This document shows positions 1-64,000 of a DNA stretch of 64,000 nucleotides, in pieces. A program made the position numbers and the translations under genes. A model generated the notes under the pieces. That model was not told the origin of the DNA, made no database searches, and saw only the letters and a program-made list of their open reading frames with translations. How positions within the stretch are numbered: the first letter of the stretch is position 1; each line of letters starts with the position of its first letter. Origin of the DNA: Prorocentrum cordatum (Eukaryota); assembly GCA_963575745.1 (NCBI GenBank), contig CAUYUJ010000325.1:558001-622000 (forward strand), in the 5' to 3' direction.

Positions 1-319
1 TGGGCGCACGGGGCCTCGGCGGCCGCTGCGGCCGAGACTTCGCGCACAGCGATGGCAAGGGAACCATTCACCGCCGAAGCGGCATTGGTCTCCAGCTCGC
101 CTGGCGCGGGGCGGTCTGGCCACCCGTCTGGCGGCCGCGGCTGCTGCAGAGCAAGAGTGGCTGCCAGAGAGCCCATCGCTGCGAAGGTCTCCCAGGGCAT
201 CGCGTGCGCCCCCCCATCTCCCGATCGCGGAGTCAGCTCTACGTAAACGCGGCGTTCTGCGTCTTTGAAAGCTCTCGAAACCCGCCGCGCCACTCGCGGC
301 GCCCAAAGGGCGCTGGGCG

Positions 320-1430
320 AGCAAACGCGACACGAAGGTACCCCGACATCATGGCACCGCGGGCAAGCCCAAAAACTGAAGCACGAACGTGCCCCGACAC
401 TGTGGCACCGCGGGAAGCTGGGGCGCGAACGCGCCCCAGCTTCGGGCCTGCAATAAAACACTGGGGCACGAACGTGCCCCGACGCTGCGGCGCCGCGGGC
501 AGCTGGGGCACGAACGCGCCCCAGCTTCGGGGCTGCAAAAAAAAAACCAGTGCGACCCTACCTAGGAGTTGGAACCCATGGGAAAGCAGCGCTAGTAGTA
601 ACAGTAACGCTAAGCTAAAGCTCAGCTACAGCTAAGCTAAAGCTAAGCTAAAGCTAAGCTAAAGCTATGCTAAAGCTAAGCTAAAGCTAAGCTAAAGCTA
701 AGCTAAAGCTAAGCCACAACTGAGCTGAAGTTAAGCTAAAGCTAAACTAAAGCTAAGCTACAGCTAAGCTAAAGCTGAGCTAAAGCTCAGCTACAGCTAA
801 GCTCAAGCTAAGCTAAAGCTAATATACAGCTAAGCTAAAGCTAAGCTAAAGCTAAGCTAAGGCTAAGCTAAAGCTAAGCTAAAGCTAAGCTAAAGCTAAG
901 CTAAAGCTAAAGCTAAGTTAAAGCTAAGCTAAAGCTAAGCTAAAGCTAAGCTAAAGCTAAGCTAAAGTTCAGCTACAGCTAAGCTCAAGCTAAGCTAAAA
1001 CTATGCTAAAGCTACGCTAAGACTAAGCTAAACGCTAAGCGACAAGCTAAGCGAAACGCTAAGCTAAAGCTAAGGTACAGCTAAGCTAAAGTTAAGCTAA
1101 AGCTAAGCTACAGCTAGAGCTAAAGCTAAAGCTTCCAGGGGACCGGGGGGAACCGCTCCCAGGGGACTGGGGGAACCGCCCGGGGCGTGTTGCACTGCCC
1201 GGCCCCTTTAAGCTAAGAGAGTAAGAACCCTTCTAGGCAGAGCCTAGGTAGGGAAAAATGGGGCACGAACGTGCCCCGACATTGTGGCACCGCAGGTGGC
1301 TGGGGCACGAACGCGCCCCAGCTGTTGGGCTGGAAAAAAACACCGGCGCACAAACGTGTCCCTCGAGGGTGTTCGCGGGCCCGAGCTGCTGGGCTGGAAA
1401 AAGGACTGGGGCACGAACGCGCGCCGGTAG
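320..1430 (+). repeat. Short GC-rich tandem repeat (GGGGCACGAACGTGCCCC core) interrupted by the element at 547-1253
   Basis: The same core recurs at ~381, 420, 463, 505, 1260, 1302 and 1409. Confidence 0.75.
547..1253. mobile_element. Non-autonomous DINE-1/Helentron-like element with (AAGCT/AAAGCT)n core, copy 1
   Basis: Subterminal inverted repeats CCCTACCTAGG (556-566) and CCTAGGTAGGG (1243-1253), hairpin CTAGGC-AGA-GCCTAG, internal microsatellite. Inserted in an A-run without a clear TSD. Near-identical copy at 20037-20577. Confidence 0.7.
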
Positions 1431-2639
1431 GGTGCTCGCGGGATCTGCGGGTCTCTCCGCCCCAAATTTCGACCACAGGGGTGTTCCCGAGACGTTTCAG
1501 AGGAGGCCGAGGGCGGCGCATGATTCGCCGCAAGCACCTTCGAAAGAACGCGACCCGTTTGCACGGCCAAAACAACTGTCCAAGATATGCGGATCCAGGA
1601 CGGCACGGGATCACCGCGTCGGGGGCGTTCAGCACCGCGGAGCCAGCCTCCGCTGACACGGCGGACCTTTCGCCTGGGCGCGGCGCGGCCGCCGAAACGG
1701 CCAGCGCAGGCGCCGAATCCAATTCCGCAGCGGCCGTTCTCGCTGACTTGGGCCGCGCCGCCCGCAGACGCGGGCCACCCGATGCGGCGGCCGCCGAAAC
1801 GGCGCCTCCCGCAGTGGCCTGGTCGTCGGCGAACTCCTCAGTAGACTCCTCTAGCAGATCGCCCGCCTCCGCTTCTCGCCTGCGCTGGTGGGTCGCCGAC
1901 TCACAGCGGACGCCGCGGCGACGAAATAAAGTCAAGGAAAGTCGAATCACTGACCCCGCCCCGCCCCGATGACGCGCTTCGCCCCGCCGGCCTGTTTCTG
2001 GGGGGCCCAGATCCGCAACGTGCACTTCGCCGCAGGTTAAGAACGGCGTTTCCATGGAGTACTGCAGAAAATGCCGCCCATTCTGTTTCAAACTCTCTCG
2101 GGGAAGCGTCCGAAGACGGGACGCGATCCCCCCCCCCCCCCACATGGCCTCGATCGTGGCGCTGTTAGCCCGAAGAAAAGCCAGGCGCCAAGCGGCGACG
2201 CTGGATAGGATAACGGGCTCTTTCAAGGGCATCCCGCGCATGGAGCAGCAAGCAGGCGGGGATGCGAAGCCAGCTAGAAGCAACATTCGTCCTTCTTCTG
2301 ACCTCCACGCGCCCCCCCTTCGAGCTGTCATCGCGAAGGACCAAATAGCCGCCGCCGCAACGGCGGCGAATTCCTCGCGTAACCAGCGAAGAACCTCGGC
2401 CCCGCAATCACCCCCAATTACGTTCCAGCAGTGACGAATGCCGCCGAAGTTGCCCTTTTCGTGGAGGTTGGGTTCCTCCAGGTCGTCAACGGTCTCGGAG
2501 CACCCTTCGCAAGTCGGTCCTGGTAAGGAGGCGCCCCAACAACTGAGTTTCGAAACCCGCGGCCCCCCGCGCACCCGCACGCGAACAAACAATTAGCCTG
2601 GCGAAGAACCCAACCATATGCAGTTGTCAGTACCGCAGC

Positions 2640-4400
2640 TGCGGGTTTCATCTTCAGTGGAACTCCCCATCGGACTACGGAGCGTGTGAAGGGTGTGCCG
2701 AGATGGGTGCCACTGGGGCAATTGGCGAAGCTCCCGATGGGGACATGAAACACGCGCGGGGCGTGCCGACATGGGTGGCGGAAACGCATGTGAGGGCCGC
2801 CACTGGGGCCTCCAGTGGAACCCCCTGTGGGTCCCCGAAACATGATGCTGCTGCGGGGGGGGGGGGCGCATGGGTGGCGGAGACGCATGTAAGCGCCGCT
2901 ACTGGGGCCTTCGGTCGAGCTCCCTACGGGGCCACGAAGCGCGTGAGGGGTCTGCTTGGATGTGTGGCGGGGACGCATGTGAGCGCCGCCACTGGGGCCT
3001 TCGGCGCAGCTCCCTATGGGGCCACGAAACGTGTGAGGGGTGTGCCGAATTGGGCGCGGGTGGCGACGCATGCGGGCGGCGCCACTGGGGCCTTCGGGGC
3101 AACGAAACCTGTCGTTGTGAGTCGCGTGCCGGGATGGGTGGCGGGGGCGCATGTGAGCGCGGCCGCTGGGGCCTTCGGTGGAGCTCCCTATGGGGCCGCG
3201 AAACGTGTGAGGGGTGTGACGAATTGGGTGAGTGTGGGCGACGCATGTGAGCGCCGCCACTGGGGCCTCCGGTGGATGATGGGGCCACGAAACCTGTCCA
3301 GGAGTGTGCCGAAATGGGTGTGCGGGACGCATGCGCATGTGAGCGCCGCCACTGGGGCCTTCGGTGGAGCTCCGTATGGGGCCACGAAACGTGCGAGGGG
3401 TGTGACGAATTGGGTGTGGGTGACGCGTGCAGGCGGCAGCAGTGGGGCCTTCGGTGGGGCTCCCTATGGGGCCACGAAACGTGTGAGGGGTGTGCCGAAT
3501 TGGGTGTGCGGGACGCATGCGGGCGGCAGCGCTGGGGCCTTCTGCGGGGCTCCCTATGGGGCCACGAAACGTGTAAGGGGTGCGCTGAATTGTGCGTGCG
3601 GGACGCATGCGGGCGGCAGCACTGGGGCCTTCGGTGGGGCCCCCTATGGGGCCACGAAGCGTGTGAGGGGTGTGCCGAATTAGGTGTGCGGGACGCATGC
3701 GGGCGGCAGCACTGGGGCCTTCGGCGGGGCTCCTTATGGGGCCACGAAGTGTGAGGGGTGTGCCGAATAGGGTGTGCAGGGCTCATGCGGGCGGCAGCGC
3801 TGCGGCTTTCGGTGGGGCCCCCTATGGGGCCACGAAGCGTGTGAAGGGTGTGCCGAGTTGGGTGTGCGGGACGCATGCGGGCGGCAGCGCCGGGGCCTTC
3901 GGCGGGGCTTCCTATGGGGCCACGAAGCGTGTGAGGGGTGTGCCGAATTGGGTGTGCGGGACGCATGCGGGCGGCAGCACTGGGGCCTTCGGCGGGGCTC
4001 CCTATGGGGCCACGAAACGTGTGAGGGGTGTGCCGAATTGAATGTGCGGGGCGCATGCGGGCGGCAGCATTGGGGCCTTCTGCGGGGCTCCCTATGGGGC
4101 CACGAAGCGTGTGAGGGGTGTGCTGAATTGGGTGTGCGGGGCGCATGCGGGCGGCAGCGCCGGGGCCTTCGGTGGGGCTCCCTATGGGGCCACGAAACGT
4201 GTGAAGGGGTGTGCCGAAGTGGGTGTGCGGGACGCGTGCGGGCGGCAGCACTGGCGCCTTCGGCGGGGCCCCCTACGGGGCCACGAAACGTGTGAGGGGT
4301 GTGCCGAATTGGGTGTGCGGGACGCATGCGGGCGGCAGCACTGGGGCCTTCGGCGGAGCCCCCTATGGGGCAACGAAACGTGCGAGGGGCGCGCCGAAGT
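2640..4400 (+). repeat. ~90-bp minisatellite array (about 19 units)
   Basis: Unit GGGCCACGAAACGTGTGAGGGGTGTGCCGAATTGGGTGTGCGGGACGCATGCGGGCGGCAGCACTGGGGCCTTCGGTGGGGCTCCCTATG, with period 90 (e.g. 3469, 3559). Confidence 0.95.
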
Positions 4401-7400
4401 GGGCGCGGCCGACGCGGAAGGGGAAGGGGGGGGGGGGGGCAGAGGAGGATGAGGAACGCGGGGCGCTGTCTCTTCAAAACGAGGACCCGACGCAACAGGA
4501 TGGCTGGGAAAAAACACAACCACCCCCAAAAAAGCCAGACGAGAAGCTACCTGATCCAATGGGTTCTCTGCTTCGTGGCGTTTCGCATCCCCGGGGTCCA
4601 CGCGCAACCGGCCTGCCGGCTCGCGCCGTGAGCCCGACGAGAGCCACTCGGGTGGGAACGCAAAAACTGCTTGAAGACCTGCTCCACTGAGGGCCGCTTC
4701 TGGCAACCCCAGCCCAAGAAGGAATTCGCCAACTGGACGCCAAGAGCCCCCAAACTCAACCGCAATTGCGCAGGATCACAGTCCGACGCCGCGGGGTCGA
4801 GCGGGGCAACGGGCGACCGATATTTCGGCCAACGAACTCTTGTGCCTGCAGGCGGCTCGCCGAGACGAGCGCGCAGCACAGCGCCGAATACGTCCTCCAG
4901 GGGGTGCTTCTCTGAGAGCAAGCCCCCCCGAGCCAGGGGCTGCGACGCCATGTCCAGCATGACCGCCCCAAAAGCGAACGCGCCCACTCCTGCCCCGAAC
5001 CCCGCGCCCCCGTAGAGCAACTCGGGGGCGCGATGCCCAGCGGCAAAGATCCGCAGCCCTCCAGCGCGGTCGCGTCGATCGCCCATCCAACGTTTCTCGT
5101 GGGAACCCACCTCGCGAGGAATGTTGCAGACGCCAGAACTAATTATGAATCGACCCCCGATTGCGACGTTCACCCCCATGGCCTAAAAGCTGAAACCAAA
5201 ACATCCTGGATGGTGGAGGATTGCCCAAAGCGAGCCCGAACCCATCTCGACGTGATTACTTGGTTTTCGAAAGCTTCTGCGTGCGAGGCCCCCGCTTTGA
5301 GTCCGCAGCGCCGCGGGCCCCTTCTCTTAGTCCGGAGATCCTCGCGGCACCAGACCTCCTGTTTCTTCCTGCCCTTCTTATTCCTGCTCCAGCTTTGCCA
5401 CCTCCTCACCCTCCTACTCCCTCCTCGTTCCCCCCCCCGCTTCCCTCTGCTTCACCTTCTTCCTCCTACCGCACCTTCGAACGCAGAGGCGGCGCATAAT
5501 CGCACGACCAGTCCACAAAAATCGGCCCCCCCACCGCGCGCGCCTCCAGGGCGCTACCAAAGTCAGACAACCGCACGTCCAAGAATGACGCGCGGCGCGG
5601 GACGACGACGAGGCCCGCCGAAACGGACGTCGCCGAGACGACTGGCGCCGAAACTGGGGCACGAAGTCGAACAAACATATTATTAGACTTCACGTCCCCA
5701 TGCATCAGCCCCTTCCTATGAAGGCCCCGTAACGCCGCTGCAACCTGCACCACAACTTCGCGCGCGCTGGCCGCCCGTCCGCCGCGCCCGCGAAAGGGCG
5801 ACCAGGTGGAGACGGTCTCGCGGCGTTACTGGCCCGAAAACCGCATGTGCTGGAAGGCCCCTTCGGAGCCCGAGTTGGGCGCTCGCTTCGGCTGCGAGGC
5901 TGCGAGTCGACTAGCCCGAACGCGCAATGCAAAGGAAACGGGGAATGCCTCTGCTGGCCATAGAGGGAAAAACACCGAAAATGTAAAACGGAGGCGCCCC
6001 TGGCACAGCCAGTCGTCCATCGGGCGCGCCGCGGCCCCAGTTAACGCATGAAGGCCCGTGCCTGCGCGCCCCAGCACCAGACCGACCCGCTCGCGTCGAT
6101 CAGCAAACACGCCCAGCAACTGCGCCGCGCGAGGGCGGGCGTGGAATGCGTCGCGCACAGCAGCCTCGCGCAGAAATTGGAGCAAGCACGGGCGGCCCTC
6201 GAGGTCGCCTCGACGCAGGCGCTTGACAACCAGCCCGAACCCCGCCTGGGCCGCCGAAGCGGCCAGCACCTCGCTGGCCGCCGAAACGGCCTGAGGCCCC
6301 CTCGCCGAAGCAGCGCCCCCCGCCGCTGCTGCCGCCATCTCTCCCGACGCCTCAGCGACCGCGAAAAGCACGCCGTCTGTTCCTGCGGGGCGCCTCAACA
6401 ACCAACGAAAACAACGCGTCGACGGGGCCCTCTCGCAATCCGCGTCGCTTGCGCTCGGACCGCGGCGCGGGAGACGCCAGCAAGGGAGACGCCTAATTCA
6501 CAAGGCATAACAAATTCCGCAGACCAGCAAACCGCCTCGGAACCTCCTGCGGCGCGAACGCCCACCCCCGTTCGGTGGTCCGCCGCGCCCCGGGCCCCCC
6601 TTCCGTGGCCGGCGAACCTCTCCCGTGGACCGACCCTCACGCACCCTTGCTATCCAGCGCGCGCGCGCGCCCCCGCAACCCCCGACCGCGCATCCCCCCT
6701 CGAGACCTGGACCCCGGCCGGCGCCTGAGCCCCACAGGGGCCCCCGCGGTCGGCGAGCGGTCAGTTCGCGACATTCTCGTCGCCCCCATCGCGCGCCCTT
6801 CGAAGCCCCGTCGCAAGCGACCGTTCGTTGGCCTTCCGCCGCCCCCTTCGACGGCCGTCGGTCTCGAAAGGCAGTCGCCCCTCTTTCGCCCCAACATCGA
6901 TGAGACTAGGCATGGGAGCGCGCGTTTTAAGTCGTCGCCGAAAGCACTCCCCCAACAACTCGCCCAAGGGGTAGACGGCGCGCCGCGACAACGCCGCGAA
7001 CCCGCCACTCAAGACCAAGCCGCGCACCCGCCGCGCAGCAACGCTGGCCGCCGAAGCGGCCAACGCCATCTCCTCACCAGGAGCGCCGTCTCAAGCGCCG
7101 GGCGCAACGCCGAGCGCCGCCGAAACGACGGGCATCGCGCCTGCAGGGCTGTAATCGGCCGGATGGCCGACCACCTGCCAACGGTTCCAATGCGGAGTGT
7201 CCCGCAAGTACTCCTCGAGCAGGCGGCTGAAGGCGAGCCGAGCTGACGCCACGCTTGCTGCATTGAGCCACCTGACACACACACACACACACTGCGGACA
7301 GAATCATCCCATTGGGCCGAAGCCCAATTGGCCGTTCTGTTCGTCAATATACGGTCTGACGTGAACGCCCTTCTGAGCGCCTTCCACACGTGCAAGTTTT

Positions 7401-9786
7401 CGCTTCGAACGTGCACGAGTGGAAAAACGCCCGATGCGAGGGCATTGCCGACGCAACGGCAGCCGCCACAACGGCGCGAGACGCGGGCCGCCCGCCGCCC
7501 AAACGGCGAGGAACCCACGCACGGCCCCGCCGCCCCGCAGCGCGAGCTCGGAACCGACACGGCTGCAATATATATGCGCAGTGTCGTTGCATGGGCAACG
7601 ACCGTGCTCCACCCCCGCAAAGTGTCGTCGTCCCTCGTCTGCCTCCTCCTCCCCTTCCTCTTTCTCCTCCTCCTCCTCCTCTTCCTCCTCCCCTTCCTCC
7701 TGGCCCACCTCCTCTTTATCCGACATGTCCTGATCCCCCTCCTCCTGGGCCGCCCTCCCCATCCTCCTCCTCCTCCTGCTTCTGCCCCTGCTCTCGGGGA
7801 ACAGGGACACGCTCGCGCCCCATCAGCTGCGAGTGCTGCTCCTCGCCGTCCTACGGCGCCTCCTCATCGTTTCCTCTCCACATGTCGATGTTCCGCTCTG
7901 CCTGCTGCCAGTGTCCTCTCCTCCTCCTTCTCGTCCTCCTCCTCATGTCCCTCCTCCTGCTCCTGCTCCTACTACAGCTACTATTACTCCGACTCCCCCA
8001 TCTCATCCCCGCCTTCTTCCCGCAACGGCGTTTTGGCCACCCACGGAGATACAGCAGGGGAAACGATGCGGGTTTAGTCGATGCTACGCGAGACTGCACG
8101 AAAGATTACCAAGCGTTCGCTTTGGGACTCCGCCAGTTCCACTATGCGCTCATGATCCTCCTGATGAGACGCATCCCTTTCGCTTGTCATCCTGACTCCT
8201 TACCCATATCCTTCGTATAGTCATCACATCGATGTTCATCCTACTCATCCCCTCTCTCTACACCTTCATCTTCATAATCAGCATGAGCGTCGTCATTGCT
8301 ATCATCGTCGTCACCAACATCGTCGCCTCCGCACTCATCATCATGATGGGCAGAATCCTCCTGTTCCTCCTCCTTACTATCATACTCGTCGTTGCCACAA
8401 TCATCCTCATCATCATTGTCGCCATCATCCTCATCATCATCACCACCACCACCACCACCGTCGTCGTCGTCACCATCCTCGTCGCCGCCCTGTCATCTCC
8501 GAATCCTGGGCCGATCCTAGGCGGCACATGACATGCCTGGCCATGCAGCAGAGGCCTAAAGGGAGGAAAGGAGCCGCCGCGGGCGGGGAAAAACGGAAGA
8601 GGAGGGAGGGAGGGAGGGAGGGAGGGAGGGGAGGGAGGGAGGGGAGGGAGCGAATGGGGGAGGGAAGGAGGAAGAGGAGGAGGAGGAGGAGGAGGAGGAT
8701 GAGGATGATGACAAGCCCTGAGGTCAGGGTTCGGCCGCCTGGCCCGCCTCCTCAGATGAGGAGCAAGTACTGGCCGAAGGGGCTCACGTCCTCCGCGCCT
8801 GCCGCCCGCAGCCGACCTGCGCGACGAGCTTCTTGAACTCGGCTGCCCTGGCCTCCGCGCACGCCCTCGACTCCACGGAGTCGGCGCTGGCTCGAGCCGC
8901 CCGCGGCGACGCACCAGCAGCAGCAGCCTCGGCGTCGTGCTCGAGGTCGCCCAGCGGGGCACGGCGGCCGCCGTCCAGCGCGGCCACGCGGTCGACGAAG
9001 GCGCCGCCGTGTCCACGTGAACGCTCGGTGCGGCCCGAGGATCCCAGGGCCCTGGCCAATCGCCGAGGGCTGGGACTCTTTCCCAGGCATGCCCGTGGCG
9101 CTGAGGGGGGTACGTGGCAGTCGGCCTTCGCACCGCCCCCTCTGCGGCCGCCTCGGCGCCGCGCCCGCTGCCCTCGAGCGCGGCCGAGGCACTGGCGCCG
9201 TCGCGCTCGCCCAGGCTGGGGGCGGCCGCGCCTGGGGCCTGCTGCTCTCGCGCGCCAGCCGCCGCCAGGAGACGGGCGACGCGCTCGGCGAAGCCCAGCG
9301 AGCCCAGCGCCGTCGCGGCGTTGCCGTCCAGCGCGTCCGAGGCGCCGCCGGCCGCAGCCGAGCCGCTCGCCGCCCCCGCAGCAGCCGCCTCGGCGTCGTG
9401 CTCGGTGTCGCCCAGCGCGCCCTCGAGGTCGACGTCCAGCGCGTGCGAGCCGTCGACGCCCGCCATAAGGCCGCCCGCCGCAGGAGGAGGAGGAGGAGTG
9501 GGGGGGGGGGAGGGAGGGAGGGAGGGAGGGAGGGAGGGAGGGAGGAAGAGGAGGGGGGAGGGAGGAGGAGGAGTAGCAGGAGGAGGAGGAGGAGGAGAAA
9601 CAGAGCAGTCGGCGTTGCGGGCGGCGCCGTCGGACGGCCCCCTGCGGCAGCAGCGGCCGCGTGCGGCACCCGCGCCAGTCGGCGCTCGTCTGGCCTGCAC
9701 TGCGACTGCCCTAGGCATCGCCCGAATGCACGGGAGGCCGCTGAGGAGACGACGGCCCGAAGGGTGTCATCGTCGTCGCTTTCAAC

Positions 9787-10234
9787 GTCGGTGGTCCAAA
9801 GATGGGGTCCTGAGGGATGGGGACAGGAAGGGATCGTGAGCGTCTTTCTATTCGGCGTTTCGACATTGGGCGGAAGGGGGGGAGGGGGGGGTCTGGCTCT
9901 GGACCTCTGCTTAGTGCGACTGTTTGCAGCAGTGCGTCCCACGGGGGAGGGACTCCACCTGCTCGAAACAGGCGCCAAAAGCAGCCAAGATCTACTCCTT
10001 GGGGAGGGGGAGAGGGGGGGGGGATGCGAGGGCCCGCGCCGACCGGCAAAACAGTGAATAAAGAAACGATCACAAGGGGTCCAAGGGTGGATTTACGTTG
10101 TTTCAGGCACCTCGTCCTGAGGAGGAGGAGGAGGAGGAGGAGGAGGAGGAGGAGGAGGCGTGAGATGAGGAGGTGCAGGAGGACGAGGAGGAGGAGGAGG
10201 AGGGGCCTCAGGACCCCATCTTTGGACCGCCGAC
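9787..10234. mobile_element. TIR element (~29-bp TIRs) containing a dispersed ~230-bp repeat and a (GGA)n tract
   Basis: GTCGGTGGTCCAAAGATGGGGTCCTGAGG (9787-9815) versus CCTCAGGACCCCATCTTTGGACCGCCGAC (10206-10234). Internal segment 9836-10070 recurs at ~19280-19500. Confidence 0.7.
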
Positions 10235-10451
10235 AGCGGCTTCGGGCGCCTCTGGAGGCCCTCGTCGCCACGGGAGGCCGCGGCCCGAGGAGCTGGCCAG
10301 GACGGGCCCTTGGAGGGGCTGCGCGCGCCGGCTGTTGAGCCGGTGTCGGTCGGACTACGTCGACGACCGAGGTACGACCGAGGTTCGGATGCGGTAGCGG
10401 CTGCAGAATTGCTTTGCCTCAAAGGCGTTCTGTTCGTCGAATCTACCATTA

Positions 10452-10600
10452 GGTCGGGCATATCCCCCTACAGGCGGATCTTGGGCGAAGAATAAAGCAT
10501 ACTCACCCCCCCCCAGATGGTCGAAAATAATCACATAATCAACCCCATACTGTTTTTTACTAATTGTGACTACTCCTCCTGTAGAGGGACGCGCCCGACT
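10452..10600. mobile_element. MITE with ~23-bp imperfect TIRs and TA flanks (Tc1/mariner-like target)
   Basis: TA|GGTCGGGCATATCCCCCTACAGG ... CCTGTAGAGGGACGCGCCCGACT|TA with an AT-rich interior. Relatives at 57387-57541 and a lone left TIR at 19979. Confidence 0.8.
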
Positions 10601-10900
10601 TAACTCTACCAAAAGAGAAAAGCTTTGAACTTCTGCAGGTTCGACAACCATTCGACGTGTTCTTCATACAACTCTGGAGTAAAGTCAATTATGTAAATAA
10701 TCCCCCTACTCGAGAGGTCGTCTCCCACGAGACTCCGACGGTGGAGCGCCCGAGGAGCCCCTTGGGGCTCCAGGCCAAGCGCCGGGGGGCTACGAACGGT
10801 TGGCGGCGAGCACGAGGCGGGCTAGCGCGAGGAGGGAGGGTTCCTCCTAGAAGGTGGGGGACTTCTCAGAAAGCAGGGGGCATTCCTGGAAGGCTTCTTG

Positions 10901-11058
10901 TGAAGGGGCCCAGGAACACACGAAAAAACAGACACAGATCCCAGGGTTCTCCACATGTTCCATGTATTCTAGATGGTCGTCTCCCCCTCCACTTCCCATA
11001 TCTTCCACATTTCCGGGGCATCGACGATCATGTGTCTCTGTGTGCCTTTCCCTCCTGA
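10901..11058. mobile_element. ~158-bp interspersed element (TGA-flanked family), copy 1
   Basis: TGAAGGGGCCC...ATCGACGAT...TGTGTCT...CCCTCCTGA, homologous to 19643-19804 and 56659-56822. Confidence 0.75.
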
Positions 11059-12137
11059 TCTTGGAAGCTGGGGAGGGCTTCTGAGAAGCCCCCTGCCTTC
11101 GTAGAAGCCCGCCATCTTCTGACAAGGCCGACCCCCCCTTTGGACGCCCAGAACGGATACGGAAAAAATGGGCACAATGCCCAACAACACATGTTGTCCA
11201 AAACAGACAGCGGTCATTGTTGGGCAGGCGGCTCCTCGTCTTCAGTGAACAACGTCCGCGGCGGCGCGGACAGCGAGTCCGGCTCAAGATGAACAGAAAA
11301 TGCTGTTGGGCATCGTACCCCACCTTGCCGTACCAATTCTCGATCGTCTCTATGACAAGGCCGACCCCCCCGCGCCAACGCCCCGGGCCCGCAGAGCGGG
11401 AGCCGGCGGCACGCCCGACAACGGGCGGGCCGGCAAGCCGGACCGCAGTCAGCGGCGAGCGGAGGGGGAAGCCTCTTCCCCCTCCTCCTCCCCCTCCTCC
11501 CCCTCCTCCTCCTCCTCCTCATCCTCCTACTCCTACTCCTCTCCCTCCTCCTCCTCCTGCTCCTCCTCGTCCTCCTCGTCCTCCTCCTCTCCTCCTCCTC
11601 CTCCTCCTCCTCCTCCTCCTACTTCTCTTCCTCTTCCTCTTCCTCCTCCTCCTCCTCCTTCTCTTCCTCTTCCTCTTCCTCCTCCTCCTCCTCCTGCTCC
11701 TCATCATCATCCTTCTCCTCCACGTCGGGAAGCGAGAAGGGGCGGGCCTTCCCAGAAGGCTCGGAAGTTCCCCGGCCTTCTGAGTTTTCTGAGACTTCCC
11801 CGACAGCACAGAGAACTTCTCAGGAGGCGCAAGGGCTTCCAAGAGGCCCCGCCGCCTTCTGGGAAGGCCTTCTCCTTCTCACTGCCCCCCCTCGCTCGCC
11901 GCCGAACATGCTGACCCGACCCCTGCAGGTCAGAGTTCTAAGATCCTGGCTGCAGTGCGTAATTCCCAGGAGGTCTGCAGCCGAAAAAACGCCAGCGAAG
12001 GTGTCCAATACCCAACGACGGTTGGACCCGCAGAGGCAGGGATGGTAAAGGCCTGCAAATCGGGGCTCCAACCCAATCCACACAGGACGAACTTGTCGCC
12101 CCTCCAGCGGAAGTCCCCAAACACTGCTGGCGCCGGA

Positions 12138-12738
12138 TCACAAGTCCGACAGCAGGTCCACCGCTCCCCCGCCCTCGCGCCAGAGGTCCATGGCCTTGCG
12201 TCCCGAGTGCGCCTCTGCGACGAACTGCTCCAGGATCATCTCCTGCGCCCTCGGGTCTGGATCCAGCGCGTCGAGGAGCACCACCGCGTAGCGGCGGAAG
12301 ATCTCGAAAGGCACGGGTCGGCCCTGAGGGTCCAGCTCAGCCCGGAACAGCTCTCGGTACTTCGACCGAACTTCACGAATGTTGGCAGCAGGGCCATGGT
12401 GTAGCACGGCTATCCTCGCGGGCGGGGGCGAAAACACACATCCGTGTCCACAGCCTCGCGGCCTGCACTCCTCGGCCGCGACACCACGGACAGGCGGCTT
12501 TGCTCGGATGCGTCCCACGCATCCGTGGAGGTTGGCGCATCCGTGGGGTGGCGCATCGGTGCCCAGACTGGGAAGGCGTGGGTGTGGAGACGGTCTTCGC
12601 TCATCGCATCCTCTCGTTCAGCTGCACCAGCTCCTGCTCCCCCAAAAGGCCGTCGCCGTCCAAGTCGTGGAGGTTGAAGAGACCCGCCACCGCGCGTACG
12701 GCGGTCTGTGCGTTGTGTGCGCGCGTCTTTTTCAGTTC
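12138..12738 (-). CDS. Two exons (12738-12611 and 12414-12138) of an EF-hand calcium-binding host protein
   Basis: Exon A encodes LFNLHDLDGDGLLGEQELVQLNE, a canonical 12-residue EF loop. A GA-AG intron (12610-12415) joins it in frame to RIAVLHHG...PVPFEIFRRY...DPDPRAQEMILEQFVAEA. No internal stops. Upstream exons were not located. Confidence 0.72.
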
Positions 12739-13234
12739 CTGTCATGCCTTGCCACTCGCCCTTTGCGCTCCCGCCTTTGCCGCCATCACTGCGCCTCGCC
12801 TTGCCTCGCCTGCACGGCAGCCGTACGGCACCTCATCATCCTTTCCCCGCGCCCCTCCCCCCGCATCCCTAACCTGGATGGGGCAATAATCGCCCCCCCT
12901 TGGATCCGCTGGGGGGTTTGGGCACGTGCTGTCAGAACATGTGGAGGGGGGGTGGAGGAGAAGGACGAGGAAAGGATGAGAAGGAAGAGGGGGAGGAGGA
13001 GGCGGAGGAGGAGGAGGTGGAGGGGGGGAGGCTGGGCAAGCTCCATCGGCAGGTTAGTCGCCCACTTTTCGACTGATATCCCACCCAGAGTACCCTGGGC
13101 TTGCGTGTATCCCCTGGGGTGGCCCCTGCCGCTGGCTTTTCTGACTGGGCCGGCCGGCCGCGCGCACTGCCCGCTATTCGCTCTCCCACCCGCTGCGCCT
13201 CGACGCTGCGCGCAAAGCCGCAGCGTCAAAGAAG

Positions 13235-14030
13235 TGTGTGTGTGTGTGCGTGCGTGTGTGTGTGTTGTGTGTTGTGTGTTGTGTGTTGTGTGTGGGTGTT
13301 GTTGGTGTATTGTGTGTGTGTGTGTGGGGGTGGGTGTGGGTGTGGGTGTGGGTGTGGGTGTGGGTGTGGGCATGGGTGTGGGTGTGGGTGTGGGTGCGGG
13401 TGCGGGTGTGGGTGTGGGTGTGGGTGTGGGTGTGGGTGTTGGTGTGGGTGTGGGTGTGTGTGGGTGTGGGTGTGGGTGTGGGTCAAGCTAGCCAGCTCGA
13501 GCGAGTCAAGCATGTCATGCCCAGTCCCACCCGCCCTCCCACAACATAAGAAACAGTGATGGCAGAACTAGGGGCTGCGCGGGCATTTCAGTGCGAGTGG
13601 AGGATACCCCAGGACACCGCATTGACGTCCGCGCGGGATGTGCGCCGCGTCCCATTCCCGCCACGCATTTCGCATCGTCGACGACAAGACTGGCCATGTT
13701 GAAAAGAACAACGGACACGTTCCACCCTCCCACAACATAAGAAACAATGCTGGCGCAACTGGGTGCTGGCGCGTAGTGGTAGTGGTAGTAGTAGTAGTAG
13801 TAGTAGCAGCAGTAGTAGTAGTAGTAGTACTAGTAGTAGAAGCAGTCGTAGTAGTAGTAGTCGTAGTATAGTAGTAGTGGTAGTAGTAGTAGTAGTAGCC
13901 GTAGAAGTAGTAGTAGTAGTAGTCGTAGTAGTAGTAGCAGCAGCAGTAGTAGTAGTAGTACTAGTAGTAATAGTAGTACTACTCGTAGTAGTAGTACTAC
14001 TAGTAGTAGTAGTAGTAGTAGTGGTAGTAA

Positions 14031-14062
<32 letters not shown>

Positions 14063-14156
14063 ATAATAGTAGTAGTAGTCGTAGTCGTAGAAGTAGTAGT
14101 AGGAGTAGTAGTAGTAGTAGTAGGAGTAGTAGTAGTGGTAGTAGAAGCAATAGTAC

Positions 14157-14197
<41 letters not shown>

Positions 14198-15650
14198 TGC
14201 GTGTGTGCGTGTGTGCGTGTGCGGGTGTGTGCATGCGTGTATGCGTGTGTGTGTGTGTGTGTGTGCGTGCGCGCGTGTGTGTGCGTGTGTGCGAGTGTGT
14301 GTGCGTGCGCGTGTGCGTGTGTGCGCGTGCGTGTGTGCGCGCTAGCGCGTGTGCGCGTTTGCGCGTGCGCGCGTGTGCGCATGTGCGCGCGTGCGCGGCT
14401 GCGCGTGTGCGCGTGTGCGCGTCTGCGCGCGTGCGCGGCTGCGCGTGTGCGCATGTGCGCGTGAGTGTGCGTGAGTGCGTGTGCATGTGCGTGTGTGTGC
14501 GTGTGTGCGTGTGTGTGTGCGTGTGTGTGCGCGTGTGGGTGTGTGCGTGTGTGTGTGTGCTGTGTGCGTGTGTGTGCGTGCGCGCGTGTGTGCGTGCGTG
14601 TGTGTGCGTGTGTGCGTGGGTGTGTGCGTGTGTGCGTGTATTCGTGTGTGGGGTGCGTGTTTGCGGGCGTGTGTTCGAGTGTGCGTATGTGCGTGGGTGT
14701 GTTCGTGTGTGCGTGTACGTGTGTGCGTGTGTGCGTGTGCGTGTGCGTGTGTGCGTGTGCGTGTGCGTGTGTGCGTTTTGTGCGTGTGTGCGTGCGTGCG
14801 TTGCGTGCGCGGTGAGCGCTGTGCGCGTGCGCGTGCGCGTGCGCGTGCGTGCACGTGCGCGTGCACGTGGGCGTGTTGCGTGTGCGTGTGGCATGCGCAT
14901 GTGCGTGTGTGTTTGTGTGTGTGCGTGTGCGTGTGCGTGTGCGTGTGCGCGTGCGCGTGCGTGGGCGCGTGCGTGTGCGACTGAGTGTTGCGTGTAAGTG
15001 TGGCGTGTCCGTGTGCGTGTGCGTGTGCGTGTGCGTGTGCGTGTGCGTGCCGTGCGTGCGCGGTGCGCGTGTGCGTTTGCGGTGCGCGTGCGCGTGCGTG
15101 TGCTGTGCGTGTGCGTTTGCGTAGTGCGTGTGTGTGTGTGCGTGTGTGCGTGTGTGCGTGTGCATGTGGGTGTGCGTGTGCATGTGCATGTGCGTGTGCG
15201 TGTGCGTGTGCGTGCGCGTGTCCGTGCGCGCGTTCGCGTGCGAGTGCGAGTGCGTGTGCGTGTACGTGTGCGTGTGCGTGTGCGCGTGCGCGTGCGCGCG
15301 AGTGTGCGTGTGCGCCTGCGTGTGCGTGTGCGCGTGAATGTCCGTGTGCGTGTGCGTGTGCGTGTGCGTGTGCGTGTGCGTGTGTGGGTGTGGGTGTGGT
15401 GTCTGTGTGTTGTGGGTGGTGTGTGTGGTGTGCGTGTGGTGTGTGTGGTGTGTGCATGTTGCGTGTGTCTGTTTGTGTGATGTGTGTTGTGTGTGTCGTG
15501 TGTGGTGTGTGTGTGGTGTGTGTGTGTGGTGTGTGTGTGTTGTGTGTTGTGTGTTGTGTGCGTTGTGTGTGTCGTGCGTGCGTTGTGTGCTGTGTGTGTT
15601 GTGAGTGTGTTGTGTGTGCTTTGTGTGTGTGCGTGCGTTTGTGTGCGTGT
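13235..15650 (+). repeat. Compound microsatellite block: (GT)n/(GGGTGT)n, (TAG)n at 13773-14195, and GT/GC mixed repeats
   Basis: Seen directly. It produces the His/Thr/Val/Cys-rich spurious ORFs. Confidence 0.95.
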
Positions 15651-15714
15651 CGGGGTCATACAATATGTTGGAAAGTGCGCGCCCGCAGGGTCGGGAATAA
15701 GAAAAGGAGGGCCG

Positions 15715-16195
15715 TAGCTTAAAGCTACCCCCCCTTTCGGAAAGGGGGGGGGAAGCTACCCCCCCCCCTTCCTTTGTTCTGCGCTATTGAACTGGGGCTG
15801 AGGAGGGCCCTAGCTGAATGGGGGGGGGTCGAAGCTTAACGCCCCTCTCCCCCCTGTGGGGGTCCGGGCCAAGCCCGGGCTCTCCTTTTCAAAGGGGGGT
15901 GGTTTCCGTAGCTACCCCCCCCTCTGGGCAAAGCGGGGGGGGGGCTCAAAAGCTGTCCTCCCCCCTCCCTTCTTTTCGGGGCCTGAGGCGGCCTGGGGTA
16001 AGCCCGGGCTCCCCTTTCCAGGGGGGGAGGCTTTCGAAGCTCCCCCCCGCCCCCTCCCTTCTGTGCGCCAGAGGGGGGTGCATTGCAAGGGGGAGGGCTT
16101 CCAAGCTACCCCCCCACTTCTTTTCGGAGCGGAAGGTTAACCCGGGCTCCTCTTTGCAAGGGGAGGGGGGGGGTTCGCAAGCTACCCCCCCCTCT
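15715..16195 (+). repeat. Degenerate short tandem repeat with AAGCTACCCCCC / CCCGGGCTC cores
   Basis: The cores recur about 8 times with G/C runs. Confidence 0.7.
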
Positions 16196-17279
16196 CGTTG
16201 GAAGGGGGAGTTCGTTGGAGATGTCCTCCAGATTGTTTAACCGAGCTGTTTTTTGCGACGTGGTCCGGGCCGTTCCGCCTGAGACGTCCTCGCAATTGTG
16301 GGCTCCGAGCTGCCGCGGGACAGGTTGTGTGGCCCGTTGCGCTGGAGAGAAGCTCGCGGCCCTGGGCTCCCAGAGGCCTTGTCCTGAGGTTGTGCGGGTC
16401 TAGTGGGGGCGCATGCGCTGTCCGGGGTGTTTTCGGGGTCGTTGGTTCCCGGAACGAACAATTTTGTTGACACACCTCCTGCTCCCATAAACCTCCCGTC
16501 TGGCCGAAGGAGCGGCGCACAGGGACATGCTGTACCAAAATCAGGTGCTCTGGGCTGTTTCGCTTCGGACACTCTCACAACTCCCGTTTCCGAGCTGGCG
16601 GCGATGCCGTTCGCGTGGTGTCCTTCGCGAGGACTCAGAGGTGCCCTTCGTGCAACTGCGGGTTGCCGCCGCCGCCGCCGTCGTCGCCGCCGTCGCCGCC
16701 GTCGCCGTGGTTGTCGTCGTCATATCGTCGTCGTTCGTCATCGCCGGCGTCGGCGTCGGCGTTGGCGCCGGTGGTGCGGGGAAGAGAGGGCGACCGAGGC
16801 AAGAGCACGAGAAGTGTCTCGAGGAGGAGGTTGAGGAGGATGAGGAGGACGAGGAAAAGGAGGATGAAGAGGATGATTTAGGAGGACGGGGAGGACGGGG
16901 AGGAGGAGGAGGAGGAGGAGGAGGAGGAGGAGGAGGAGGAGGAGAAGAGAGGGGAGGGGGAGGGGGAGGAAGGAGAGGGCTGGGGAGGACAAGGTAAGTG
17001 CGTTCGCGCCACATCTGCCATCCTACACCTTCCCCTCACCCCTTCTCATGGCTACTATTATTAATAGTATTATGAGTTGTCCTCACATTGAATCGGGAGT
17101 CCAACATGACCTTCATGCCTTCGAGGTGAAGGGAGGAGGACGAGATGAGGGCGTCAGGGTGAAGGGCTGGGTCGTTTGCTCTGGGTGTGGGTAGAATGGT
17201 TTGTTCGTTTGAGTGTGTGCCAGGGTGAGGGTGAATGCGGGACATGGGGTTCAGGGCGCGTAGATGGTGGCGGAGGCGG

Positions 17280-18591
17280 TGTCTGCACGTGCGCGTGCGT
17301 GTGCGTGCGCGCGGGTGTGTGCGACAGGGCGCGAGTGTGAGAGCGTGTGCATGTGCGCGTGTCTACATTTGTGTGTGCGTGTGCGCATACGTGTGCGCGC
17401 GCACGTTTGTGTGTATGTGTGTATGTGTGTGTGTATGTGTGTGTGCGTGTGTGCGTGTGTGCGTGTGTGCGTGTGTGCGTGCGTGCGTGCGTGCGTGGGT
17501 GTGTGTGTGTGTGTGTGCGTGGGTGTGTGCGTGTGCGAGTGCGTGTGCGTGTGCGTGTGCGTTTTTGTGCGTGTGCGTGTGTGCGTGGGTGTTTGCGTGT
17601 GCGTAGTGCGTGTGCGTGTGCGTGTGCGTTGATGTGCGTAGTGCGTGTGCGTGCGCGTGTGCCGTGTGCGTTGTGGTGTGCGCGTAGTGGCGTGTGCGCG
17701 TGCGTGTGCGTGTGGTGGTTGCGTTGGTTCGTGTGCGTCGATTCGTGCGTGTAGCGTGTGGTGTGGTGTGAGTGTGGTAGTGCGGCTGTGTGTGAGTGCG
17801 TGTGCGTGAGCGTTTTTTTTGTGCGTTTGTGCGTGTGCGTTCTTATCGTGCGTTGTGCCGTTGTGCCTGTGCTGTGCGTTTGTACTTTTTATTCATGCGA
17901 GGGTGCTCGTGTGCGTGTGCGTAGTGCGTCGTCGTGCGTGTGCGTTGGGCGTGTTGCCTGTGCTTGTGTTGTGAGGGTGCGTTGTGCGTTTTCGTTGCGT
18001 GTGCGTGTGCGTGTGCGTAGTGCGCGTGTGTGCGTGTAGTGCGTGATGTGCGTGTGTGCGTGTGCGTGTGGTGTGCGTGTGTGGGTGATGGGTGTGGGTG
18101 TGGGTTGGGTGTGGGTGTGCGTGCGTGCGTGCGTGGTGCGTGCGTGCGTGCGTGCGTTTGTGTGTGCGCGTTCTGTTTCGCGTGCGCGTTGTGCGCTGTG
18201 TTTATTCGTGCGCGTGCTGCGGTGTGCGCGTGTTGCGATTGTGCGGTGTGCGCGTCGTGCGCGTGTGCGCGTGTGCGCGTGTGCGCGTGTGCGCGTCATT
18301 ATTAGGTATATTCCATTTGTGCGCGTGTGCGCGTGTGCGCGTGTGCGCGTGTGCGCGTGTGCGCGTGTGCGCGTGTGCGTGTGCGTGTGCGTGTGCGTGT
18401 GCGTGTGCGTGTGCGTGTGCGTGTGCGGGCGTGTGGGCGTGTGGGCGTGTGGGCGTGTGGGGGCGTGTGGGGGCGTGTGGGTGTGTGTGGGGGTGTGTGT
18501 GGGTGTGTGTGATTGTGTGTGGGTGTGTGTGGGTGTGTGTGGGTCTGTGTGTGTCTGTGTGTGTCTGTGTGTGTCTGTGTCTGTGTCTGTG

Positions 18592-18639
<48 letters not shown>

Positions 18640-18705
18640 TCTGTGTCGGTGTCGGTGTCTGTGTCTGTGTCTGTGTCTGTGTCTGTGTCTGTGTCTGTGT
18701 CTGTG
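17280..18705 (+). repeat. Compound GT/GC microsatellite
   Basis: (GTGC)n, (GTGTGC)n and (GTGTCT)n tracts. Confidence 0.95.
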
Positions 18706-19642
18706 CCCCCCACCTTGGCAAAAGGAGGGGGAGGGGGGGAGCTTTCGGAGGCGGCAAGGGGGAACAAAAAGGGGGGGGAGCGGTGGGGGGCTTCGGGCAG
18801 GGGAGGTTCAAGGGAGGGGGGGGAGCTAAGGGGGGACCCTCCTCCCCTTTGCTCCGGCCCTGCGGGCGCGCTCTCTCGTTCGCCACGCAACGTGTTTCTC
18901 CTCCCCTCCCTCCTCACGCCCCCCCCTCGCCCCCCCGGCGCCAGCCTAGGCGCAGAATTGGCACGCCCTGAACGGGGACGGATGGAATGGGGACGGCGCT
19001 AAACCACAAATCCTGTAAAAAATCTACAGATGCCGCTGTTGGGCGGACGACTTCCGCCCAAACGCACAACATTCGCGGGGACACCGACAACTAGTCCTGT
19101 TCAAAGCGCCAGAAACTTAGGGAAGCAAACAATGAAATGGACAGAGAAACTCGCATGCCCGCGCGGCTTTCTCGGATCGGCGCAGGGGCCCCCTGGTCGC
19201 ACCTCCGGCACCGCTCCTGGCGCGATCCGCGCGCCAGGGAGGGGTGTCCAGCGACGATCCGAAAAATCCACGCGGACCTCGTGAGCGTGTTTTTATTCGG
19301 CGGTTCGACATTGGGCGGAAGGGGGGCGGGAAGGCGGGGGTCTGGCTCCGGACCTCTGCTTAGTGCAACCGTTTGGAACCGTGCGTCCTGTGGGGGAGAC
19401 TCCACCTGCTCGAAACAGGCGCCAAGAACAACCAAGATCTACCCCACGGGGGTGGGGGCGAGGGCCCGCGCCGATCGGCAAAACAATGAATAAAAAACGA
19501 TCGCTTCCGAGTTCTTATGCTGATGTCATCGTCTATCTGTCACGATTCTCCAGCCTCCAAAGCAGCGGCGGACTCGCGCGGCAGCGCAGCTGGATCCATG
19601 GTGAGCTTATCGTTGCGCCTGGCCGGGCTTCGGTCCACACAG

Positions 19643-19804
19643 CTGAGGGGGCCCTGGGACACACAAATAAATAGACACGAATAACTGGATTCCCCAAATT
19701 TTCCCATATGTACGTGGTTTTTGCCTTCCCCCCCACTTTCTATATTTTCCAATTTTTTCGGGGGAATCGACGATTAATTGTGTCTGTGTTTTTTCCCCTC
19801 CTGA
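19643..19804. mobile_element. ~158-bp interspersed element, copy 2; introner-like (GA-AG on the minus strand)
   Basis: CTGA direct repeat at 19643-19646 and 19801-19804. The minus strand reads TCAG|GA...TCAG|. Confidence 0.7.
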
Positions 19805-20036
19805 AAAGCTCGGGCCTCCAGCGGCCGCTCGGGACGATCCAGGATGCCCCGCACGCCCTCGACGAGTCGCAGCTGCTGGAAGCCACCCCGGGCGACGAAA
19901 AACCGGACAGCCGACGATAGTTCGGCGGCAACTCGTGGGAGCCTCCCTCCCATGATTCCCAGGTGGACGACATGATTAGGTCGGGCATGTCCCCCTACAG
20001 GCCGAAATTGTCAAAAAATGCCCCCCTAAAATTATC

Positions 20037-20577
20037 CCAGTGCGACCCTACCTCGGAGTTGGAACCCCTAGGAAATCAGCATTAGTAGTACCAGTAACGC
20101 TAAGCTAAAGCTAAGCTAAAGCTAAGCTGAAGCTAAGCCACAGCTAAGCTAAAGCTAAGCTAAAGCTAAGCTAAAGCTGAGCTAAAGCTAAGCTAAATCT
20201 AAGCTAAAGCTAAGCTAAAGCTAAGCTAAAGCTGAGCAACAGCTAAGTTAAATCTAAGCTACGTCTAAGCTAAAGCTAAGCTAAAGCTAAGCTAAAGCTA
20301 AGCTAAAGCTAAGCTAAAGCTAAGCTAAAGCTAAGCTAAACGCTAAGCGAAAAGCTAAGCGAAACGCTAAGCAAAACGCTAAGCTAAAGCTAAGCTACAG
20401 CTAAGCTAAAGCTAAGCTAAAACTAAGCTAAAGCTAAGCTGAAGCTAAAGCTAAAGCTCCCAGGGGACTGGGGGAAACCGATCCCAGGGGACTGGGGGAA
20501 CCGCCCGGGGCGCTTTCCACTGCCCAGCCCCTTTAAGCTAGAGAGTAAGAACCCTTCTAGGCAGAGCCTAGGTAGGG
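20037..20577. mobile_element. DINE-1/Helentron-like (AAGCT)n element, copy 2
   Basis: Same termini as 547-1253 (CCAGTGCGACCCTACCT... and ...GTAAGAACCCTTCTAGGCAGAGCCTAGGTAGGG) with a shorter microsatellite. Confidence 0.75.
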
Positions 20578-20769
20578 AAAAATCACCAACAGTTGTCGAA
20601 AAATCGTCCCACGACTATTTCTTTACTACTTCCAAACCATCCTGTGGTGTTGGGTCCTCGTGTTGAAGAGACGGTGCCCCGCGTCTCTCCTTCCTTCCTC
20701 CTCCCCCTCCTCCCTCCTCCCTCCTCCCTTCTCCCCCATCCTCCCTCCTCCCCCTCCTTGCCTTTGAGC

Positions 20770-21000
20770 TCGGCACACCTCTCACACGTTTCGTAGCCCC
20801 ATGGGGAGCTCCACCGAAGGTCCCAATTGCACAGCCCGCATGCGTCCGCCACACCCAGCACAACGCTTCGTGGCCCTATAGGGAGCTCCACCGAAGGTCC
20901 CAGCGGGGGGGGGGCGCATGTCCGCCACACCCAGCACGGCGTTTCGTGGCCCCATAGGGAGCTCCACCGAAGGCCCCAGTGGAGGGGGGCGCATGCGTCC
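20770..21000 (-). repeat. ~70-75-bp minisatellite (relative of the 90-bp unit), left part, split by the copia insertion
   Basis: Unit GCATGCGTCCGCCACACCCAGCAC...CGTGGCCCCATAGGGAGCTCCACCGAAGGCCCCAGTGG resumes in register at 30590. Confidence 0.9.
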
Positions 21001-21257
21001 TGTGAAAGTTGTATTAACAAGGATGTGAGTTATAGGATGATGTTTAGAATTATCTATGTTGCTGCTCTCGCTCGCTCATGCTTGCATGCTCTTGTTCACT
21101 ATTGCCATTTGTGGCTTGGACCCGCCCAGCTGTGGCGGGAGGGTGGACGCATTCTACGACTGTCTAGCTTGACATCGGAATAAGATCAGATCACACTCTA
21201 TCTATGGCTTCTTGCATCAAGAGGTTGTGGGTGGAGAGATCAGGATCAATATTTACA
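21001..21257 (+). repeat. 5' LTR (257 bp)
   Basis: TGTGAAAG...ATTTACA, aligning end to end with 30330-30589 with roughly 15 differences by eye. Confidence 0.95.
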
Positions 21258-21258
21258 C

Positions 21259-21270
21259 TGGTAGCGGAGC
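21259..21270 (+). promoter_or_regulatory. Primer binding site, probably for initiator tRNA-Met
   Basis: TGGTAGCGGAGC, 1 nt after the LTR end, resembles the iMet PBS forms TGGTAGCG (Ty1) and TGGTATCAGAGC (plants). Confidence 0.85.
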
Positions 21271-21532
21271 TGAATCAGTCCACGGTACGAGGATTGCATA
21301 CAGAGTGGCCTTGCAGACAAAGATGCTGGCGCTCAATTACATCCTCGCGGTGCTTAACCACTGCGCTCATCAACAGATCACGGTGATCGACAAAACGCTC
21401 AAAATCATTACCTACAACAGCTTGGACGGAGATCGATATATCAACAACATCCCGGGCGAGCAGCAGAACTACAGCAACGATAGAGACAGCTACTACATCG
21501 GTAACAAGCTCAGTAGCATCACAGTCATCAAG

Positions 21533-24500
21533 ATGACGTCCAGGCAGCAGCAGCAGTTCAATGACGGCCCCCTCTTCGTGGACAAAGAGGGCGTGGTACA
21601 CTACAACGGCGACCCATCCTACGGAGAGGAGTTCGCGGAGCGTGCGATACTCGGCTACCACGCGAGCGAGGAGAAGATCAAGAAGCTCTATGCGATCAAG
21701 CTCAAGAATTCTCTAAATGGACGAGCGTGGACACTTACACGAAAGAAGGTTGAGATCAGTACGCAGGCAGTTTTGGACGAAGCAGGTAATGACCCACTTG
21801 CTGCAGTCAAACTGGTGGTAACTACAGTACGACAGGCGTGCGAGAGAATCGCACCATTACAGAAGCAGCAAGCGTTCGAGGAGTATTTATTCCGAGGTTT
21901 TCGCAATCGAACGGAGTCTGTGCAGGACTACATATCGAGACGAGAGACGGAGTACGAGCGGCTCAAGTCACTTTCAACGAACACGACAGTCAGCGAGGAC
22001 CTACGGACATACTCTCTACTAAAGCTAGCGAACATCAGCAGGCAAAAACACAAGGCAACCCTTGGCCAATGCAACAACGAATACATCTGGGACGACGTGA
22101 CGGTGGCCATGCTGATACAGCTGGACAGCACAGGCCGAGACGATCGTGGACATGGACGATACGGAGCCTACCCGGTGGACTACGACGACGAAGAGGAAGA
22201 AGCTCTACTCGGAGATGAATGTGCACCGTGCGATGAAGACGTTTTCCCGAGTGATGAGGACTACGACGCACTTGCAGCGGACATCGACGAGTTCGAGGGA
22301 GTGATTGATGGCGTAGACCCGGACGAGATCAGCCAGGAGGAGTGCGACACCCTGGCGACGGAGGCTCAACGTCTTGGCTGGAAAGCTGGACGGCGCAACC
22401 ACAAGCCCAACTACAAGCAGGCCCGGGAGCGGCTTGCTCAGAGCAAGTCGAATAGAGGCTGGAAGGCCAACATCAACAAGCAGGGCTCCATCAAGATGGA
22501 CAGCAAAGAGGCTGAGGATAAGCTGAAGCAGATCAAGGCAGGCACGAAGTGCAACGCGTGCCACAAGAAGGGTCACTGGAAGGGTGACCCCGAGTGCGAA
22601 AAGACGAGGTCACCAGCGAGTGGATCCAGTACGCTACAGCGTGGAGGACGAGGAGGCGGACGTGGAGGACGAGGCTTTCACGGACGACCTGGAGGTTTTC
22701 TACGACGAGCTGGATTCGCAATGGCGACCGCGGTCAAGCTGCTGATGGCGGACAGCTCGATGGATATGACCGCCATTCACAGTGTCAGCGACCAGCTGGC
22801 AAGCATAGACGTGGCGATGGAGGAGATCACGAGTCTGACGAAGGTGAGAATCGACACCGAGGAGCAGATAGTGAACACCTACGCGGTATCAACAGCAGGA
22901 GACCAGCCGAACTTCCAAGAGAGGATCGACCAGGCACACGAACCATACCCAGTACCTGGAGAGCATCAAGCACAAGAATCTGACGAACCCCTCAGCACTC
23001 CAGTGAGTTCAACGAGCAGACCTACACCAGGGACGTGGTCGAGGACGGATCCCAGCAGACCAAGTACAGACTACCTAGAAGATGACAACACGGAGACCGA
23101 CCTACAAAAGATACGAGAACGTGCAGAGCAGATCGCAGCATTGTGGGTAAGCTGCGAGAACATGGAAGCGGCCTACAGGGACTATATGGATTTCTGTTTG
23201 GACTGGGCCCTACATCGTTTCCAGCAGCTCATGCACATCACCATGGATATGGCACCGAACGGTCTCAGGAATCTGGCCTACGATCTATGCCAAGCAGCCT
23301 GGGACAGGACCTCGGAGCTTCGTGTCATCGTAAGGAGTACTTGCGAGCGCCTACCGATTGGAGTACGACCGACATGGTTGTGGACGCAACGCCGAGCTGG
23401 AACCAACTACGCTCCAGAGGGAATTGGGCGGCAGCAACCTTGCGAGGAGCTGGAAGAGATTGAAGCCTACGCAGTACGAAAAGGACCTATTCCAGATGGA
23501 CATGCTGTACTGGACACTGCGTGCCTACGTGGATGTGGAGGTTCAATATCACTGGACGGCTACACAGAGGACGGCAGAGTCACCACGCGGATGAGAGGAT
23601 CATCCATGCGCTTCCGAGGCGTGAATGATAGCGCCCCGGTCATGGCAGAACTAGAACAAGAGGTGACGGCTGGACTTGCTGGAGCTGACGTGAACCTACG
23701 CTTCCAGAGGTTGCCGAAGTCAAAGACGCCAATACTGCTGAGCATCCACCAGCTGGAGGAGCTCGACACAGTGATATACATCAAGGATCAGAAGGCGGAC
23801 TTCAAGGCGATCAACAAGTACGGAGTGCCTCTTAACAAGACGGAGAAGGGACACCTGACGATCTCGCTCAAGGAGTGGCCGAAGAAGGAGACGACAAAGA
23901 TCGAGCCATCAGTCACGTCCGACGAGATCGACATCTGGAATGCGGAAGTCCAGGAGATCAATAAGGGCATCCTACGGCGCAAGCAGAGGAAGCAGATCGA
24001 GGCGTGGGAGAAGGAGATTCAGGACAAGCTGGACCAGTGCCAGCAGTTCGTGGACACGCTGAAGGCGGACCCGGAGGAGAAGCGGCCCATCATCTGCGAG
24101 CTCTACGCAGGTGGCATGGCAGCCACATCAGAAGCTCAGCAGCGGCGGCATCCAGTGACGAGGCCGAGGGACATCCTGATCGGGGACGACCTGCTGGACG
24201 CGAAGTCGCAGAAGACCGTCCTGAAGCAGCTGAACGAGGATGACCCCTACGTGACCATTGTGGGTTTCCCCTGCGACCCGTTCACAAACATATCCCACAT
24301 GTTCCCGAGGGACACGAAGATGCGCAAGTTGGCGATCGGCATGAAGCACTTGCAGTTTGTCAAGAAGATCTGGCTCAACTGCAAGCGCCGAGGAGCTCAT
24401 ATGCTACTGCAGAACCCATTGACGTCAAGAGCCTGGCAGCTTATGCCATGGCTGGGCTCAGAGTTCGTAAGCGCGATGATGCACCAGTGCGCCGAGGGCA

Positions 24501-25591
24501 GCAACCTGGTGGACTTCATGGGCGATCCGGTCAAGAAGCCGACGAGGTTCCTGACGACGGCCATCATGCTCGGCAAGAAGCTCAACAACATCAGGTGTGA
24601 CGAGCAGCACGTACACACGAGCGTGATCAACAGGCCGAAGGGAACAGCCTCGAGCCTTGGGAACTGGACCAAGGAGCTGGCCAATACGATCTTGGACGGC
24701 ATCGAGGATCAGCGAGACCTCGAGAAGCAGCATGGTGGCTACGCCCGGTACGCCAACAACTTCGACGACATCGACTGTGACGAGTTCGAGGCCAACCCTG
24801 CGGAGACGGAGGCGCCGATGCACGCTAGCGCGGCGGCGATCTTCAGCAAGCATGGCGAGAACATCGAGATGGCGGAACGGACGGCGGTGCCACCACTCAT
24901 GCGAGCAGCTATCAAGAAGATACACAAGAGCCATTCACATGGACCCTACAAGGAGTCACTAGTACGGTATCTACAGCATGGTGGAGCTAGCCGACGAGCG
25001 GTACAAGCAGCACGTCTCTTCAGATGCACGACATGTGAAGAGCAGGCTCGGACGGCAGCGAGACCTACGGCAGCTCAGCCTAAGGTTAAGGACTTTAACG
25101 AAACCATCAACATGGACTTCATGATCATACCCGACCCGGACAAGAACATGCTCGTAGTGCTTGTTATCGTGGACGTGGCCTCGGACTTCACCGTGGCGAT
25201 CTACACGTGTCCCGGATCGAGACCTACGGCAGAGTTAGCAAAGAAGGCTTTCGAACTCGGATGGCTTACCTGGGCCCGGCCACCACACGTCGTGGAGCAG
25301 GACCAGGACTCTACCTTTATGGGCGAGTTTGAGACGCTATGCAACGACCTGGGCATTGTGATCAACAATGCGGCTCCAGAGGCTCACTGGCAGATGGGCA
25401 AAGTAGAAAGGAAGATACGATACCTGAAGGAGATGGCGACGAGTGTCTTCAACGCTGGGGACGTTCGTGGTCAAGATTCGGTTGCAGCAGCAGTACGTGG
25501 TATGGCCAACGCGTATCATTCTGGAATCGACTACACCTCCAACAGATCTGCTCGGAATCCTTTTTCAAGGCAGCAAACTCATCAGCATTGA
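21533..25591 (+). CDS. Copia Gag-protease-MTase-like-integrase polyprotein (N-terminal part)
   Basis: Zinc knuckle CNACHKKGHWKGDPEC (22550-22597); protease VLDTAC (~23510); ELYAG / GFPC / QNP (24098-24420); integrase HxxxxH...CTTC (24920-25040) and D(25114)-D(~25301)-E(~25406). The frame breaks after ~25515. Start ATG inferred. Confidence 0.9.
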   Translation: MTSRQQQQFNDGPLFVDKEGVVHYNGDPSYGEEFAERAILGYHASEEKIKKLYAIKLKNSLNGRAWTLTRKKVEISTQAVLDEAGNDPLAAVKLVVTTVRQACERIAPLQKQQAFEEYLFRGFRNRTESVQDYISRRETEYERLKSLSTNTTVSEDLRTYSLLKLANISRQKHKATLGQCNNEYIWDDVTVAMLIQLDSTGRDDRGHGRYGAYPVDYDDEEEEALLGDECAPCDEDVFPSDEDYDALAADIDEFEGVIDGVDPDEISQEECDTLATEAQRLGWKAGRRNHKPNYKQARERLAQSKSNRGWKANINKQGSIKMDSKEAEDKLKQIKAGTKCNACHKKGHWKGDPECEKTRSPASGSSTLQRGGRGGGRGGRGFHGRPGGFLRRAGFAMATAVKLLMADSSMDMTAIHSVSDQLASIDVAMEEITSLTKVRIDTEEQIVNTYAVSTAGDQPNFQERIDQAHEPYPVPGEHQAQESDEPLSTPVSSTSRPTPGTWSRTDPSRPSTDYLEDDNTETDLQKIRERAEQIAALWVSCENMEAAYRDYMDFCLDWALHRFQQLMHITMDMAPNGLRNLAYDLCQAAWDRTSELRVIVRSTCERLPIGVRPTWLWTQRRAGTNYAPEGIGRQQPCEELEEIEAYAVRKGPIPDGHAVLDTACLRGCGGSISLDGYTEDGRVTTRMRGSSMRFRGVNDSAPVMAELEQEVTAGLAGADVNLRFQRLPKSKTPILLSIHQLEELDTVIYIKDQKADFKAINKYGVPLNKTEKGHLTISLKEWPKKETTKIEPSVTSDEIDIWNAEVQEINKGILRRKQRKQIEAWEKEIQDKLDQCQQFVDTLKADPEEKRPIICELYAGGMAATSEAQQRRHPVTRPRDILIGDDLLDAKSQKTVLKQLNEDDPYVTIVGFPCDPFTNISHMFPRDTKMRKLAIGMKHLQFVKKIWLNCKRRGAHMLLQNPLTSRAWQLMPWLGSEFVSAMMHQCAEGSNLVDFMGDPVKKPTRFLTTAIMLGKKLNNIRCDEQHVHTSVINRPKGTASSLGNWTKELANTILDGIEDQRDLEKQHGGYARYANNFDDIDCDEFEANPAETEAPMHASAAAIFSKHGENIEMAERTAVPPLMRAAIKKIHKSHSHGPYKESLVRYLQHGGASRRAVQAARLFRCTTCEEQARTAARPTAAQPKVKDFNETINMDFMIIPDPDKNMLVVLVIVDVASDFTVAIYTCPGSRPTAELAKKAFELGWLTWARPPHVVEQDQDSTFMGEFETLCNDLGIVINNAAPEAHWQMGKVERKIRYLKEMATSVFNAGDVRGQDSVAAAVRGMANAYHSGIDYTSNRSARNPFSRQQTHQH

Positions 25592-25642
25592 GACGGACAG
25601 TTCTGGCGAGGACGAGGCCCCAGCCAGGGCCATTTCAGCAAG

Positions 25643-28104
25643 GTGATTTCAGCCAACCTAAAGCGCAACCTGCATGCACGATGGCATGGACCTGCCCGGT
25701 GCCTGGGCAAGGATGAGCACGGTTACTGGCTGATCCATAACAGGATCCCGATCCTAAGTTCACCCAGTCTCCTTCGAAGGGCGACTGAGCACGAGGTGAG
25801 CACCATGCAGTTTACCGACCTGTTTTCAGATGGCGGACCTGCACGTGGACGAGCTGGTCAGCGTGGTTTTCTGGACCTTCGAGGTCAACAGTATAACCCA
25901 GCACGAGATGATCAGCAGCCAGACCAGCAGCCCGATCAACAGCCAGATCAGCAGCCAGATCAACACCAAGATCACCGAGATCCAGGACATCAGCAGCATC
26001 CTGGACAGGACGATGTTCCACCACAGCAAGCAGGAGGACAAGGTGATGCACCCTCGAGTGCACCGACGACGGCACCAGCAGCACCTGCCCACGGCAACGT
26101 CGAGCTGACGAAGCCAGCGGACAGCAGGAAGCGACGATCGGAAGTGGTACACGATAACGACGTGATGCCAATGCGTCAGAGGCTGGACGACGAGTACGAG
26201 ACAGTACTTGCTGATCAAGATCAAGCGGAGGAAGATCTACGAGTACGACTTGTTCGAGCGCACCAAGCTTGGGACGCCATCTTGGGAGCAGTGGCGGCCA
26301 GCAGCCAGGGCAAGACCGACCTGAGGCAGCTGGATAACGTCAGGAACGCCGCTCTTCTACCTGATCCAACACCTGGGTACAAGATCGAGAGGCGGCGGCT
26401 TCTCAACTTGGACACGCGCGACCTGGTTCAAGATATCTCGAGAGTGGACTGGATAGCCAATCCTCAGATCATCGACGATGTGGTATCACAAGACCCCATC
26501 ACGATCATCGAGGAGATCACTCTGGGAAAGGAAGAGGAAGCTGGAGATGGACCAGGAGGTGGCCAACAGCCTGCAGCAGCCCCGCAGGAACCTACCAACA
26601 CGGACGAGACCATGGAGGAACCTAAGGAGGTGAAGCGCGGAGGCAAGAAGCACACCAAGAAGGACCTGAAGCTCAAGCAGACCAAGCGGGGCGACGCTCA
26701 GGACGATCGAGCTCAGCTTCGAGTACCTGCCAAGATCCAGAGGCACATGGAGGAACGCCAGAAGGTGGAGGAAACGGCAGCAGTACCAGCAGAGGTACCG
26801 CAAGATCAGCCGGCTACATCATCGTCCAGTACGCGACAGCCTGCACAGGGCAAGCGCCAGGAACACCCAGTCACGATCAAGGAGTTATTGCTGGACGATG
26901 TGCCGATCAGCATCAAGCGAGCCCGGGCACAAACTGGGCCAGTCAAGCAGCTGGCAGATACACCGCTGCTCGTCGAGGCGTTCGTGGCCCAGCGGATGTG
27001 CAGCCAACCGACGAGAGCCAACAAGCATCAGGAGATCAACTTGAAGACGCTCGGCGACGACAAGCTCAAGTGGAAGAAGATGCAGCAGGCGGTGGAGAAG
27101 GAGTGGAACACGTGGTGCAAGTACGATGCAGCAACCCACATATCAGGTGCAGCAGTCGACAAGGTCGACCCGGACAAGATCCTGAGCTCCAAGGTGGTCT
27201 GGACCGATAAGGACCCCACGACCTTCGAGCCGAAAGCCAGGATCTGTGGGAGAGGCTACGAGGAGGAGTTTGACGACAAACTACGACGGGACTCACCTAC
27301 AGTCTCAGCACAGATGACGCTACTCTTGTGCAGCATCGTATCAAACCTCAACTTCGACCTAGTCATCGCGGATGTGAAGGGAGCCTTTCTGCAAGGCAAA
27401 TCCATCACACGCGAGCTCTACTTTCATATCCCGACGAACCTCGGGAAGTGCAACATCCCGGGAGTGAAGGCAGGCGACCTGCTGAAGTTAAACAAGAGCA
27501 TCTACGGGACCAACGATGCAGCTCGTGCGTGGTATGTGGCACTACGCGAGACGCTTGTGAAGCTTGGATGGGAAGGCCTGAGCTTCGAGCCCGCGACCTT
27601 CATCAAGCGCAATGCGAAGGGCGCGATCATCGGGATCATGTGCCTGCACGTGGATGACTTCCTCATGGGCATCAAGCAGGACGACCCGGAGGGCGCCAAG
27701 ATCATGAAGGACCTGCAGAAGGAGATCGACTTTGGCGAGGTCAAGTACGCGAGGAAAGAGCAGGCGACGTTCTGTGGCCGGGGCTACAAGCAGGACAAGG
27801 ACGACAGCATCAACGTCACCATGGAGGCCTACGTGAAGTCGATGCAGACTGTACGTATCTCCAGAGAGCGCAGCAAGGCACCAGATAGCGCCTTGACCCA
27901 TGCAGAGCATCGTGGACTACGAATGGTAGTTGGACAATTGCAATGGGCTGCGCGGATGATATGCTTCGAAGAGGCCTTCGAGGCATCCCGACTGGCATCT
28001 ACGCTGGGGGCTCCGACGGTGAAGGACCTACAGGACGGCCCCACCACGTCCCCCATGTCTGTCTGGAGTCTCCCACCCCCCCCCCCCAAAGTCCCCCCCC
28101 TCCC

Positions 28105-28156
<52 letters not shown>

Positions 28157-29873
28157 ACAAACCCCCCCCTCCCCCCCCTCCCCAACCCCCCCCCCCTCCC
28201 ACGTCCCCTCCCAATCTGCCTCTTCACGTCGCCCTGTCCCCCCCCCAATACCCCCCACCCCCCCCCCAATAATCCCCCAACCCCTCCCACCAACCCCCCC
28301 CCCCCCACTACACAAAATTGTCCACCCCCCACAATCCCCAGATCCCCCCCAATGCCCACCCCCCCATTACGCGGCCATCAGGCGGATACAGAAGCGGGAC
28401 GACTTGCTGATCAGGTTCTCGGCAGGTCTGAACCTGTGGGAGACCATGGTGATCAATGTCACCGACGGTGCTTTTGACAATCCGCCGAAGCACAGATCAC
28501 AACGCGGACACTTCATCATGCTGGGCGACAAGAAGATCAACGAGGACCACAGTAACAAGTACAAGGTACATTGCATTGGGTGGCAGTCTTCCAAGATTCA
28601 ACGAGTGGTGCGATCTACTCTATCGGCGGAGGCCTACTCATGTGCGGACTCTGTGGACATGTTAATATGGACAAGGTCGACCCTGGCGGAGATCCTGTAC
28701 CCGGAGATGGACATGACCGAGATTATGCATGACACCTGCCCGGTGAAATTCATTTCGGCGACCGACTGCTAGAGCCTATGCGACACGATCATAAAGGAGA
28801 AGATTTCTATGACGGACAGGAGGCTTGCTTTGGAAGTGGCTATATTGCGGCAGTCACTCAAAGAGGTCAGCATCAAATTGGTCAAGAGCGAGCAGATGCT
28901 AGCGGACTGTTTGACGAAAGTACTTCCAGGAGGCTACGCGAGGAAGATAGTTACATCCAACCTGTGGACTCTTGGGCCTGATGACAGGGCACCATCAATA
29001 CGCGGGCGAAAGCTTGTCGGACCAGAAAAGGTGGCAGCCAACAAGGAGGTAGACGAGCTGAACGCGAAGATGGCCAAGTACGTCAAGCAGGAGCTGTGCA
29101 ACGACACCCGGAGGGGCGACGAGGAGATCTCTACGTGGCCGGTGGAGACGCACAACTACGTGGACGAGTGCTTCTACGACGACAAGGACGAGGTTCAAGA
29201 CGAGGACTACGTCGAGGCATTTTACACAGAAGAGCTAACGGACAACTACCTGATGGAGAGGAGTGGCGCGCAGAGAACCATCCAGATACCAGACCAAGCT
29301 GTAGTTATGTTTCAACTTTGTGCACTTGCAGTGTATGGAGTTTGTCTTTCGATGTCTCCTGCGGTGGTGAAAGTCGTCTCTATCATCGCGGGTATCATCA
29401 TATTTATTTACGTAATGAAGCCTAAGCAGAACGACGACGAGGACATGTTTGATCCGACGGAGGTGGATAGTTCAAGCAGCGACAACCTGTTCAAGCCGGA
29501 GTTGCCCGAGAAGCATGTCAAGGTCAAGTCCAGGACGGCGAAGGCTACGCCGAAAACTACAACGATAACACTCGCAGTACGAGCCGATCCAACGACCTAT
29601 GACGATGATATCATGGGAGATGGACCAATCATGCTGGGAGATAGTGCTCTACTGAGACAGTGGCTGGAGACCATGGGGCCGACGATAATCAGGAGTGGCA
29701 AGTGCGCGGGCGACAGCTATGAGACGATCTACACGAAGGACAGGCACTACGCAAATTGCCTAGGACGGCGTCTCAAGCTGGACGCAGACGAGAGCAGGAG
29801 TTATAATCTCGACCCGAGCATCAAGGTTTACATTGCATACATCATCGTCATGTCAGCAGTACGTGTGCGCTGA
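25643..29873 (+). pseudogene. Copia RT-RNase H and C-terminal extension (interrupted)
   Basis: RWHGPA; RT motifs KARICGRGY, ADVKGAFLQG, KSIYGTNDAARAWY and HVDD (27647-27658); RNase H VTDGAF, RSTLSAEAY, TDC*SL and MLADCLTK. Lesions: C-rich insert at ~28037-28369 with frameshift, and in-frame TAG at 28770-28772. Confidence 0.92.
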
Positions 29874-30329
29874 GGATGATGAGTGATTTGAGTTATCATG
29901 TTCAGATAATGAGTGTTTTGGGTTACCATTCCAGATGATGAGTGATGTTTGGTCACCATCTGCAGATGAGGAGTGGAGGCGCCCCCTCAAGAGCTCAGGT
30001 AAACATTTCATATCTTAATATATTTTGCTCGGTGCGCAGACCTCGGGTAAAGATTTTAGATGTTGATCAGTGAGTGGGTTTCTTCTGTCTTAGTTTATGT
30101 TGCTCGGTGCGTTGATTTCTCTTATCGTGATATATGTTGCTTGGTGCACGGACGGTGTTTGACCGTTCGAGCAGAGAAACATTTTGATTTATTTTATGGG
30201 ATATAGATTGCTTGGTTCACGGACGATAGGTTGATCGTTCAAGCCAATAGCAATAATCAAAATATTTCGGGAGGCTTGCTGCAGAATTTTGCCACGGCAT
30301 TTATTTAGCAACGTTTTTCCTTTTTCCTG

Positions 30330-30589
30330 TGTGAAAGTTGTATTAGCAAGGATGTGAGATATAGGATGATGTTTAGAATTATCTATGTTGCTGCTCTCGC
30401 TCGCTCATGCTTGCACTCTCTTGTTCACTATTGCCATTTGTGGCTTGGACCCGCCAGCTGTGGCGGGAGGGTGGACGCATTCTACGACTGTCTAGCTTGA
30501 CATCGGAATAAGATCAGATCAATACTCTATCTATTTCTTCTTGCATCAAGAGGTTGTGGGTGGAGAGATTTTGATCAATATCCCGACCA
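30330..30589 (+). repeat. 3' LTR
   Basis: TGTGAAAG...CCCGACCA, homologous to 21001-21257. Confidence 0.93.
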
Positions 30590-31375
30590 GTCGCCACACC
30601 CAGCACGGCGCTTCGTGGCCCCGTAGGGAGCTCCACCGAAGGCCCCAGTGGAGGGGGGCGCATGCGTCCGCCACACCCAGCACAGCGCTTCGTGGCCCCA
30701 TAGGGAGCGGCCCCAGTGGGGGGGGGGGCGCATGCGCCCGCCACACCCAGCACAGCGTTTCGTGGCCCGATAAGGAGGTCCACCGAAGGCCCCAGTGGGG
30801 GGGGCGCATGCGTCCGCCACACCCCGCACAGCGTCGCTCTTCGCGGTCCATTGGGAGTCCACCGAAGGCCCCAGCGGGCGGGGGGGCGCATGGTCGCCAC
30901 CACCAGCACGGCGCTTCTTCGTGCCCCATAGGGAAGCTCACCGAAGGCACCGAAGGTACTTGTGGGGGTGGGGGGGGGGGGGGCATGCGTCCGCCACACC
31001 CAGCACGGCGCTTCGTGGCCCCATAGGGAGCTCCACCGAAGGTTCCAGTGGGGGGGGGGGGGGGCGCATGCGTCCGCCACACCCAGCACAGCGCTTCGTG
31101 GCCTCATAGGGAGCCCCACCGAAGGACCCAGTGGGGGGGGCGCATGCGTCCGCCACACCCAGCACAGCGCTTCGTGGCCCCATAGGGAGCTCCACCCAAG
31201 GTCCCAGTGGGGGGGGCGCATGCGTCCGCCACACCCAACACGGCGCTTCGTGGCCCCATAGGGAGCTCCACTGAAGGCCCCAATGGGAGAGGGGAGCGCA
31301 TGCGTCCGCCACACCCAGCACGGCGCTCCGTGACCCCATAGGGAGCTCCACCGAAGGCCCCAGTGGAGGGGGGCG
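30590..31375 (-). repeat. ~70-75-bp minisatellite, right part
   Basis: About 10 units continuing the array at 20770-21000. Confidence 0.92.
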
Positions 31376-33356
31376 CGCGCCGTGTGCGGCCGCGCCCCAC
31401 TAAGCCCAACACCCGTGGATACGACTCCCAGCTGACTGAAACGCTCTTCAAGAACACCTTTCCCCAAAGTCTTAAAACAGTCCAGGAGGGATCGTGATAA
31501 GAGAACCCCCTCCTAAAAACAGTCTTGGGAAAAATGCACTTCCAACCCGTGTGCATAAAAACGTGCCGAAGCCGAGGGACCAGTGCATGCATGAGCGCGC
31601 AACAGAAGGCAAAATGGTTGAGCTTGGGCTCCTGATCTGGATCGCTCTTGGCGTGGTCAGCCCCTGCCAGTGGCATTGGATCATGCGGCGTGCTAGCGCG
31701 CGGTGCGATTCGCAACCTCGGCCGCGTTTTTGCACAGATGATTTCCGTTCCGACGCCGTCTCAGAGTGCTCAGGGGCAGGGGGGGATCGCAATGCAATTC
31801 ACCTACAGTGCGCCCAACGAACTTGAAACAAATGGTTGAAGTGACCCCATGGCCCAGGGGCATACTTGACAGCGAGTACACGAAAGGTTGCGAGACGTTG
31901 CGCCCCATCGGCGCTACCCAAGGACATCGGCTATGCCGCGGGACCAGCGGCCCTGACCGCTCGAAACACGTAACCCAAAATGACAGTTTGTCGTTTGTAC
32001 GTCTGCATTCGTTTGTCCGTGACAGTTGCAGTTGTCGTCGTTGTCATGCGTCGTGTAAGTTTAGTGCACAGGTTACGTCGGGCTCCCAGCGTTTAGGAAG
32101 GTGTGCGGGTTATTGAGGTTGTGCACCGCGCGCGGTTTCCAACATGGTTGGGCGGAGGGATTCTTGGGGCATCTCGGTGGGGACCTCCGACAGCTCAAGT
32201 GAGTCTGGGGGGGGTGGCCCCACCCACCCCTCGCGCCATACTCGTTCCCTCCTTACCAGTGCCATGGAGCGGATGGGGGTGGCATATGGATTTCACGTAG
32301 ACGAAACAGGCACGCGCAGATGTTAGAGCGCTCCCCCCCCCTCGAGCAGCTGGATTCGTTCCCTCGCTTCCTTGGCTAAACCTACTCTCTGCGAAATCTT
32401 TGTTGTGTGTGGGGGGGGGGGCGGGCGGTGACTCGCGAAGCGTCAAGGATAAGAGAAGCGACTGTGGTTGTTTCACCTTTGAAAAATGCACCGCTCAATG
32501 GATTTCGAAACCTTCGGAGTCATGATGGATGCCACTAGTCCGAATGCAACGCCATCCCAGGACCCGTGCGAATATGATTCTGCGAAGGGTTTGTTTATTC
32601 ATCCCTCCCGTCTTTTGCTGTCCTACTCACCATCCTCCGCCCGTTGGATTCCCGAAGGGAGGGGGAAGGCTAACCTCGATTACATCCCTGGTCGCTGCTG
32701 CGGTCGATCTTCCGCCGCCCCCCAAGCCATAGTGAGAGACCAGGCGACGGCAACATGCTCAAACCAATCCCCATCAGCTTAAGCGTGAGACTCGGAACAC
32801 GAGTGGGCGAGCAACAGAGAGCATGGACACGAAGTGGATACTTAAAGCAGGATGGCGAAAGATGTTGAGGACAGGGTGGATGAGAATAGGGGGGCAATCC
32901 GTCAGCACGTGCATGATACGGGTTAGCTGACACGAAGAGCGGCCACAAGGGGACAGCCAGGCAAGAGCGGATGGAGGGGTCGGGAAGAAGGGGGAGACGG
33001 CGGAATGGAAGCTACGTTGATGGTTCAAGAGCTTCGTTAGGCAAGACTCCGAAACGACGTGATGAAGTATCACACCTTGTATCTCGGGTAGCGGAGCGCA
33101 ACCTCTTCCCTGCATGCACGGGCACGCCGCCAAGGTCTGGAAGAAGCGAAGAGGGGCCAATCGACAGGCATTGGTGGACTTCACCAAGCTTTCCAAAAAA
33201 TCTCATGGCCCCGACGCTGGGCCTCAGGACCTCGCGACTAGCGAGGGCGGCAAACAAAAGGTGGGACCTCGGTGCTGCCGAATTCTAGGAAGGCGCGTCG
33301 CACTACCTCCCCTGGCAGTGCCCCGCAAGCGCCTTGCTGGAACGCGCCACCGACGA

Positions 33357-35664
33357 TCAAATAACGATGGGCGCAATCTTCTTCTTGAGCTGCTCGGGGA
33401 GCCCGTCGATCGTCGTGAACTTGTCGCTGACCATCCAGTTGTAGGAACTCGTGACCGCCACTGACCTCTGCGCTGCATCAGCAATCCTGTCGAAGGAGCT
33501 CACCATCATGCAAGCCGAGTGGGTGAGGCGGGCCATGCTCACAATCTTCTTCTGCCTGTCAGACAGCGTCACTTTAGTAGCATTGGGGCCCTCGAGGGCC
33601 TGGAGCTGGGTGGCAGAGCGTTTGACGTCCTGCAGGCAGACCGCTGGAGCATGCGCAACCCGACCCCGTGTCAAACCCCTCTTTGCTAGACCACGCGGCC
33701 CCAAGGAGCCCCAAGAATTCCCAGGGACATCCTGGCCCAGAGTGGTTTCAAATCCAGGAGGGCCCCAGGCACCACAGAAGGATCTTGCATGCTCCAGCGC
33801 CAAGCCTCCTCGATCTGGACAACTTGCTTGCGCAGCGAGGCAGCGACCTTGTTGCTGAAGACATCTGTGACGTAGGTGCTGAAAGCCCTCCAGTTCCGCT
33901 TAGCTGGTGGTGGAGCCTTGTCCATGTAGTGGGTGCTGTCCCCGACGCCCCCTGCCTTAGGCTCGAGCTCTCCAATGTGTTCACCGATGGTGTCCAGGAA
34001 GGCCGTTCTGGTCAGCGCAATGGCGTCGCGAACGTTGCCGTCTGCAGCTGTGACGGCCTCCTCGGCCAGCATAAGCAAGGCTGCCATCTGGTCGAAGGCC
34101 CCGTCGCATCTCAAAAGACCGAAGTGCTTCTGGAAGTTCTGCATGGTAGTCTGCAAGTCGACGAAGATCTGGAACTCAGGGGTCTTAGTCAGCAGCTCCT
34201 TGAACGGTTTGGCATCCAGCGTTGTAGATGATAGCGCAACCTGTTTCCGCAGATAGACCAACATCTTGAGAAACTCTGCCCAGAGGTTGCAAGGGCATGC
34301 TGAGTCCGGACTCATCACACTGAGTTGATTGATGCAGTCGGCAGCTTTGTAGGTCAGGCCCTCGTCAAGCTTTTTCTCCACGCACAGCGTCACTATGTAG
34401 TCTACGAGCTTGGAGATCAACGCTGTGACCGACTCTGTGAGGCTCAGGCCGTTGCATTTGGCGGCATCGGCAACGATGCGATCGAACGTTGCAGGGTCAA
34501 ACGACTCGAACTCAACTTCCATTGCAGCCGTCGCTCCATTGATGAAGGAGTCGATCATGGAGCTGCTCTGGGCCAACGCGATTTCAGACTTCAACTCGCT
34601 TGTGATTGAACACAACGACGGCCTCAACGGAAATTGGGACAACGCTTTCATCGCAAGCTCAGACATGGCCTTGCGCGCCGTCTGCTTGTTTGCATCTGTG
34701 GGCAAGGTAGCAAGCAAGCTGTTGTACTGCTGGACTTTGGACTCTACGGCGTTCTCGATGAATTCCGCCATGCGTGTATTCGGCCCGAATCTGTGTGCGC
34801 ACTTAGCGGCGTTCACGAAGTAGCTTTCCGTCGTCTTGACCATGCCCGCGAACTTCTCCGCATCCAACTCCTCAGCGTCGACGGCGTCGTCGAGGTCATC
34901 TAACAATGGCTCGATAACGTCGCGGTTCGAGTCGATCACCTGGATGATGTGGTGCGCTTCAACCGTTGCAGCAGAGGCAACTTTGTGGGACGAAGCAATC
35001 TCTGCGAAGGCACGGGTGAGCCTGCATTGCGAGGACGTGTCCATTAAGTATTTCACCAGTTTGCATTTATCCTCCACGTCGGCTCCGCAGACGACCCCCA
35101 TGTTCTCAGTGTAGTGGACAGCCGAGAGCAGCGCATCGAGCTTCGCAATGAATGTGTGCACTGTCGAGTTCAACTCAGACCCATATTGTTTCACAAGGCT
35201 CTTGCAGTACGCCGTCAAAATGCCATGGGCGCGGTCGGCAAGGACGTTCATTGATGACCAGCAGTTGAGGTAGAAGTCCACAGCTGTCTCGAAAAACATC
35301 TCCATCTTGGACAGGGCGTTCTCGCCATCGATGTGGTGAAGCTCGACGGTGCCAGGAGTAGCACCCTGCGGTTGAGTACCTTGGCCGTCGTCTACCCAAA
35401 TAGGAAAGCACGCCTTCAAGAAGATCTCAACTGCATCAGGCGACTCGGCCTCCGTTCTCAATTGCACCACGCGTCTTTGCCACAAGACTTCCCAGCATGG
35501 GGGCTGAAGTTCAATGCCGAAGGCTTGCAACTCCATGGCTGTTTGGACGAGGGCGCTGTGAGTGAACTTGATGTTGTGTCGTTTGTTGAACCGCTGGCAC
35601 TTATCGAACTTCTCAAGGTGCTTTCCCAAGTCCTTGATGTGTGGATCAGCCTTCGTGTCGTTAC
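33357..35664 (-). CDS. 3' part of a large, probably alpha-helical protein of unknown function (exons 35664-33806 and 33629-33357), truncated by the N-gap
   Basis: About 620 codons of complex, stop-free protein-like sequence. The GC-AG intron 33805-33630 joins QIEE|DVKRSATQ in frame to a terminal exon ending KIAPIVI*. Confidence 0.7.
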
Positions 35665-35764
35665 NNNNNNNNNNNNNNNNNNNNNNNNNNNNNNNNNNNN
35701 NNNNNNNNNNNNNNNNNNNNNNNNNNNNNNNNNNNNNNNNNNNNNNNNNNNNNNNNNNNNNNNN
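35665..35764. other. Assembly gap (100 N)
   Basis: Run of n. Confidence 1.
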
Positions 35765-36121
35765 GTGCGTGTGTGCGTGTGCGCGTGTGATTGAGTGCGT
35801 GAGTGCGTGTGTGCGTGTGTGCGTGTGTGCGCGTGTGCTTGTGTGCGCGCGTGCGTGTGTGCGTGTGTGCGCGTGTGCGTGTGTGCGTGCGTGCGCGTGT
35901 GCGCGTGTGCGCGTGCGCGTGCGTGCGCGCGTGCGTGTGTGCGTGTGTGCGTGTGTGCGCGTGCGCGTGCGTGCGTGTGCGTGCGTGCGCGCGTGTGTGC
36001 GCGTGCGCGCGTGTGCGTGTGTGCGCGTGTGCGTGCGTGCGCGTGTGCGTGTGTGCGTGTGTGCGTATGTGCGTGTGTGCGTGGGTGCGTGAGTGCGTGC
36101 GTGCGCGCGTGCGCGCGCGTG

Positions 36122-36154
<33 letters not shown>

Positions 36155-37170
36155 GTGTGCGTGTGTGCGTGTGTGCGTGTGTGCGCGTGTGCGCGTGTGC
36201 GTGTGTGCGTGCGTGCGTGTGTGCGCGCGTGCGTGCGTGCGTGTGTGCGTGTGCGCGTGCGTGCGTGCGTGCGCGTGTGCGTGTGTGCGTGCGTGCGTGC
36301 GTGCTGCGTGAGTCCGTGTGTGCGTGTGTGCGTGCGTGCGGGTGCGCGGGTGCGCGGGTGTGCGGGTGCGCGTGTGTGTGGGTGCGCGCGCGCGTGCGCG
36401 CGGGCGCGCGGGCGCGCGGGTGGGCGGGCGCGCGCGTGCGCGGGTGCGCGGGCGCACGGGTGCGCGGGTGTGCGGGTGCACGGGCGCGCGCGCGTGCGTG
36501 TGTGCGCGTGTGCGCGTGTGCGTGTGTGCGCGCGTGCGTGTGTGCGCGTGTGAGTGTGCGCGTGTGTGCGCGTGTGGCTGTGCGCGTGTGCGCGCGCGCC
36601 GTTGCGCGCGAGTGCGCGAGTGCGCGTGTGCGCACGTGTGAGCGCGTGCGCGCGTGCGCGAGTGCGCGCGTGCGCGTGTGCGCGCGCGCGTGCGCGCGTG
36701 CGCGTGTGCGCGCGCCGCTGCGAGCGCGTGCGCGTGTGTGCGTGCGCGCGCACGTGCACGCGTGCGCGCGTGCGCGCGTGCGCGGCGCGCGTGGGTGGCG
36801 GGCGTGGGCCGTGTGCGCGTGTGCGCGTGGAGGCGCGCGCGTGCGCGCGCGCGCGCATGTGCGCGCGCGCGCGTGTGCGCGCGCGCGTGTGCGCGCGCGC
36901 CGTGCGCGCGCCTGCGCGCGACCGCGTGCCCGCGCGTGCGCGCGTGTCGCGCGTGCGCGCGCGCGCGTGCGCGCGCGTGCGCGTGCGCGCGCGCGCGCGC
37001 GCGGGGCGCGCGGGGGCGCGCGGGGGCGCGCGAAGGCGCGCGAAGGCGCGCGGGCCGCGCGGGGGCGCGCAGGGGCGCGCGGGCGCGCACGGGGCGCGCG
37101 AGCGCGCGGGCGCGCGGGCGCGCGGGCGCGCGGGCGCGCGGGCGCGCGGGCGCACGGGCGCGCGGGCGCA
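35765..37170 (+). repeat. GT/GC compound microsatellite grading into (GC)-rich repeats
   Basis: Seen directly. Confidence 0.95.
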
Positions 37171-39419
37171 CGACGGCCCAAGAGACCCCCAAAAGAAACC
37201 CGAACCGGCCCCAGGGGCTCCCAAGACGGCCCAAGAAAACCAACAGAAGCCCAAGAAGTGGAATCCCAAGAGGCCCCCAAGAGGCACCAAAAGGCACCCA
37301 AATGAATGGACACACGCTCCAAGAGGCCGCTGAGAAGCATGCGAAAAGACTCCAAAATGCCGCCAAAAGGCGCCCCGGACGCCCCCTCCACACACCACAG
37401 GCATCCACGAAGCCCCCGTCCCACAACCCAAAGGCGGCGGCGGAAATGCCCTCAAACATCCTGAACTGTCACACGTTTTTTCCACCATGTTCGCCGCTTG
37501 TCTCTTCGGGCTTCAGACCCCGCGCCACGGCCCAAAAGATCGCGCTAGCTCGAACCAGACCGTCGCGCCGCGCCGCCCCCCTCCTCGCATTCACTCTGCG
37601 CGTTTTCCCCCTCGTCGCGCCCTTCCCCCTTGGCGCCCCCCATCCGCGTATTCTCTGTTGCCGCCTCCTGCGCGTGCTCCTCGCCATCCTCGCTTCCTGC
37701 TCCGCCGCCCCCCCCATCCTCCTCCACCTCGCCCTCTTCCCATATTCGCTAGCAAATCCAAACGTTGTCGATGCTTTTGGACACTGTCCGAGAGGCCCGC
37801 AAACCCGCGACCTCCGCGCGCCCGCGAGAGTACCCACACGAAGTGCAGAAACACACTGGCCCACAGTCCTTCCCACGCGCTGCCTCAGCTTCACGCCGCC
37901 ACCCTGCATCGCGCCCACTTGCATTTCATGGGGTGCGACACCTGGTGCGCTTCAACTTTCCTTGCCGAGCGACAAAAGCGGAACTGCTGCCGCATTCAGG
38001 AGAAGCGCCCCGAGGCAGCCCCTGGCCACGCGGGCCCGAGCTCACAAGCGCCCCCCAAGACCTCGCCGTGAACACGTCCTCTACGCGGTGCTCCCACACT
38101 GCCCTGCCCACTGGGAACGCGCTAGCGCGCCCAGCAACATGCGCCCGCCAGGTTTTTGGAACACCACGGGGGGAAGCTCCAAATTTGCACCGGGCGCGAA
38201 TCCGGACGCCAAGTTGCGACCCCGCATCTGGAATGACAAAGCGTAGACGGCGGCGCTGGGAATGAAAAGCGCAACGAAAAGGGAAGGAAGGAAGCGTTGG
38301 GACTGCAAAAAAATATCGGGACACCGGGACAACTCCTAGACCTAGACGGATATTCGCAATAGGGGGGAGGAGGGGGCGAGCTCGAGGATGAAAAGGGAAA
38401 AGGAGCGAGCGAGGGAGGAGGAGGAGGCATGAGTTCTCCTCTTGCTTCCCCCCGCATCCTGGAATTCCTTCTCCTTCTCCATGCCCCCCTCCTTCCTCCT
38501 CCTCTCTTCCTCCTTCTCATCTCTCATCCCCCCCCTCTTCCTCGCGGTTCCCACTCACCTCAGTGAGTCTCGCCTGCTTCTCCACCTCATCCTGTCCTCT
38601 CCTCCTCCTCCCCCCCCCCCCCATCCTCCCCCCCCCCCCCCTCCTCCCCCTCCTCTGGCTCTGACTCTTCCACTCCTCCACCTTGCCTCCTCCCGCCTGG
38701 GCGGCTGGCGCGGCGGCCGCGCCGCCTCGCGGTCGCCGAGGAGCCCGAGGAGCCCGGCCCAGCCAGCGGGGGGGGGCGCGACGCGACGACGACGACGCTG
38801 ACGATGATGATGGTGAAGAGGATGATGGAGATGATGATGATGATGACGATGATGGTGACGACGACGATGATGGCGATTTGTTTGGTTGTATTCCCGCGCC
38901 CTTAAGCGCCCGTTTCCCCCCTGTCTCCATAGGGGAAAACGGGCGCTTGAGGGCGCGGGACTGGTGATGGTGATGATGATGGTGATGATGACGATGATGA
39001 CGATGGCGATTCTCACTCTCACATCTGCGCCCCAACATCGCATAACATGTTTGCGGCCGAATACCACGCAGAGGCGAGATGTGCACAGCGACCGCAGCTG
39101 CGACAAGAAGCCCCGCTAGCTCGCAAACACATTCACAGCTCGCACGTTCGAGCCCGTCACGCGCGGCGGGAGGGGCCGGCAGCGTCACAAAAGCAACATC
39201 AACTAATTTATGAGCGGGGTACAATGCCATAAAAATGGCGACAATCAAACTTCGAAACGCAAGGCAATCGAGCCTGCTGGGCAAAATGCACTAGGACCGA
39301 TTCGGGGCGTTATCCTCTCTTCCTCCTCCCCTTCTCCCTCCTCTCCCGCTCACTCTCCAGTGCTCATCATACTTATCCCCCTCCTCTGCGGCGCCGTCGC
39401 TACGGCTGTCAGCTGCCGG

Positions 39420-42400
39420 CCCATTTGAGGACGTGCTTGGCGGTGGCATCATCCTTGCCCTTTTTGGCAGCAGCCTGAAACGATTCCCCCCTGAACTCCG
39501 CGCGCGTCAACTCGACCATCTGAGCTGCGGGGCCCCCGGGGCCGTCATCTTTCGGGTCGGCAGCGCCAGCGGCGCCCAAGGATGCCAGGAAAGCTGGGTG
39601 TGGGATCAAAACTGCGATGGAGGTCTTGACCGATCCAATAGACATGTAGTTGGTCGTCGTCGTCAGCACCGGCACAGGGGGCGCCTTCTCTTCATCGGAC
39701 GAATCTGGCTGCTCCAACGCCTTCACGTTCAAACCCGGGACGAACAGCGGAGAACCTTGGACTGTCATTCCTGGCGAAGAGAAGATTGAAAATATATACA
39801 ATCCTCTCCTCCCCCCCCCCCCCACCCCCCTCGCATTTCCTCCGCCCCCCCCCCCCCCCACACACTCCTCCTCAGTCCTCCTCATCCTGCCGCCCCTCCC
39901 CCCCTCCTCCTCCTCCTCCTCAGCTCCCCCCCATCATGTTGTCCTCCTCCTCCCCGGGAGCCTGCCCCTCTCCATGCTTCTCTTTATCCTCCTGCCCTCC
40001 GCCCCCCCACCCCGCCCCCGGAGACGCGGGCCGACCGACCTGGGCCCCAGGGCCCCCAGCGTCGGGATCCATGCCCAGGACCCGGGGACCCCAAGAGGAG
40101 CCCAGAGCCCACCCAAAGTTCCCAGAAAGAGGCTCACTGGATGGCTGCCGCCATGAAGGGGAGGGGGGAAAAAATGAAAGGGAGGAGGAAAAGGAGGAGG
40201 AGGAGGAGGGCGAGGAGGAGGCGGAGGAGGAAGAGAGGAGGAGGAGATGGGGGGGGGGAGGCCTGAGGAGAGGACGTGGCGTGGCGGCGTGCGTCCTGCA
40301 ATCGGCGACACCGCGATGAAATTCTTAGCGTCGCGCATGCCGCAGCCCAATAGGTTGACCACCCGGCAGCCCGATGTAGCGGAAACGCTGGTCACGCAGA
40401 TCTCACCAACAAGGTGCAACTGCAGCTGCGTGAACTTTGGATCACGGACGTTGACGAACATGCACCAATATCGGAGGCTCGGAGGCTTATGGACCAAGGT
40501 ATCCGCACCGACGCCCTCGAAATCTGCGCCCCGCGCAGCGGTCACAAGCTTCGACGCCTCCAGAGCGAACGAGTAGGCCGCCCGCTGCTGCTGGCTGAGT
40601 AGACGCCGACATGACAGGGCCCCAGGAAGAATTTGCCATCGAGGACAGCGCAGCGTCGATGTCGCAGTGATCATCCTGCTGAGTCGGCTGGGCCACCGCT
40701 GCTGGTGTCAGAAGCGCCTTGGCATGAGCGTCAGCCTTATCAGCGATCTGCACCTTCAGCGCAGTCTTGATGTCGACCAGCTCGTCGCGGCAATCGGCGA
40801 TGGTGTAGCCGTTGTCATTGGCGAACTTCAGGGCGATGTCTTTGCGCTCCATCTGCTCGATATCTTCGACTTCCTTCTCTGCTTGAGCCGCGACCTTCAT
40901 CATGTCCTGCGCCCCGGTGCACAGCGCCACCCAGAACCTGATCCACGCCGCGCGGCCCTTGCACTTGGCATCGCAAGCCGCAACCTCTGGTAAGAATTTC
41001 TCGACGTACGAGCGGGGCGCATCGATGGTCGCAGTGGCACACCTGATGCGATCGTTCATGTCATCGTCATCTGTTGTTTTGTCCTTGATGGCGGCGACTG
41101 TTTCTTCCATCACAATAACCATGTATTGGCACCGAAGGGACATGAAACGCTCGAGATTACCATCGCCACTACCACCCCACATCATCTTCAAGAAGCCCGC
41201 AACGTCTCGGTTCATCTGCACTTCCGCCGCGTACTGCTCTTCCGCCGCCTTGTAGCACAGGCGAGCCACCGCCATGAAATTCATCTCGAACGCGGTCTCC
41301 ATGGTCTTGATGTCGATTGTCTCCACGATGCAAGTGATCGGATGCGCGGTGCAAAGCATAGCTTGCAAGTTCGCGCCGTACTACTTCCACAGTCTCCCGA
41401 TGGCCGTGGAAAGGCCAGCATGGGTCCGCCTCATTGCATCCATGGAGATATCTTCACTAACATATTCGGCAAAAGGCCTGCATACGAACCTTCAGCTTCT
41501 TGTCGAAATCCAAGTAGGCGCAGATAGCTACGACAGGGCTGTCAGCATCTCGCACTAGTGGACCAGAGGCCGATGCAGACCCGACTGGAACCATGGCCAG
41601 GGGAGGGATCGAATCCGACCCCGCCTGACTCTGGCTGTCGTTGTGGTCGCCGCTGCCCTCGGGAGCATCAACGCAGTCCGGGTCATCGGCCACGTGGGCA
41701 GAGTCATCCAAGGCATGAGCAGCAATGAGCTTCTTTTTGATCCATTTCCGCAGGCCCGACCATGATTGCATGCTCATTGTAGATGGGTCGCTGGCGTCCA
41801 GGACCGCGGTGGGCGAAGGGGCTATTCGGCTTTTTCGGGATGACAACTTTGCCAGTAATGCCGAAGACCATCGCGATGCACTGCAAGCACCAGATGGCAT
41901 CATGATCGAAAGACGTCTTGGGAACACCTTGGAGAGTGTAGGCGATGGCGTTGTGGACGTCGTTGATGAAAAGCGTTGTTGCGGTCATGCTCTCAGGCTT
42001 TGCCTTCGCCGACGCCTTCGCCTTCGCCTTGCTCTTGCCGCGGCCGCGGCCGCCGGGCTCCACTGCCTGTGCAACCTTCGAAAGCTGGAACACTTCTGGC
42101 TCTCTCATAAGCTGCAGAAAATTGAACAGCTCTGACATGCTCGTTCTGGTCTTGAATACCTATGGCACGAAATCGTTGGTCAGAAAGACCATGGATAAAC
42201 TAATATTCAGGCAGGGCGTCATCCCTGCGACAAAGAACTTCTCCATCTTCTTGCAGATCTGATCGTTTGCGCACGCCGCGAAACCATGGTTCAATTCCTT
42301 GTTGCTGAACTGGCAGCGCGCGTTCGCGCGCTCCTCGTACTGCCGGTGCAACCCGCCGAGACTTGTCGCAGACAATCTGCGGACGACGGGCTTGCACTCG

Positions 42401-43400
42401 CAGAACTGGTTGAAGGACGAAAACTGGTCCCTGAAGTGTGCGCCCAGAAACTCGGTGCACCTCCTCTCGTAGCTGGCATCCCCGACACCGTCTCCATCCG
42501 AGTCGTCTATCTTAGCAGCGGCGGCATCTTCACCAACCTCATCGTCGAACTTCTTCTTCTTCTTCTTGCAGTATGCCTTTCACTTCTGCTCGACTGGGAT
42601 AATCATGTGGTAGCGCTCCAGGTAGCTCATCTCCGAACCGATGTTGCTCCATTTATTGTCCCCCTCCCTCAGCGCCCTCAAGATGTCGTCTGGGCTGCGC
42701 TTGTCCACCACGACGATGTTCTTCACGCCGCAACGGATCGTCTCTTGCACCATGGGGTTCGTCGGATCCCCCTCGCATGCATCATAGACCGCCTCCATCC
42801 GCGCGGCAAAACACATGAGCATGAACTTCCTGTCAGACCCACCTCGTCGGGACCGCGATCACATCGCCGTTGATGCCTTGACTCAGGCCCTCTCTGAGCA
42901 AGGATTCCTTATACATCCTCCTGGCATCAGCTTCGGCGCGGTCATTCTTGGGGTGGCGGGAGAACATCTTCGACTCATCCTCTGCAAACCACGACGACCA
43001 GAGCCCTTCCCCCAAGTAGCATGCGTGACGAATCTTGCGTTGAAGCATGACGCCGCGCAGACCTGGGAACCTTTCGTGGATGGAGATCCGCCCGCCGCCC
43101 GTTTCGCCACAATATCCATGTACTATTACCGCGCGCGCATTGCAGCGCATAGCATCATAGCGTAGCACGCCGCAAAGCATATCGCGGATATCTTCCTAGG
43201 GCCAGTCCAAGGCGCGGCGGAGTACGCCGGAATGCCTGCGGATGACATCGTTGACCCAAGGAGATTCAGGCACGCCCTCCGCTTCCAACATTGCCATGGC
43301 TTTCGACTCATCCGCACGCTGAGCACGCTGCCGCTTTGGGGCCACCGGCATGGTTGCAGCGGCTGTGGTACGTCGTAGAGTCGGAGTCGTAGAGTCAGAG
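39420..43400 (-). pseudogene. Long frameshifted gene with a possible ParB/Srx-like N-terminal region
   Basis: Chain of protein-like ORF fragments (43180-42833, 42822-42580, 42375-42160, 42138-41704, 41368-40487, 40674-40296, 39770-39420), with a GA-AG intron 40295-39771 restoring frame. The ParB-like resemblance is by recall only. Confidence 0.6.
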
Positions 43401-43882
43401 GCGCCCTCGGTGCACCTTGCATCACTGCAAGAACGCAACTGCGCCAAATGCGCCGCGGGGGCGGGCGGGCGAAGTAGGGCCTGGAGCGGAGGAGGGGGGG
43501 GGAACGCTGACTGGAGGAGGAGCCAAAGGATTTGCGTGAATCCCTCCAGCAAGAGGACCTGAGGACCCCGGGACAACTCATTCTCGTCGAGCCCCCTCGG
43601 CGCCTTGCAGTTGGGGATTCAGCGCGCCGCCCTAGGGCCACAAGGGGCCCTCCTTCATCCTTCCCCTTCATATCCACAACCAACAGAAGCTCCGAAGGTC
43701 CGAAAGTTGGGTCGCAGAGCCTTGGAATCCAGAGGCGCCCAGGGAATCCTGGGGATGTCCAAGGGTCCTCTAGCATTTGTATCCTCGAACTAAGACAAAG
43801 AGGTGCTGACGCAGGGCGGAGCTCCAAGAGTTTCACTCCTTGGTTTGCTTGCCTTGCTTTATCATTCGGCGAATATGTTACT

Positions 43883-43921
<39 letters not shown>

Positions 43922-44463
43922 TCGACTCACCCTCATTCTTATTATGCATGGTCTTGGGTGTTGCAATGTTGTGATGTTTGTAGATAGATGTCGATGATCA
44001 TGATTCATTGCGGCAATCTCGCCCTCATTCGCTCATCTCAACCGTGCGCTGCTGGTTGATGGCGGCGCCTCTGACGCCACAACGAAACCACATGTTGCAT
44101 TAAACGAGGGCACGTGGCGCTGTCACATCCGAGCCTCGTCGCTTCTGACCGCCTGCTCACAGTCGCCTGCAAAATGCAGGCTGCCGAATTAAAGAGGGCG
44201 CCGATGAGATGAGCCGAGTTGTTGATAGACCGCGCGGCGACGATGCACGTACACTCCCAGGCTCCGAAGGGCCGAGTGAGACAGCGGCAGGCGCGGCAGC
44301 TTAGAGATGGAAACATATGGGGCATCGGAACTCTGCGTGATGCTTGGAGGACCTGATGGAGGAATGGGAGATAACTTTGGTGTAATACCAAGCGATGCAC
44401 AGCACCTGCACTGGCGACATCGCGCGCGTGCAGAACTTATATCAAAATTTGCCAGGCGCCACG

Positions 44464-46835
44464 TCACATGTTAAAGGCAGCTGCGAAACGGCCCCGCTGA
44501 CTCTTGCGCTGCAGCCCGGAGGAGGAAGCCCCGGGATGGCCCGCATCATCATCGGCGTTCCTTTTCTTGACGGTGGTGGTGACGGTCACCGTCGTGACCT
44601 GCATGCCGCCCTTGTCCTCTGAGCTGACGCCCACCGTCTGGAAGGCGCTCTGGGCCGGGGATGCGGATGCGGATGCCGCCATGGCGCTCGGGCTTCCCAG
44701 GCTGCTCGGCGCGCGCGGCGAGGGGGGCCCCGTCTGCTGCTGGCCGGGAGGCGTCGGAGCCGCAGCGGAGGAGGGTGTGCTCTTCGACCTAGCCGCCTTG
44801 CAAGCCCAACCCGCAGCTGCGGCAGGCTCACGCTCACCCTCACCATCCCCATGAGCCGCATGAGCCTCTTCATCATCATGATCATCCTCAAGACTCGGTG
44901 CCTCTGGGGCCTCTGGGATATCGCCCACCACCTCCTCAGGAACCGCAGGCTCCTCGGCCCCAGCGGCAGCGTTGGCGGCCTCGCCGCCCTCGCTGGGGAC
45001 TGGGGGCGACGCGGGCGCTGCGGGGGCGCGGCCCAGGTCCGGGAAGGCGAACGCGATCGCTCCATAAACAGCCCCCGCCACGTTAACGTGAAACGCGCTC
45101 CCCACCTGGTTGAGCTGAGAACGCCTTGTCCTGAGGGTGGGGGCCAAAAAAACTCATCGCGCCCCGCCCCCCCCCCATCCCTCCCTCTGACCCCCCTGGC
45201 CTTCCTCCCCCCCCCCATCTTCCTTATCCCCATCCGCCCCATGGGCCCCATGGGCCCATGGGCTTCATGGAGAGCGACGTGGTTTACCCAGGGCCCCAGG
45301 GCACCTTTGAAGCGGAATGCCAGTCACGCCGCGCGAAAACTGGCAAACCGTGCCGCCGCGTTGTTGAGCATCTGTTGTAATTGGATAGCACATTGCTGCG
45401 AAGAGCTCCGCGGGCGTGACGATCCTCTTCAACGCGGGGTCGACAATGATGCCAGGATTTGAAAGGATGGCGCGCAAATCACTTCCGAGGCTGCGGACGG
45501 CACGAGACCACGGGTTCTGCATGACGTCGTAGCAGCAGCCATCCTCGAAGTGCTCCTCGCAGTACTCCGCGCGCCTCAGTTCGTTCGGCCCCAGCGCATC
45601 GCGAGGAGGCAATGTGATCGGCAGCTTGCAGACGAAATTGTCGCGATCGACGTTCTTGACACTCGCGCGGTTCAGGGCCCACTGCTGCGTCGCTTCCTGC
45701 TCTTCCAGGTCGGCGACCGCGAAGATGCGCCAGCAGAGATCGTCGCCAACCTGACTGAAGAATATATTCTCCATCAGCGCCCTGAATTGGATGACATCAT
45801 CGTCGGGCCTGCGCATGCCAGGGGACCGCGGGATGTCGAGGCAGTCCAAGATGGGAAGGATCCATTCTTTCAGAAACAACACGCGCATCGCCCCTTTGCG
45901 AAGGCAAGGCCACCCCATCTGACTCGGGCACGCGCAGAACGATGTAGAGGTCACCGAGATGGTTGTCCAATTCAGCCGCCGGGAAGGTCCAAACGTTCTC
46001 GTGAACGACTAATGGTTCTTGAATCCTGCGCCTTATTGAACACCACAGAGAAATTATTGGCGCGCTTGCCCCTCGTGTGAGCCTGATTGCCGAATATCGA
46101 GAAGTCTTTGCATACCGACCCAGCCGCGTGGACCATGGCCCTCCGAGCGGTGCACCGGCGGCCATGAACAACGAAACCGTCGTCCTTTGCTCTCGACCTC
46201 GGGATATGATTCCGCAAGAACTCCGCCGATTTTCCAACGCCACCGGTCCAACCGACATCGCCCTCGTGGACTGTTGCAGCGAAATCCAACGTCTGCGAAG
46301 ATGCACGACCCACCTAGAGGTGCTGGATGTAACCTGCGCAGGCAGAGCAACTCTCTCTGGCGCTTCGTGTCCCACTCAAGCGACCACAAATGCGCGAATG
46401 TCACGCCAGGAGTGCCAGCGGGCACCCCCTTCAGGGTGTTCACCGCGCAGCAGCGCTCTCGATTTGTTTAGCTGCGATGATGTCGGCCCCGACGCCGCTG
46501 AAGCTGCTGCTCATGGTGATCTCCCTGTTGGTCAGCGTCCTCATGAGCGATTCGGTTGTCATCGAGTGAGACTCCTGCATTCGACGCAGGGCCTTGGAGG
46601 CCCAACTGTTCAGGTCGCCCATGTTGTTAGCGGGCTCAAACGGCATGTCGTCGAGAGCTGACAAGAGGATGTCTGGATTGATCCGGCACGCGCGCCGCGC
46701 GGCAGCAAGCCTACTCAACATATATTGGCTCCAGCGGCCCGGATGCGCCGATGGTGATGCAACGATCATGCCTGGCCACAATGTACAAAGCCTAAACGGC
46801 AACGGAACCTCCCCTGCCAAAACGTTGGACCTCAC
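44464..46835 (-). pseudogene. C5-cytosine DNA methyltransferase pseudogene
   Basis: Motifs in canonical order: I SSSFSGVG (46502-46488), II LEWD, III IFADV, IV HAAGSVCKDFS (Cys 46112-46110), VI HENV (46000-45992), VIII GWPCLRK (~45910), IX RIVTPAELFAAMCYP (~45400), X QVGSAFHV (~45095). At least 4 frameshifts. GT-AG intron 45304-45131. Confidence 0.85.
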
Positions 46836-47136
46836 GTCTCATCGATTCCATCATTGGCGCGTTCGGTCTCTCAGCGCCCGCCGGGATATATCGCGGCGAC
46901 GCGGCCGCTTCACAGGCAGCCCATGTAGGCCAATGCGGGGGCACGACAAAGAAATATGAGGGAAGAGACGCAACGGAAGTGACCGCAGCGAGCAGCACCA
47001 CGAGCAGAATAATGAGCACGAGAAGGGCGAATGTGGAATCATCGCATTCAGAGCAAATGTTTTTGTTGGTTTTTAGTGTTTGAATCGATGTTTTCAGGGT
47101 TACTCACGGTCTCGACGGAGAGGCACATAAGGGGCT

Positions 47137-47333
47137 AAAATGGAACAGTTCCAGTTTCAAACTCATTTTTTGGAACGGGGGGGGGTGTTCCAAATTACGG
47201 GGTTGATTCTCGGGCCGTTTTTGGAACAGTAAGTGGGAGTTCCAAATTTCCGGCCCGGGAATTAACCCCAAAATTTGGAATACCCCCCCCCTGTTCCAAA
47301 AAATGCGTTTGAATCTGGAACTGCTCCAGTTTT
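47137..47333. mobile_element. Foldback MITE with ~80-bp arms
   Basis: AAAATGGAACAGTTCCAG...CTCGGGCCG (47137-47217) is the imperfect reverse complement of 47251-47333. Confidence 0.85.
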
Positions 47334-47981
47334 GCCTGTTTGGGAGGCACCATTCTGAATCGCAAATGCTGCTAAAAATCGCGTGTCAGCGAGGCGCATG
47401 CGCATGGCAACTGGCTGGTTCCGAGCTGAGGTTGCGCGTGGATCTCGCCCTAGATGCTGCTGTCGACAAGCCAGCACAATGAGATGAAGACGCATAGCGT
47501 GGCATAGTTTACACCCTCCTCGCATCCGGATCATCAGCAGATCCGCCCTCTTCAAACCACTCAACGAATAGGGGGAGCAGATTCGAACCCCAGCAATATG
47601 AGACGACCGCGACCGAAAAGTGAGCTGCCCCTTCTCCTGTCGAGGTGAGTTGCTTCCTTCGGGCCCGATTCCTCAGCGTTGCTGCGGACGCTGTTTCGCC
47701 CGCGCTGGAATCAGCAATCGCCGGTGTTCTAGGATCACCCCGCTTGCGCGATACCTACCTCGTCATCCCCGTGACGCCTCTCCTCGCCATCATTCCCTCC
47801 CTTGCCGCCCCCGCCCCCCCTCGAACAAGGCGCGGATCGGCTGGGTTCACGTCGCGGCGGGTCTGCCCAGGCACCGCCCCGGCAGCGGCCCCGAAAAACA
47901 ACGCGAAGACGAAGACTTGGGGACAGCGAGGAGGGGGGGGGGGGGGGGGCGAGGACGGGGGGCGCGAGAGAGAGTGAGAGC

Positions 47982-48023
<42 letters not shown>

Positions 48024-48413
48024 TACAGAAGAAGCAGAGATAATAAAAGAGCGAAAGAGAGTGAGAGGCGACAGCGAGGGCGGTGGAAGGGGGCAAAGGA
48101 AGGACCAGAGACAAAGATAACGGTGAACGGGCATTCGAGGAGGAGATAGGAGGGGGAGAAGCGGCTGAGAGAGCAGCAGAGATACAGGTGCCCTGAATTG
48201 CTTAAGCCACGAATAGAAAACGGACTGTTGCGGCGGGTCGCCAATGCCGCCAGTCGCAGACCCCAGGGACCAGATCCCCCCCAGGCCCACCGAGATCTAT
48301 AGGCAAACAGTTGGCCATAGTGGGCCCAAGCGAGTCAGGTGTTTCCAAGGGCCAATTGGACTCAGTTGGACCAATGCATCTTTGTTAGCGGGCTTTCTTA
48401 GCGCGCGTGTAGA

Positions 48414-48575
48414 TAGGGCCGCGAACAGCCCAAAATCGAGCGCCAAACTTTTTAAAAATATCGACGCCTGTTTTTGGCATAGAATCCCCACCCTGGGCCG
48501 CGAACAGCCCATAATCGAGCGTCGACATGTTTAAAAAAATATTGACGCCTGTTTTTGGCCTGGAATCCCCCCCTC
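48414..48575 (+). repeat. Tandem duplication of a ~78-bp unit
   Basis: GGGCCGCGAACAGCCC...GACGCCTGTTTTTGGC...GAATCCCC occurs twice. Confidence 0.85.
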
Positions 48576-48593
48576 GCCCTCACTTGACACATA

Positions 48594-51500
48594 TTACAGA
48601 TCAAAATAATCACAAGGCACTGCTTTACAAGGCACGCATAAAAAGTCACACGAAACAACTGCATGCTTCATAGCTGCATGCGTTAAGGCATTCGTTGGCC
48701 GCTCGCCAAGGATGCGAGAGCCGTCGTCTGCATCCCCGAACGCGGCCTTGGCGGCCGCGGGTGATAACACCACGGCTTCTGGGATGGCATTGCAAACTGG
48801 GCACCGAGCAACGCCTTCCCCACCGAAATCAAGACCAGACAGCTTATCGTACAAGGACCGTGTTGTCACAAAAGCGTCGGGCATGCGCCCACGAAATGCA
48901 GCACTTGCTCTTGCCATATTCGCTTGCGTTTGGGATAACAACAACAGCAGACCCCGCGTGAATCTTGTCCCCGAAGCGTTCGATGTGAGATGTATTATTG
49001 TACTTAATGCCATTGCGTTCATCCAGCTCAGGTTTCCTTCCTGACAGGACATCGGTGCGAGTATCACCCCAAGCGACCCATACGGTGCGCGAGTTGTTGG
49101 CGCTATCGCCATCACCGTCGTCGGCAACCGCCTCAGCGCCCGCGAGCTCCAGGGGGCCAGCGAATTGCTCATCTGGGTCCTTGGCAGCAAATCGGCCTTG
49201 ACAAACATGAGCAAGCGCAATCATAGTAGGCATGACCGCCGTGACCCGAGCCACTGTACCTGGGGCTGGTCCTCGGCCCGATGGAACGATGGGATGCAGA
49301 AAAAAGGTCGGCTGAGGCAGCGGCGAAAAACGATGCAAGTGTTCGCTGATGGTTTTGGGCGGGGGGGTCAAACAGCTACGGCGCGTCGGGAACCCCCCCA
49401 GGGCCCAGGGATCAAGGGGCCCAGGGGCGCCGCGTTATCTTGAGATGCGGCGAGCCCTGCACCCCCCCCTCCCCGGGGCCCATCCACTCCAAGCTATTTC
49501 CATATATTGGCCACTTAGCCCCCGCCCTCCCATCCCATCCGATCGATCCTTCTGCGACTTCCGACGCGGCGTCTGGCGGCGCAGGCGGATCGATGCCCCC
49601 CCCGCCGATCTCGCCAGCAGCGGTTGCAATCCCGTCTACGCACCCCATATTCTCAAGTGCATCAGCGGCCGCCCCTGCTGGAAAATAGCCCGCTGGATCG
49701 ATCACCTCGCCAGTCCAATCGTCGACGCCCTCGTGGACCTCTTGGACGCGCGAGGCCCCATCAAAAGAATCCACGAAGCCCTCCGCCCCCAGTAAATCAT
49801 GCATGGCGTCGTCGAGGCCGTCGGAATGCGCCGCGGCCGCTCGCGCCTCAGCTCGAAGATTATCATCTGCTATGTCGTCGTCGCCCTCGCCGTCGTCGGC
49901 TGGGCCGCCGCCGCCGCCGGCGCCGTCGCGGGGCCGCTTCTTTTTCTCGATGGCCTTCAGACACCTGGGATTTCGACAGAAAGAAATATACAAAGACCAT
50001 TGGGGGAGCCCGGATCGGATATGAGCCAGGAATCGAGGAAGCCAGGGCTGGTTGCCAGGTGCCCTGGGCGCCTCTTGATGTTGTCGGAATCCAGAAGCGA
50101 CTCGACGCCCACCACGCTTGCTCGTTCAAGCCGATCAAGCCCCTGGCCCCGCCTCAAATTGAGCCTCACGAGCTCGATATCGCCACCGCTAAGCACGGCT
50201 GCCGCGCGCAAGCCCTTGAAAACGTCGACAAGAAGAAATGGTTTCAGGGTGGGCCTCAGCCTGATCATAGCGCGTCCGTCCGACACGTCCACCTACTGGG
50301 GCGAAGGGGAGGGGGGCGGCATGTCGCGCCCGCCATTTCGCGCGCCCTCTCGCCCTCCGCCGACGCAACCCCGCTACGGAACGGCCTGAGCCGCAGCAAC
50401 GGCCAGCGAGAAGCCGAGCGCATATTGGCGGCTGCTACATGCCAGCCCCCCCCCCCCCCCCGTTTCCCATTTACCCGCCGCTTCGACCCATGTCTCAGCC
50501 CTGCCAAAGCGGCGGGTAATCAACCAGGCGTCGTCGCCAGCGTAATTGGCAGGAGCGCTTCAAACGCAGAGCGCCCACTTGCTGCTGACATCGACATTGC
50601 CAATCACACCCCGGGGCGGAGTAGGAAAATCGAAGAAGGGGGCTGACTGACTGAACCGAACTGTCTGAACTGAACTGGCCGCGCGGGGAGCGAGAGATGG
50701 ATGGCCCTGCCACGCCGCGCCATCCATCCCTCACCCGCAATCGTCGATCCATTAGCATCGGAATCGGAATCTCAAATCAGATCGTCAGATCGCGTGACAT
50801 GCAACATGCGCGTTGCCGCAAGTGCCTTGATCAACGCCAAGGCACGATACATGAACCTATTGCGCTTCTCCAACGCCAGCTCGCACGGCGCTGGAGCAGC
50901 GGCCGCAGCCTTAGCCTTGGCCGCCGCCTTCGCCGCCGGGAGGGCCGGGGGGGCAGGGGGTCGCCAGCTGCCAGCGGCGGCGCAGGGAGCGGCAAGGCCG
51001 CCAAGGCCCCCTCCTCTGGAACAGCAGGGGCAGCAGTGGACACCATCGCCCACCTCTGCGACTCGGCTGGCTCGACGAGGTTTCGCAGCGGGATCGCCTC
51101 CGACGAGATTTCCCCCCCCCTATCTATCCCTCCTTCCCTCCTCCTTCTCCTTCCCCCCCCCCTCCTCCTGACCTCCCCTCCTGATCTTGCTCACCGCCCC
51201 CCGGCTCCTTCTGGCCCTCCTCCTCCTGCCGGCCCCCCCCATCGCCGCCCCCCCCCCTCCGCGCCGTGCAGTTCTTATCGTTGCGCTCATCGTTCTCTTT
51301 CTACTTCCTCTTCGCATCCTCGTTCTCCCCCCTCCTCCCCCCCCCCCCCTCCTCCTTCTACTCCCCAGCTGCCCCGTTTTCCTCCGCCCCCCCCCGCCGG
51401 GCGCCATCGCCCCCCCCCCGCCCCCGCCCCCACCACAACCGCCGCCACCTCCGCCCTACCCCCCAAAACCAAATCCCCTCCTCGGCGCCCCCCAGCCCCC

Positions 51501-53381
51501 CTCCCCTCGGACTCCGCAGACTTTACCCCCCCCCCCCCCCCGTCCCATGCTCATCAACTACCATGTCTCTCTCATCATCTTATCATCAGTCCTTGTCAAT
51601 TATCAATCCTTCCCCCTGCCCTCCTGGACTCCCCCATCCCCCTCATACTCCTGTCCCCCCTTCCCTCTGGGCTGCCTTCGGATGGTCGCAGACGCATTCG
51701 TCGATGAATGCAGCGCGCGCCTCTGGTCGCGACAGGCGAGGCGCTGCCTTTTTAACTGCGACCCTGCTGCTGAGGAGTGGAAGGCCAATGTTGGGGCTTA
51801 GCTTGCTGATGTGTTTGGCGATGCTATTGGTCCCCTCCACCTCCTGTGCGTCGGATGCCCACAACTCTGCGATGCTTGACATGAACGAAAGCATATCGCC
51901 GCGCATCGCGCCGCCCCGCGCGGCGCCCGCAATCGGGCCCCCGCAGGGGCCTTCGAAACAAAACCTATGGCCCTATGGGGCCCACTGCCCCAGTCCCTGC
52001 CCGGAGTTCGAGCCCCCAGGTTCCCGCCTGAAGTGTTCAGCGATTTTGACTGATGTCGGACATGTTTTCACAGCCTCGGCCTTGTCCCGCATCTCCTGGG
52101 GGAATCGATGCATCAATGTCGTCGAGTCGTCGATCGCGAAATCGCCGACCCTTTTGGGATTCCGACAACGCAGCAGGTCGCTTCTGAAGGGCGGGGCCCC
52201 TGGGGCCCCTGAAGGGGCCGGGCCTCGGGAACAGCGGGGGGGCGGGAAGGCCCCGGGGCAACCAAAGAAAGTAAATAAAACGAACGTTGATTTGAACGCG
52301 GGTCGAGGCAGCGAGTCGCGCGAGCGTTTGAGTCTCGCCAATCCACGCAGACATCGGCCCTTTCACTGCAGCGCGTCTCAGGCGGGGTCTTGATTAGGAT
52401 GAGCAACTTCCAGGGGTAGCTTTCAAACAAGGCAACGATCCTCAGCTCATAGTCGGCTCGTAAATCTAACACTAGTTCCACGGTGGGCGCAGTCAGCTCA
52501 AAGATGTATTCGTCTGAATGTCCTTCGAAGACTTGCCCCCAGGTGCTGCTGCGAACTTCTGGGGCCAACAACATGTCGTCGCATTATAAGCATATTTGTT
52601 TCACCCTAGAATAAATCATGCTACATATCTTCGGCTTGGGGTTCGGCGACTCGTCTCGTTGCTGCATCCAGTTCAGCAAATGCGATAATGGCATACGGCT
52701 TCGGCGAGCAATTAAAACCGGAGACCGGAACCACGGGCCCCCAAGACAATTCAGGCCCCCGCTGATCCAGCGACCAACTCTCTGACCGTAATCCCCCCCC
52801 CCGTCCTCTGCCCGATTGGCGTCGCTGACAACTGGGCCCGGGTGGCCCCAGACACGTTCGAAAGCGCACTTCAATTTGAGGCGGCAGCACTTCTCCAAAA
52901 ACTCCTCTACGACTGACGACGACCCCCAAGCCCCACATCACCCTCGGGTCCGAACGAAGTTTTCCGAGTCGCGCCCATTCGAAGCGAGAGGCTCAGAAAC
53001 AATGTGGTTCTGTCGGTTCTCAGGAATCCAGGGTCCTCAGTCGCAGATGCAGTGCCCCATCGACCACGCAGGGGCCTGAGGGGGTAGCCTACGAAGCTCG
53101 CCCTTGGCGCATGCGTTCGAACGTCCCAAACTCCATGCGCAAAAGATTTTAGCTGCATTCCCAGTTGCTCGCCATATGTTAGTCAGCGTTGCAAGCTTGC
53201 CAAAATATTTAATCCATCCAACCGGCGAAGCTGTGCCTCAACAGATCGACGGAGCAAGCGGTCAATGCACCACTGCCATATCACCAGCGCGCGAGGATCA
53301 TCTGCCGTAGATGCAGTTATCAACTTGCGGGCGCCTTGCTGGCCTGGGCCTCTGGAGAAGGAGACAGGACCAGGTGATGGG

Positions 53382-53453
<72 letters not shown>

Positions 53454-54137
53454 CTGCGCACGGATCGCCGCCCCACTCACTTGCCCCGCGACTCGCACTG
53501 CCCACCGCCGCGTTTCCAGCGACGTCCGCCACGACAAAGGCGAATGGAAATACGATGGCGAGGAGTAGGGGCCATGGAAGTCACACGCGTCATGAGAGCG
53601 AAACAACTTACAACAGTTAGTCATTCAGTCAGTCAGTCAGCCAGCCAGTGGGATAGAGGTAGGAGACGGGGAGGGGATTCAGGGGATTGACCTTTGTCTG
53701 TCGTGAAAACAAACGCTCCGAGGCGGTTCGGGAACCTGACGGGCGCGCTCCACGGCTCGACCCCGGCTGATGTCAGATGCTTCTTGAGCATAGACGCTTG
53801 AGATGCCCCGTCGCTGTGATCTGGCACGAACTGCATGTCCGTGAAGACAGGTGCGCGCGGACGCAGCAGATCGTCATCGCAGTAGTCGCCACCTTGCAGG
53901 GCGGCGGCGGCCTCCCCTATCCTTCTCCCTCCTCATCCTCCCCCTCCTCCTCCTCCCCCTCCTCTCCTCTTCATAATCCCCCTCATTCTCCTCCGCCTCA
54001 GTCTGCCCATCATCGTTCTCCTCATCATCATCCTCATTCTCCTAATCCTCCAACCACCTCCGCCACCCTCCTCTTCGCCTCCTCGCCCTGTCCTGGAACC
54101 CAGTGGAACCCCTCCCAACCCCCCTCGGACCTCAGCG

Positions 54138-54170
<33 letters not shown>

Positions 54171-55318
54171 ACGCATGCCTCCATCGCCCATCCCGCCCGT
54201 CATCTCACCCATCTCGAATCGTAATTCACCGTACTCCCATGGCACCTGGCCCGATGTCTGTCGGCGACACGCAGCGGCTGGCCACGCTACACGCGTGAAC
54301 TTTGAGCGAGTTGGCAGCGGCACTGTTCGTGGCATCACGGCGAACGTGGTGCACCTCGCAAGTAAAAAGGCCACCAGCACTCCACATGCGATCCGCCTGG
54401 CGCGCGCGCCAGCATTGACGTCTACAAGAAACCGCAAGCCCGACCGCACGGGCAGACTCAGCGCAGGAGGAAGTGGCGCCTATCAGATGTTGGCTCAACA
54501 TCGGGAGGAGCGGTGGGGGGCCCGGGAGGAGAGACCACAGAAGTGGCGCAGCCTTCCCAGATATTGTTGGCCAGCATGCGCCCCCAGCGGACGACGCAAT
54601 GCCGCGCGACGGGGGCGCCCATTATCTGCGCCAATGCGGACGCCCCAGAATGGCCAATGTTCCTCCGAAAAGCCAACTGATACCCCCCGATATAATCATG
54701 CAGGCGCGCTTGGCGCCCACCTTCCGCCTCCTGTTGACCTTGATCCCGCCGCCCGCCGATGCGGCTGCAGCTCTGCGGGCCAACCTGAACTCTTGCTCTG
54801 CCTTGATCGCCCTCTATTGGCCCTGGCGCGCTCGCGGGTCAGCATGCGGTTCACCTGCACGATGCGCTGGTTGACAGCTGTCCTTCCGACTGGAACAAAT
54901 GGCAGGGCACGGGCGCGGCGACGCGGCAGCGGGTGTGCCGTGTCCACTGGGACAATAGCTCCGCCTCCGCCTCCAGCGCGGTGGGCCCCACCTGGGCGGC
55001 GGCTGTCAAGGCGATCACGAAGCATCGAATAAGCCCTCTCTTCAATGTGAGCCATGCGATATCAGCGGCCAATGTGGTGCCATAATGCTGGAAAGCGTCG
55101 CGCAACGTGCTGACGCGGAGGACCCTGTCCACTGAGATTGCAACTTGCCGACGCAACTCTGACTGCTCACGCTGGGTATCTGCGCCATGCCCCGATGCCA
55201 GCAGCGCATTACACAATGCATTCACAGCGATGCGACGAGACGGAAACACAACCGTGCCATCTAGCGCGATCGTCGCATGCTGGACACCGCCTTGTGCAAG
55301 CGGCATGTGCACATCCAT
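48594..55318 (-). pseudogene. hAT-like (RNase H-fold DDE) transposase pseudogene with a long C-terminal tail
   Basis: D1 RRDATNS (54336-54334), D2 FVFTTDKG (53698-53696), degenerate CxxH WQWCIDR (~53265), GRWG (53065-53054), YPWKLL, E in SDAQEVEGTNS (51837-51835), then an acidic region and CPVC. Interrupted by introns, inserts, stops and frameshifts. Confidence 0.7.
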
Positions 55319-56658
55319 TCCGTCTGAAATGGAATGGAAGATGGAATGTTATATTGGGCCAAAACGGCCGAACATTGCTGCCGCCACCTCTTCACATCTC
55401 AGAATTCAGGAACTCGCATGTCCAGGAATCCAAATCAAAGTCAAGTGGCATGGGGCCCGGGGCTAGGAATGTTGCAAACGTCCAGGTGTCACTGACTGTC
55501 ACTGTCCTCAGTCTGCTCACTCCTCGGGGTCGCTTTGACCCGGGAACGTTTTCTTTCTATGGTAAGGGCCCCTCAAGGGCCGTCGGTAAAGGGAGGATCC
55601 AGAGTGAGAGGGGGAGGTTGTTGGGACTGGGACGGTGGGTCGGCGGCGGCTGCGGATAGGCAGGGAGGGGCAGGCGACGGAGGAACGACTAGCAAAGAAC
55701 AGACAAGGGAAGTTTCGGGGAAAGCTTCGGGTTTCGGCGTCTGGGCTACCTAACGCATGCAACACAGCCAACTGTGCGCACAGATCGCGTGCCATCCATT
55801 GACGGCGCCTTCAGAAGCATGGGCTTGGCCCCTCAATGTTCAACGACCCTGGGGACGAATCCAAGTCAACAAATCCAATTCAACGCGTGCGCGGCAGCGC
55901 AAAGTTTCGGATACGTTGCCTTTTGTGGGGGGATCGTTTTCTGATGTTTACATGTGTTGCGCCAAGATTTCCGACATGATATGTGGTTTCTCACGTGTAA
56001 TGGCCAGTCTGCGACACGCAGCGCACGCATGATCCCTTCGTTCGAAAAACACATAATTAATGAATTCGTCGTCGCAAAAACACACCATACACGAGAATGT
56101 CCCAATCTTTTTTTGCACACATGTAACAAATATCGCCCGTACGTTTCTTACGAAAAAAACTCCCGGTGCAAATGTGGAACTTCCCCCCGTGGAATTCCAA
56201 ACCGCCCGTTGGTACCACCCACCCGGCAAGTTACAACGTCCCCACCTGCCCCCCTTCCTTTCGGGAGCGGCCAAGAGGGGGGTGTCCAAGAGCCGGGGGT
56301 GCTGATCATGACCGGCGGCATGTGCGCGGCCCAGCGGGGGGAGGCCAGGGACGTCATGAAACAAGAGGAGGCGCCATGAAATCTGGGGAAATATCCTGGC
56401 CCCCGCCATGATATCCACCCCCCCAGTCATCACCCCCCTCCTTGCCGCCAGCGATTCCTCAAATGGCGCTTTCGTTGGTCCCCAGGCGATGCGCTCCTGG
56501 CGCGCCAGCAGGAGCGCCCGACGGGCCCGAAGAGGCCCCCGAGAGGCAGCAGGAAAGCCGTCGGAGGTCCCCAGAGAGGCCCTCAAACAGGCTCCAGGCG
56601 TGGACGTCCCCCCTCTTCCGGGGGGTCAGCAGTGGCGCAAGCCTCTTGAATAGGAGAG

Positions 56659-56822
56659 TGAAGGGGCCCTGGGACACACAAATAAATACACACAAATAGC
56701 AGGATTCCCCACATTTCCCCATAGTTTCTGGGTTTTTATCTTCCCCCCCCACTTCCGATATTTTCCCCTTTTTTCCTGGGAATCGACGATTAATTGTGTC
56801 TGTGTGATTTTTCCCCTCCTGA
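56659..56822. mobile_element. ~158-bp interspersed element, copy 3
   Basis: Close homologue of 19643-19804 with TGA at both ends. Confidence 0.8.
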
Positions 56823-56929
56823 GAGCGGGGGCCACAAAGTGCCTGGAAACATCATGCCCTCCCCCCCCTGCGGCTGGCATCGCAAAGATGGCACGCAGCA
56901 TCGATCCTCAAAGAAGCGCGCTACACCCC

Positions 56930-57140
56930 TGCGATTTGGACGCCCGAAATGGGCACGGAAACAATGGGCACAATGCCCAACAACAAATGTTGTCCCAAAC
57001 CAACAGCGGCCGCGGTTGGGCTGGCGGCCTCCTGTCTCAAGTGGACACAGGCCGCGGCGGCGCGGACAGCGAATCCTGTTCAAAATGAACAAGAACTGCT
57101 GTTGGGCACCGCAACCATTCTTTCTGTACCCATTTCGTCC
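56930..57140 (+). repeat. Dispersed repeat family
   Basis: TTGGACGCCC...ATGGGCACAATGCCCAACAAC...TGTTGTCC also occurs at ~11140-11340 and inverted at ~57858-57940. Confidence 0.8.
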
Positions 57141-57386
57141 ATGCCGATGCGAGGCGGTTCCCCAGCGAAGGCCCCATCCTGCGCACGCCACCCCTCTGCG
57201 AGGGGCCCCGTCGGTGCACGCCATCCCCCTGCTGGGGCGTCCTCGGTGCACGCTGCCCCCCGGCCAGGGTGGCCCTCGGCGGGGGGCGGCGTGCAGTGAG
57301 CCAGCCGGCGGCGCACCGCGGCCGGTCGGCACGACGCAAACCCACGGCAGTCATCACCCCCCCCTCTTGGACGCCCGCTAAGATTA

Positions 57387-57541
57387 AATCGGGCCTGTCC
57401 CTCCACAGGGGGAATGTTTTAAAAAATAGTCAGAAAATAATCTGGGGACTATTTTTATGTATTCTTGGGCACCTTTTGAAAATTGTTTGGGTATCTTTTA
57501 TTTCTCGTCCAAAATCCCCCTGTAAGGGGACACGCCCGACT
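57387..57541. mobile_element. MITE, relative of 10452-10600
   Basis: TA|AATCGGGCCTGTCCCTCCACAGG ... CCTGTAAGGGGACACGCCCGACT with an AT-rich interior. Confidence 0.75.
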
Positions 57542-58007
57542 TGACGCTAAGACGGAGCAAAGACGAGGAGAATCGGGAGTCTATGAGATCCGGCGGCCCT
57601 AGAAGACGTTTCGGGCAGCGCGGCCTTCTCGGAGCGTTCCTGAACGCCGAACGCTCTGGAACGGATTCGTCCTCGTCCTAGCCCCGCCCGACTCCCTGGC
57701 GCGCGGAGCGCGCCAGGGGCGGCGCCGAAGGCGCCGCCAGGGGGCTCCAGCGCCGATCCGAGATATCCGCACAGACCTCTGGGATGGGGGGCCGTTCCGG
57801 GCCCCGGGACCATCGAAAACGGATCTCAGGCGAAACCTATGGGACCGCCTGCCCAACAGCGGCCGCCATTGGTTTTGGACAACATGTGCTGTTGGGCGTT
57901 GAACCCATTCTTTCCGTACCCATCTCGGGCGTCCAAAACAATAGAAGGGGCGTCCGATCTGAACGCTGCCCCCTCTGTCAAACGAGAGACGGCCCCAGGG
58001 AGGGGCA

Positions 58008-58013
58008 GACGAA

Positions 58014-58087
<74 letters not shown>

Positions 58088-58127
58088 CGAACGACCACGA
58101 CGACAACGACGACGACGACGACAACGC

Positions 58128-58176
<49 letters not shown>

Positions 58177-58196
58177 ACGACGGACGACGGACGACT

Positions 58197-58227
<31 letters not shown>

Positions 58228-58230
58228 ACC
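58008..58230 (+). repeat. (GAC)n microsatellite
   Basis: Seen directly. Confidence 0.95.
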
Positions 58231-58825
58231 CCCAGAAAAAGGGCCGAGACATCCCTGACCCCCGACGTCGTGATCTTTTCACAACGTCGACCCCCAGAGG
58301 TCTGGACCCCTGACCCGGGGACCGACATTTCAGCCTGAGTTGTTTTTGACGGTCCCGAAGCCCAAGAACGGAGGCTGAAACTAGCGAAAACCTCCCGTCA
58401 TGAGTTTTCTCACAACGCGAGGGGGTCGAGACCTCCGGGGCCCCGTCCGACCCGCGACGTTCGCGCGCACCGCCACCGCCGTGTGGCTAGGGGAGGCGGA
58501 GGAGGAGGAGGAGGAGAACCAGTGCAAACCCAAGAGTCATCAACGATGTTGGACTAAACCTTCCCTCGAAATTCCCTCTTCATAGGCCCCTACAACCATT
58601 CATTTCCATTGAGGGAACTGCCTCGTTGGAAGACAACAGTTTGAAGACTCAGAAACATGCCAAAACATTGTTCTCGGGATTCCACAAGGATCAACCTGAC
58701 TGTTGCGTTTGGGCGATTCTGAATCGCACCAGAGCGCCATTCTTGGAGACTTCAACACCGCGAACGAACGTAACTGTTGCACCCCCATGCCCCTGAAGCC
58801 TTCCAAAACACTCTTTCTTGAATTT

Positions 58826-59773
58826 CCCTACCTGGGCTCTGCCTAGAAGGGTTCTTACTCGGTGTGCTTAAAGGGCCCGGCAGTGGAACCCGCCCCGGGC
58901 GGTTCCCCCAGCATCCGCCCCGCGGTTCCCCCAGTTGCGCCCCGTGGGCTCACCCAGCTTAGCTTGGCTTAGCTTAGCTTACCCTATCTCATCGTAGCTT
59001 AGCTTAGTTTAGCTTAGCTTAGCTTAGCTTTGCCTAGCTTAGCCTAGCTTAGTTTAGCCTAGTTTGGCTTGGCTTAGCTTCGCTTAGCTTAGCTTAGCTG
59101 AGCTTGGCTTAGTTTAGCCTATATCATATTAGCTTAGCTCAGCTTAGCTTCGCTTAGATTAGCTTAGCTTTCCTTGGCCTAGCTTAGTTTAGCTTAGCTT
59201 CGCCTACCCTAGCTTAACTTAGCTTAGCTCAGCTTATATTAGCACACTTTGGATTACCTCATCTTGGCTTAGCGCAGCACAGCATAGCGCAGCGAAGCAT
59301 TATCACAGCATAGCATAGCATAGCATAGCCAAGCATCGCATAGCATAGCATAGCTCATCACAGCACAGCACAGCATAGCATTGCATAGCCCAGCATAGCA
59401 CCGCATAGCATGGCACAGCATTGCTTAGCATAGCACAGCGCAGCATAGCATAGCATAGCATAACACAGCCTAGCATAGCATAGTATAGCATAGCGCAGTA
59501 TATCATTATCATAGCATAACATATCATAGCATAGAACAGCATAGCATCGCATATCATAGCATAGCGCAGCACAGCATAGCGCAGCATAGCATACCATAGC
59601 CTAGTCCAGTCTACCCCGGCATAGAATTGCGCAGCATAACATAGCATAGCATAGCATGCCATAGCATAGCATAGCGCAGCACGGCATCCATTACTACTAC
59701 TACTACTACTACTACTACTACGACTACTACGAATACTACGAATACTACTACTACGACTACTACTTCTACTACG

Positions 59774-59868
<95 letters not shown>

Positions 59869-59921
59869 GACTACGACGACTACTACTACTACTATTACTA
59901 CTACTACTACTAGTACGACTC

Positions 59922-59954
<33 letters not shown>

Positions 59955-59955
59955 T

Positions 59956-60011
<56 letters not shown>

Positions 60012-60040
60012 ATACTACTACCGCTACTGCTACAACTACG
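58826..60040. mobile_element. Inverted, diverged relative of the (AAGCT)n element followed by (AGCAT)n and (TAC)n tracts
   Basis: CCCTACCTGGGCTCTGCCTAGAAGGGTTCTTACTC is the reverse complement of the family terminus. (AGCTT)n 58957-59270, (AGCAT)n to ~59680, (TAC)n to ~60040. The second terminus was not found. Confidence 0.65.
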
Positions 60041-60134
60041 ACGATGAGGAGAAAGAGGGGGGCGGCGTTTACCGTTCCTACCTATGTTGCTTTCCGAGAG
60101 GCTCATCGGAATCCGTGAAACGTTTGCCAAATGT

Positions 60135-60420
60135 ATTAACGAATGTGCGCGGCGCTAAAGCGGGAACCACATTCTGAAACGGAACCTTCCTCAAGCCGTG
60201 CAACTATTTCAAATGTTTAAAACGAATACGCGCGGCGTTGAGGCGAAAACCACATTTTCAAACGGGCCCCCCATCAATCCGTGAAGCTCTTGCAAGTGCT
60301 TAGAACGAATGCGCGCGGCGCTAAGGCGAAAAATGTTGAAAAGGCCCGCCAGCAATCCGTGATATGTTTTATCGAATGTGCGCGGCGCATAAGCGAGAAC
60401 CACCTTTCGAAAACAGCCCG
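60135..60420 (+). repeat. Degenerate tandem repeat (CGAATGxGCGCGGCG...AACCAC)
   Basis: Four units at ~60140, 60223, 60306 and 60373. Confidence 0.75.
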
Positions 60421-60714
60421 CCTTCCATCTGTGAAACCGTCGCCGATTTTAAAACTTCAGGGCCATCAGTGGCGAGGAAGGCTCAGGCGAAACGCCCGGC
60501 CCGCCCTAAAAACTGCCCGCGGGGAGCGAAAGGGGGAAATTATTCATGAGGAACAAGAGTGGGTGAGGAGGAGGAGGACGAGGAGGAGGAGGAGGAGGAA
60601 GAGGAGGAGGAGGAGGAGGAGGAGGAGGAGGAGGACTCGAGGACCCGAGGGCAGAGGCCACCGCGGTCGACTCCGCCGCCGCGGCCCCTGCGCCCGCGCA
60701 CGCTGCGCGGGCTC

Positions 60715-61216
60715 TCAAGAGGTCGCGAGCCAGCCCCAGAAACAGGGCGGGCCCCTCCTCACTGCCACTCCCAGGGCAGAGTAAACCAGCGGGGCAGCTG
60801 CCCCGTGAGGTCGCGAGCCAGCCCCAGAGACAGGGCGGGCCCCCACCTCACTGCCCACCCAGGGCAGAGTAAATCTGCGGGGCCGACGCCCCGAGCCGCG
60901 TACTCACCCACGTTAACGCCGCCCAGCAGCCACACGTGGAAGCTTTGCCACCATGCGCCCGCGTACGCTACGCGGCCTCTCAAGAGGTCGCGAGCCAGCC
61001 CCAGAGACAGGGCGGGCCCCACCTCACTGCCACTCCCAGGGCAGGGTAATCAGCGGGGCAGCCGCCCCGTGAGGTCGCGAGCCAGCCCCAGAGACAGGAC
61101 GGGCCCCCACCTCGCTGCCACTCCAGGGCAGAGTAACTCTGCGGGGCCGAAGCCCCGAGCCGTGTACTCATCCACGCTGGCGCCGCCCAGCTGCCACACG
61201 TGGAAGCTTGCCACCA
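60715..61216 (+). repeat. Tandem repeat (GAGGTCGCGAGCCAGCCCCAGAGACAGGGCGGGCCCC core) with a higher-order ~265-bp duplication
   Basis: Core at ~60719, 60807, 60984 and 61071. Confidence 0.85.
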
Positions 61217-64000
61217 TTCGGCGGCGCCGTGCCGTCAGGCCAGTTCTGGCCCGCCTTGGGAGGTAGTCCTTGACGGAGTCGGCGGAGAACAGTCTGGCCA
61301 CTCGTAGTGATCTGCTCTCTGCACTTCGTCGCCAACAGAGATGCTCGTCCATGTCCACCGTCATTGTGTGAAGCCACTGCAGCGCAGTTCCAACACCAGA
61401 ACTGCCCATGAGCAACTGATATCGCATGGATGGGGTGAATCACCTTGTCGCTGATCTCTATCATCTCATTGTTTGGTACTCTTACGGCGTGTCCGTGATC
61501 AGCTCGGTGGGTCTCGTACTGTCGTCCGATGCATACATTCGCTTTCAGCCATTCCACTAAACTACACTCGCCAGGCGAGCACCAACACTCCTGGCATGTC
61601 CATTGTCCCTCTACCTTCCGCATGTTGTGGCCGGAAACGTTTTCTAATTGGCGGCGTTTCTCTCGTCGCTGGCGGATCAACTGGTTGGGCAGGTGCGGAG
61701 GTATGTCCAGTTTGGTCGGGTCAGGGCCCTTGCAGATCTCATGGATGATGGCCGCACCGCGTCGCTGAATACGCATCAGCAAGGTCTCGACCTCGTCTAA
61801 TTGCTTGATCTCATCACGCATGACCTTCATGGCCTCCTCAGCGCCACGTTGAGCTAGGGCATCTGCCATCTCAGTTCCCAGACTGACGTGGAAGGCTTGT
61901 TTGGACTGCTTGATTGATTCGTGATCAAGGTGAGACAAGCACTTAATGACACATACATATTCTGCTCTGTTCCGAGGCAGGTGCACTTTGCTCTCCGTCG
62001 ACCGTGCCGTAGAAGCCGATGTGGGGCGCATCGTCGATCTTGCCGTTGATGATGTCAGGCCCGTCGTTGGTGCTCAGGGCATGGGTAAGATAGTGTGGCG
62101 CCGTGTCTTCATTCACGTCTTCGCTGCCGTCATACGACTCAGGGAACTCCTGTTCGAAGGTATGAGCTCGGCCACGAAGTGGCTGGCGGAACTTCTCCTT
62201 GATCTCCGAGGCGCTGTCGAACCAGTGCTTGACGTACGCCTCCATTTCCCATCCATGGAGCGTGAGGTAATAGTCATACACACCCTTGCGTCTCTTCTTG
62301 GAAGTCCACCAGCTCATGTCACATAGGTCCTTTACAATGCTGCTGCTGCTCCTGGTCTGGTAGCGCGCCTTGAGAAACTGCAGTAGCCGTGCTGGTTCAG
62401 GTTGGCGCAAGAACTGCTGCATGCATGGCTCGCACCATAGCTTCCAGCTGTCATGGTTTCGACCTTCATTGTTGTCAATAGACACTGCCCACGTCGCTGC
62501 CCAAACACCTAAGTCGTTCATCACGTCCTTGTGCACCTGCTCCGTGCCCTCGTCCGTCGGGGTCTGTATCGCGCCGCCTGATTCCAACATGGCATACGAA
62601 GATCCAGTCTGGCACCACAGTCGCTCACGCCCTAGTTTATGCTGTGCATGTCCGTCGCATAGCTGAAGTGTTAGTCCCCATCAAACTCTGTTGATGCGCT
62701 TATCGCTGCTGCTTCCAGATCCGTCCACAAACGCAATAGAGCACCGTACTGGGTTGATGGTGGCGATCTCCTTTGCATAAACCGCGGGGCCCTCTGCGGT
62801 CGTGGTCCAATAGCATCCATCCCAAGATCCCCAAGCCAGTGGCGGTGGCACTGGGTTACGGTGCTGAGGGAGAAGTCCACGAAGCCAGAAGGCCTCCGCG
62901 CCAGGGTCGTTGTACATTTCTCCCAGCGCTCTTCTGCACAGGGGCTGAGATTTGACAACCGCCTCAATGCTGAGGCTGTCGTTCATCCCGCACTCGTATA
63001 GCCTGTGCGTGATTGTGTCCGCCGCTTTGGAACATCTTGGACAGTTGGCGTCGGTGCGATACACAGCATCTTTGCACCGTTGCCCAGTCCATATCACACC
63101 GCACGCAAGGGCTTCGAGCGCCCCTGCTTTTTGTACGCGGTCTGCTTTGCTGAGCTTCTGTAGGGTCCTCTTGAGCATGGTCGTGTCCATACCGTGCTGC
63201 ATACCTTTGGAGTAGTAGTGGCCCGCTGCCTTAAGCCAGAGCTGCGCCTCCATGTCTTGAGCGATGGTGCGCATGATGCCTTTAAAGTCCAGCTCGTCAT
63301 CGTCCTTGAACTTCCAAGTGCTGCCGCGTGGATATTCCTATACATCTGGCTGCGTCGAGTCCCATCCAAGCTGTTGGAATGGTACTATTAGCGCTCCCAT
63401 GGGTCCAGTGACCGAGTTCCACCGTCCACGTGGTCCCATAGCTTTGAATCTTTGGGGTACATGGTCCCACCCTTGTCGAAGTCGGCCGTGCGCTGGGGCT
63501 TCGCGTTGCCATGTATGTACCCGTTCTCGTACTTGGCGCTGTAGACAGGCTGCGGCGGTCTCGTTCTCCCCATAGAAGATCACGTTGATGGTGGAAATGC
63601 ATCTGCCTCCAGTACTGAAGCCGACCATATCAGCTGCTTGAGCTCGCGCATCACGAACTGCACTTGGACTGAGCCCTGAAATTGGTCAATCATAACTTTG
63701 CTTCGCTCTGAGGTTCGAGTTGAAAAGCATGGCTGTTCTGCGGCGCCAACGTCCCTTCTGCTTGCTGAAAAGCTTGCTCCGTTTAGCTCTTAGCTTGGCC
63801 TGCTTCGTCCTGGTCGTGCGCGTCGCTGTGACTCGGCGCCGTCCAAGCGCCGCATCAATGCTTAAGTCCTTTACGTATTTCGGTGTCTTGACCCCTATGC
63901 CGTTCTGCTTCATCTGCCTCACGATGTGCTTCTTGGTCTCGATGCTGTTCGTGAGGAGTGCCAACTTGCCTGAAACCGCCAGCTTACTCCAAGCATGCTT
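61215..64000 (-). mobile_element. Decayed non-LTR (LINE-like) retrotransposon: post-RT region, zinc finger, RNase H and Cys/His C-terminus; runs off the window
   Basis: VKDLSIDAALGRRR (post-RT), GPMGAL...LGW, CPRC-x8-H-x4-C, FWLRGLLP, RNase H FVDGSG (62725) ... RAE (61968) ... EMADALAQRGA (61863), WTCQEC, WCWNC and LRRLRQGLPP. Several frameshifts. Confidence 0.85.

What the first reader, a model, noticed from the sequence alone, without database searches (positions are those of the whole stretch)
24085..24720. C5-cytosine methyltransferase-like domain fused in frame between protease and integrase of a Ty1/copia element
Seen: within the polyprotein, ICELYAGG (motif I-like), RDILIGDDLL (II/III-like), IVGFPCDPF (motif IV Pro-Cys, Cys 24272-24274), LLQNP (motif VI ENV/ENP-like, with E>Q at 24410), HQCAEG...KKPTRFLT (motif VIII-like) and WTKELANTIL (X-like). 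Established: copia Pol normally has no domain here, and DNMT capture is known in dinoflagellate retrotransposons of several classes. I am not aware that a copia PR-MTase-IN arrangement is well characterised. Inference: a short MTase lacking a large target-recognition domain, packaged with integrase, could mark new cDNA. The ENP...C..G..K.T pattern recalls compact viral or phage MTases.
Basis: partly seen in the sequence, partly recalled or inferred. Interest (0 to 1): 0.85.

Follow-up and report, generated by a model that had tools for sequence, protein, structure and literature searches.

The report
Cryptic methyltransferase fold in dinoflagellate copia
A decayed copia-type retrotransposon of a dinoflagellate carries, between its protease and integrase, a compact domain with the fold and catalytic motifs of DNA cytosine methyltransferases, and this domain, invisible to standard domain searches, is shared by a very large family of such elements.

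Summary

A family profile aligns motifs I, IV (Pro-Cys) and VI (Glu-Asn-Pro) in register with E. coli Dcm. Some relatives hit a phage 'DNA methyltransferase' PHROG (E 3.9e-10). The domain has 654 relatives (50%-identity clusters). In 16 of 16 relatives with a Pfam integrase hit it lies N-terminal to the integrase. Five named dinoflagellate species carry it.

Pro-Cys, Glu-Asn-Pro and a Cys/Cys/His/His set are about 90-98% conserved. The SAM-loop glycine and acid are kept only in deep lineages, including the window's, and are lost together in one large clade.

The window copy is dead: Glu>Gln in motif VI (private), an in-frame stop, a deletion, a 329-bp insertion and a second stop.

Best reading: a compact, TRD-less C5-methyltransferase captured by copia. 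Activity is untested. I found no description of it in the literature.

The parts
20761..21000 (.). 76-bp tandem-repeat array flanking the element on the 5' side. The same array continues at 30592-31378, so it is the likely insertion target.
   Evidence: 20923-21000 is 97% identical to 30592-30669.
21001..21252 (+). 5' LTR (252 bp), followed at 21259-21270 by a primer-binding-site-like TGG... stretch.
   Evidence: 95.3% identical to 30330-30581. Ends read. The PBS reading is recalled and was not tested.
21530..23000 (+). gag-like region with a CCHC zinc knuckle at 22550-22579.
   Evidence: 34% identity over about 550 aa to the N-terminus of the intact relative P0154.
23510..23524 (+). Aspartic protease active-site motif LDTAC.
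   Evidence: The relative P0154 has VIDTAA at the same distance (-195 aa) from the domain. No Pfam protease hit.
23930..24067 (+). Helical N-terminal extension or linker, with a K-G...Q-A-W-like segment conserved in the family.
   Evidence: Alignments. Helix at the start of the clade-B model.
24068..24742 (+). Compact DNMT-fold domain, about 225 aa, with no large TRD.
24092..24115 (+). Motif I-like ICELYAGG. Glu and Tyr and one Gly of the SAM loop are kept.
   Evidence: Aligned to Dcm motif I.
24257..24283 (+). Motif IV IVGFPCDPF. The Pro-Cys catalytic nucleophile candidate is Cys 24272-24274.
   Evidence: C75 is present in 120 of 125 rows. Aligned on the Dcm Pro-Cys.
24404..24418 (+). Motif VI LLQNP. 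Gln (CAG 24410-24412) replaces the family's near-invariant Glu.
   Evidence: Aligned on the Dcm Glu-Asn-Val.
24488..24616 (+). Conserved Cys147 (24488-24490), Lys163/Thr165 (24536-24544), and Cys183/His187/His189 (24596-24616). This is a putative zinc-stabilised mini insert where DNMTs carry the TRD.
   Evidence: Conservation 108-121 of 125 rows. Zinc binding is inferred, not tested.
24923..25513 (+). Integrase: HHCC zinc finger (24923 onward) and D,D,E core (25106-25411).
   Evidence: 41% identity, E 9e-46, to P0006 residues 369-565, which carry a Pfam rve hit. No rve hit on the window copy itself.
25514..25654 (+). Lesions in the integrase C-terminal part: a break against other copies at 25514/25516 (the window lacks sequence there), an in-frame TGA at 25589-25591, and 17 nt missing at 25647-25654.
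   Evidence: tables 4, 7 and 8..
27173..27835 (+). Copia-type reverse transcriptase (RVT_2).
   Evidence: PF07727, E 1.1e-15, residues 528-748 of P0002.
28040..28368 (+). Private 329-bp proline-codon-rich insertion that shifts the frame between RT and RNase H.
   Evidence: table 5: contigs of all 4 runs skip it. Read through with X at the joint, the frame is continuous.
28400..29130 (+). RNase H-like C-terminal Pol region, with a private TAG stop at 28770-28772.
   Evidence: 46-48% identity to P0154 residues 1988-2221; other copies read A at 28770 in all 4 runs.
30330..30581 (+). 3' LTR.

Best explanation
The segment is a genuine, compact (about 225 aa) homologue of C5 cytosine methyltransferases. 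It is an integral part of the Pol polyprotein of a large dinoflagellate Ty1/copia lineage, with the order gag-PR-linker-DNMT-like-IN-RT-RH.

Shown: it keeps the DNMT core. That core comprises motif I after strand 1, Pro-Cys after strand 4, Glu-Asn-Pro at the end of strand 5, a basic Lys-Lys-Pro-Thr strand where DNMTs have motif VIII, and a C-terminal helix. In place of the target-recognition domain it has only about 35 residues, held by a conserved Cys/Cys/His/His set.

Shown: its nearest sequence and structure relatives outside the family are short phage and giant-virus DNA methylases. Inferred: it was most likely captured from such a source.

Inferred mechanism: in intact copies of lineages that keep the SAM loop and acid, including the window's lineage, the domain binds SAM. 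It flips a pyrimidine into the Pro-Cys/Glu pocket and methylates C5. It acts beside or fused to integrase on the element's cDNA or the integration site. This would be analogous to the DNMTs carried by dinoflagellate LINE and DIRS elements.

Shown: in this window copy the domain is inactive, because the catalytic Glu is Gln, and the whole element is dead.

For: Sequence. hhalign of the family profile against Dcm alone gives probability 43.9, E 2.4e-4, over 78 columns, with Pro-Cys on Pro-Cys and Glu-Asn-Pro on Glu-Asn-Val. Against 15 Dcm orthologues it gives probability 73.3, E 3e-5, over 139 columns, with motifs I, IV and VI in register. Relatives hit phrog_757 'DNA methyltransferase': P0108 at E 3.9e-10 over 183 of 247 profile positions, also P0092 and P0147. 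P0052, P0087 and P0089 hit phrog_2882. The ESM Atlas neighbour ranked 3 is auto-named a cytosine-5 MTase family.

Conservation. C75 is present in 120, E121 in 119 and P123 in 122 of 125 rows.

Architecture. Of 46 relatives scanned, 20 have rve and/or RVT_2 and none has another TE enzyme family. In 16 of 16 with rve the domain is N-terminal to it, by 101-143 aa in 15 of them. The intact 2646-aa relative P0154 is collinear with the window's gag and RNase H-like regions, and its DNMT-like domain sits at residues 750-981 between them; P0006, of the same 90% cluster, is collinear with the window's domain and integrase.

SAM motifs. The glycine together with the acid is kept in 44 of 115 distinct rows. 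These form the deep lineages, including the window's clade, on a midpoint-rooted FastTree.
Against: Pfam PF00145 does not hit the window domain even at E<=1. It hits 0 of 46 relatives at E<=1e-3 and only 2 of 68 at E<=10. phmmer and a family profile find no DNMT among PDB sequences.

Generic Rossmann dehydrogenases score only 1-2 Z units lower than DNMTs.

The SAM-loop glycine is present in only 49 of 125 rows. It is lost together with the motif II acid in 48 rows, yet those rows keep Pro-Cys and Glu-Asn-Pro. That is not what a purely SAM-dependent function predicts.

There is no canonical motif VIII, no TRD, and no Gly-Asn in motif X in most members. No SAM binding, methyl transfer or substrate was or could be tested. 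The window copy itself cannot be active.
Confidence: 0.5

Rival explanations
1. The domain is a DNMT-derived module that no longer transfers methyl groups in most or all of the family. It would be either a base-flipping or covalent DNA-binding and targeting module at the N-terminus of integrase, or an enzyme doing SAM-independent chemistry at pyrimidine C6/C5.
For: In 48 of 125 rows the SAM-loop glycine and the motif II acid are both replaced, while Pro-Cys, Glu-Asn-Pro, Lys163 and the Cys/His set stay conserved. These rows form essentially one clade: 42 of 44 clade-B rows fall in it, with inner branch support 96. A clade-B member still folds as a DNMT, with pLDDT 86.6 and every listed Foldseek PDB row (ranks 1-50) a DNMT. 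The domain always sits just before the integrase.
Against: The deep lineages, including the window's, keep a DNMT-like motif I (some read F-G-G-x-G-G), the acid, and G-x-D. This argues for an ancestral SAM-dependent enzyme that is still under constraint there. No precedent for a SAM-independent function of this fold was looked for or found here.
Confidence: 0.27
2. The domain is an RNA m5C methyltransferase, Dnmt2-like, acting on the element's genomic RNA or its primer tRNA rather than on DNA.
Against: DNA MTases (M.HhaI, DNMT3A/B, MET1) score higher than Dnmt2. The sequence links are to phage families annotated as DNA methyltransferases. Placement next to integrase suggests DNA.
Confidence: 0.12
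3. The domain is not a DNMT homologue. It would be a generic Rossmann-fold domain (dehydrogenase-like or another enzyme) whose motifs resemble DNMT motifs by chance.
Against: Every listed Foldseek PDB row (ranks 1-50) is a DNMT for two independent models. Profile alignment puts three motifs in register with Dcm. There is a PHROG DNA-methyltransferase hit at E 3.9e-10. Pro-Cys and Glu-Asn-Pro sit after strands 4 and 5, as in DNMTs.
Confidence: 0.04
4. The arrangement is an artefact: a host gene fragment or a mis-assembly joined to a copia element in this one locus.
For: The copy is decayed and sits in a satellite array.
Against: The same order is found in 16 of 16 relatives with an integrase hit, and in intact 2,600-2,970-aa polyproteins from several sources. 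Contigs from 4 runs of 4 studies cover the domain, including one contig spanning 23462-24714 without gaps.
Confidence: 0.02

Closest known systems
SymbioLINE-Dnmt and SymbioDIRS-Dnmt3 retrotransposons of Symbiodinium (de Mendoza et al. 2018, PMC5890265; passages read)
   Same: These are dinoflagellate retrotransposons that carry a C5-MTase domain inside their coding region. The idea is that the element brings its own methylase.
   Different: They are LINE and DIRS elements whose DNMT domains were named as in Pfam searches. Here the element is Ty1/copia, the domain lies between PR and IN, is about 225 aa without a TRD, and is not found by PF00145. The same paper states that Symbiodinium Copia 'lacks any DNMT domain'.
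KnitGypsy-Dnmt3 (Klebsormidium) and EpiLTRs of Cymbomonas/Euglena (PMC5890265; bioRxiv 10.64898/2026.05.21.726589; passages read)
   Same: LTR retrotransposons with a DNMT in the pol ORF.
   Different: These are Ty3/gypsy-type elements with Dnmt3- or DNMT4-related full domains, placed elsewhere in pol (for example at the 3' end). They are in a different host group.
Compact phage and giant-virus DNA methylases: phrog_757, phrog_2882, Lactococcus phage P087 putative DNA methylase (212 aa), Tetraselmis virus 1 putative cytosine MTase (218 aa)
   Same: They have the same size class and fold. They are the best structural matches (E 3.7e-8 to 1.8e-5, TM up to 0.68) and the only significant family-level sequence hits (E 3.9e-10).
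   Different: They are free-standing viral genes, not polyprotein domains. Identity is only 12-19%. The window domain itself does not hit the PHROGs. Whether they share the Cys/Cys/His/His set was not examined, and their own activity is only annotated.
M.HhaI and the DNMT3A/DNMT3B catalytic domains
   Different: 8-9% identity. These enzymes have a TRD and, from my recall, canonical motifs VIII to X. The copia domain replaces the TRD with about 35 residues and has Lys-Lys-Pro-Thr where motif VIII lies.
DNMT3L (catalytically dead DNMT-like partner; recalled, not examined here)
   Same: It is a precedent for a DNMT fold kept for a non-catalytic role, which is relevant to the clade that lost the SAM motifs.
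   Different: By recall, DNMT3L has lost the catalytic motifs. The copia clade keeps Pro-Cys and Glu-Asn-Pro and loses the SAM loop instead.

Membership tests
C5 cytosine methyltransferases (DNMT superfamily; Pfam PF00145) | Class I Rossmann MTase fold with DNMT topology. | tested here: met
C5 cytosine methyltransferases (DNMT superfamily; Pfam PF00145) | Match to the family's sequence model above its cut-off. | tested here: not met
   No PF00145 hit on the window domain at E<=1. 0 of 46 relatives at E<=1e-3. 2 of 68 at E<=10, best 0.047.
C5 cytosine methyltransferases (DNMT superfamily; Pfam PF00145) | Motif I SAM-binding loop (acid-x-Phe-x-Gly-x-Gly; motif recalled). | tested here: inconclusive
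   The window reads E-L-Y-A-G-G-M-A. In the family, Glu is in 113, Phe/Tyr in 107 and the first Gly in only 49 of 125 rows. Some members read F-G-G-x-G-G. It aligns to Dcm motif I.
C5 cytosine methyltransferases (DNMT superfamily; Pfam PF00145) | Motif IV Pro-Cys catalytic nucleophile after strand 4. | tested here: met
   The window has F-P-C after strand 68-71. Cys is in 120 of 125 rows. It aligns on the Dcm Pro-Cys.
C5 cytosine methyltransferases (DNMT superfamily; Pfam PF00145) | Motif VI Glu (Glu-Asn-Val) at the end of strand 5. | tested here: not met
   The window copy reads Gln-Asn-Pro. The family meets the feature: Glu in 119 of 125 rows, and Glu in the closest relatives.
C5 cytosine methyltransferases (DNMT superfamily; Pfam PF00145) | Motif VIII (Gln-x-Arg-x-Arg; recalled) and a target-recognition domain between motifs VIII and IX. 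| tested here: not met
   The window has Lys-Lys-Pro-Thr on strand 164-169. Only about 35 residues, with a Cys/His cluster, lie before the C-terminal helix.
C5 cytosine methyltransferases (DNMT superfamily; Pfam PF00145) | SAM binding and transfer of methyl to C5 of cytosine. | not testable with these tools
   This needs biochemistry or a methylome.
Ty1/copia LTR retrotransposons | RVT_2-type reverse transcriptase with the integrase upstream of it (order PR-IN-RT-RH), flanked by LTRs. | tested here: met
   RVT_2 E 1.1e-15. The IN region is 41% identical to an rve-bearing relative. LTRs are 95% alike. Order.
Compact phage DNA methyltransferases (phrog_757) | Significant match to the PHROG profile. 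| tested here: inconclusive
   The window domain has no hit at E<=0.01. Three of 32 family members hit, best E 3.9e-10, with details.

The most novel reading that the evidence does not exclude
The large clade that lost both SAM-contact motifs but kept the Pro-Cys nucleophile, the Glu-Asn-Pro acid, Lys163 and the Cys/His set may use DNMT-type attack on pyrimidine C6 without SAM. One possibility is that it tethers the intasome covalently to a flipped base. Another is that it acts on the modified pyrimidines (5mC, 5-hydroxymethyluracil) that mark and silence transposons in dinoflagellate DNA. That would be a new enzymatic or targeting use of the DNMT fold, carried by the most abundant transposon superfamily of these genomes.
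Probability: 0.12. Interest if true: 0.9.

Novelty: new variant of a known kind. Interest (0 to 1): 0.68.

Why it matters
Retrotransposons that carry their own cytosine methylase are known in dinoflagellates only for LINE and DIRS elements. The founding paper states that Copia, the most abundant superfamily there, lacks any DNMT domain.

If the copia Pol in fact holds a cryptic, compact DNMT, three things follow. First, a further independent capture exists, here apparently of a viral or phage-type mini-methylase. Second, element-encoded methylation could be far more widespread in these unusual, heavily methylated genomes than was counted by Pfam. Third, the split between lineages that keep the SAM motifs and lineages that lose them while retaining the catalytic Cys and Glu gives a natural experiment on what a TRD-less DNMT fold does next to an integrase.

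It also shows that Pfam-based censuses of epigenetic domains in transposons miss divergent members.

Tried and rejected
**Sequence searches that gave nothing useful**
- Pfam on the window domain gave nothing except a sub-threshold Thymidylat_synt hit. That hit scored 20.8 bits against a cut-off of 24.3, at residues 884-975 in the helical linker upstream. I treat it as chance.
- phmmer and a family profile against PDB sequences gave only chance-level hits.
- The search for homologous proteins gave none, 3 and 5 hits. This was too few to describe the taxonomic range.

**Searches for DNA of close copies**
- No whole genome is held for this window.
With the single protein it found no relative.
- As a result, dN/dS among close copies could not be computed.

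**Expression**
- No RNA holder was listed among the sequencing runs.

**Cysteine-protease idea**
- I considered that the conserved Cys/His might belong to a protease, because a D-S/T-G/A motif was found within 400 aa upstream in only 2 of 30 long relatives.
- I rejected this. Clade-B proteins show the protease C-terminal region about 450-500 aa upstream, before a long low-complexity linker, and the fold is DNMT.

**Other**
- A Dcm profile built from close enterobacterial orthologues has low diversity (template Neff 2.2), so the hhalign probabilities are conservative.
- No target-site duplication was evident at the LTR ends.
- The search of earlier findings returned nothing.
- Literature searches found no description of a copia PR-DNMT-IN arrangement. 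Supplements were not read.


Full report
**1. What is in the window**

A single frame is open from 21173 to 25588 (1472 codons). After one TGA it continues in the same frame to 28474. A third stretch, in another frame, runs from 28023 to 29870.

The frame contains, in order:
- a gag-like part with a CCHC knuckle (22550);
- an aspartic-protease motif LDTAC (23510);
- the segment in question;
- an integrase zinc finger and D,D,E residues (24923-25411);
- a Pfam RVT_2 copia-type reverse transcriptase (E 1.1e-15);
- an RNase H-like end.

The integrase region has no Pfam hit of its own. It is 41% identical (E 9e-46) to the part of relative P0006 that carries a Pfam rve hit.

Direct repeats of 252 bp at 21001-21252 and 30330-30581 are 95% identical and serve as LTRs. 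The element sits inside a 76-bp satellite array: 20923-21000 is 97% identical to 30592-30669. It is therefore a roughly 9.6-kb Ty1/copia element with the order gag-PR-X-IN-RT-RH.

**2. The observation**

This includes Cys 24272-24274 and the Gln codon CAG at 24410-24412.

**3. Is X a methyltransferase-like domain?**

Standard sequence tools say nothing:
- PF00145 does not hit the segment at E<=1.
- PDB sequences give only chance hits with the single sequence or with a family profile.

An exhaustive HMMER search of 1.84 billion representatives gave 654 relatives at E<=1e-3, of which 84 are at E<=1e-10.

*Fold of the window domain.* An alignment of 68 relatives gave an AlphaFold2 model with pLDDT 91.6 and pTM 0.89.
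- Foldseek against PDB returned 63 hits at E<=1e-3. Every listed row (ranks 1-50) is a DNMT3A/3B/3C or DNMT2 chain, best E 2.9e-5.
- Against predicted viral structures, the best matches are proteins of the same small size: an unnamed 210-aa protein (E 3.7e-8, TM 0.60/0.68, rmsd 3.9), the Lactococcus phage P087 putative DNA methylase (212 aa) and the Tetraselmis virus 1 putative cytosine methyltransferase (218 aa).

*Sequence-level links.*
- The family profile aligns to E. coli Dcm over 78 columns, with Pro-Cys on Pro-Cys and Glu-Asn-Pro on Glu-Asn-Val (probability 43.9, E 2.4e-4).
- Against an alignment of 15 Dcm orthologues it aligns over 139 columns, with motifs I, IV and VI in register (probability 73.3, E 3e-5).
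- Three of 32 family members hit phrog_757 'DNA methyltransferase'. P0108 does so at E 3.9e-10 across 183 of 247 profile positions.
- Of 26 members scanned in detail, 3 hit phrog_757, 3 hit phrog_2882 (also 'DNA methyltransferase'), 1 hit a transposase PHROG and 19 hit nothing.
- PF00145 appears in 2 of 68 members at E<=10.
- The ESM Atlas neighbours include a cluster auto-named as a cytosine-5 methyltransferase family.

*Motif placement.* The motifs sit where they do in DNMTs according to the model's secondary structure: motif I after strand 15-18, Pro-Cys after strand 68-71, Gln/Glu-Asn-Pro at the end of strand 117-123, and Lys-Lys-Pro-Thr on strand 164-169.

I conclude that X is a true, very divergent homologue of C5-methyltransferases. 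The generic-Rossmann alternative is unlikely.

**4. Anatomy and conservation**

In 125 aligned relatives of at least 150 aa (the set includes the window and a few near-duplicates), residue counts are as follows:

| Position | Residue | Rows of 125 |
|---|---|---|
| 17 | Glu | 113 |
| 19 | Phe/Tyr | 107 |
| 45 | Gly | 107 |
| 47 | Asp (plus Asn) | 96 (plus 20) |
| 66 | Pro | 119 |
| 74 | Pro | 112 |
| 75 | Cys | 120 |
| 121 | Glu | 119 |
| 122 | Asn | 94 |
| 123 | Pro | 122 |
| 126 | Ser | 106 |
| 129 | Trp | 112 |
| 147 | Cys | 119 |
| 163 | Lys | 121 |
| 165 | Thr | 113 |
| 183 | Cys | 118 |
| 187 | His | 108 |
| 189 | His | 113 |

Between the motif-VIII-like strand and the C-terminal helix there are only about 35 residues, so there is no conventional target-recognition domain. 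The Cys147/Cys183/His187/His189 set lies in and next to this stretch and looks like a zinc site. That is an inference and was not tested.

The SAM-contact elements behave differently from the catalytic ones:
- The first glycine of motif I is present in only 49 of 125 rows.
- The acid after strand 2 is Asp in 63, Ser in 34 and Thr in 14.
- The two traits are coupled: 44 rows have Gly and Asp, 48 have neither (Ser or Thr in place of the acid), and 19 have Asp without Gly.

I built a FastTree of 115 distinct rows with the trait columns removed. It is midpoint-rooted, and support is local only.
- The rows lacking both traits fall almost entirely in one clade: 42 of 44, with inner branch support 96.
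- The rows with Asp but no Gly form one clade of 16.
- The rows with both traits form the deep, paraphyletic lineages.
- The tree needs 13 state changes, against a shuffled mean of 55.0; 0 of 200 shuffles were as low.

The window groups with P0003, P0013, P0006 and P0154 (support 98) among the lineages that keep both traits.

A member of the clade lacking both traits (P0037) still folds as a DNMT. Its model has pLDDT 86.6, and every listed Foldseek PDB row (ranks 1-50) is a DNMT.

**5. Context in relatives**

Forty-six relatives were scanned with Pfam.
- None has PF00145.
- Twenty have rve and/or RVT_2: 16 have rve, 10 have RVT_2 and 6 have both.
- No other transposon enzyme family appeared.
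- In all 16 with rve the domain lies N-terminal to it. The distance is 101-143 aa in 15 of them and 385 aa in one (coordinates).

Full-length polyproteins of 2,646-2,971 aa on 8-9-kb contigs exist. One of them, P0154, is collinear with the window's gag and RNase H-like regions. Its DNMT-like domain sits at residues 750-981 between them. P0006, a member of the same 90% cluster, aligns with the window's domain and integrase.

In the clade that lost the SAM motifs, the protease lies about 450-500 aa upstream, separated by a long low-complexity linker.

Organism names attached to members or their 90% clusters are Heterocapsa arctica, Durusdinium trenchii, Polarella glacialis, Breviolum minutum and Prorocentrum cordatum. 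All five are dinoflagellates. In addition, three short fragments labelled Pyramimonas sp. fall in the same 90% cluster as Prorocentrum proteins. Most members are unnamed, so the true taxonomic range is unknown.

**6. State of this copy**

The copy is dead.
- Motif VI reads Gln where 119 of 125 relatives have Glu. The closest fragments (93%, 81% and 53% identity) all read Glu.
- Contigs of four runs from four studies were laid on the element at 85% likeness or more. Compared with them, the window has:
  - a private TAG at 28770, where the other copies read A at the first base;
  - a private 329-bp proline-codon-rich insertion at 28040-28368, whose removal restores the RT-RNase H frame (read with X at the joint);
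  - 17 nt missing at 25647-25654;
  - a break at 25514/25516, where other copies carry sequence that the window lacks.
- There is also an in-frame TGA at 25589-25591.
- One contig spans 23462-24714 with 20 differences and no gaps. The two domain differences shown in all four runs (24286 and 24469) fall on third codon positions of Thr and Val codons, so they are synonymous (my arithmetic).
- Whether other genomic copies carry Glu at 24410 could not be read, because 706 rows were hidden.

**7. How it most likely works**

Shown: a DNMT-fold domain with the catalytic Pro-Cys and Glu is a conserved part of the Pol of a large dinoflagellate copia lineage. It lies next to the integrase, and its nearest outside relatives are compact phage and giant-virus DNA methylases.

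Inferred:
- It was captured from such a viral-type gene.
- In lineages that keep the SAM loop and acid, it is a SAM-dependent C5 methyltransferase.
- It acts with integrase on cDNA or on the target site.

I put about 0.5 on this full statement and about 0.9 on the homology part alone.

The main rival (0.27) is that the module no longer methylates. On this view it serves as a base-flipping or covalent DNA-binding and targeting unit, or performs SAM-independent chemistry. The coupled loss of both SAM contacts, with the catalytic residues retained in one large clade, argues for this.

An RNA m5C role (0.12), a non-DNMT Rossmann domain (0.04) and an artefact (0.02) are less likely.

**8. Comparison with what is known**

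De Mendoza et al. 2018 (PMC5890265; passages read) describe SymbioLINE-Dnmt, SymbioDIRS-Dnmt3 and KnitGypsy-Dnmt3. They state that Symbiodinium Copia 'lacks any DNMT domain'.

A 2025 survey (PMC12344493; passages read) and a 2026 preprint (10.64898/2026.05.21.726589; passages read) add Ty3/gypsy-type EpiLTRs. The passages I read in them list no dinoflagellate copia element with a DNMT between PR and IN; the 2025 survey does name 'LTR Copia' among retrotransposons that carry DNMT3, citing de Mendoza 2018.

Chen et al. 2018 (PMC5776459; passages read) list only IN, RT and RNase H for Symbiodinium copia elements.

Five full-text searches found no description of this arrangement. Supplements were not read.

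I therefore rate it a new variant of a known kind: retrotransposon-borne DNMTs are known, but this one is new in element class, position, compact TRD-less form and Pfam invisibility.

**9. Verdict**

The finding is confirmed and its interpretation is supported at the level of fold and homology. Activity and substrate remain open, and the particular copy in the window is a dead relic. Interest is 0.68.

Noticed in passing
window 20761-21000 and 30592-31378: A 76-bp-period tandem array lies on both sides of the element. The unit just upstream is 97% identical to the unit just downstream, so the copia element appears to have inserted into a satellite. No clear target-site duplication was seen.
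   Followed up: partly
window 28040-28368: A 329-bp C-rich, proline-codon-rich insertion is private to this copy. Contigs of all four runs skip it. Very high contig depth here in one run suggests that the low-complexity sequence is itself abundant.
   Followed up: partly
window 29130-29870: The open frame continues about 250 codons beyond the part of the RNase H-like region that matches relatives. It includes a long hydrophobic stretch (about 29320-29460). No Pfam hit reached the cut-off and none of the fetched relatives matched it.
   Followed up: partly
window 23822-24097 (P0001 residues 884-975): A sub-threshold Pfam Thymidylat_synt hit (E 2.4e-4, 20.8 bits against a cut-off of 24.3) lies in the helical linker just upstream of the DNMT-like domain. 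I judged it chance. It caught my eye because thymidylate synthase also uses a cysteine attack on pyrimidine C6.
   Followed up: no
window 13200-20000 and 58900-60000: Long arrays of 8-15-bp-period repeats with extreme strand composition (GC skew up to 0.43 and AT skew -0.59 at 14001-16000). None of the 13 long open frames tested across the window had a Pfam hit.
   Followed up: partly
window 35665-35764 and 36001-38000: A run of 100 N (an assembly gap) is followed by a 2-kb stretch of 73.6% G+C.
   Followed up: no
proteins P0226-P0228: Three short fragments labelled Pyramimonas sp. CCMP1952 (a green alga, EukProt) fall in the same 90%-identity cluster as Prorocentrum cordatum and Polarella glacialis polyproteins. 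This could be contamination, mislabelling or recent transfer.
   Followed up: no
relatives P0059, P0062, P0082 and other clade-B proteins: In the clade that lost the SAM motifs, a roughly 350-aa low-complexity, Ser/Arg/Gly-rich linker separates the protease from the DNMT-like domain. A conserved helix (K-G...I-x-Q-A-W..H..D) immediately precedes the domain.
   Followed up: partly

What the first reader, a model, noticed from the sequence alone, without database searches (positions are those of the whole stretch)
38151..56203. Candidate giant DNA transposon carrying its own cytosine methyltransferase and a ParB-like gene
Seen: GGTTTTTGGAACACCACGGGGGGAAGCTCCAAATTTGCACCGGG (38151-38194) and its inward-facing inverted partner (56162-56203; 38 of 44 match). 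The outside flanks GCCCGCCA (38143-38150) and GCCCGTTG (56204-56211) match at 5 of 8, and all three differences are transitions. Between them, on one strand: transposase (starting ~0.9 kb inside the right end), C5-MTase, and a ~1100-aa gene ending ~1.3 kb inside the left end. Established: hAT elements make 8-bp TSDs, and MTase capture is documented mainly for retrotransposons. Inference: an ~18-kb multi-gene cut-and-paste element with epigenetic cargo, possibly undescribed. The boundary evidence is suggestive only.
Basis: partly seen in the sequence, partly recalled or inferred. Interest (0 to 1): 0.88.

Follow-up and report, generated by a model that had tools for sequence, protein, structure and literature searches.

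The report
Inverted-repeat-bounded 18-kb block, divergent methyltransferase
An 18-kb stretch of a probable dinoflagellate genome is bounded by matching inverted repeats and holds broken copies of a very divergent cytosine-methyltransferase-like gene and orphan genes, so it looks like a dead mobile element, but no transposase was found and movement is unproven.

Summary
The repeat pair is real: 38151-38194 and 56162-56203 match at 38 of 44 aligned columns. A second 20-nt inverted motif lies just inside each end. Each 'TIR' is a small palindromic unit, TTTGGAAC-N10-13-GYTCCAAA. Three more units form a ~204-nt near-perfect hairpin at 47132-47338, 58 bp from the block's midpoint; none lies in the other 46 kb.

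The C5-methyltransferase call is supported only by motifs. Pfam, a home-made HMM, PDB and Atlas searches all fail. Yet the best sites for seven blocks derived from 31 bacterial C5-MTases fall in canonical order, with exact IV-V-VI spacing (0 of 5000 shuffles, 0 of 2238 control windows).

This copy is frameshifted. Contigs of one related run (X1, 90.6-94% identical over eight listed pieces) carry insertions that restore one frame. The ~1100-aa gene is also broken. Its only relatives are two Prorocentrum cordatum proteins and one transcript. It shows no ParB signal.

No transposase, integrase or reverse transcriptase was found. The 8-bp flank match (5 of 8) is weak. No second copy or empty site was seen.

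Best reading (0.4): a decayed TIR-bounded element of unknown class. Main rival (0.33): a host gene cluster among palindromic repeats. The hAT reading is rejected.

The parts
38151..38194 (+). Left terminal inverted repeat. It contains the palindromic unit TTTGGAAC-ACCACGGGGGGAA-GCTCCAAA at 38155-38183 (G-rich spacer, 'G-type').
56162..56203 (-). Right terminal inverted repeat. Its unit lies at 56173-56201 with a C-rich spacer on the + strand ('C-type'), so it is inverted relative to the left end.
38143..38150 (.). Left 8-nt flank GCCCGCCA, one half of the candidate target-site duplication. Its partner is 56204-56211, GCCCGTTG (5 of 8).
   Evidence: weak. P = 3.5% for 5 of 8 or better.
38304..38323 (+). 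Subterminal 20-mer TGCAAAAAAATATCGGGACA, 153 nt inside the left end. Its only other copy in the window is 56098-56117 on the minus strand (18 of 20), 86 nt inside the right end.
56098..56117 (-). Partner of the subterminal 20-mer.
39412..43330 (-). Gene 1: a broken gene of about 1100-1300 aa from an orphan family, interrupted by low-complexity inserts. Over 43072-40916 it is colinear with P. cordatum proteins P0002 and P0003, at 27-37% identity to P0002 and E 1.7e-41. The aligned path has 3 in-frame stops and at least 3 frame changes. Weak colinear similarity continues down to about 39589.
   Evidence: no Pfam, NCBIfam, PHROG or PDB match
44467..46838 (-). C5-methyltransferase-like pseudogene; the first Met is near 46769. 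Motif positions in the 791-aa read-through: I FSGVG (108), IV AGSVCKDFSIFG (238, nt 46124), V (257), VI PLVVHENV (274), VIII (310), IX TPAELFAAMCYP (474), X LNQVGSAFHVNV (575, nt 45114). Frame breaks lie at 46441, 46288, 46043 and 45926.
   Evidence: negative:
47132..47338 (.). Central near-perfect palindrome of about 204 nt. As single-stranded DNA it folds at -86.8 kcal/mol, z = -15. It holds three TIR-like units at 47169-47194 (G-type), 47220-47246 (G-type, at the apex) and 47274-47300 (C-type), plus two compact TGGAAC/GTTCCA sites. Its centre, 47235, is 58 bp from the block's midpoint, 47177.
48597..55348 (-). Right-hand series of open frames (54854-55348, 52116-52937, 51646-52362, 49415-50125, 48847-49434, 48597-49220), broken by low-complexity tracts. 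No homologue and no domain was found, and the coding signal is weaker than in gene 1.
   Evidence: an X1 insertion at 48919 joins two of the frames

Best explanation
The block 38151-56203 is most likely a dead, old copy of a large mobile DNA element bounded by terminal inverted repeats. Its class is not yet described, and the host is a GC-rich dinoflagellate-like genome.

Shown:
- The ends are 42-44-nt inverted repeats plus a subterminal 20-mer.
- Each end holds a dimer-binding-type palindromic unit (TTTGGAAC, an asymmetric G-rich spacer, GTTCCAAA).
- The same unit is stacked in a long hairpin at the centre.
- All coding sequence is on one strand.
- One gene has the full motif order of a C5 cytosine methyltransferase.
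- Both recognisable genes are broken in this copy, while a related organism's copy keeps the methyltransferase-like frame open at the five listed insertion places.

Inferred:
- An element-encoded DNA-binding recombinase or transposase recognises the units at the two ends and excises or copies the block. It would lie among the unidentifiable right-hand frames or in gene 1.
- The central hairpin is either a nested miniature derivative of the same family or an internal cis site.
- The methyltransferase methylates DNA in the element's own interest, as proposed for DNMT-bearing retrotransposons.
For: Ends:
- Inverted ends match at 38 of 44 columns, E 3e-11, and are unique in the window.
- A second inverted 20-mer (18 of 20) occurs only just inside the two ends.
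- The pattern TGGAAY-N0-20-RYTCCA occurs 9 times in the window against 0.41 expected (maximum 2 in 200 shuffles). 7 of the 9 lie in the block, 2 at the ends and 5 at the centre. Full units lie only at the ends and centre.
- Unit polarity G...(G,G,C)...C is what a nested mini-element of the same family would give. The outermost arm GGCTAAAATGGAAC resembles the terminus GGTTTTTGGAAC.
- The 8-nt flanks match 5 of 8, all differences transitions.

Genes:
- GC3 of 0.58-0.76 exceeds GC2 of 0.40-0.53 in 8 of 8 long minus-strand frames.
- Methyltransferase motifs: the global best sites of 7 of 7 blocks fall in canonical order. IV-V spacing is 19 and V-VI spacing is 17, as in the 31 true enzymes. 0 of 5000 shuffles and 0 of 2238 control windows have all seven in order. 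The ordered score is -6.0, against maxima of -17.1 in 1000 shuffles and -21.1 in 1122 control windows. The motif IV site is the best of 127,996 six-frame positions.

Decay:
- 5 of 5 insertions listed for X1 between 45926 and 46441 thread five open frames into one.
- Gene 1 has 3 in-frame stops and at least 3 frame changes along its alignment to P0002.
Against: - No transposase, integrase, reverse transcriptase, polymerase or capsid domain appears in any frame. Pfam gave 0 relevant hits in 72 ORFs at E<=0.01, 0 families in 10 ORFs at E<=10, and 0 families in 6 whole-frame read-throughs at E<=1. NCBIfam and PHROGs gave nothing relevant.
- Only this one copy is known. I saw no empty site and no clean target duplication. 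The joints fall in simple repeats, not at 38150/56204.
- One X1 contig runs through the right end and 41 nt into the same flank (record 8). The junction is therefore shared, or the repeat is not the true end.
- Gene 1's relatives are two ordinary-looking, low-copy predicted proteins of P. cordatum.
- One-strand gene order is usual in dinoflagellates.
- The arms of the central palindrome run 36 nt beyond the shared unit, so it does not have the same termini as the block.
- Its near-central position is unexplained by nesting; roughly a 1% chance by my arithmetic.
- Pfam, a home-made HMM (0.7 bits), PDB and Atlas do not recognise the methyltransferase.
Confidence: 0.4

Rival explanations
1. This is an ordinary one-directional dinoflagellate gene cluster, here a decaying duplicate. 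It holds an orphan gene, a lineage-specific divergent methyltransferase-like gene and other frames. It happens to be flanked and interrupted by members of a small palindromic repeat family (MITE-, introner- or REP-like). The two 'TIRs' are then independent small units, not the ends of one element.
For: - Each 'TIR' is a self-contained palindromic unit, and the same unit occurs at a third place.
- No transposase was found.
- The X1 contig continues 41 nt past the right end.
- Gene 1's relatives are annotated as ordinary proteins and are low-copy.
- Small TIR-bearing intron-generating elements are reported in dinoflagellates (listing and abstracts only).
Against: - The ends also share an inverted 20-mer 86-153 nt inward, found nowhere else in the window. 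Independent 35-nt units would not explain that.
- No unit lies in the 46 kb outside the block.
- The X1 contig passes through the right repeat at depth 4.9, like the other element contigs (3.75-7.5). That argues against an abundant repeat there.
- Both recognisable genes are broken, which is unusual for host genes in use.
Confidence: 0.33
2. The units are site-specific recombination sites of the lox/FRT type: two half-sites around an asymmetric spacer. The left 9.0 kb is flanked by directly oriented G-type units and the right 8.9 kb by directly oriented C-type units. The block would then be two integrated cassettes or circles side by side, moved by an unrecognised tyrosine or serine recombinase.
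For: - Unit architecture and polarity: G at 38155 and G at 47169/47220; C at 47274 and C at 56173.
- The two halves are almost equal in length (my arithmetic).
Against: - No recombinase domain was found.
- The central palindrome is intact, with its outer arms still at the centre. Integration into an ancestral palindrome would have moved those arms to 38150 and 56204, and the flanks there show no such similarity.
- The resemblance to lox/FRT is recalled, not tested.
Confidence: 0.1
3. One reading: an 18-kb hAT-superfamily cut-and-paste transposon with an 8-bp target duplication, carrying a transposase, a C5 methyltransferase and a ParB-like gene.
For: The 8-nt flanks match 5 of 8. Inverted ends are present.
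Against: - No BED finger, hAT dimerisation domain or DDE domain at any threshold tried.
- No ParB domain was found.
- The ends are 42-44 nt, longer than the ends I recall for hAT elements, and begin GGTTT.
Confidence: 0.03

Closest known systems
Virus-borne Mariner elements carrying a methyltransferase (Mariner-1_OLpv, Mariner-2_PGv; Bao and Jurka 2013, PMC3627910, passages read)
   Same: A DNA transposon with inverted ends that carries a C5 cytosine methyltransferase gene as a passenger. [quoted passage not shown]
   Different: Those encode a recognisable Tc1/mariner transposase and an endonuclease, sit in giant-virus genomes, and their methylase is easily recognised (E 9e-72). Here there is no transposase, the methylase escapes every profile, the block is 18 kb and it lies in a nuclear genome.
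DNMT-bearing retrotransposons of dinoflagellates and charophytes (SymbioLINE-Dnmt, SymbioDIRS-Dnmt3, Copia-Dnmt3; de Mendoza et al. 2018, PMC5890265, abstract and passages read)
   Same: The same broad host group, and the same idea: a mobile element that encodes its own cytosine methyltransferase, proposed there to self-methylate.
   Different: Those are retroelements with reverse transcriptase, and their DNMTs are detectable. Here there is no RT between the repeats, the ends are inverted repeats and the enzyme is far more divergent.
Large cargo-carrying DNA elements (Polinton/Maverick, fungal Starships, KDZ/Plavaka elements with TET/JBP; names recalled, Kojima 2025 PMC12730594 seen as listing and abstract only)
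   Same: Size of 10-20 kb or more, inverted ends, and several passenger genes, including DNA-modification enzymes in the KDZ case.
   Different: None of their hallmark proteins was found by Pfam: protein-primed polymerase plus integrase, the DUF3435 tyrosine recombinase, or the KDZ transposase.
Foldback elements and palindromic MITEs or introner-like elements
   Same: The central 204-nt hairpin has no coding capacity, has long complementary arms and is built from repeated short sites.
   Different: No target duplication was found around it. Its copy number is unknown, and it sits 58 bp from the midpoint of the block.

Membership tests
hAT superfamily DNA transposon | hAT transposase (BED zinc finger, RNase-H-like DDE core, C-terminal hAT dimerisation domain) | tested here: not met
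   Pfam gave no such domain in 72 ORFs (E<=0.01), in 10 and 16 proteins at E<=10, or in 6 whole-frame read-throughs at E<=1.
hAT superfamily DNA transposon | 8-bp target-site duplication | tested here: inconclusive
   GCCCGCCA vs GCCCGTTG, 5 of 8. 3.5% of random 8-mer pairs do as well.
hAT superfamily DNA transposon | Short terminal inverted repeats (criterion recalled, from no call) | tested here: not met
   The ends are 42-44 nt, begin GGTTTTTGG and are internally palindromic.
C5 cytosine DNA methyltransferase (Pfam PF00145) | Match to the family profile above its cut-off | tested here: not met
   No PF00145 match for the single frames even at E<=10, nor in the whole-frame read-throughs at E<=1. 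A home-made HMM of 31 enzymes scores the read-through 0.7 bits.
C5 cytosine DNA methyltransferase (Pfam PF00145) | Conserved motifs I, IV, V, VI, VIII, IX, X in canonical order and spacing | tested here: met
   The global best sites of 7 of 7 blocks are in order. IV-V is 19 and V-VI is 17, as in the 31 true enzymes. 0 of 5000 shuffles and 0 of 2238 control windows are in order. The other spacings deviate: I-IV 130 vs 63-84, VI-VIII 36 vs 47-55, IX-X 101 vs 24-28.
C5 cytosine DNA methyltransferase (Pfam PF00145) | Catalytic Pro-Cys in motif IV, Glu of ENV in motif VI, FxGxG cofactor loop in motif I | tested here: inconclusive
   The Cys is present but in S-V-C-K instead of P-C-Q. ENV is present (HENV). 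FSGVG is present, though block I as a whole scores -10.1 bits.
C5 cytosine DNA methyltransferase (Pfam PF00145) | Methyl transfer to cytosine C5 in DNA | not testable with these tools
   This copy is frameshifted at 4 places. An assay would need the intact relative.
ParB / sulfiredoxin-like nuclease domain | ParB-like domain in the ~1100-aa gene | tested here: not met
   Nothing in the gene's frames, in its intact relatives P0002 and P0003, or in a PDB profile search.
DNMT-bearing retrotransposons (LINE, DIRS, Copia) | Reverse transcriptase within the element | tested here: not met
   No RT between 38151 and 56203. The same scan finds RVT_2 (E 1e-15) in the neighbouring element at 25592-28474.
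TIR (cut-and-paste) DNA transposon in general | Terminal inverted repeats | tested here: met
TIR (cut-and-paste) DNA transposon in general | Several copies at different sites, and empty sites | not testable with these tools
   No genome is held. The end pattern gave 0 matches in metagenome and viral collections. One related run carries the same right junction.

The most novel reading that the evidence does not exclude
This is a member of an undescribed family of large DNA elements in dinoflagellates. The family would encode its own extremely divergent C5 cytosine methyltransferase (S-V-C-K in place of P-C-Q). It would move by an unrecognised recombinase that binds TTTGGAAC...GTTCCAAA palindromes at both ends and in a central hairpin. 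That would be the first nuclear DNA-transposon counterpart of the DNMT-carrying retrotransposons, with a new end-plus-centre architecture.
Probability: 0.2. Interest if true: 0.8.

Novelty: new variant of a known kind. Interest (0 to 1): 0.5.

Why it matters
Dinoflagellate genomes are heavily methylated at cytosines, and de Mendoza et al. 2018 found hundreds of DNMTs inside retrotransposons in Symbiodinium. A DNA element with its own methyltransferase would show that the other great class of mobile elements has captured epigenetic enzymes in nuclear genomes too. It would also add a methyltransferase lineage that current profiles cannot see. The end-plus-centre palindromes would give a concrete, testable DNA-binding target for finding the unknown recombinase. 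If the rival reading holds, the value is smaller: a lineage-specific methyltransferase-like gene family and a small palindromic repeat family.

Tried and rejected
Searches that found nothing:
- Whole genome: none is held.
- RNA: no RNA holder is listed.
- Empty site: no joint at 38150/56204 in X1-X3. The listed long skips start in simple repeats at 38620-38653.
- End pattern: 0 matches in metagenome contigs and 0 in viral contigs.
- Protein-based locus searches: 0 in metagenome contigs for frame 40490-41380; 0 in viral contigs for the methyltransferase piece and for P0002.
- Large protein database: 0 hits for 48597-49220 and for 45268-46008, searching longer proteins only.
- The exhaustive search gave 1 weak hit for 40490-41380.
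- Atlas: no usable hit for 40490-41380. Best score 0.76, below the meaningful range, for 45268-46008.
- PDB: nothing for the two methyltransferase pieces or for the gene 1 profile.
- Earlier findings of this scan: nothing by place or by sequence.
One accepted job was interrupted. No fold was obtained.

Models considered and dropped:
- Two separate 9-kb insertions side by side. The unit order G,G,C at the centre is the reverse of a right-end/left-end junction, and no flank duplications fit.
- Integration of two circles into an ancestral palindrome. The palindrome's outer arms are still at the centre.
- A DIRS-like internal complementary region. The order is wrong and there is no RT.
- A retrogene origin. 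No spliced-leader relic with up to 4 mismatches.
- Methylation-driven decay of this copy. CpG observed/expected is 0.94 for the block and 1.0-1.11 in its coding stretches, so there is no depletion.
- Internal duplication between the two halves. None was found by tblastx.
Full report
THE OBSERVATION

The two ends are as described. A global alignment of 38151-38194 with the reverse complement of 56162-56203 gives 38 matches, 4 mismatches and one 2-nt gap. blastn gives 40 nt at 90%, E 3e-11, for the 500 x 503 bp end comparison. Two core words of the repeat, allowing one mismatch, occur only at these two places in the 64-kb window.

The 8-nt flanks match at 5 of 8, and all three differences are transitions. 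3.5% of random 8-mer pairs from the window do as well. 0.26% do so with transitions only, but that is a criterion chosen after the fact, and 8 was one of 11 lengths tried. So the repeat is real and the target duplication is only suggestive.

THE SETTING

The window is about 60% G+C and rich in simple repeats and mobile elements. It has a 100-N gap at 35665-35764. No genome is held for it.

The only protein relatives found for anything in the block are two predicted proteins of the dinoflagellate Prorocentrum cordatum and one transcript. I therefore take the host to be a GC-rich dinoflagellate or a close relative.

THE GENES

No profile library recognises anything between the repeats.
- Pfam on 72 open frames at E<=0.01 gave only one low-complexity hit.
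- Pfam at E<=10 on 10 and then 16 proteins gave nothing relevant.
- Pfam on all three minus-strand frames of both halves, read through with X at stops, gave 0 families at E<=1.
- NCBIfam on 29 proteins and PHROGs on 26 proteins gave nothing relevant.

The labels 'transposase' and 'ParB-like' therefore have no support.

GENE 1

An exhaustive HMMER search with the 297-aa frame 40490-41380 found one protein at E 2.3e-5 among 1.84 billion. Its 90% cluster holds a 732-aa partial P. cordatum protein, P0002. A second protein, P0003 (839 aa), is 84% identical to P0002.

P0002 aligns colinearly with the minus strand from 43072 to 40916 at 27-37% identity, E 1.7e-41. P0003 does likewise, and weak colinear similarity continues to about 39589.

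The aligned path crosses 3 in-frame stops and at least 3 frame changes, so the window's copy is a pseudogene. P0002 and P0003 have no Pfam domain. The family profile matches no solved structure.

THE METHYLTRANSFERASE-LIKE GENE

By eye, the frames between 46838 and 45268 carry FSGVG, AGSVCKDFS, HENV and RIVTPAELFAAMCYP, in that order but in different frames.

Contigs of one related DNA run (X1) cover all 30 bins of the block. Their identity is 90.6-94% for seven of the eight listed pieces and about 87-91% for the first, depending on how its 23 gap letters are counted. Between 45926 and 46441 they show five insertions relative to the window (+8, +2, +3, +2, +1). By frame arithmetic these five lead exactly from one open frame of the window to the next. 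The ancestral gene was therefore one long frame, and the window has lost it by small deletions. Only 12 of 81 indel rows were shown, so X1 may have breaks of its own that I did not see.

The standard tests of identity fail.
- PF00145 gives no match.
- A home-made HMM from 31 proteobacterial enzymes gives the read-through 0.7 bits.
- PDB, Atlas and the large protein database give nothing.

I then took the seven most conserved 12-residue blocks of that 31-enzyme alignment, chosen by information content alone. They turn out to be motifs I, IV, V, VI, VIII, IX and X. I scanned the 791-residue read-through with them (X at each break and stop).
- The best site of every block falls in canonical order: 108, 238, 257, 274, 310, 474, 575.
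- IV-V is 19 and V-VI is 17 residues, exactly as in the true enzymes.
- The other spacings deviate: I-IV 130 vs 63-84, VI-VIII 36 vs 47-55, IX-X 101 vs 24-28.
- 0 of 5000 shuffles and 0 of 2238 single-frame control windows put all seven in order.
- The ordered score is -6.0, against maxima of -17.1 in 1000 shuffles and -21.1 in 1122 controls.
- The motif IV site scores 13.0 bits, the best of 127,996 six-frame positions; the next scores 8.0.

I conclude that this is a real but extremely divergent C5-methyltransferase-like gene. The catalytic cysteine sits in S-V-C-K instead of P-C-Q, and the gene is broken in this copy. Two limits apply.

THE RIGHT-HAND 7 KB

It has open frames with GC3 above GC2, but a weaker coding score than gene 1. 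It has no homologue and no domain. An X1 insertion at 48919 joins two of its frames, so at least part of it was once coding. What it encodes is unknown.

NEW ANATOMY

The 'TIR' is itself a palindromic unit, TTTGGAAC-N10-13-G(T/C)TCCAAA. Its G-rich spacer gives it polarity.

Three more units lie at 47169, 47220 and 47274, with polarity G, G, C. They sit inside a near-perfect palindrome of about 204 nt at 47132-47338, which folds as a DNA hairpin at -86.8 kcal/mol with z = -15.

A loose version of the motif occurs 9 times in the window against 0.41 expected. 7 of the 9 lie in the block. Full units occur nowhere in the other 46 kb.

The palindrome's centre is 58 bp from the midpoint of the block. 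It lies between the methyltransferase-like gene and the right-hand frames.

A second inverted 20-mer (18 of 20) lies 153 and 86 nt inside the two ends and nowhere else in the window. The two ends are thus homologous beyond the unit. That favours true element ends over two stray copies of a small repeat.

WHAT IT MOST LIKELY IS

I put 0.4 on an old, dead copy of a large TIR-bounded mobile element of unknown class that carried its own methyltransferase. On this reading the palindromic units are the binding sites of an unidentified recombinase. The central hairpin is a nested miniature relative or an internal cis site.

I put 0.33 on a decaying host gene cluster that lies among members of a small palindromic repeat family. 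The points in favour of this rival are:
- no transposase was found;
- gene 1's relatives are low-copy and look ordinary;
- one-strand gene order is usual in dinoflagellates;
- one X1 contig runs through the right repeat and 41 nt into the same flank, so the junction is shared.

That the X1 contig is unbroken at depth 4.9 also argues that the repeat is not abundant there.

A site-specific-recombination reading, in which each half is flanked by direct units, gets 0.1. The hAT reading gets 0.03.

COMPARISON WITH WHAT IS KNOWN

DNMTs inside retrotransposons of dinoflagellates and charophytes are described (de Mendoza 2018; abstract, passages and reference list read). A 2025 survey still lists DNMTs in Copia, DIRS and LINE elements and in endogenous giant viruses (PMC12344493, passages read). 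It names no DNMT-bearing nuclear DNA transposon in the passages I saw.

A C5 methylase inside a DNA transposon is described for virus-borne Mariner elements (Bao and Jurka 2013, passages read).

My three searches on DNMTs or transposable elements turned up no description of a DNMT-bearing nuclear TIR element in the listings. A fourth search covered introner-type elements. This is not proof that none is in print.

VERDICT

The repeat pair and the gene positions are confirmed. The methyltransferase call is supported at motif level only. The transposase and ParB calls are not supported. Mobility is unproven. The central hairpin built from end-like units is the strangest feature and remains unexplained.

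Noticed in passing
window 21001-30581: A Copia-type retroelement. It has an RVT_2 match (E 1e-15) in frame 25592-28474 and is flanked by 252-nt direct repeats at 21001-21252 and 30330-30581 (95%). Its upstream 1472-aa frame, 21173-25588, has a weak thymidylate-synthase-like stretch: Pfam E 2.4e-4, below the cut-off, and PDB E 0.57. A P-C motif lies nearby at 24260. If real, this would be a nucleotide-modifying domain in a dinoflagellate retroelement.
   Followed up: partly
window 56250-57100: The right flank of the block is a very abundant repeat in run X1, with summed depth around 20,000 and 36-101 contigs per variant place. Diverged pieces lie at 19644-19804 and 11139-11312 in the window.
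   Followed up: partly
window 37300-57100 vs run X1: Differences between the window and the X1 contigs are biased. Across all contigs laid on the stretch, simple-repeat matches included, X1 reads T for the window's C at 283 places and A for G at 141. The reverse changes number 105 (A>G) and 75 (T>C). The window's copy shows no CpG depletion.
   Followed up: partly
window 48449-48576: A short tandem duplication with copies about 81 nt apart. One X1 contig skips 90 nt here (48442 to 48533) with 15 other letters in between.
   Followed up: no
window 35665-35764: A run of 100 N (assembly gap) lies 2.4 kb left of the block, next to a 74% G+C stretch of GC-rich simple repeats at 36001-38000.
   Followed up: no
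window 2709-4416: An array of roughly 90-nt tandem repeats, with copies 77-89% alike.
   Followed up: no
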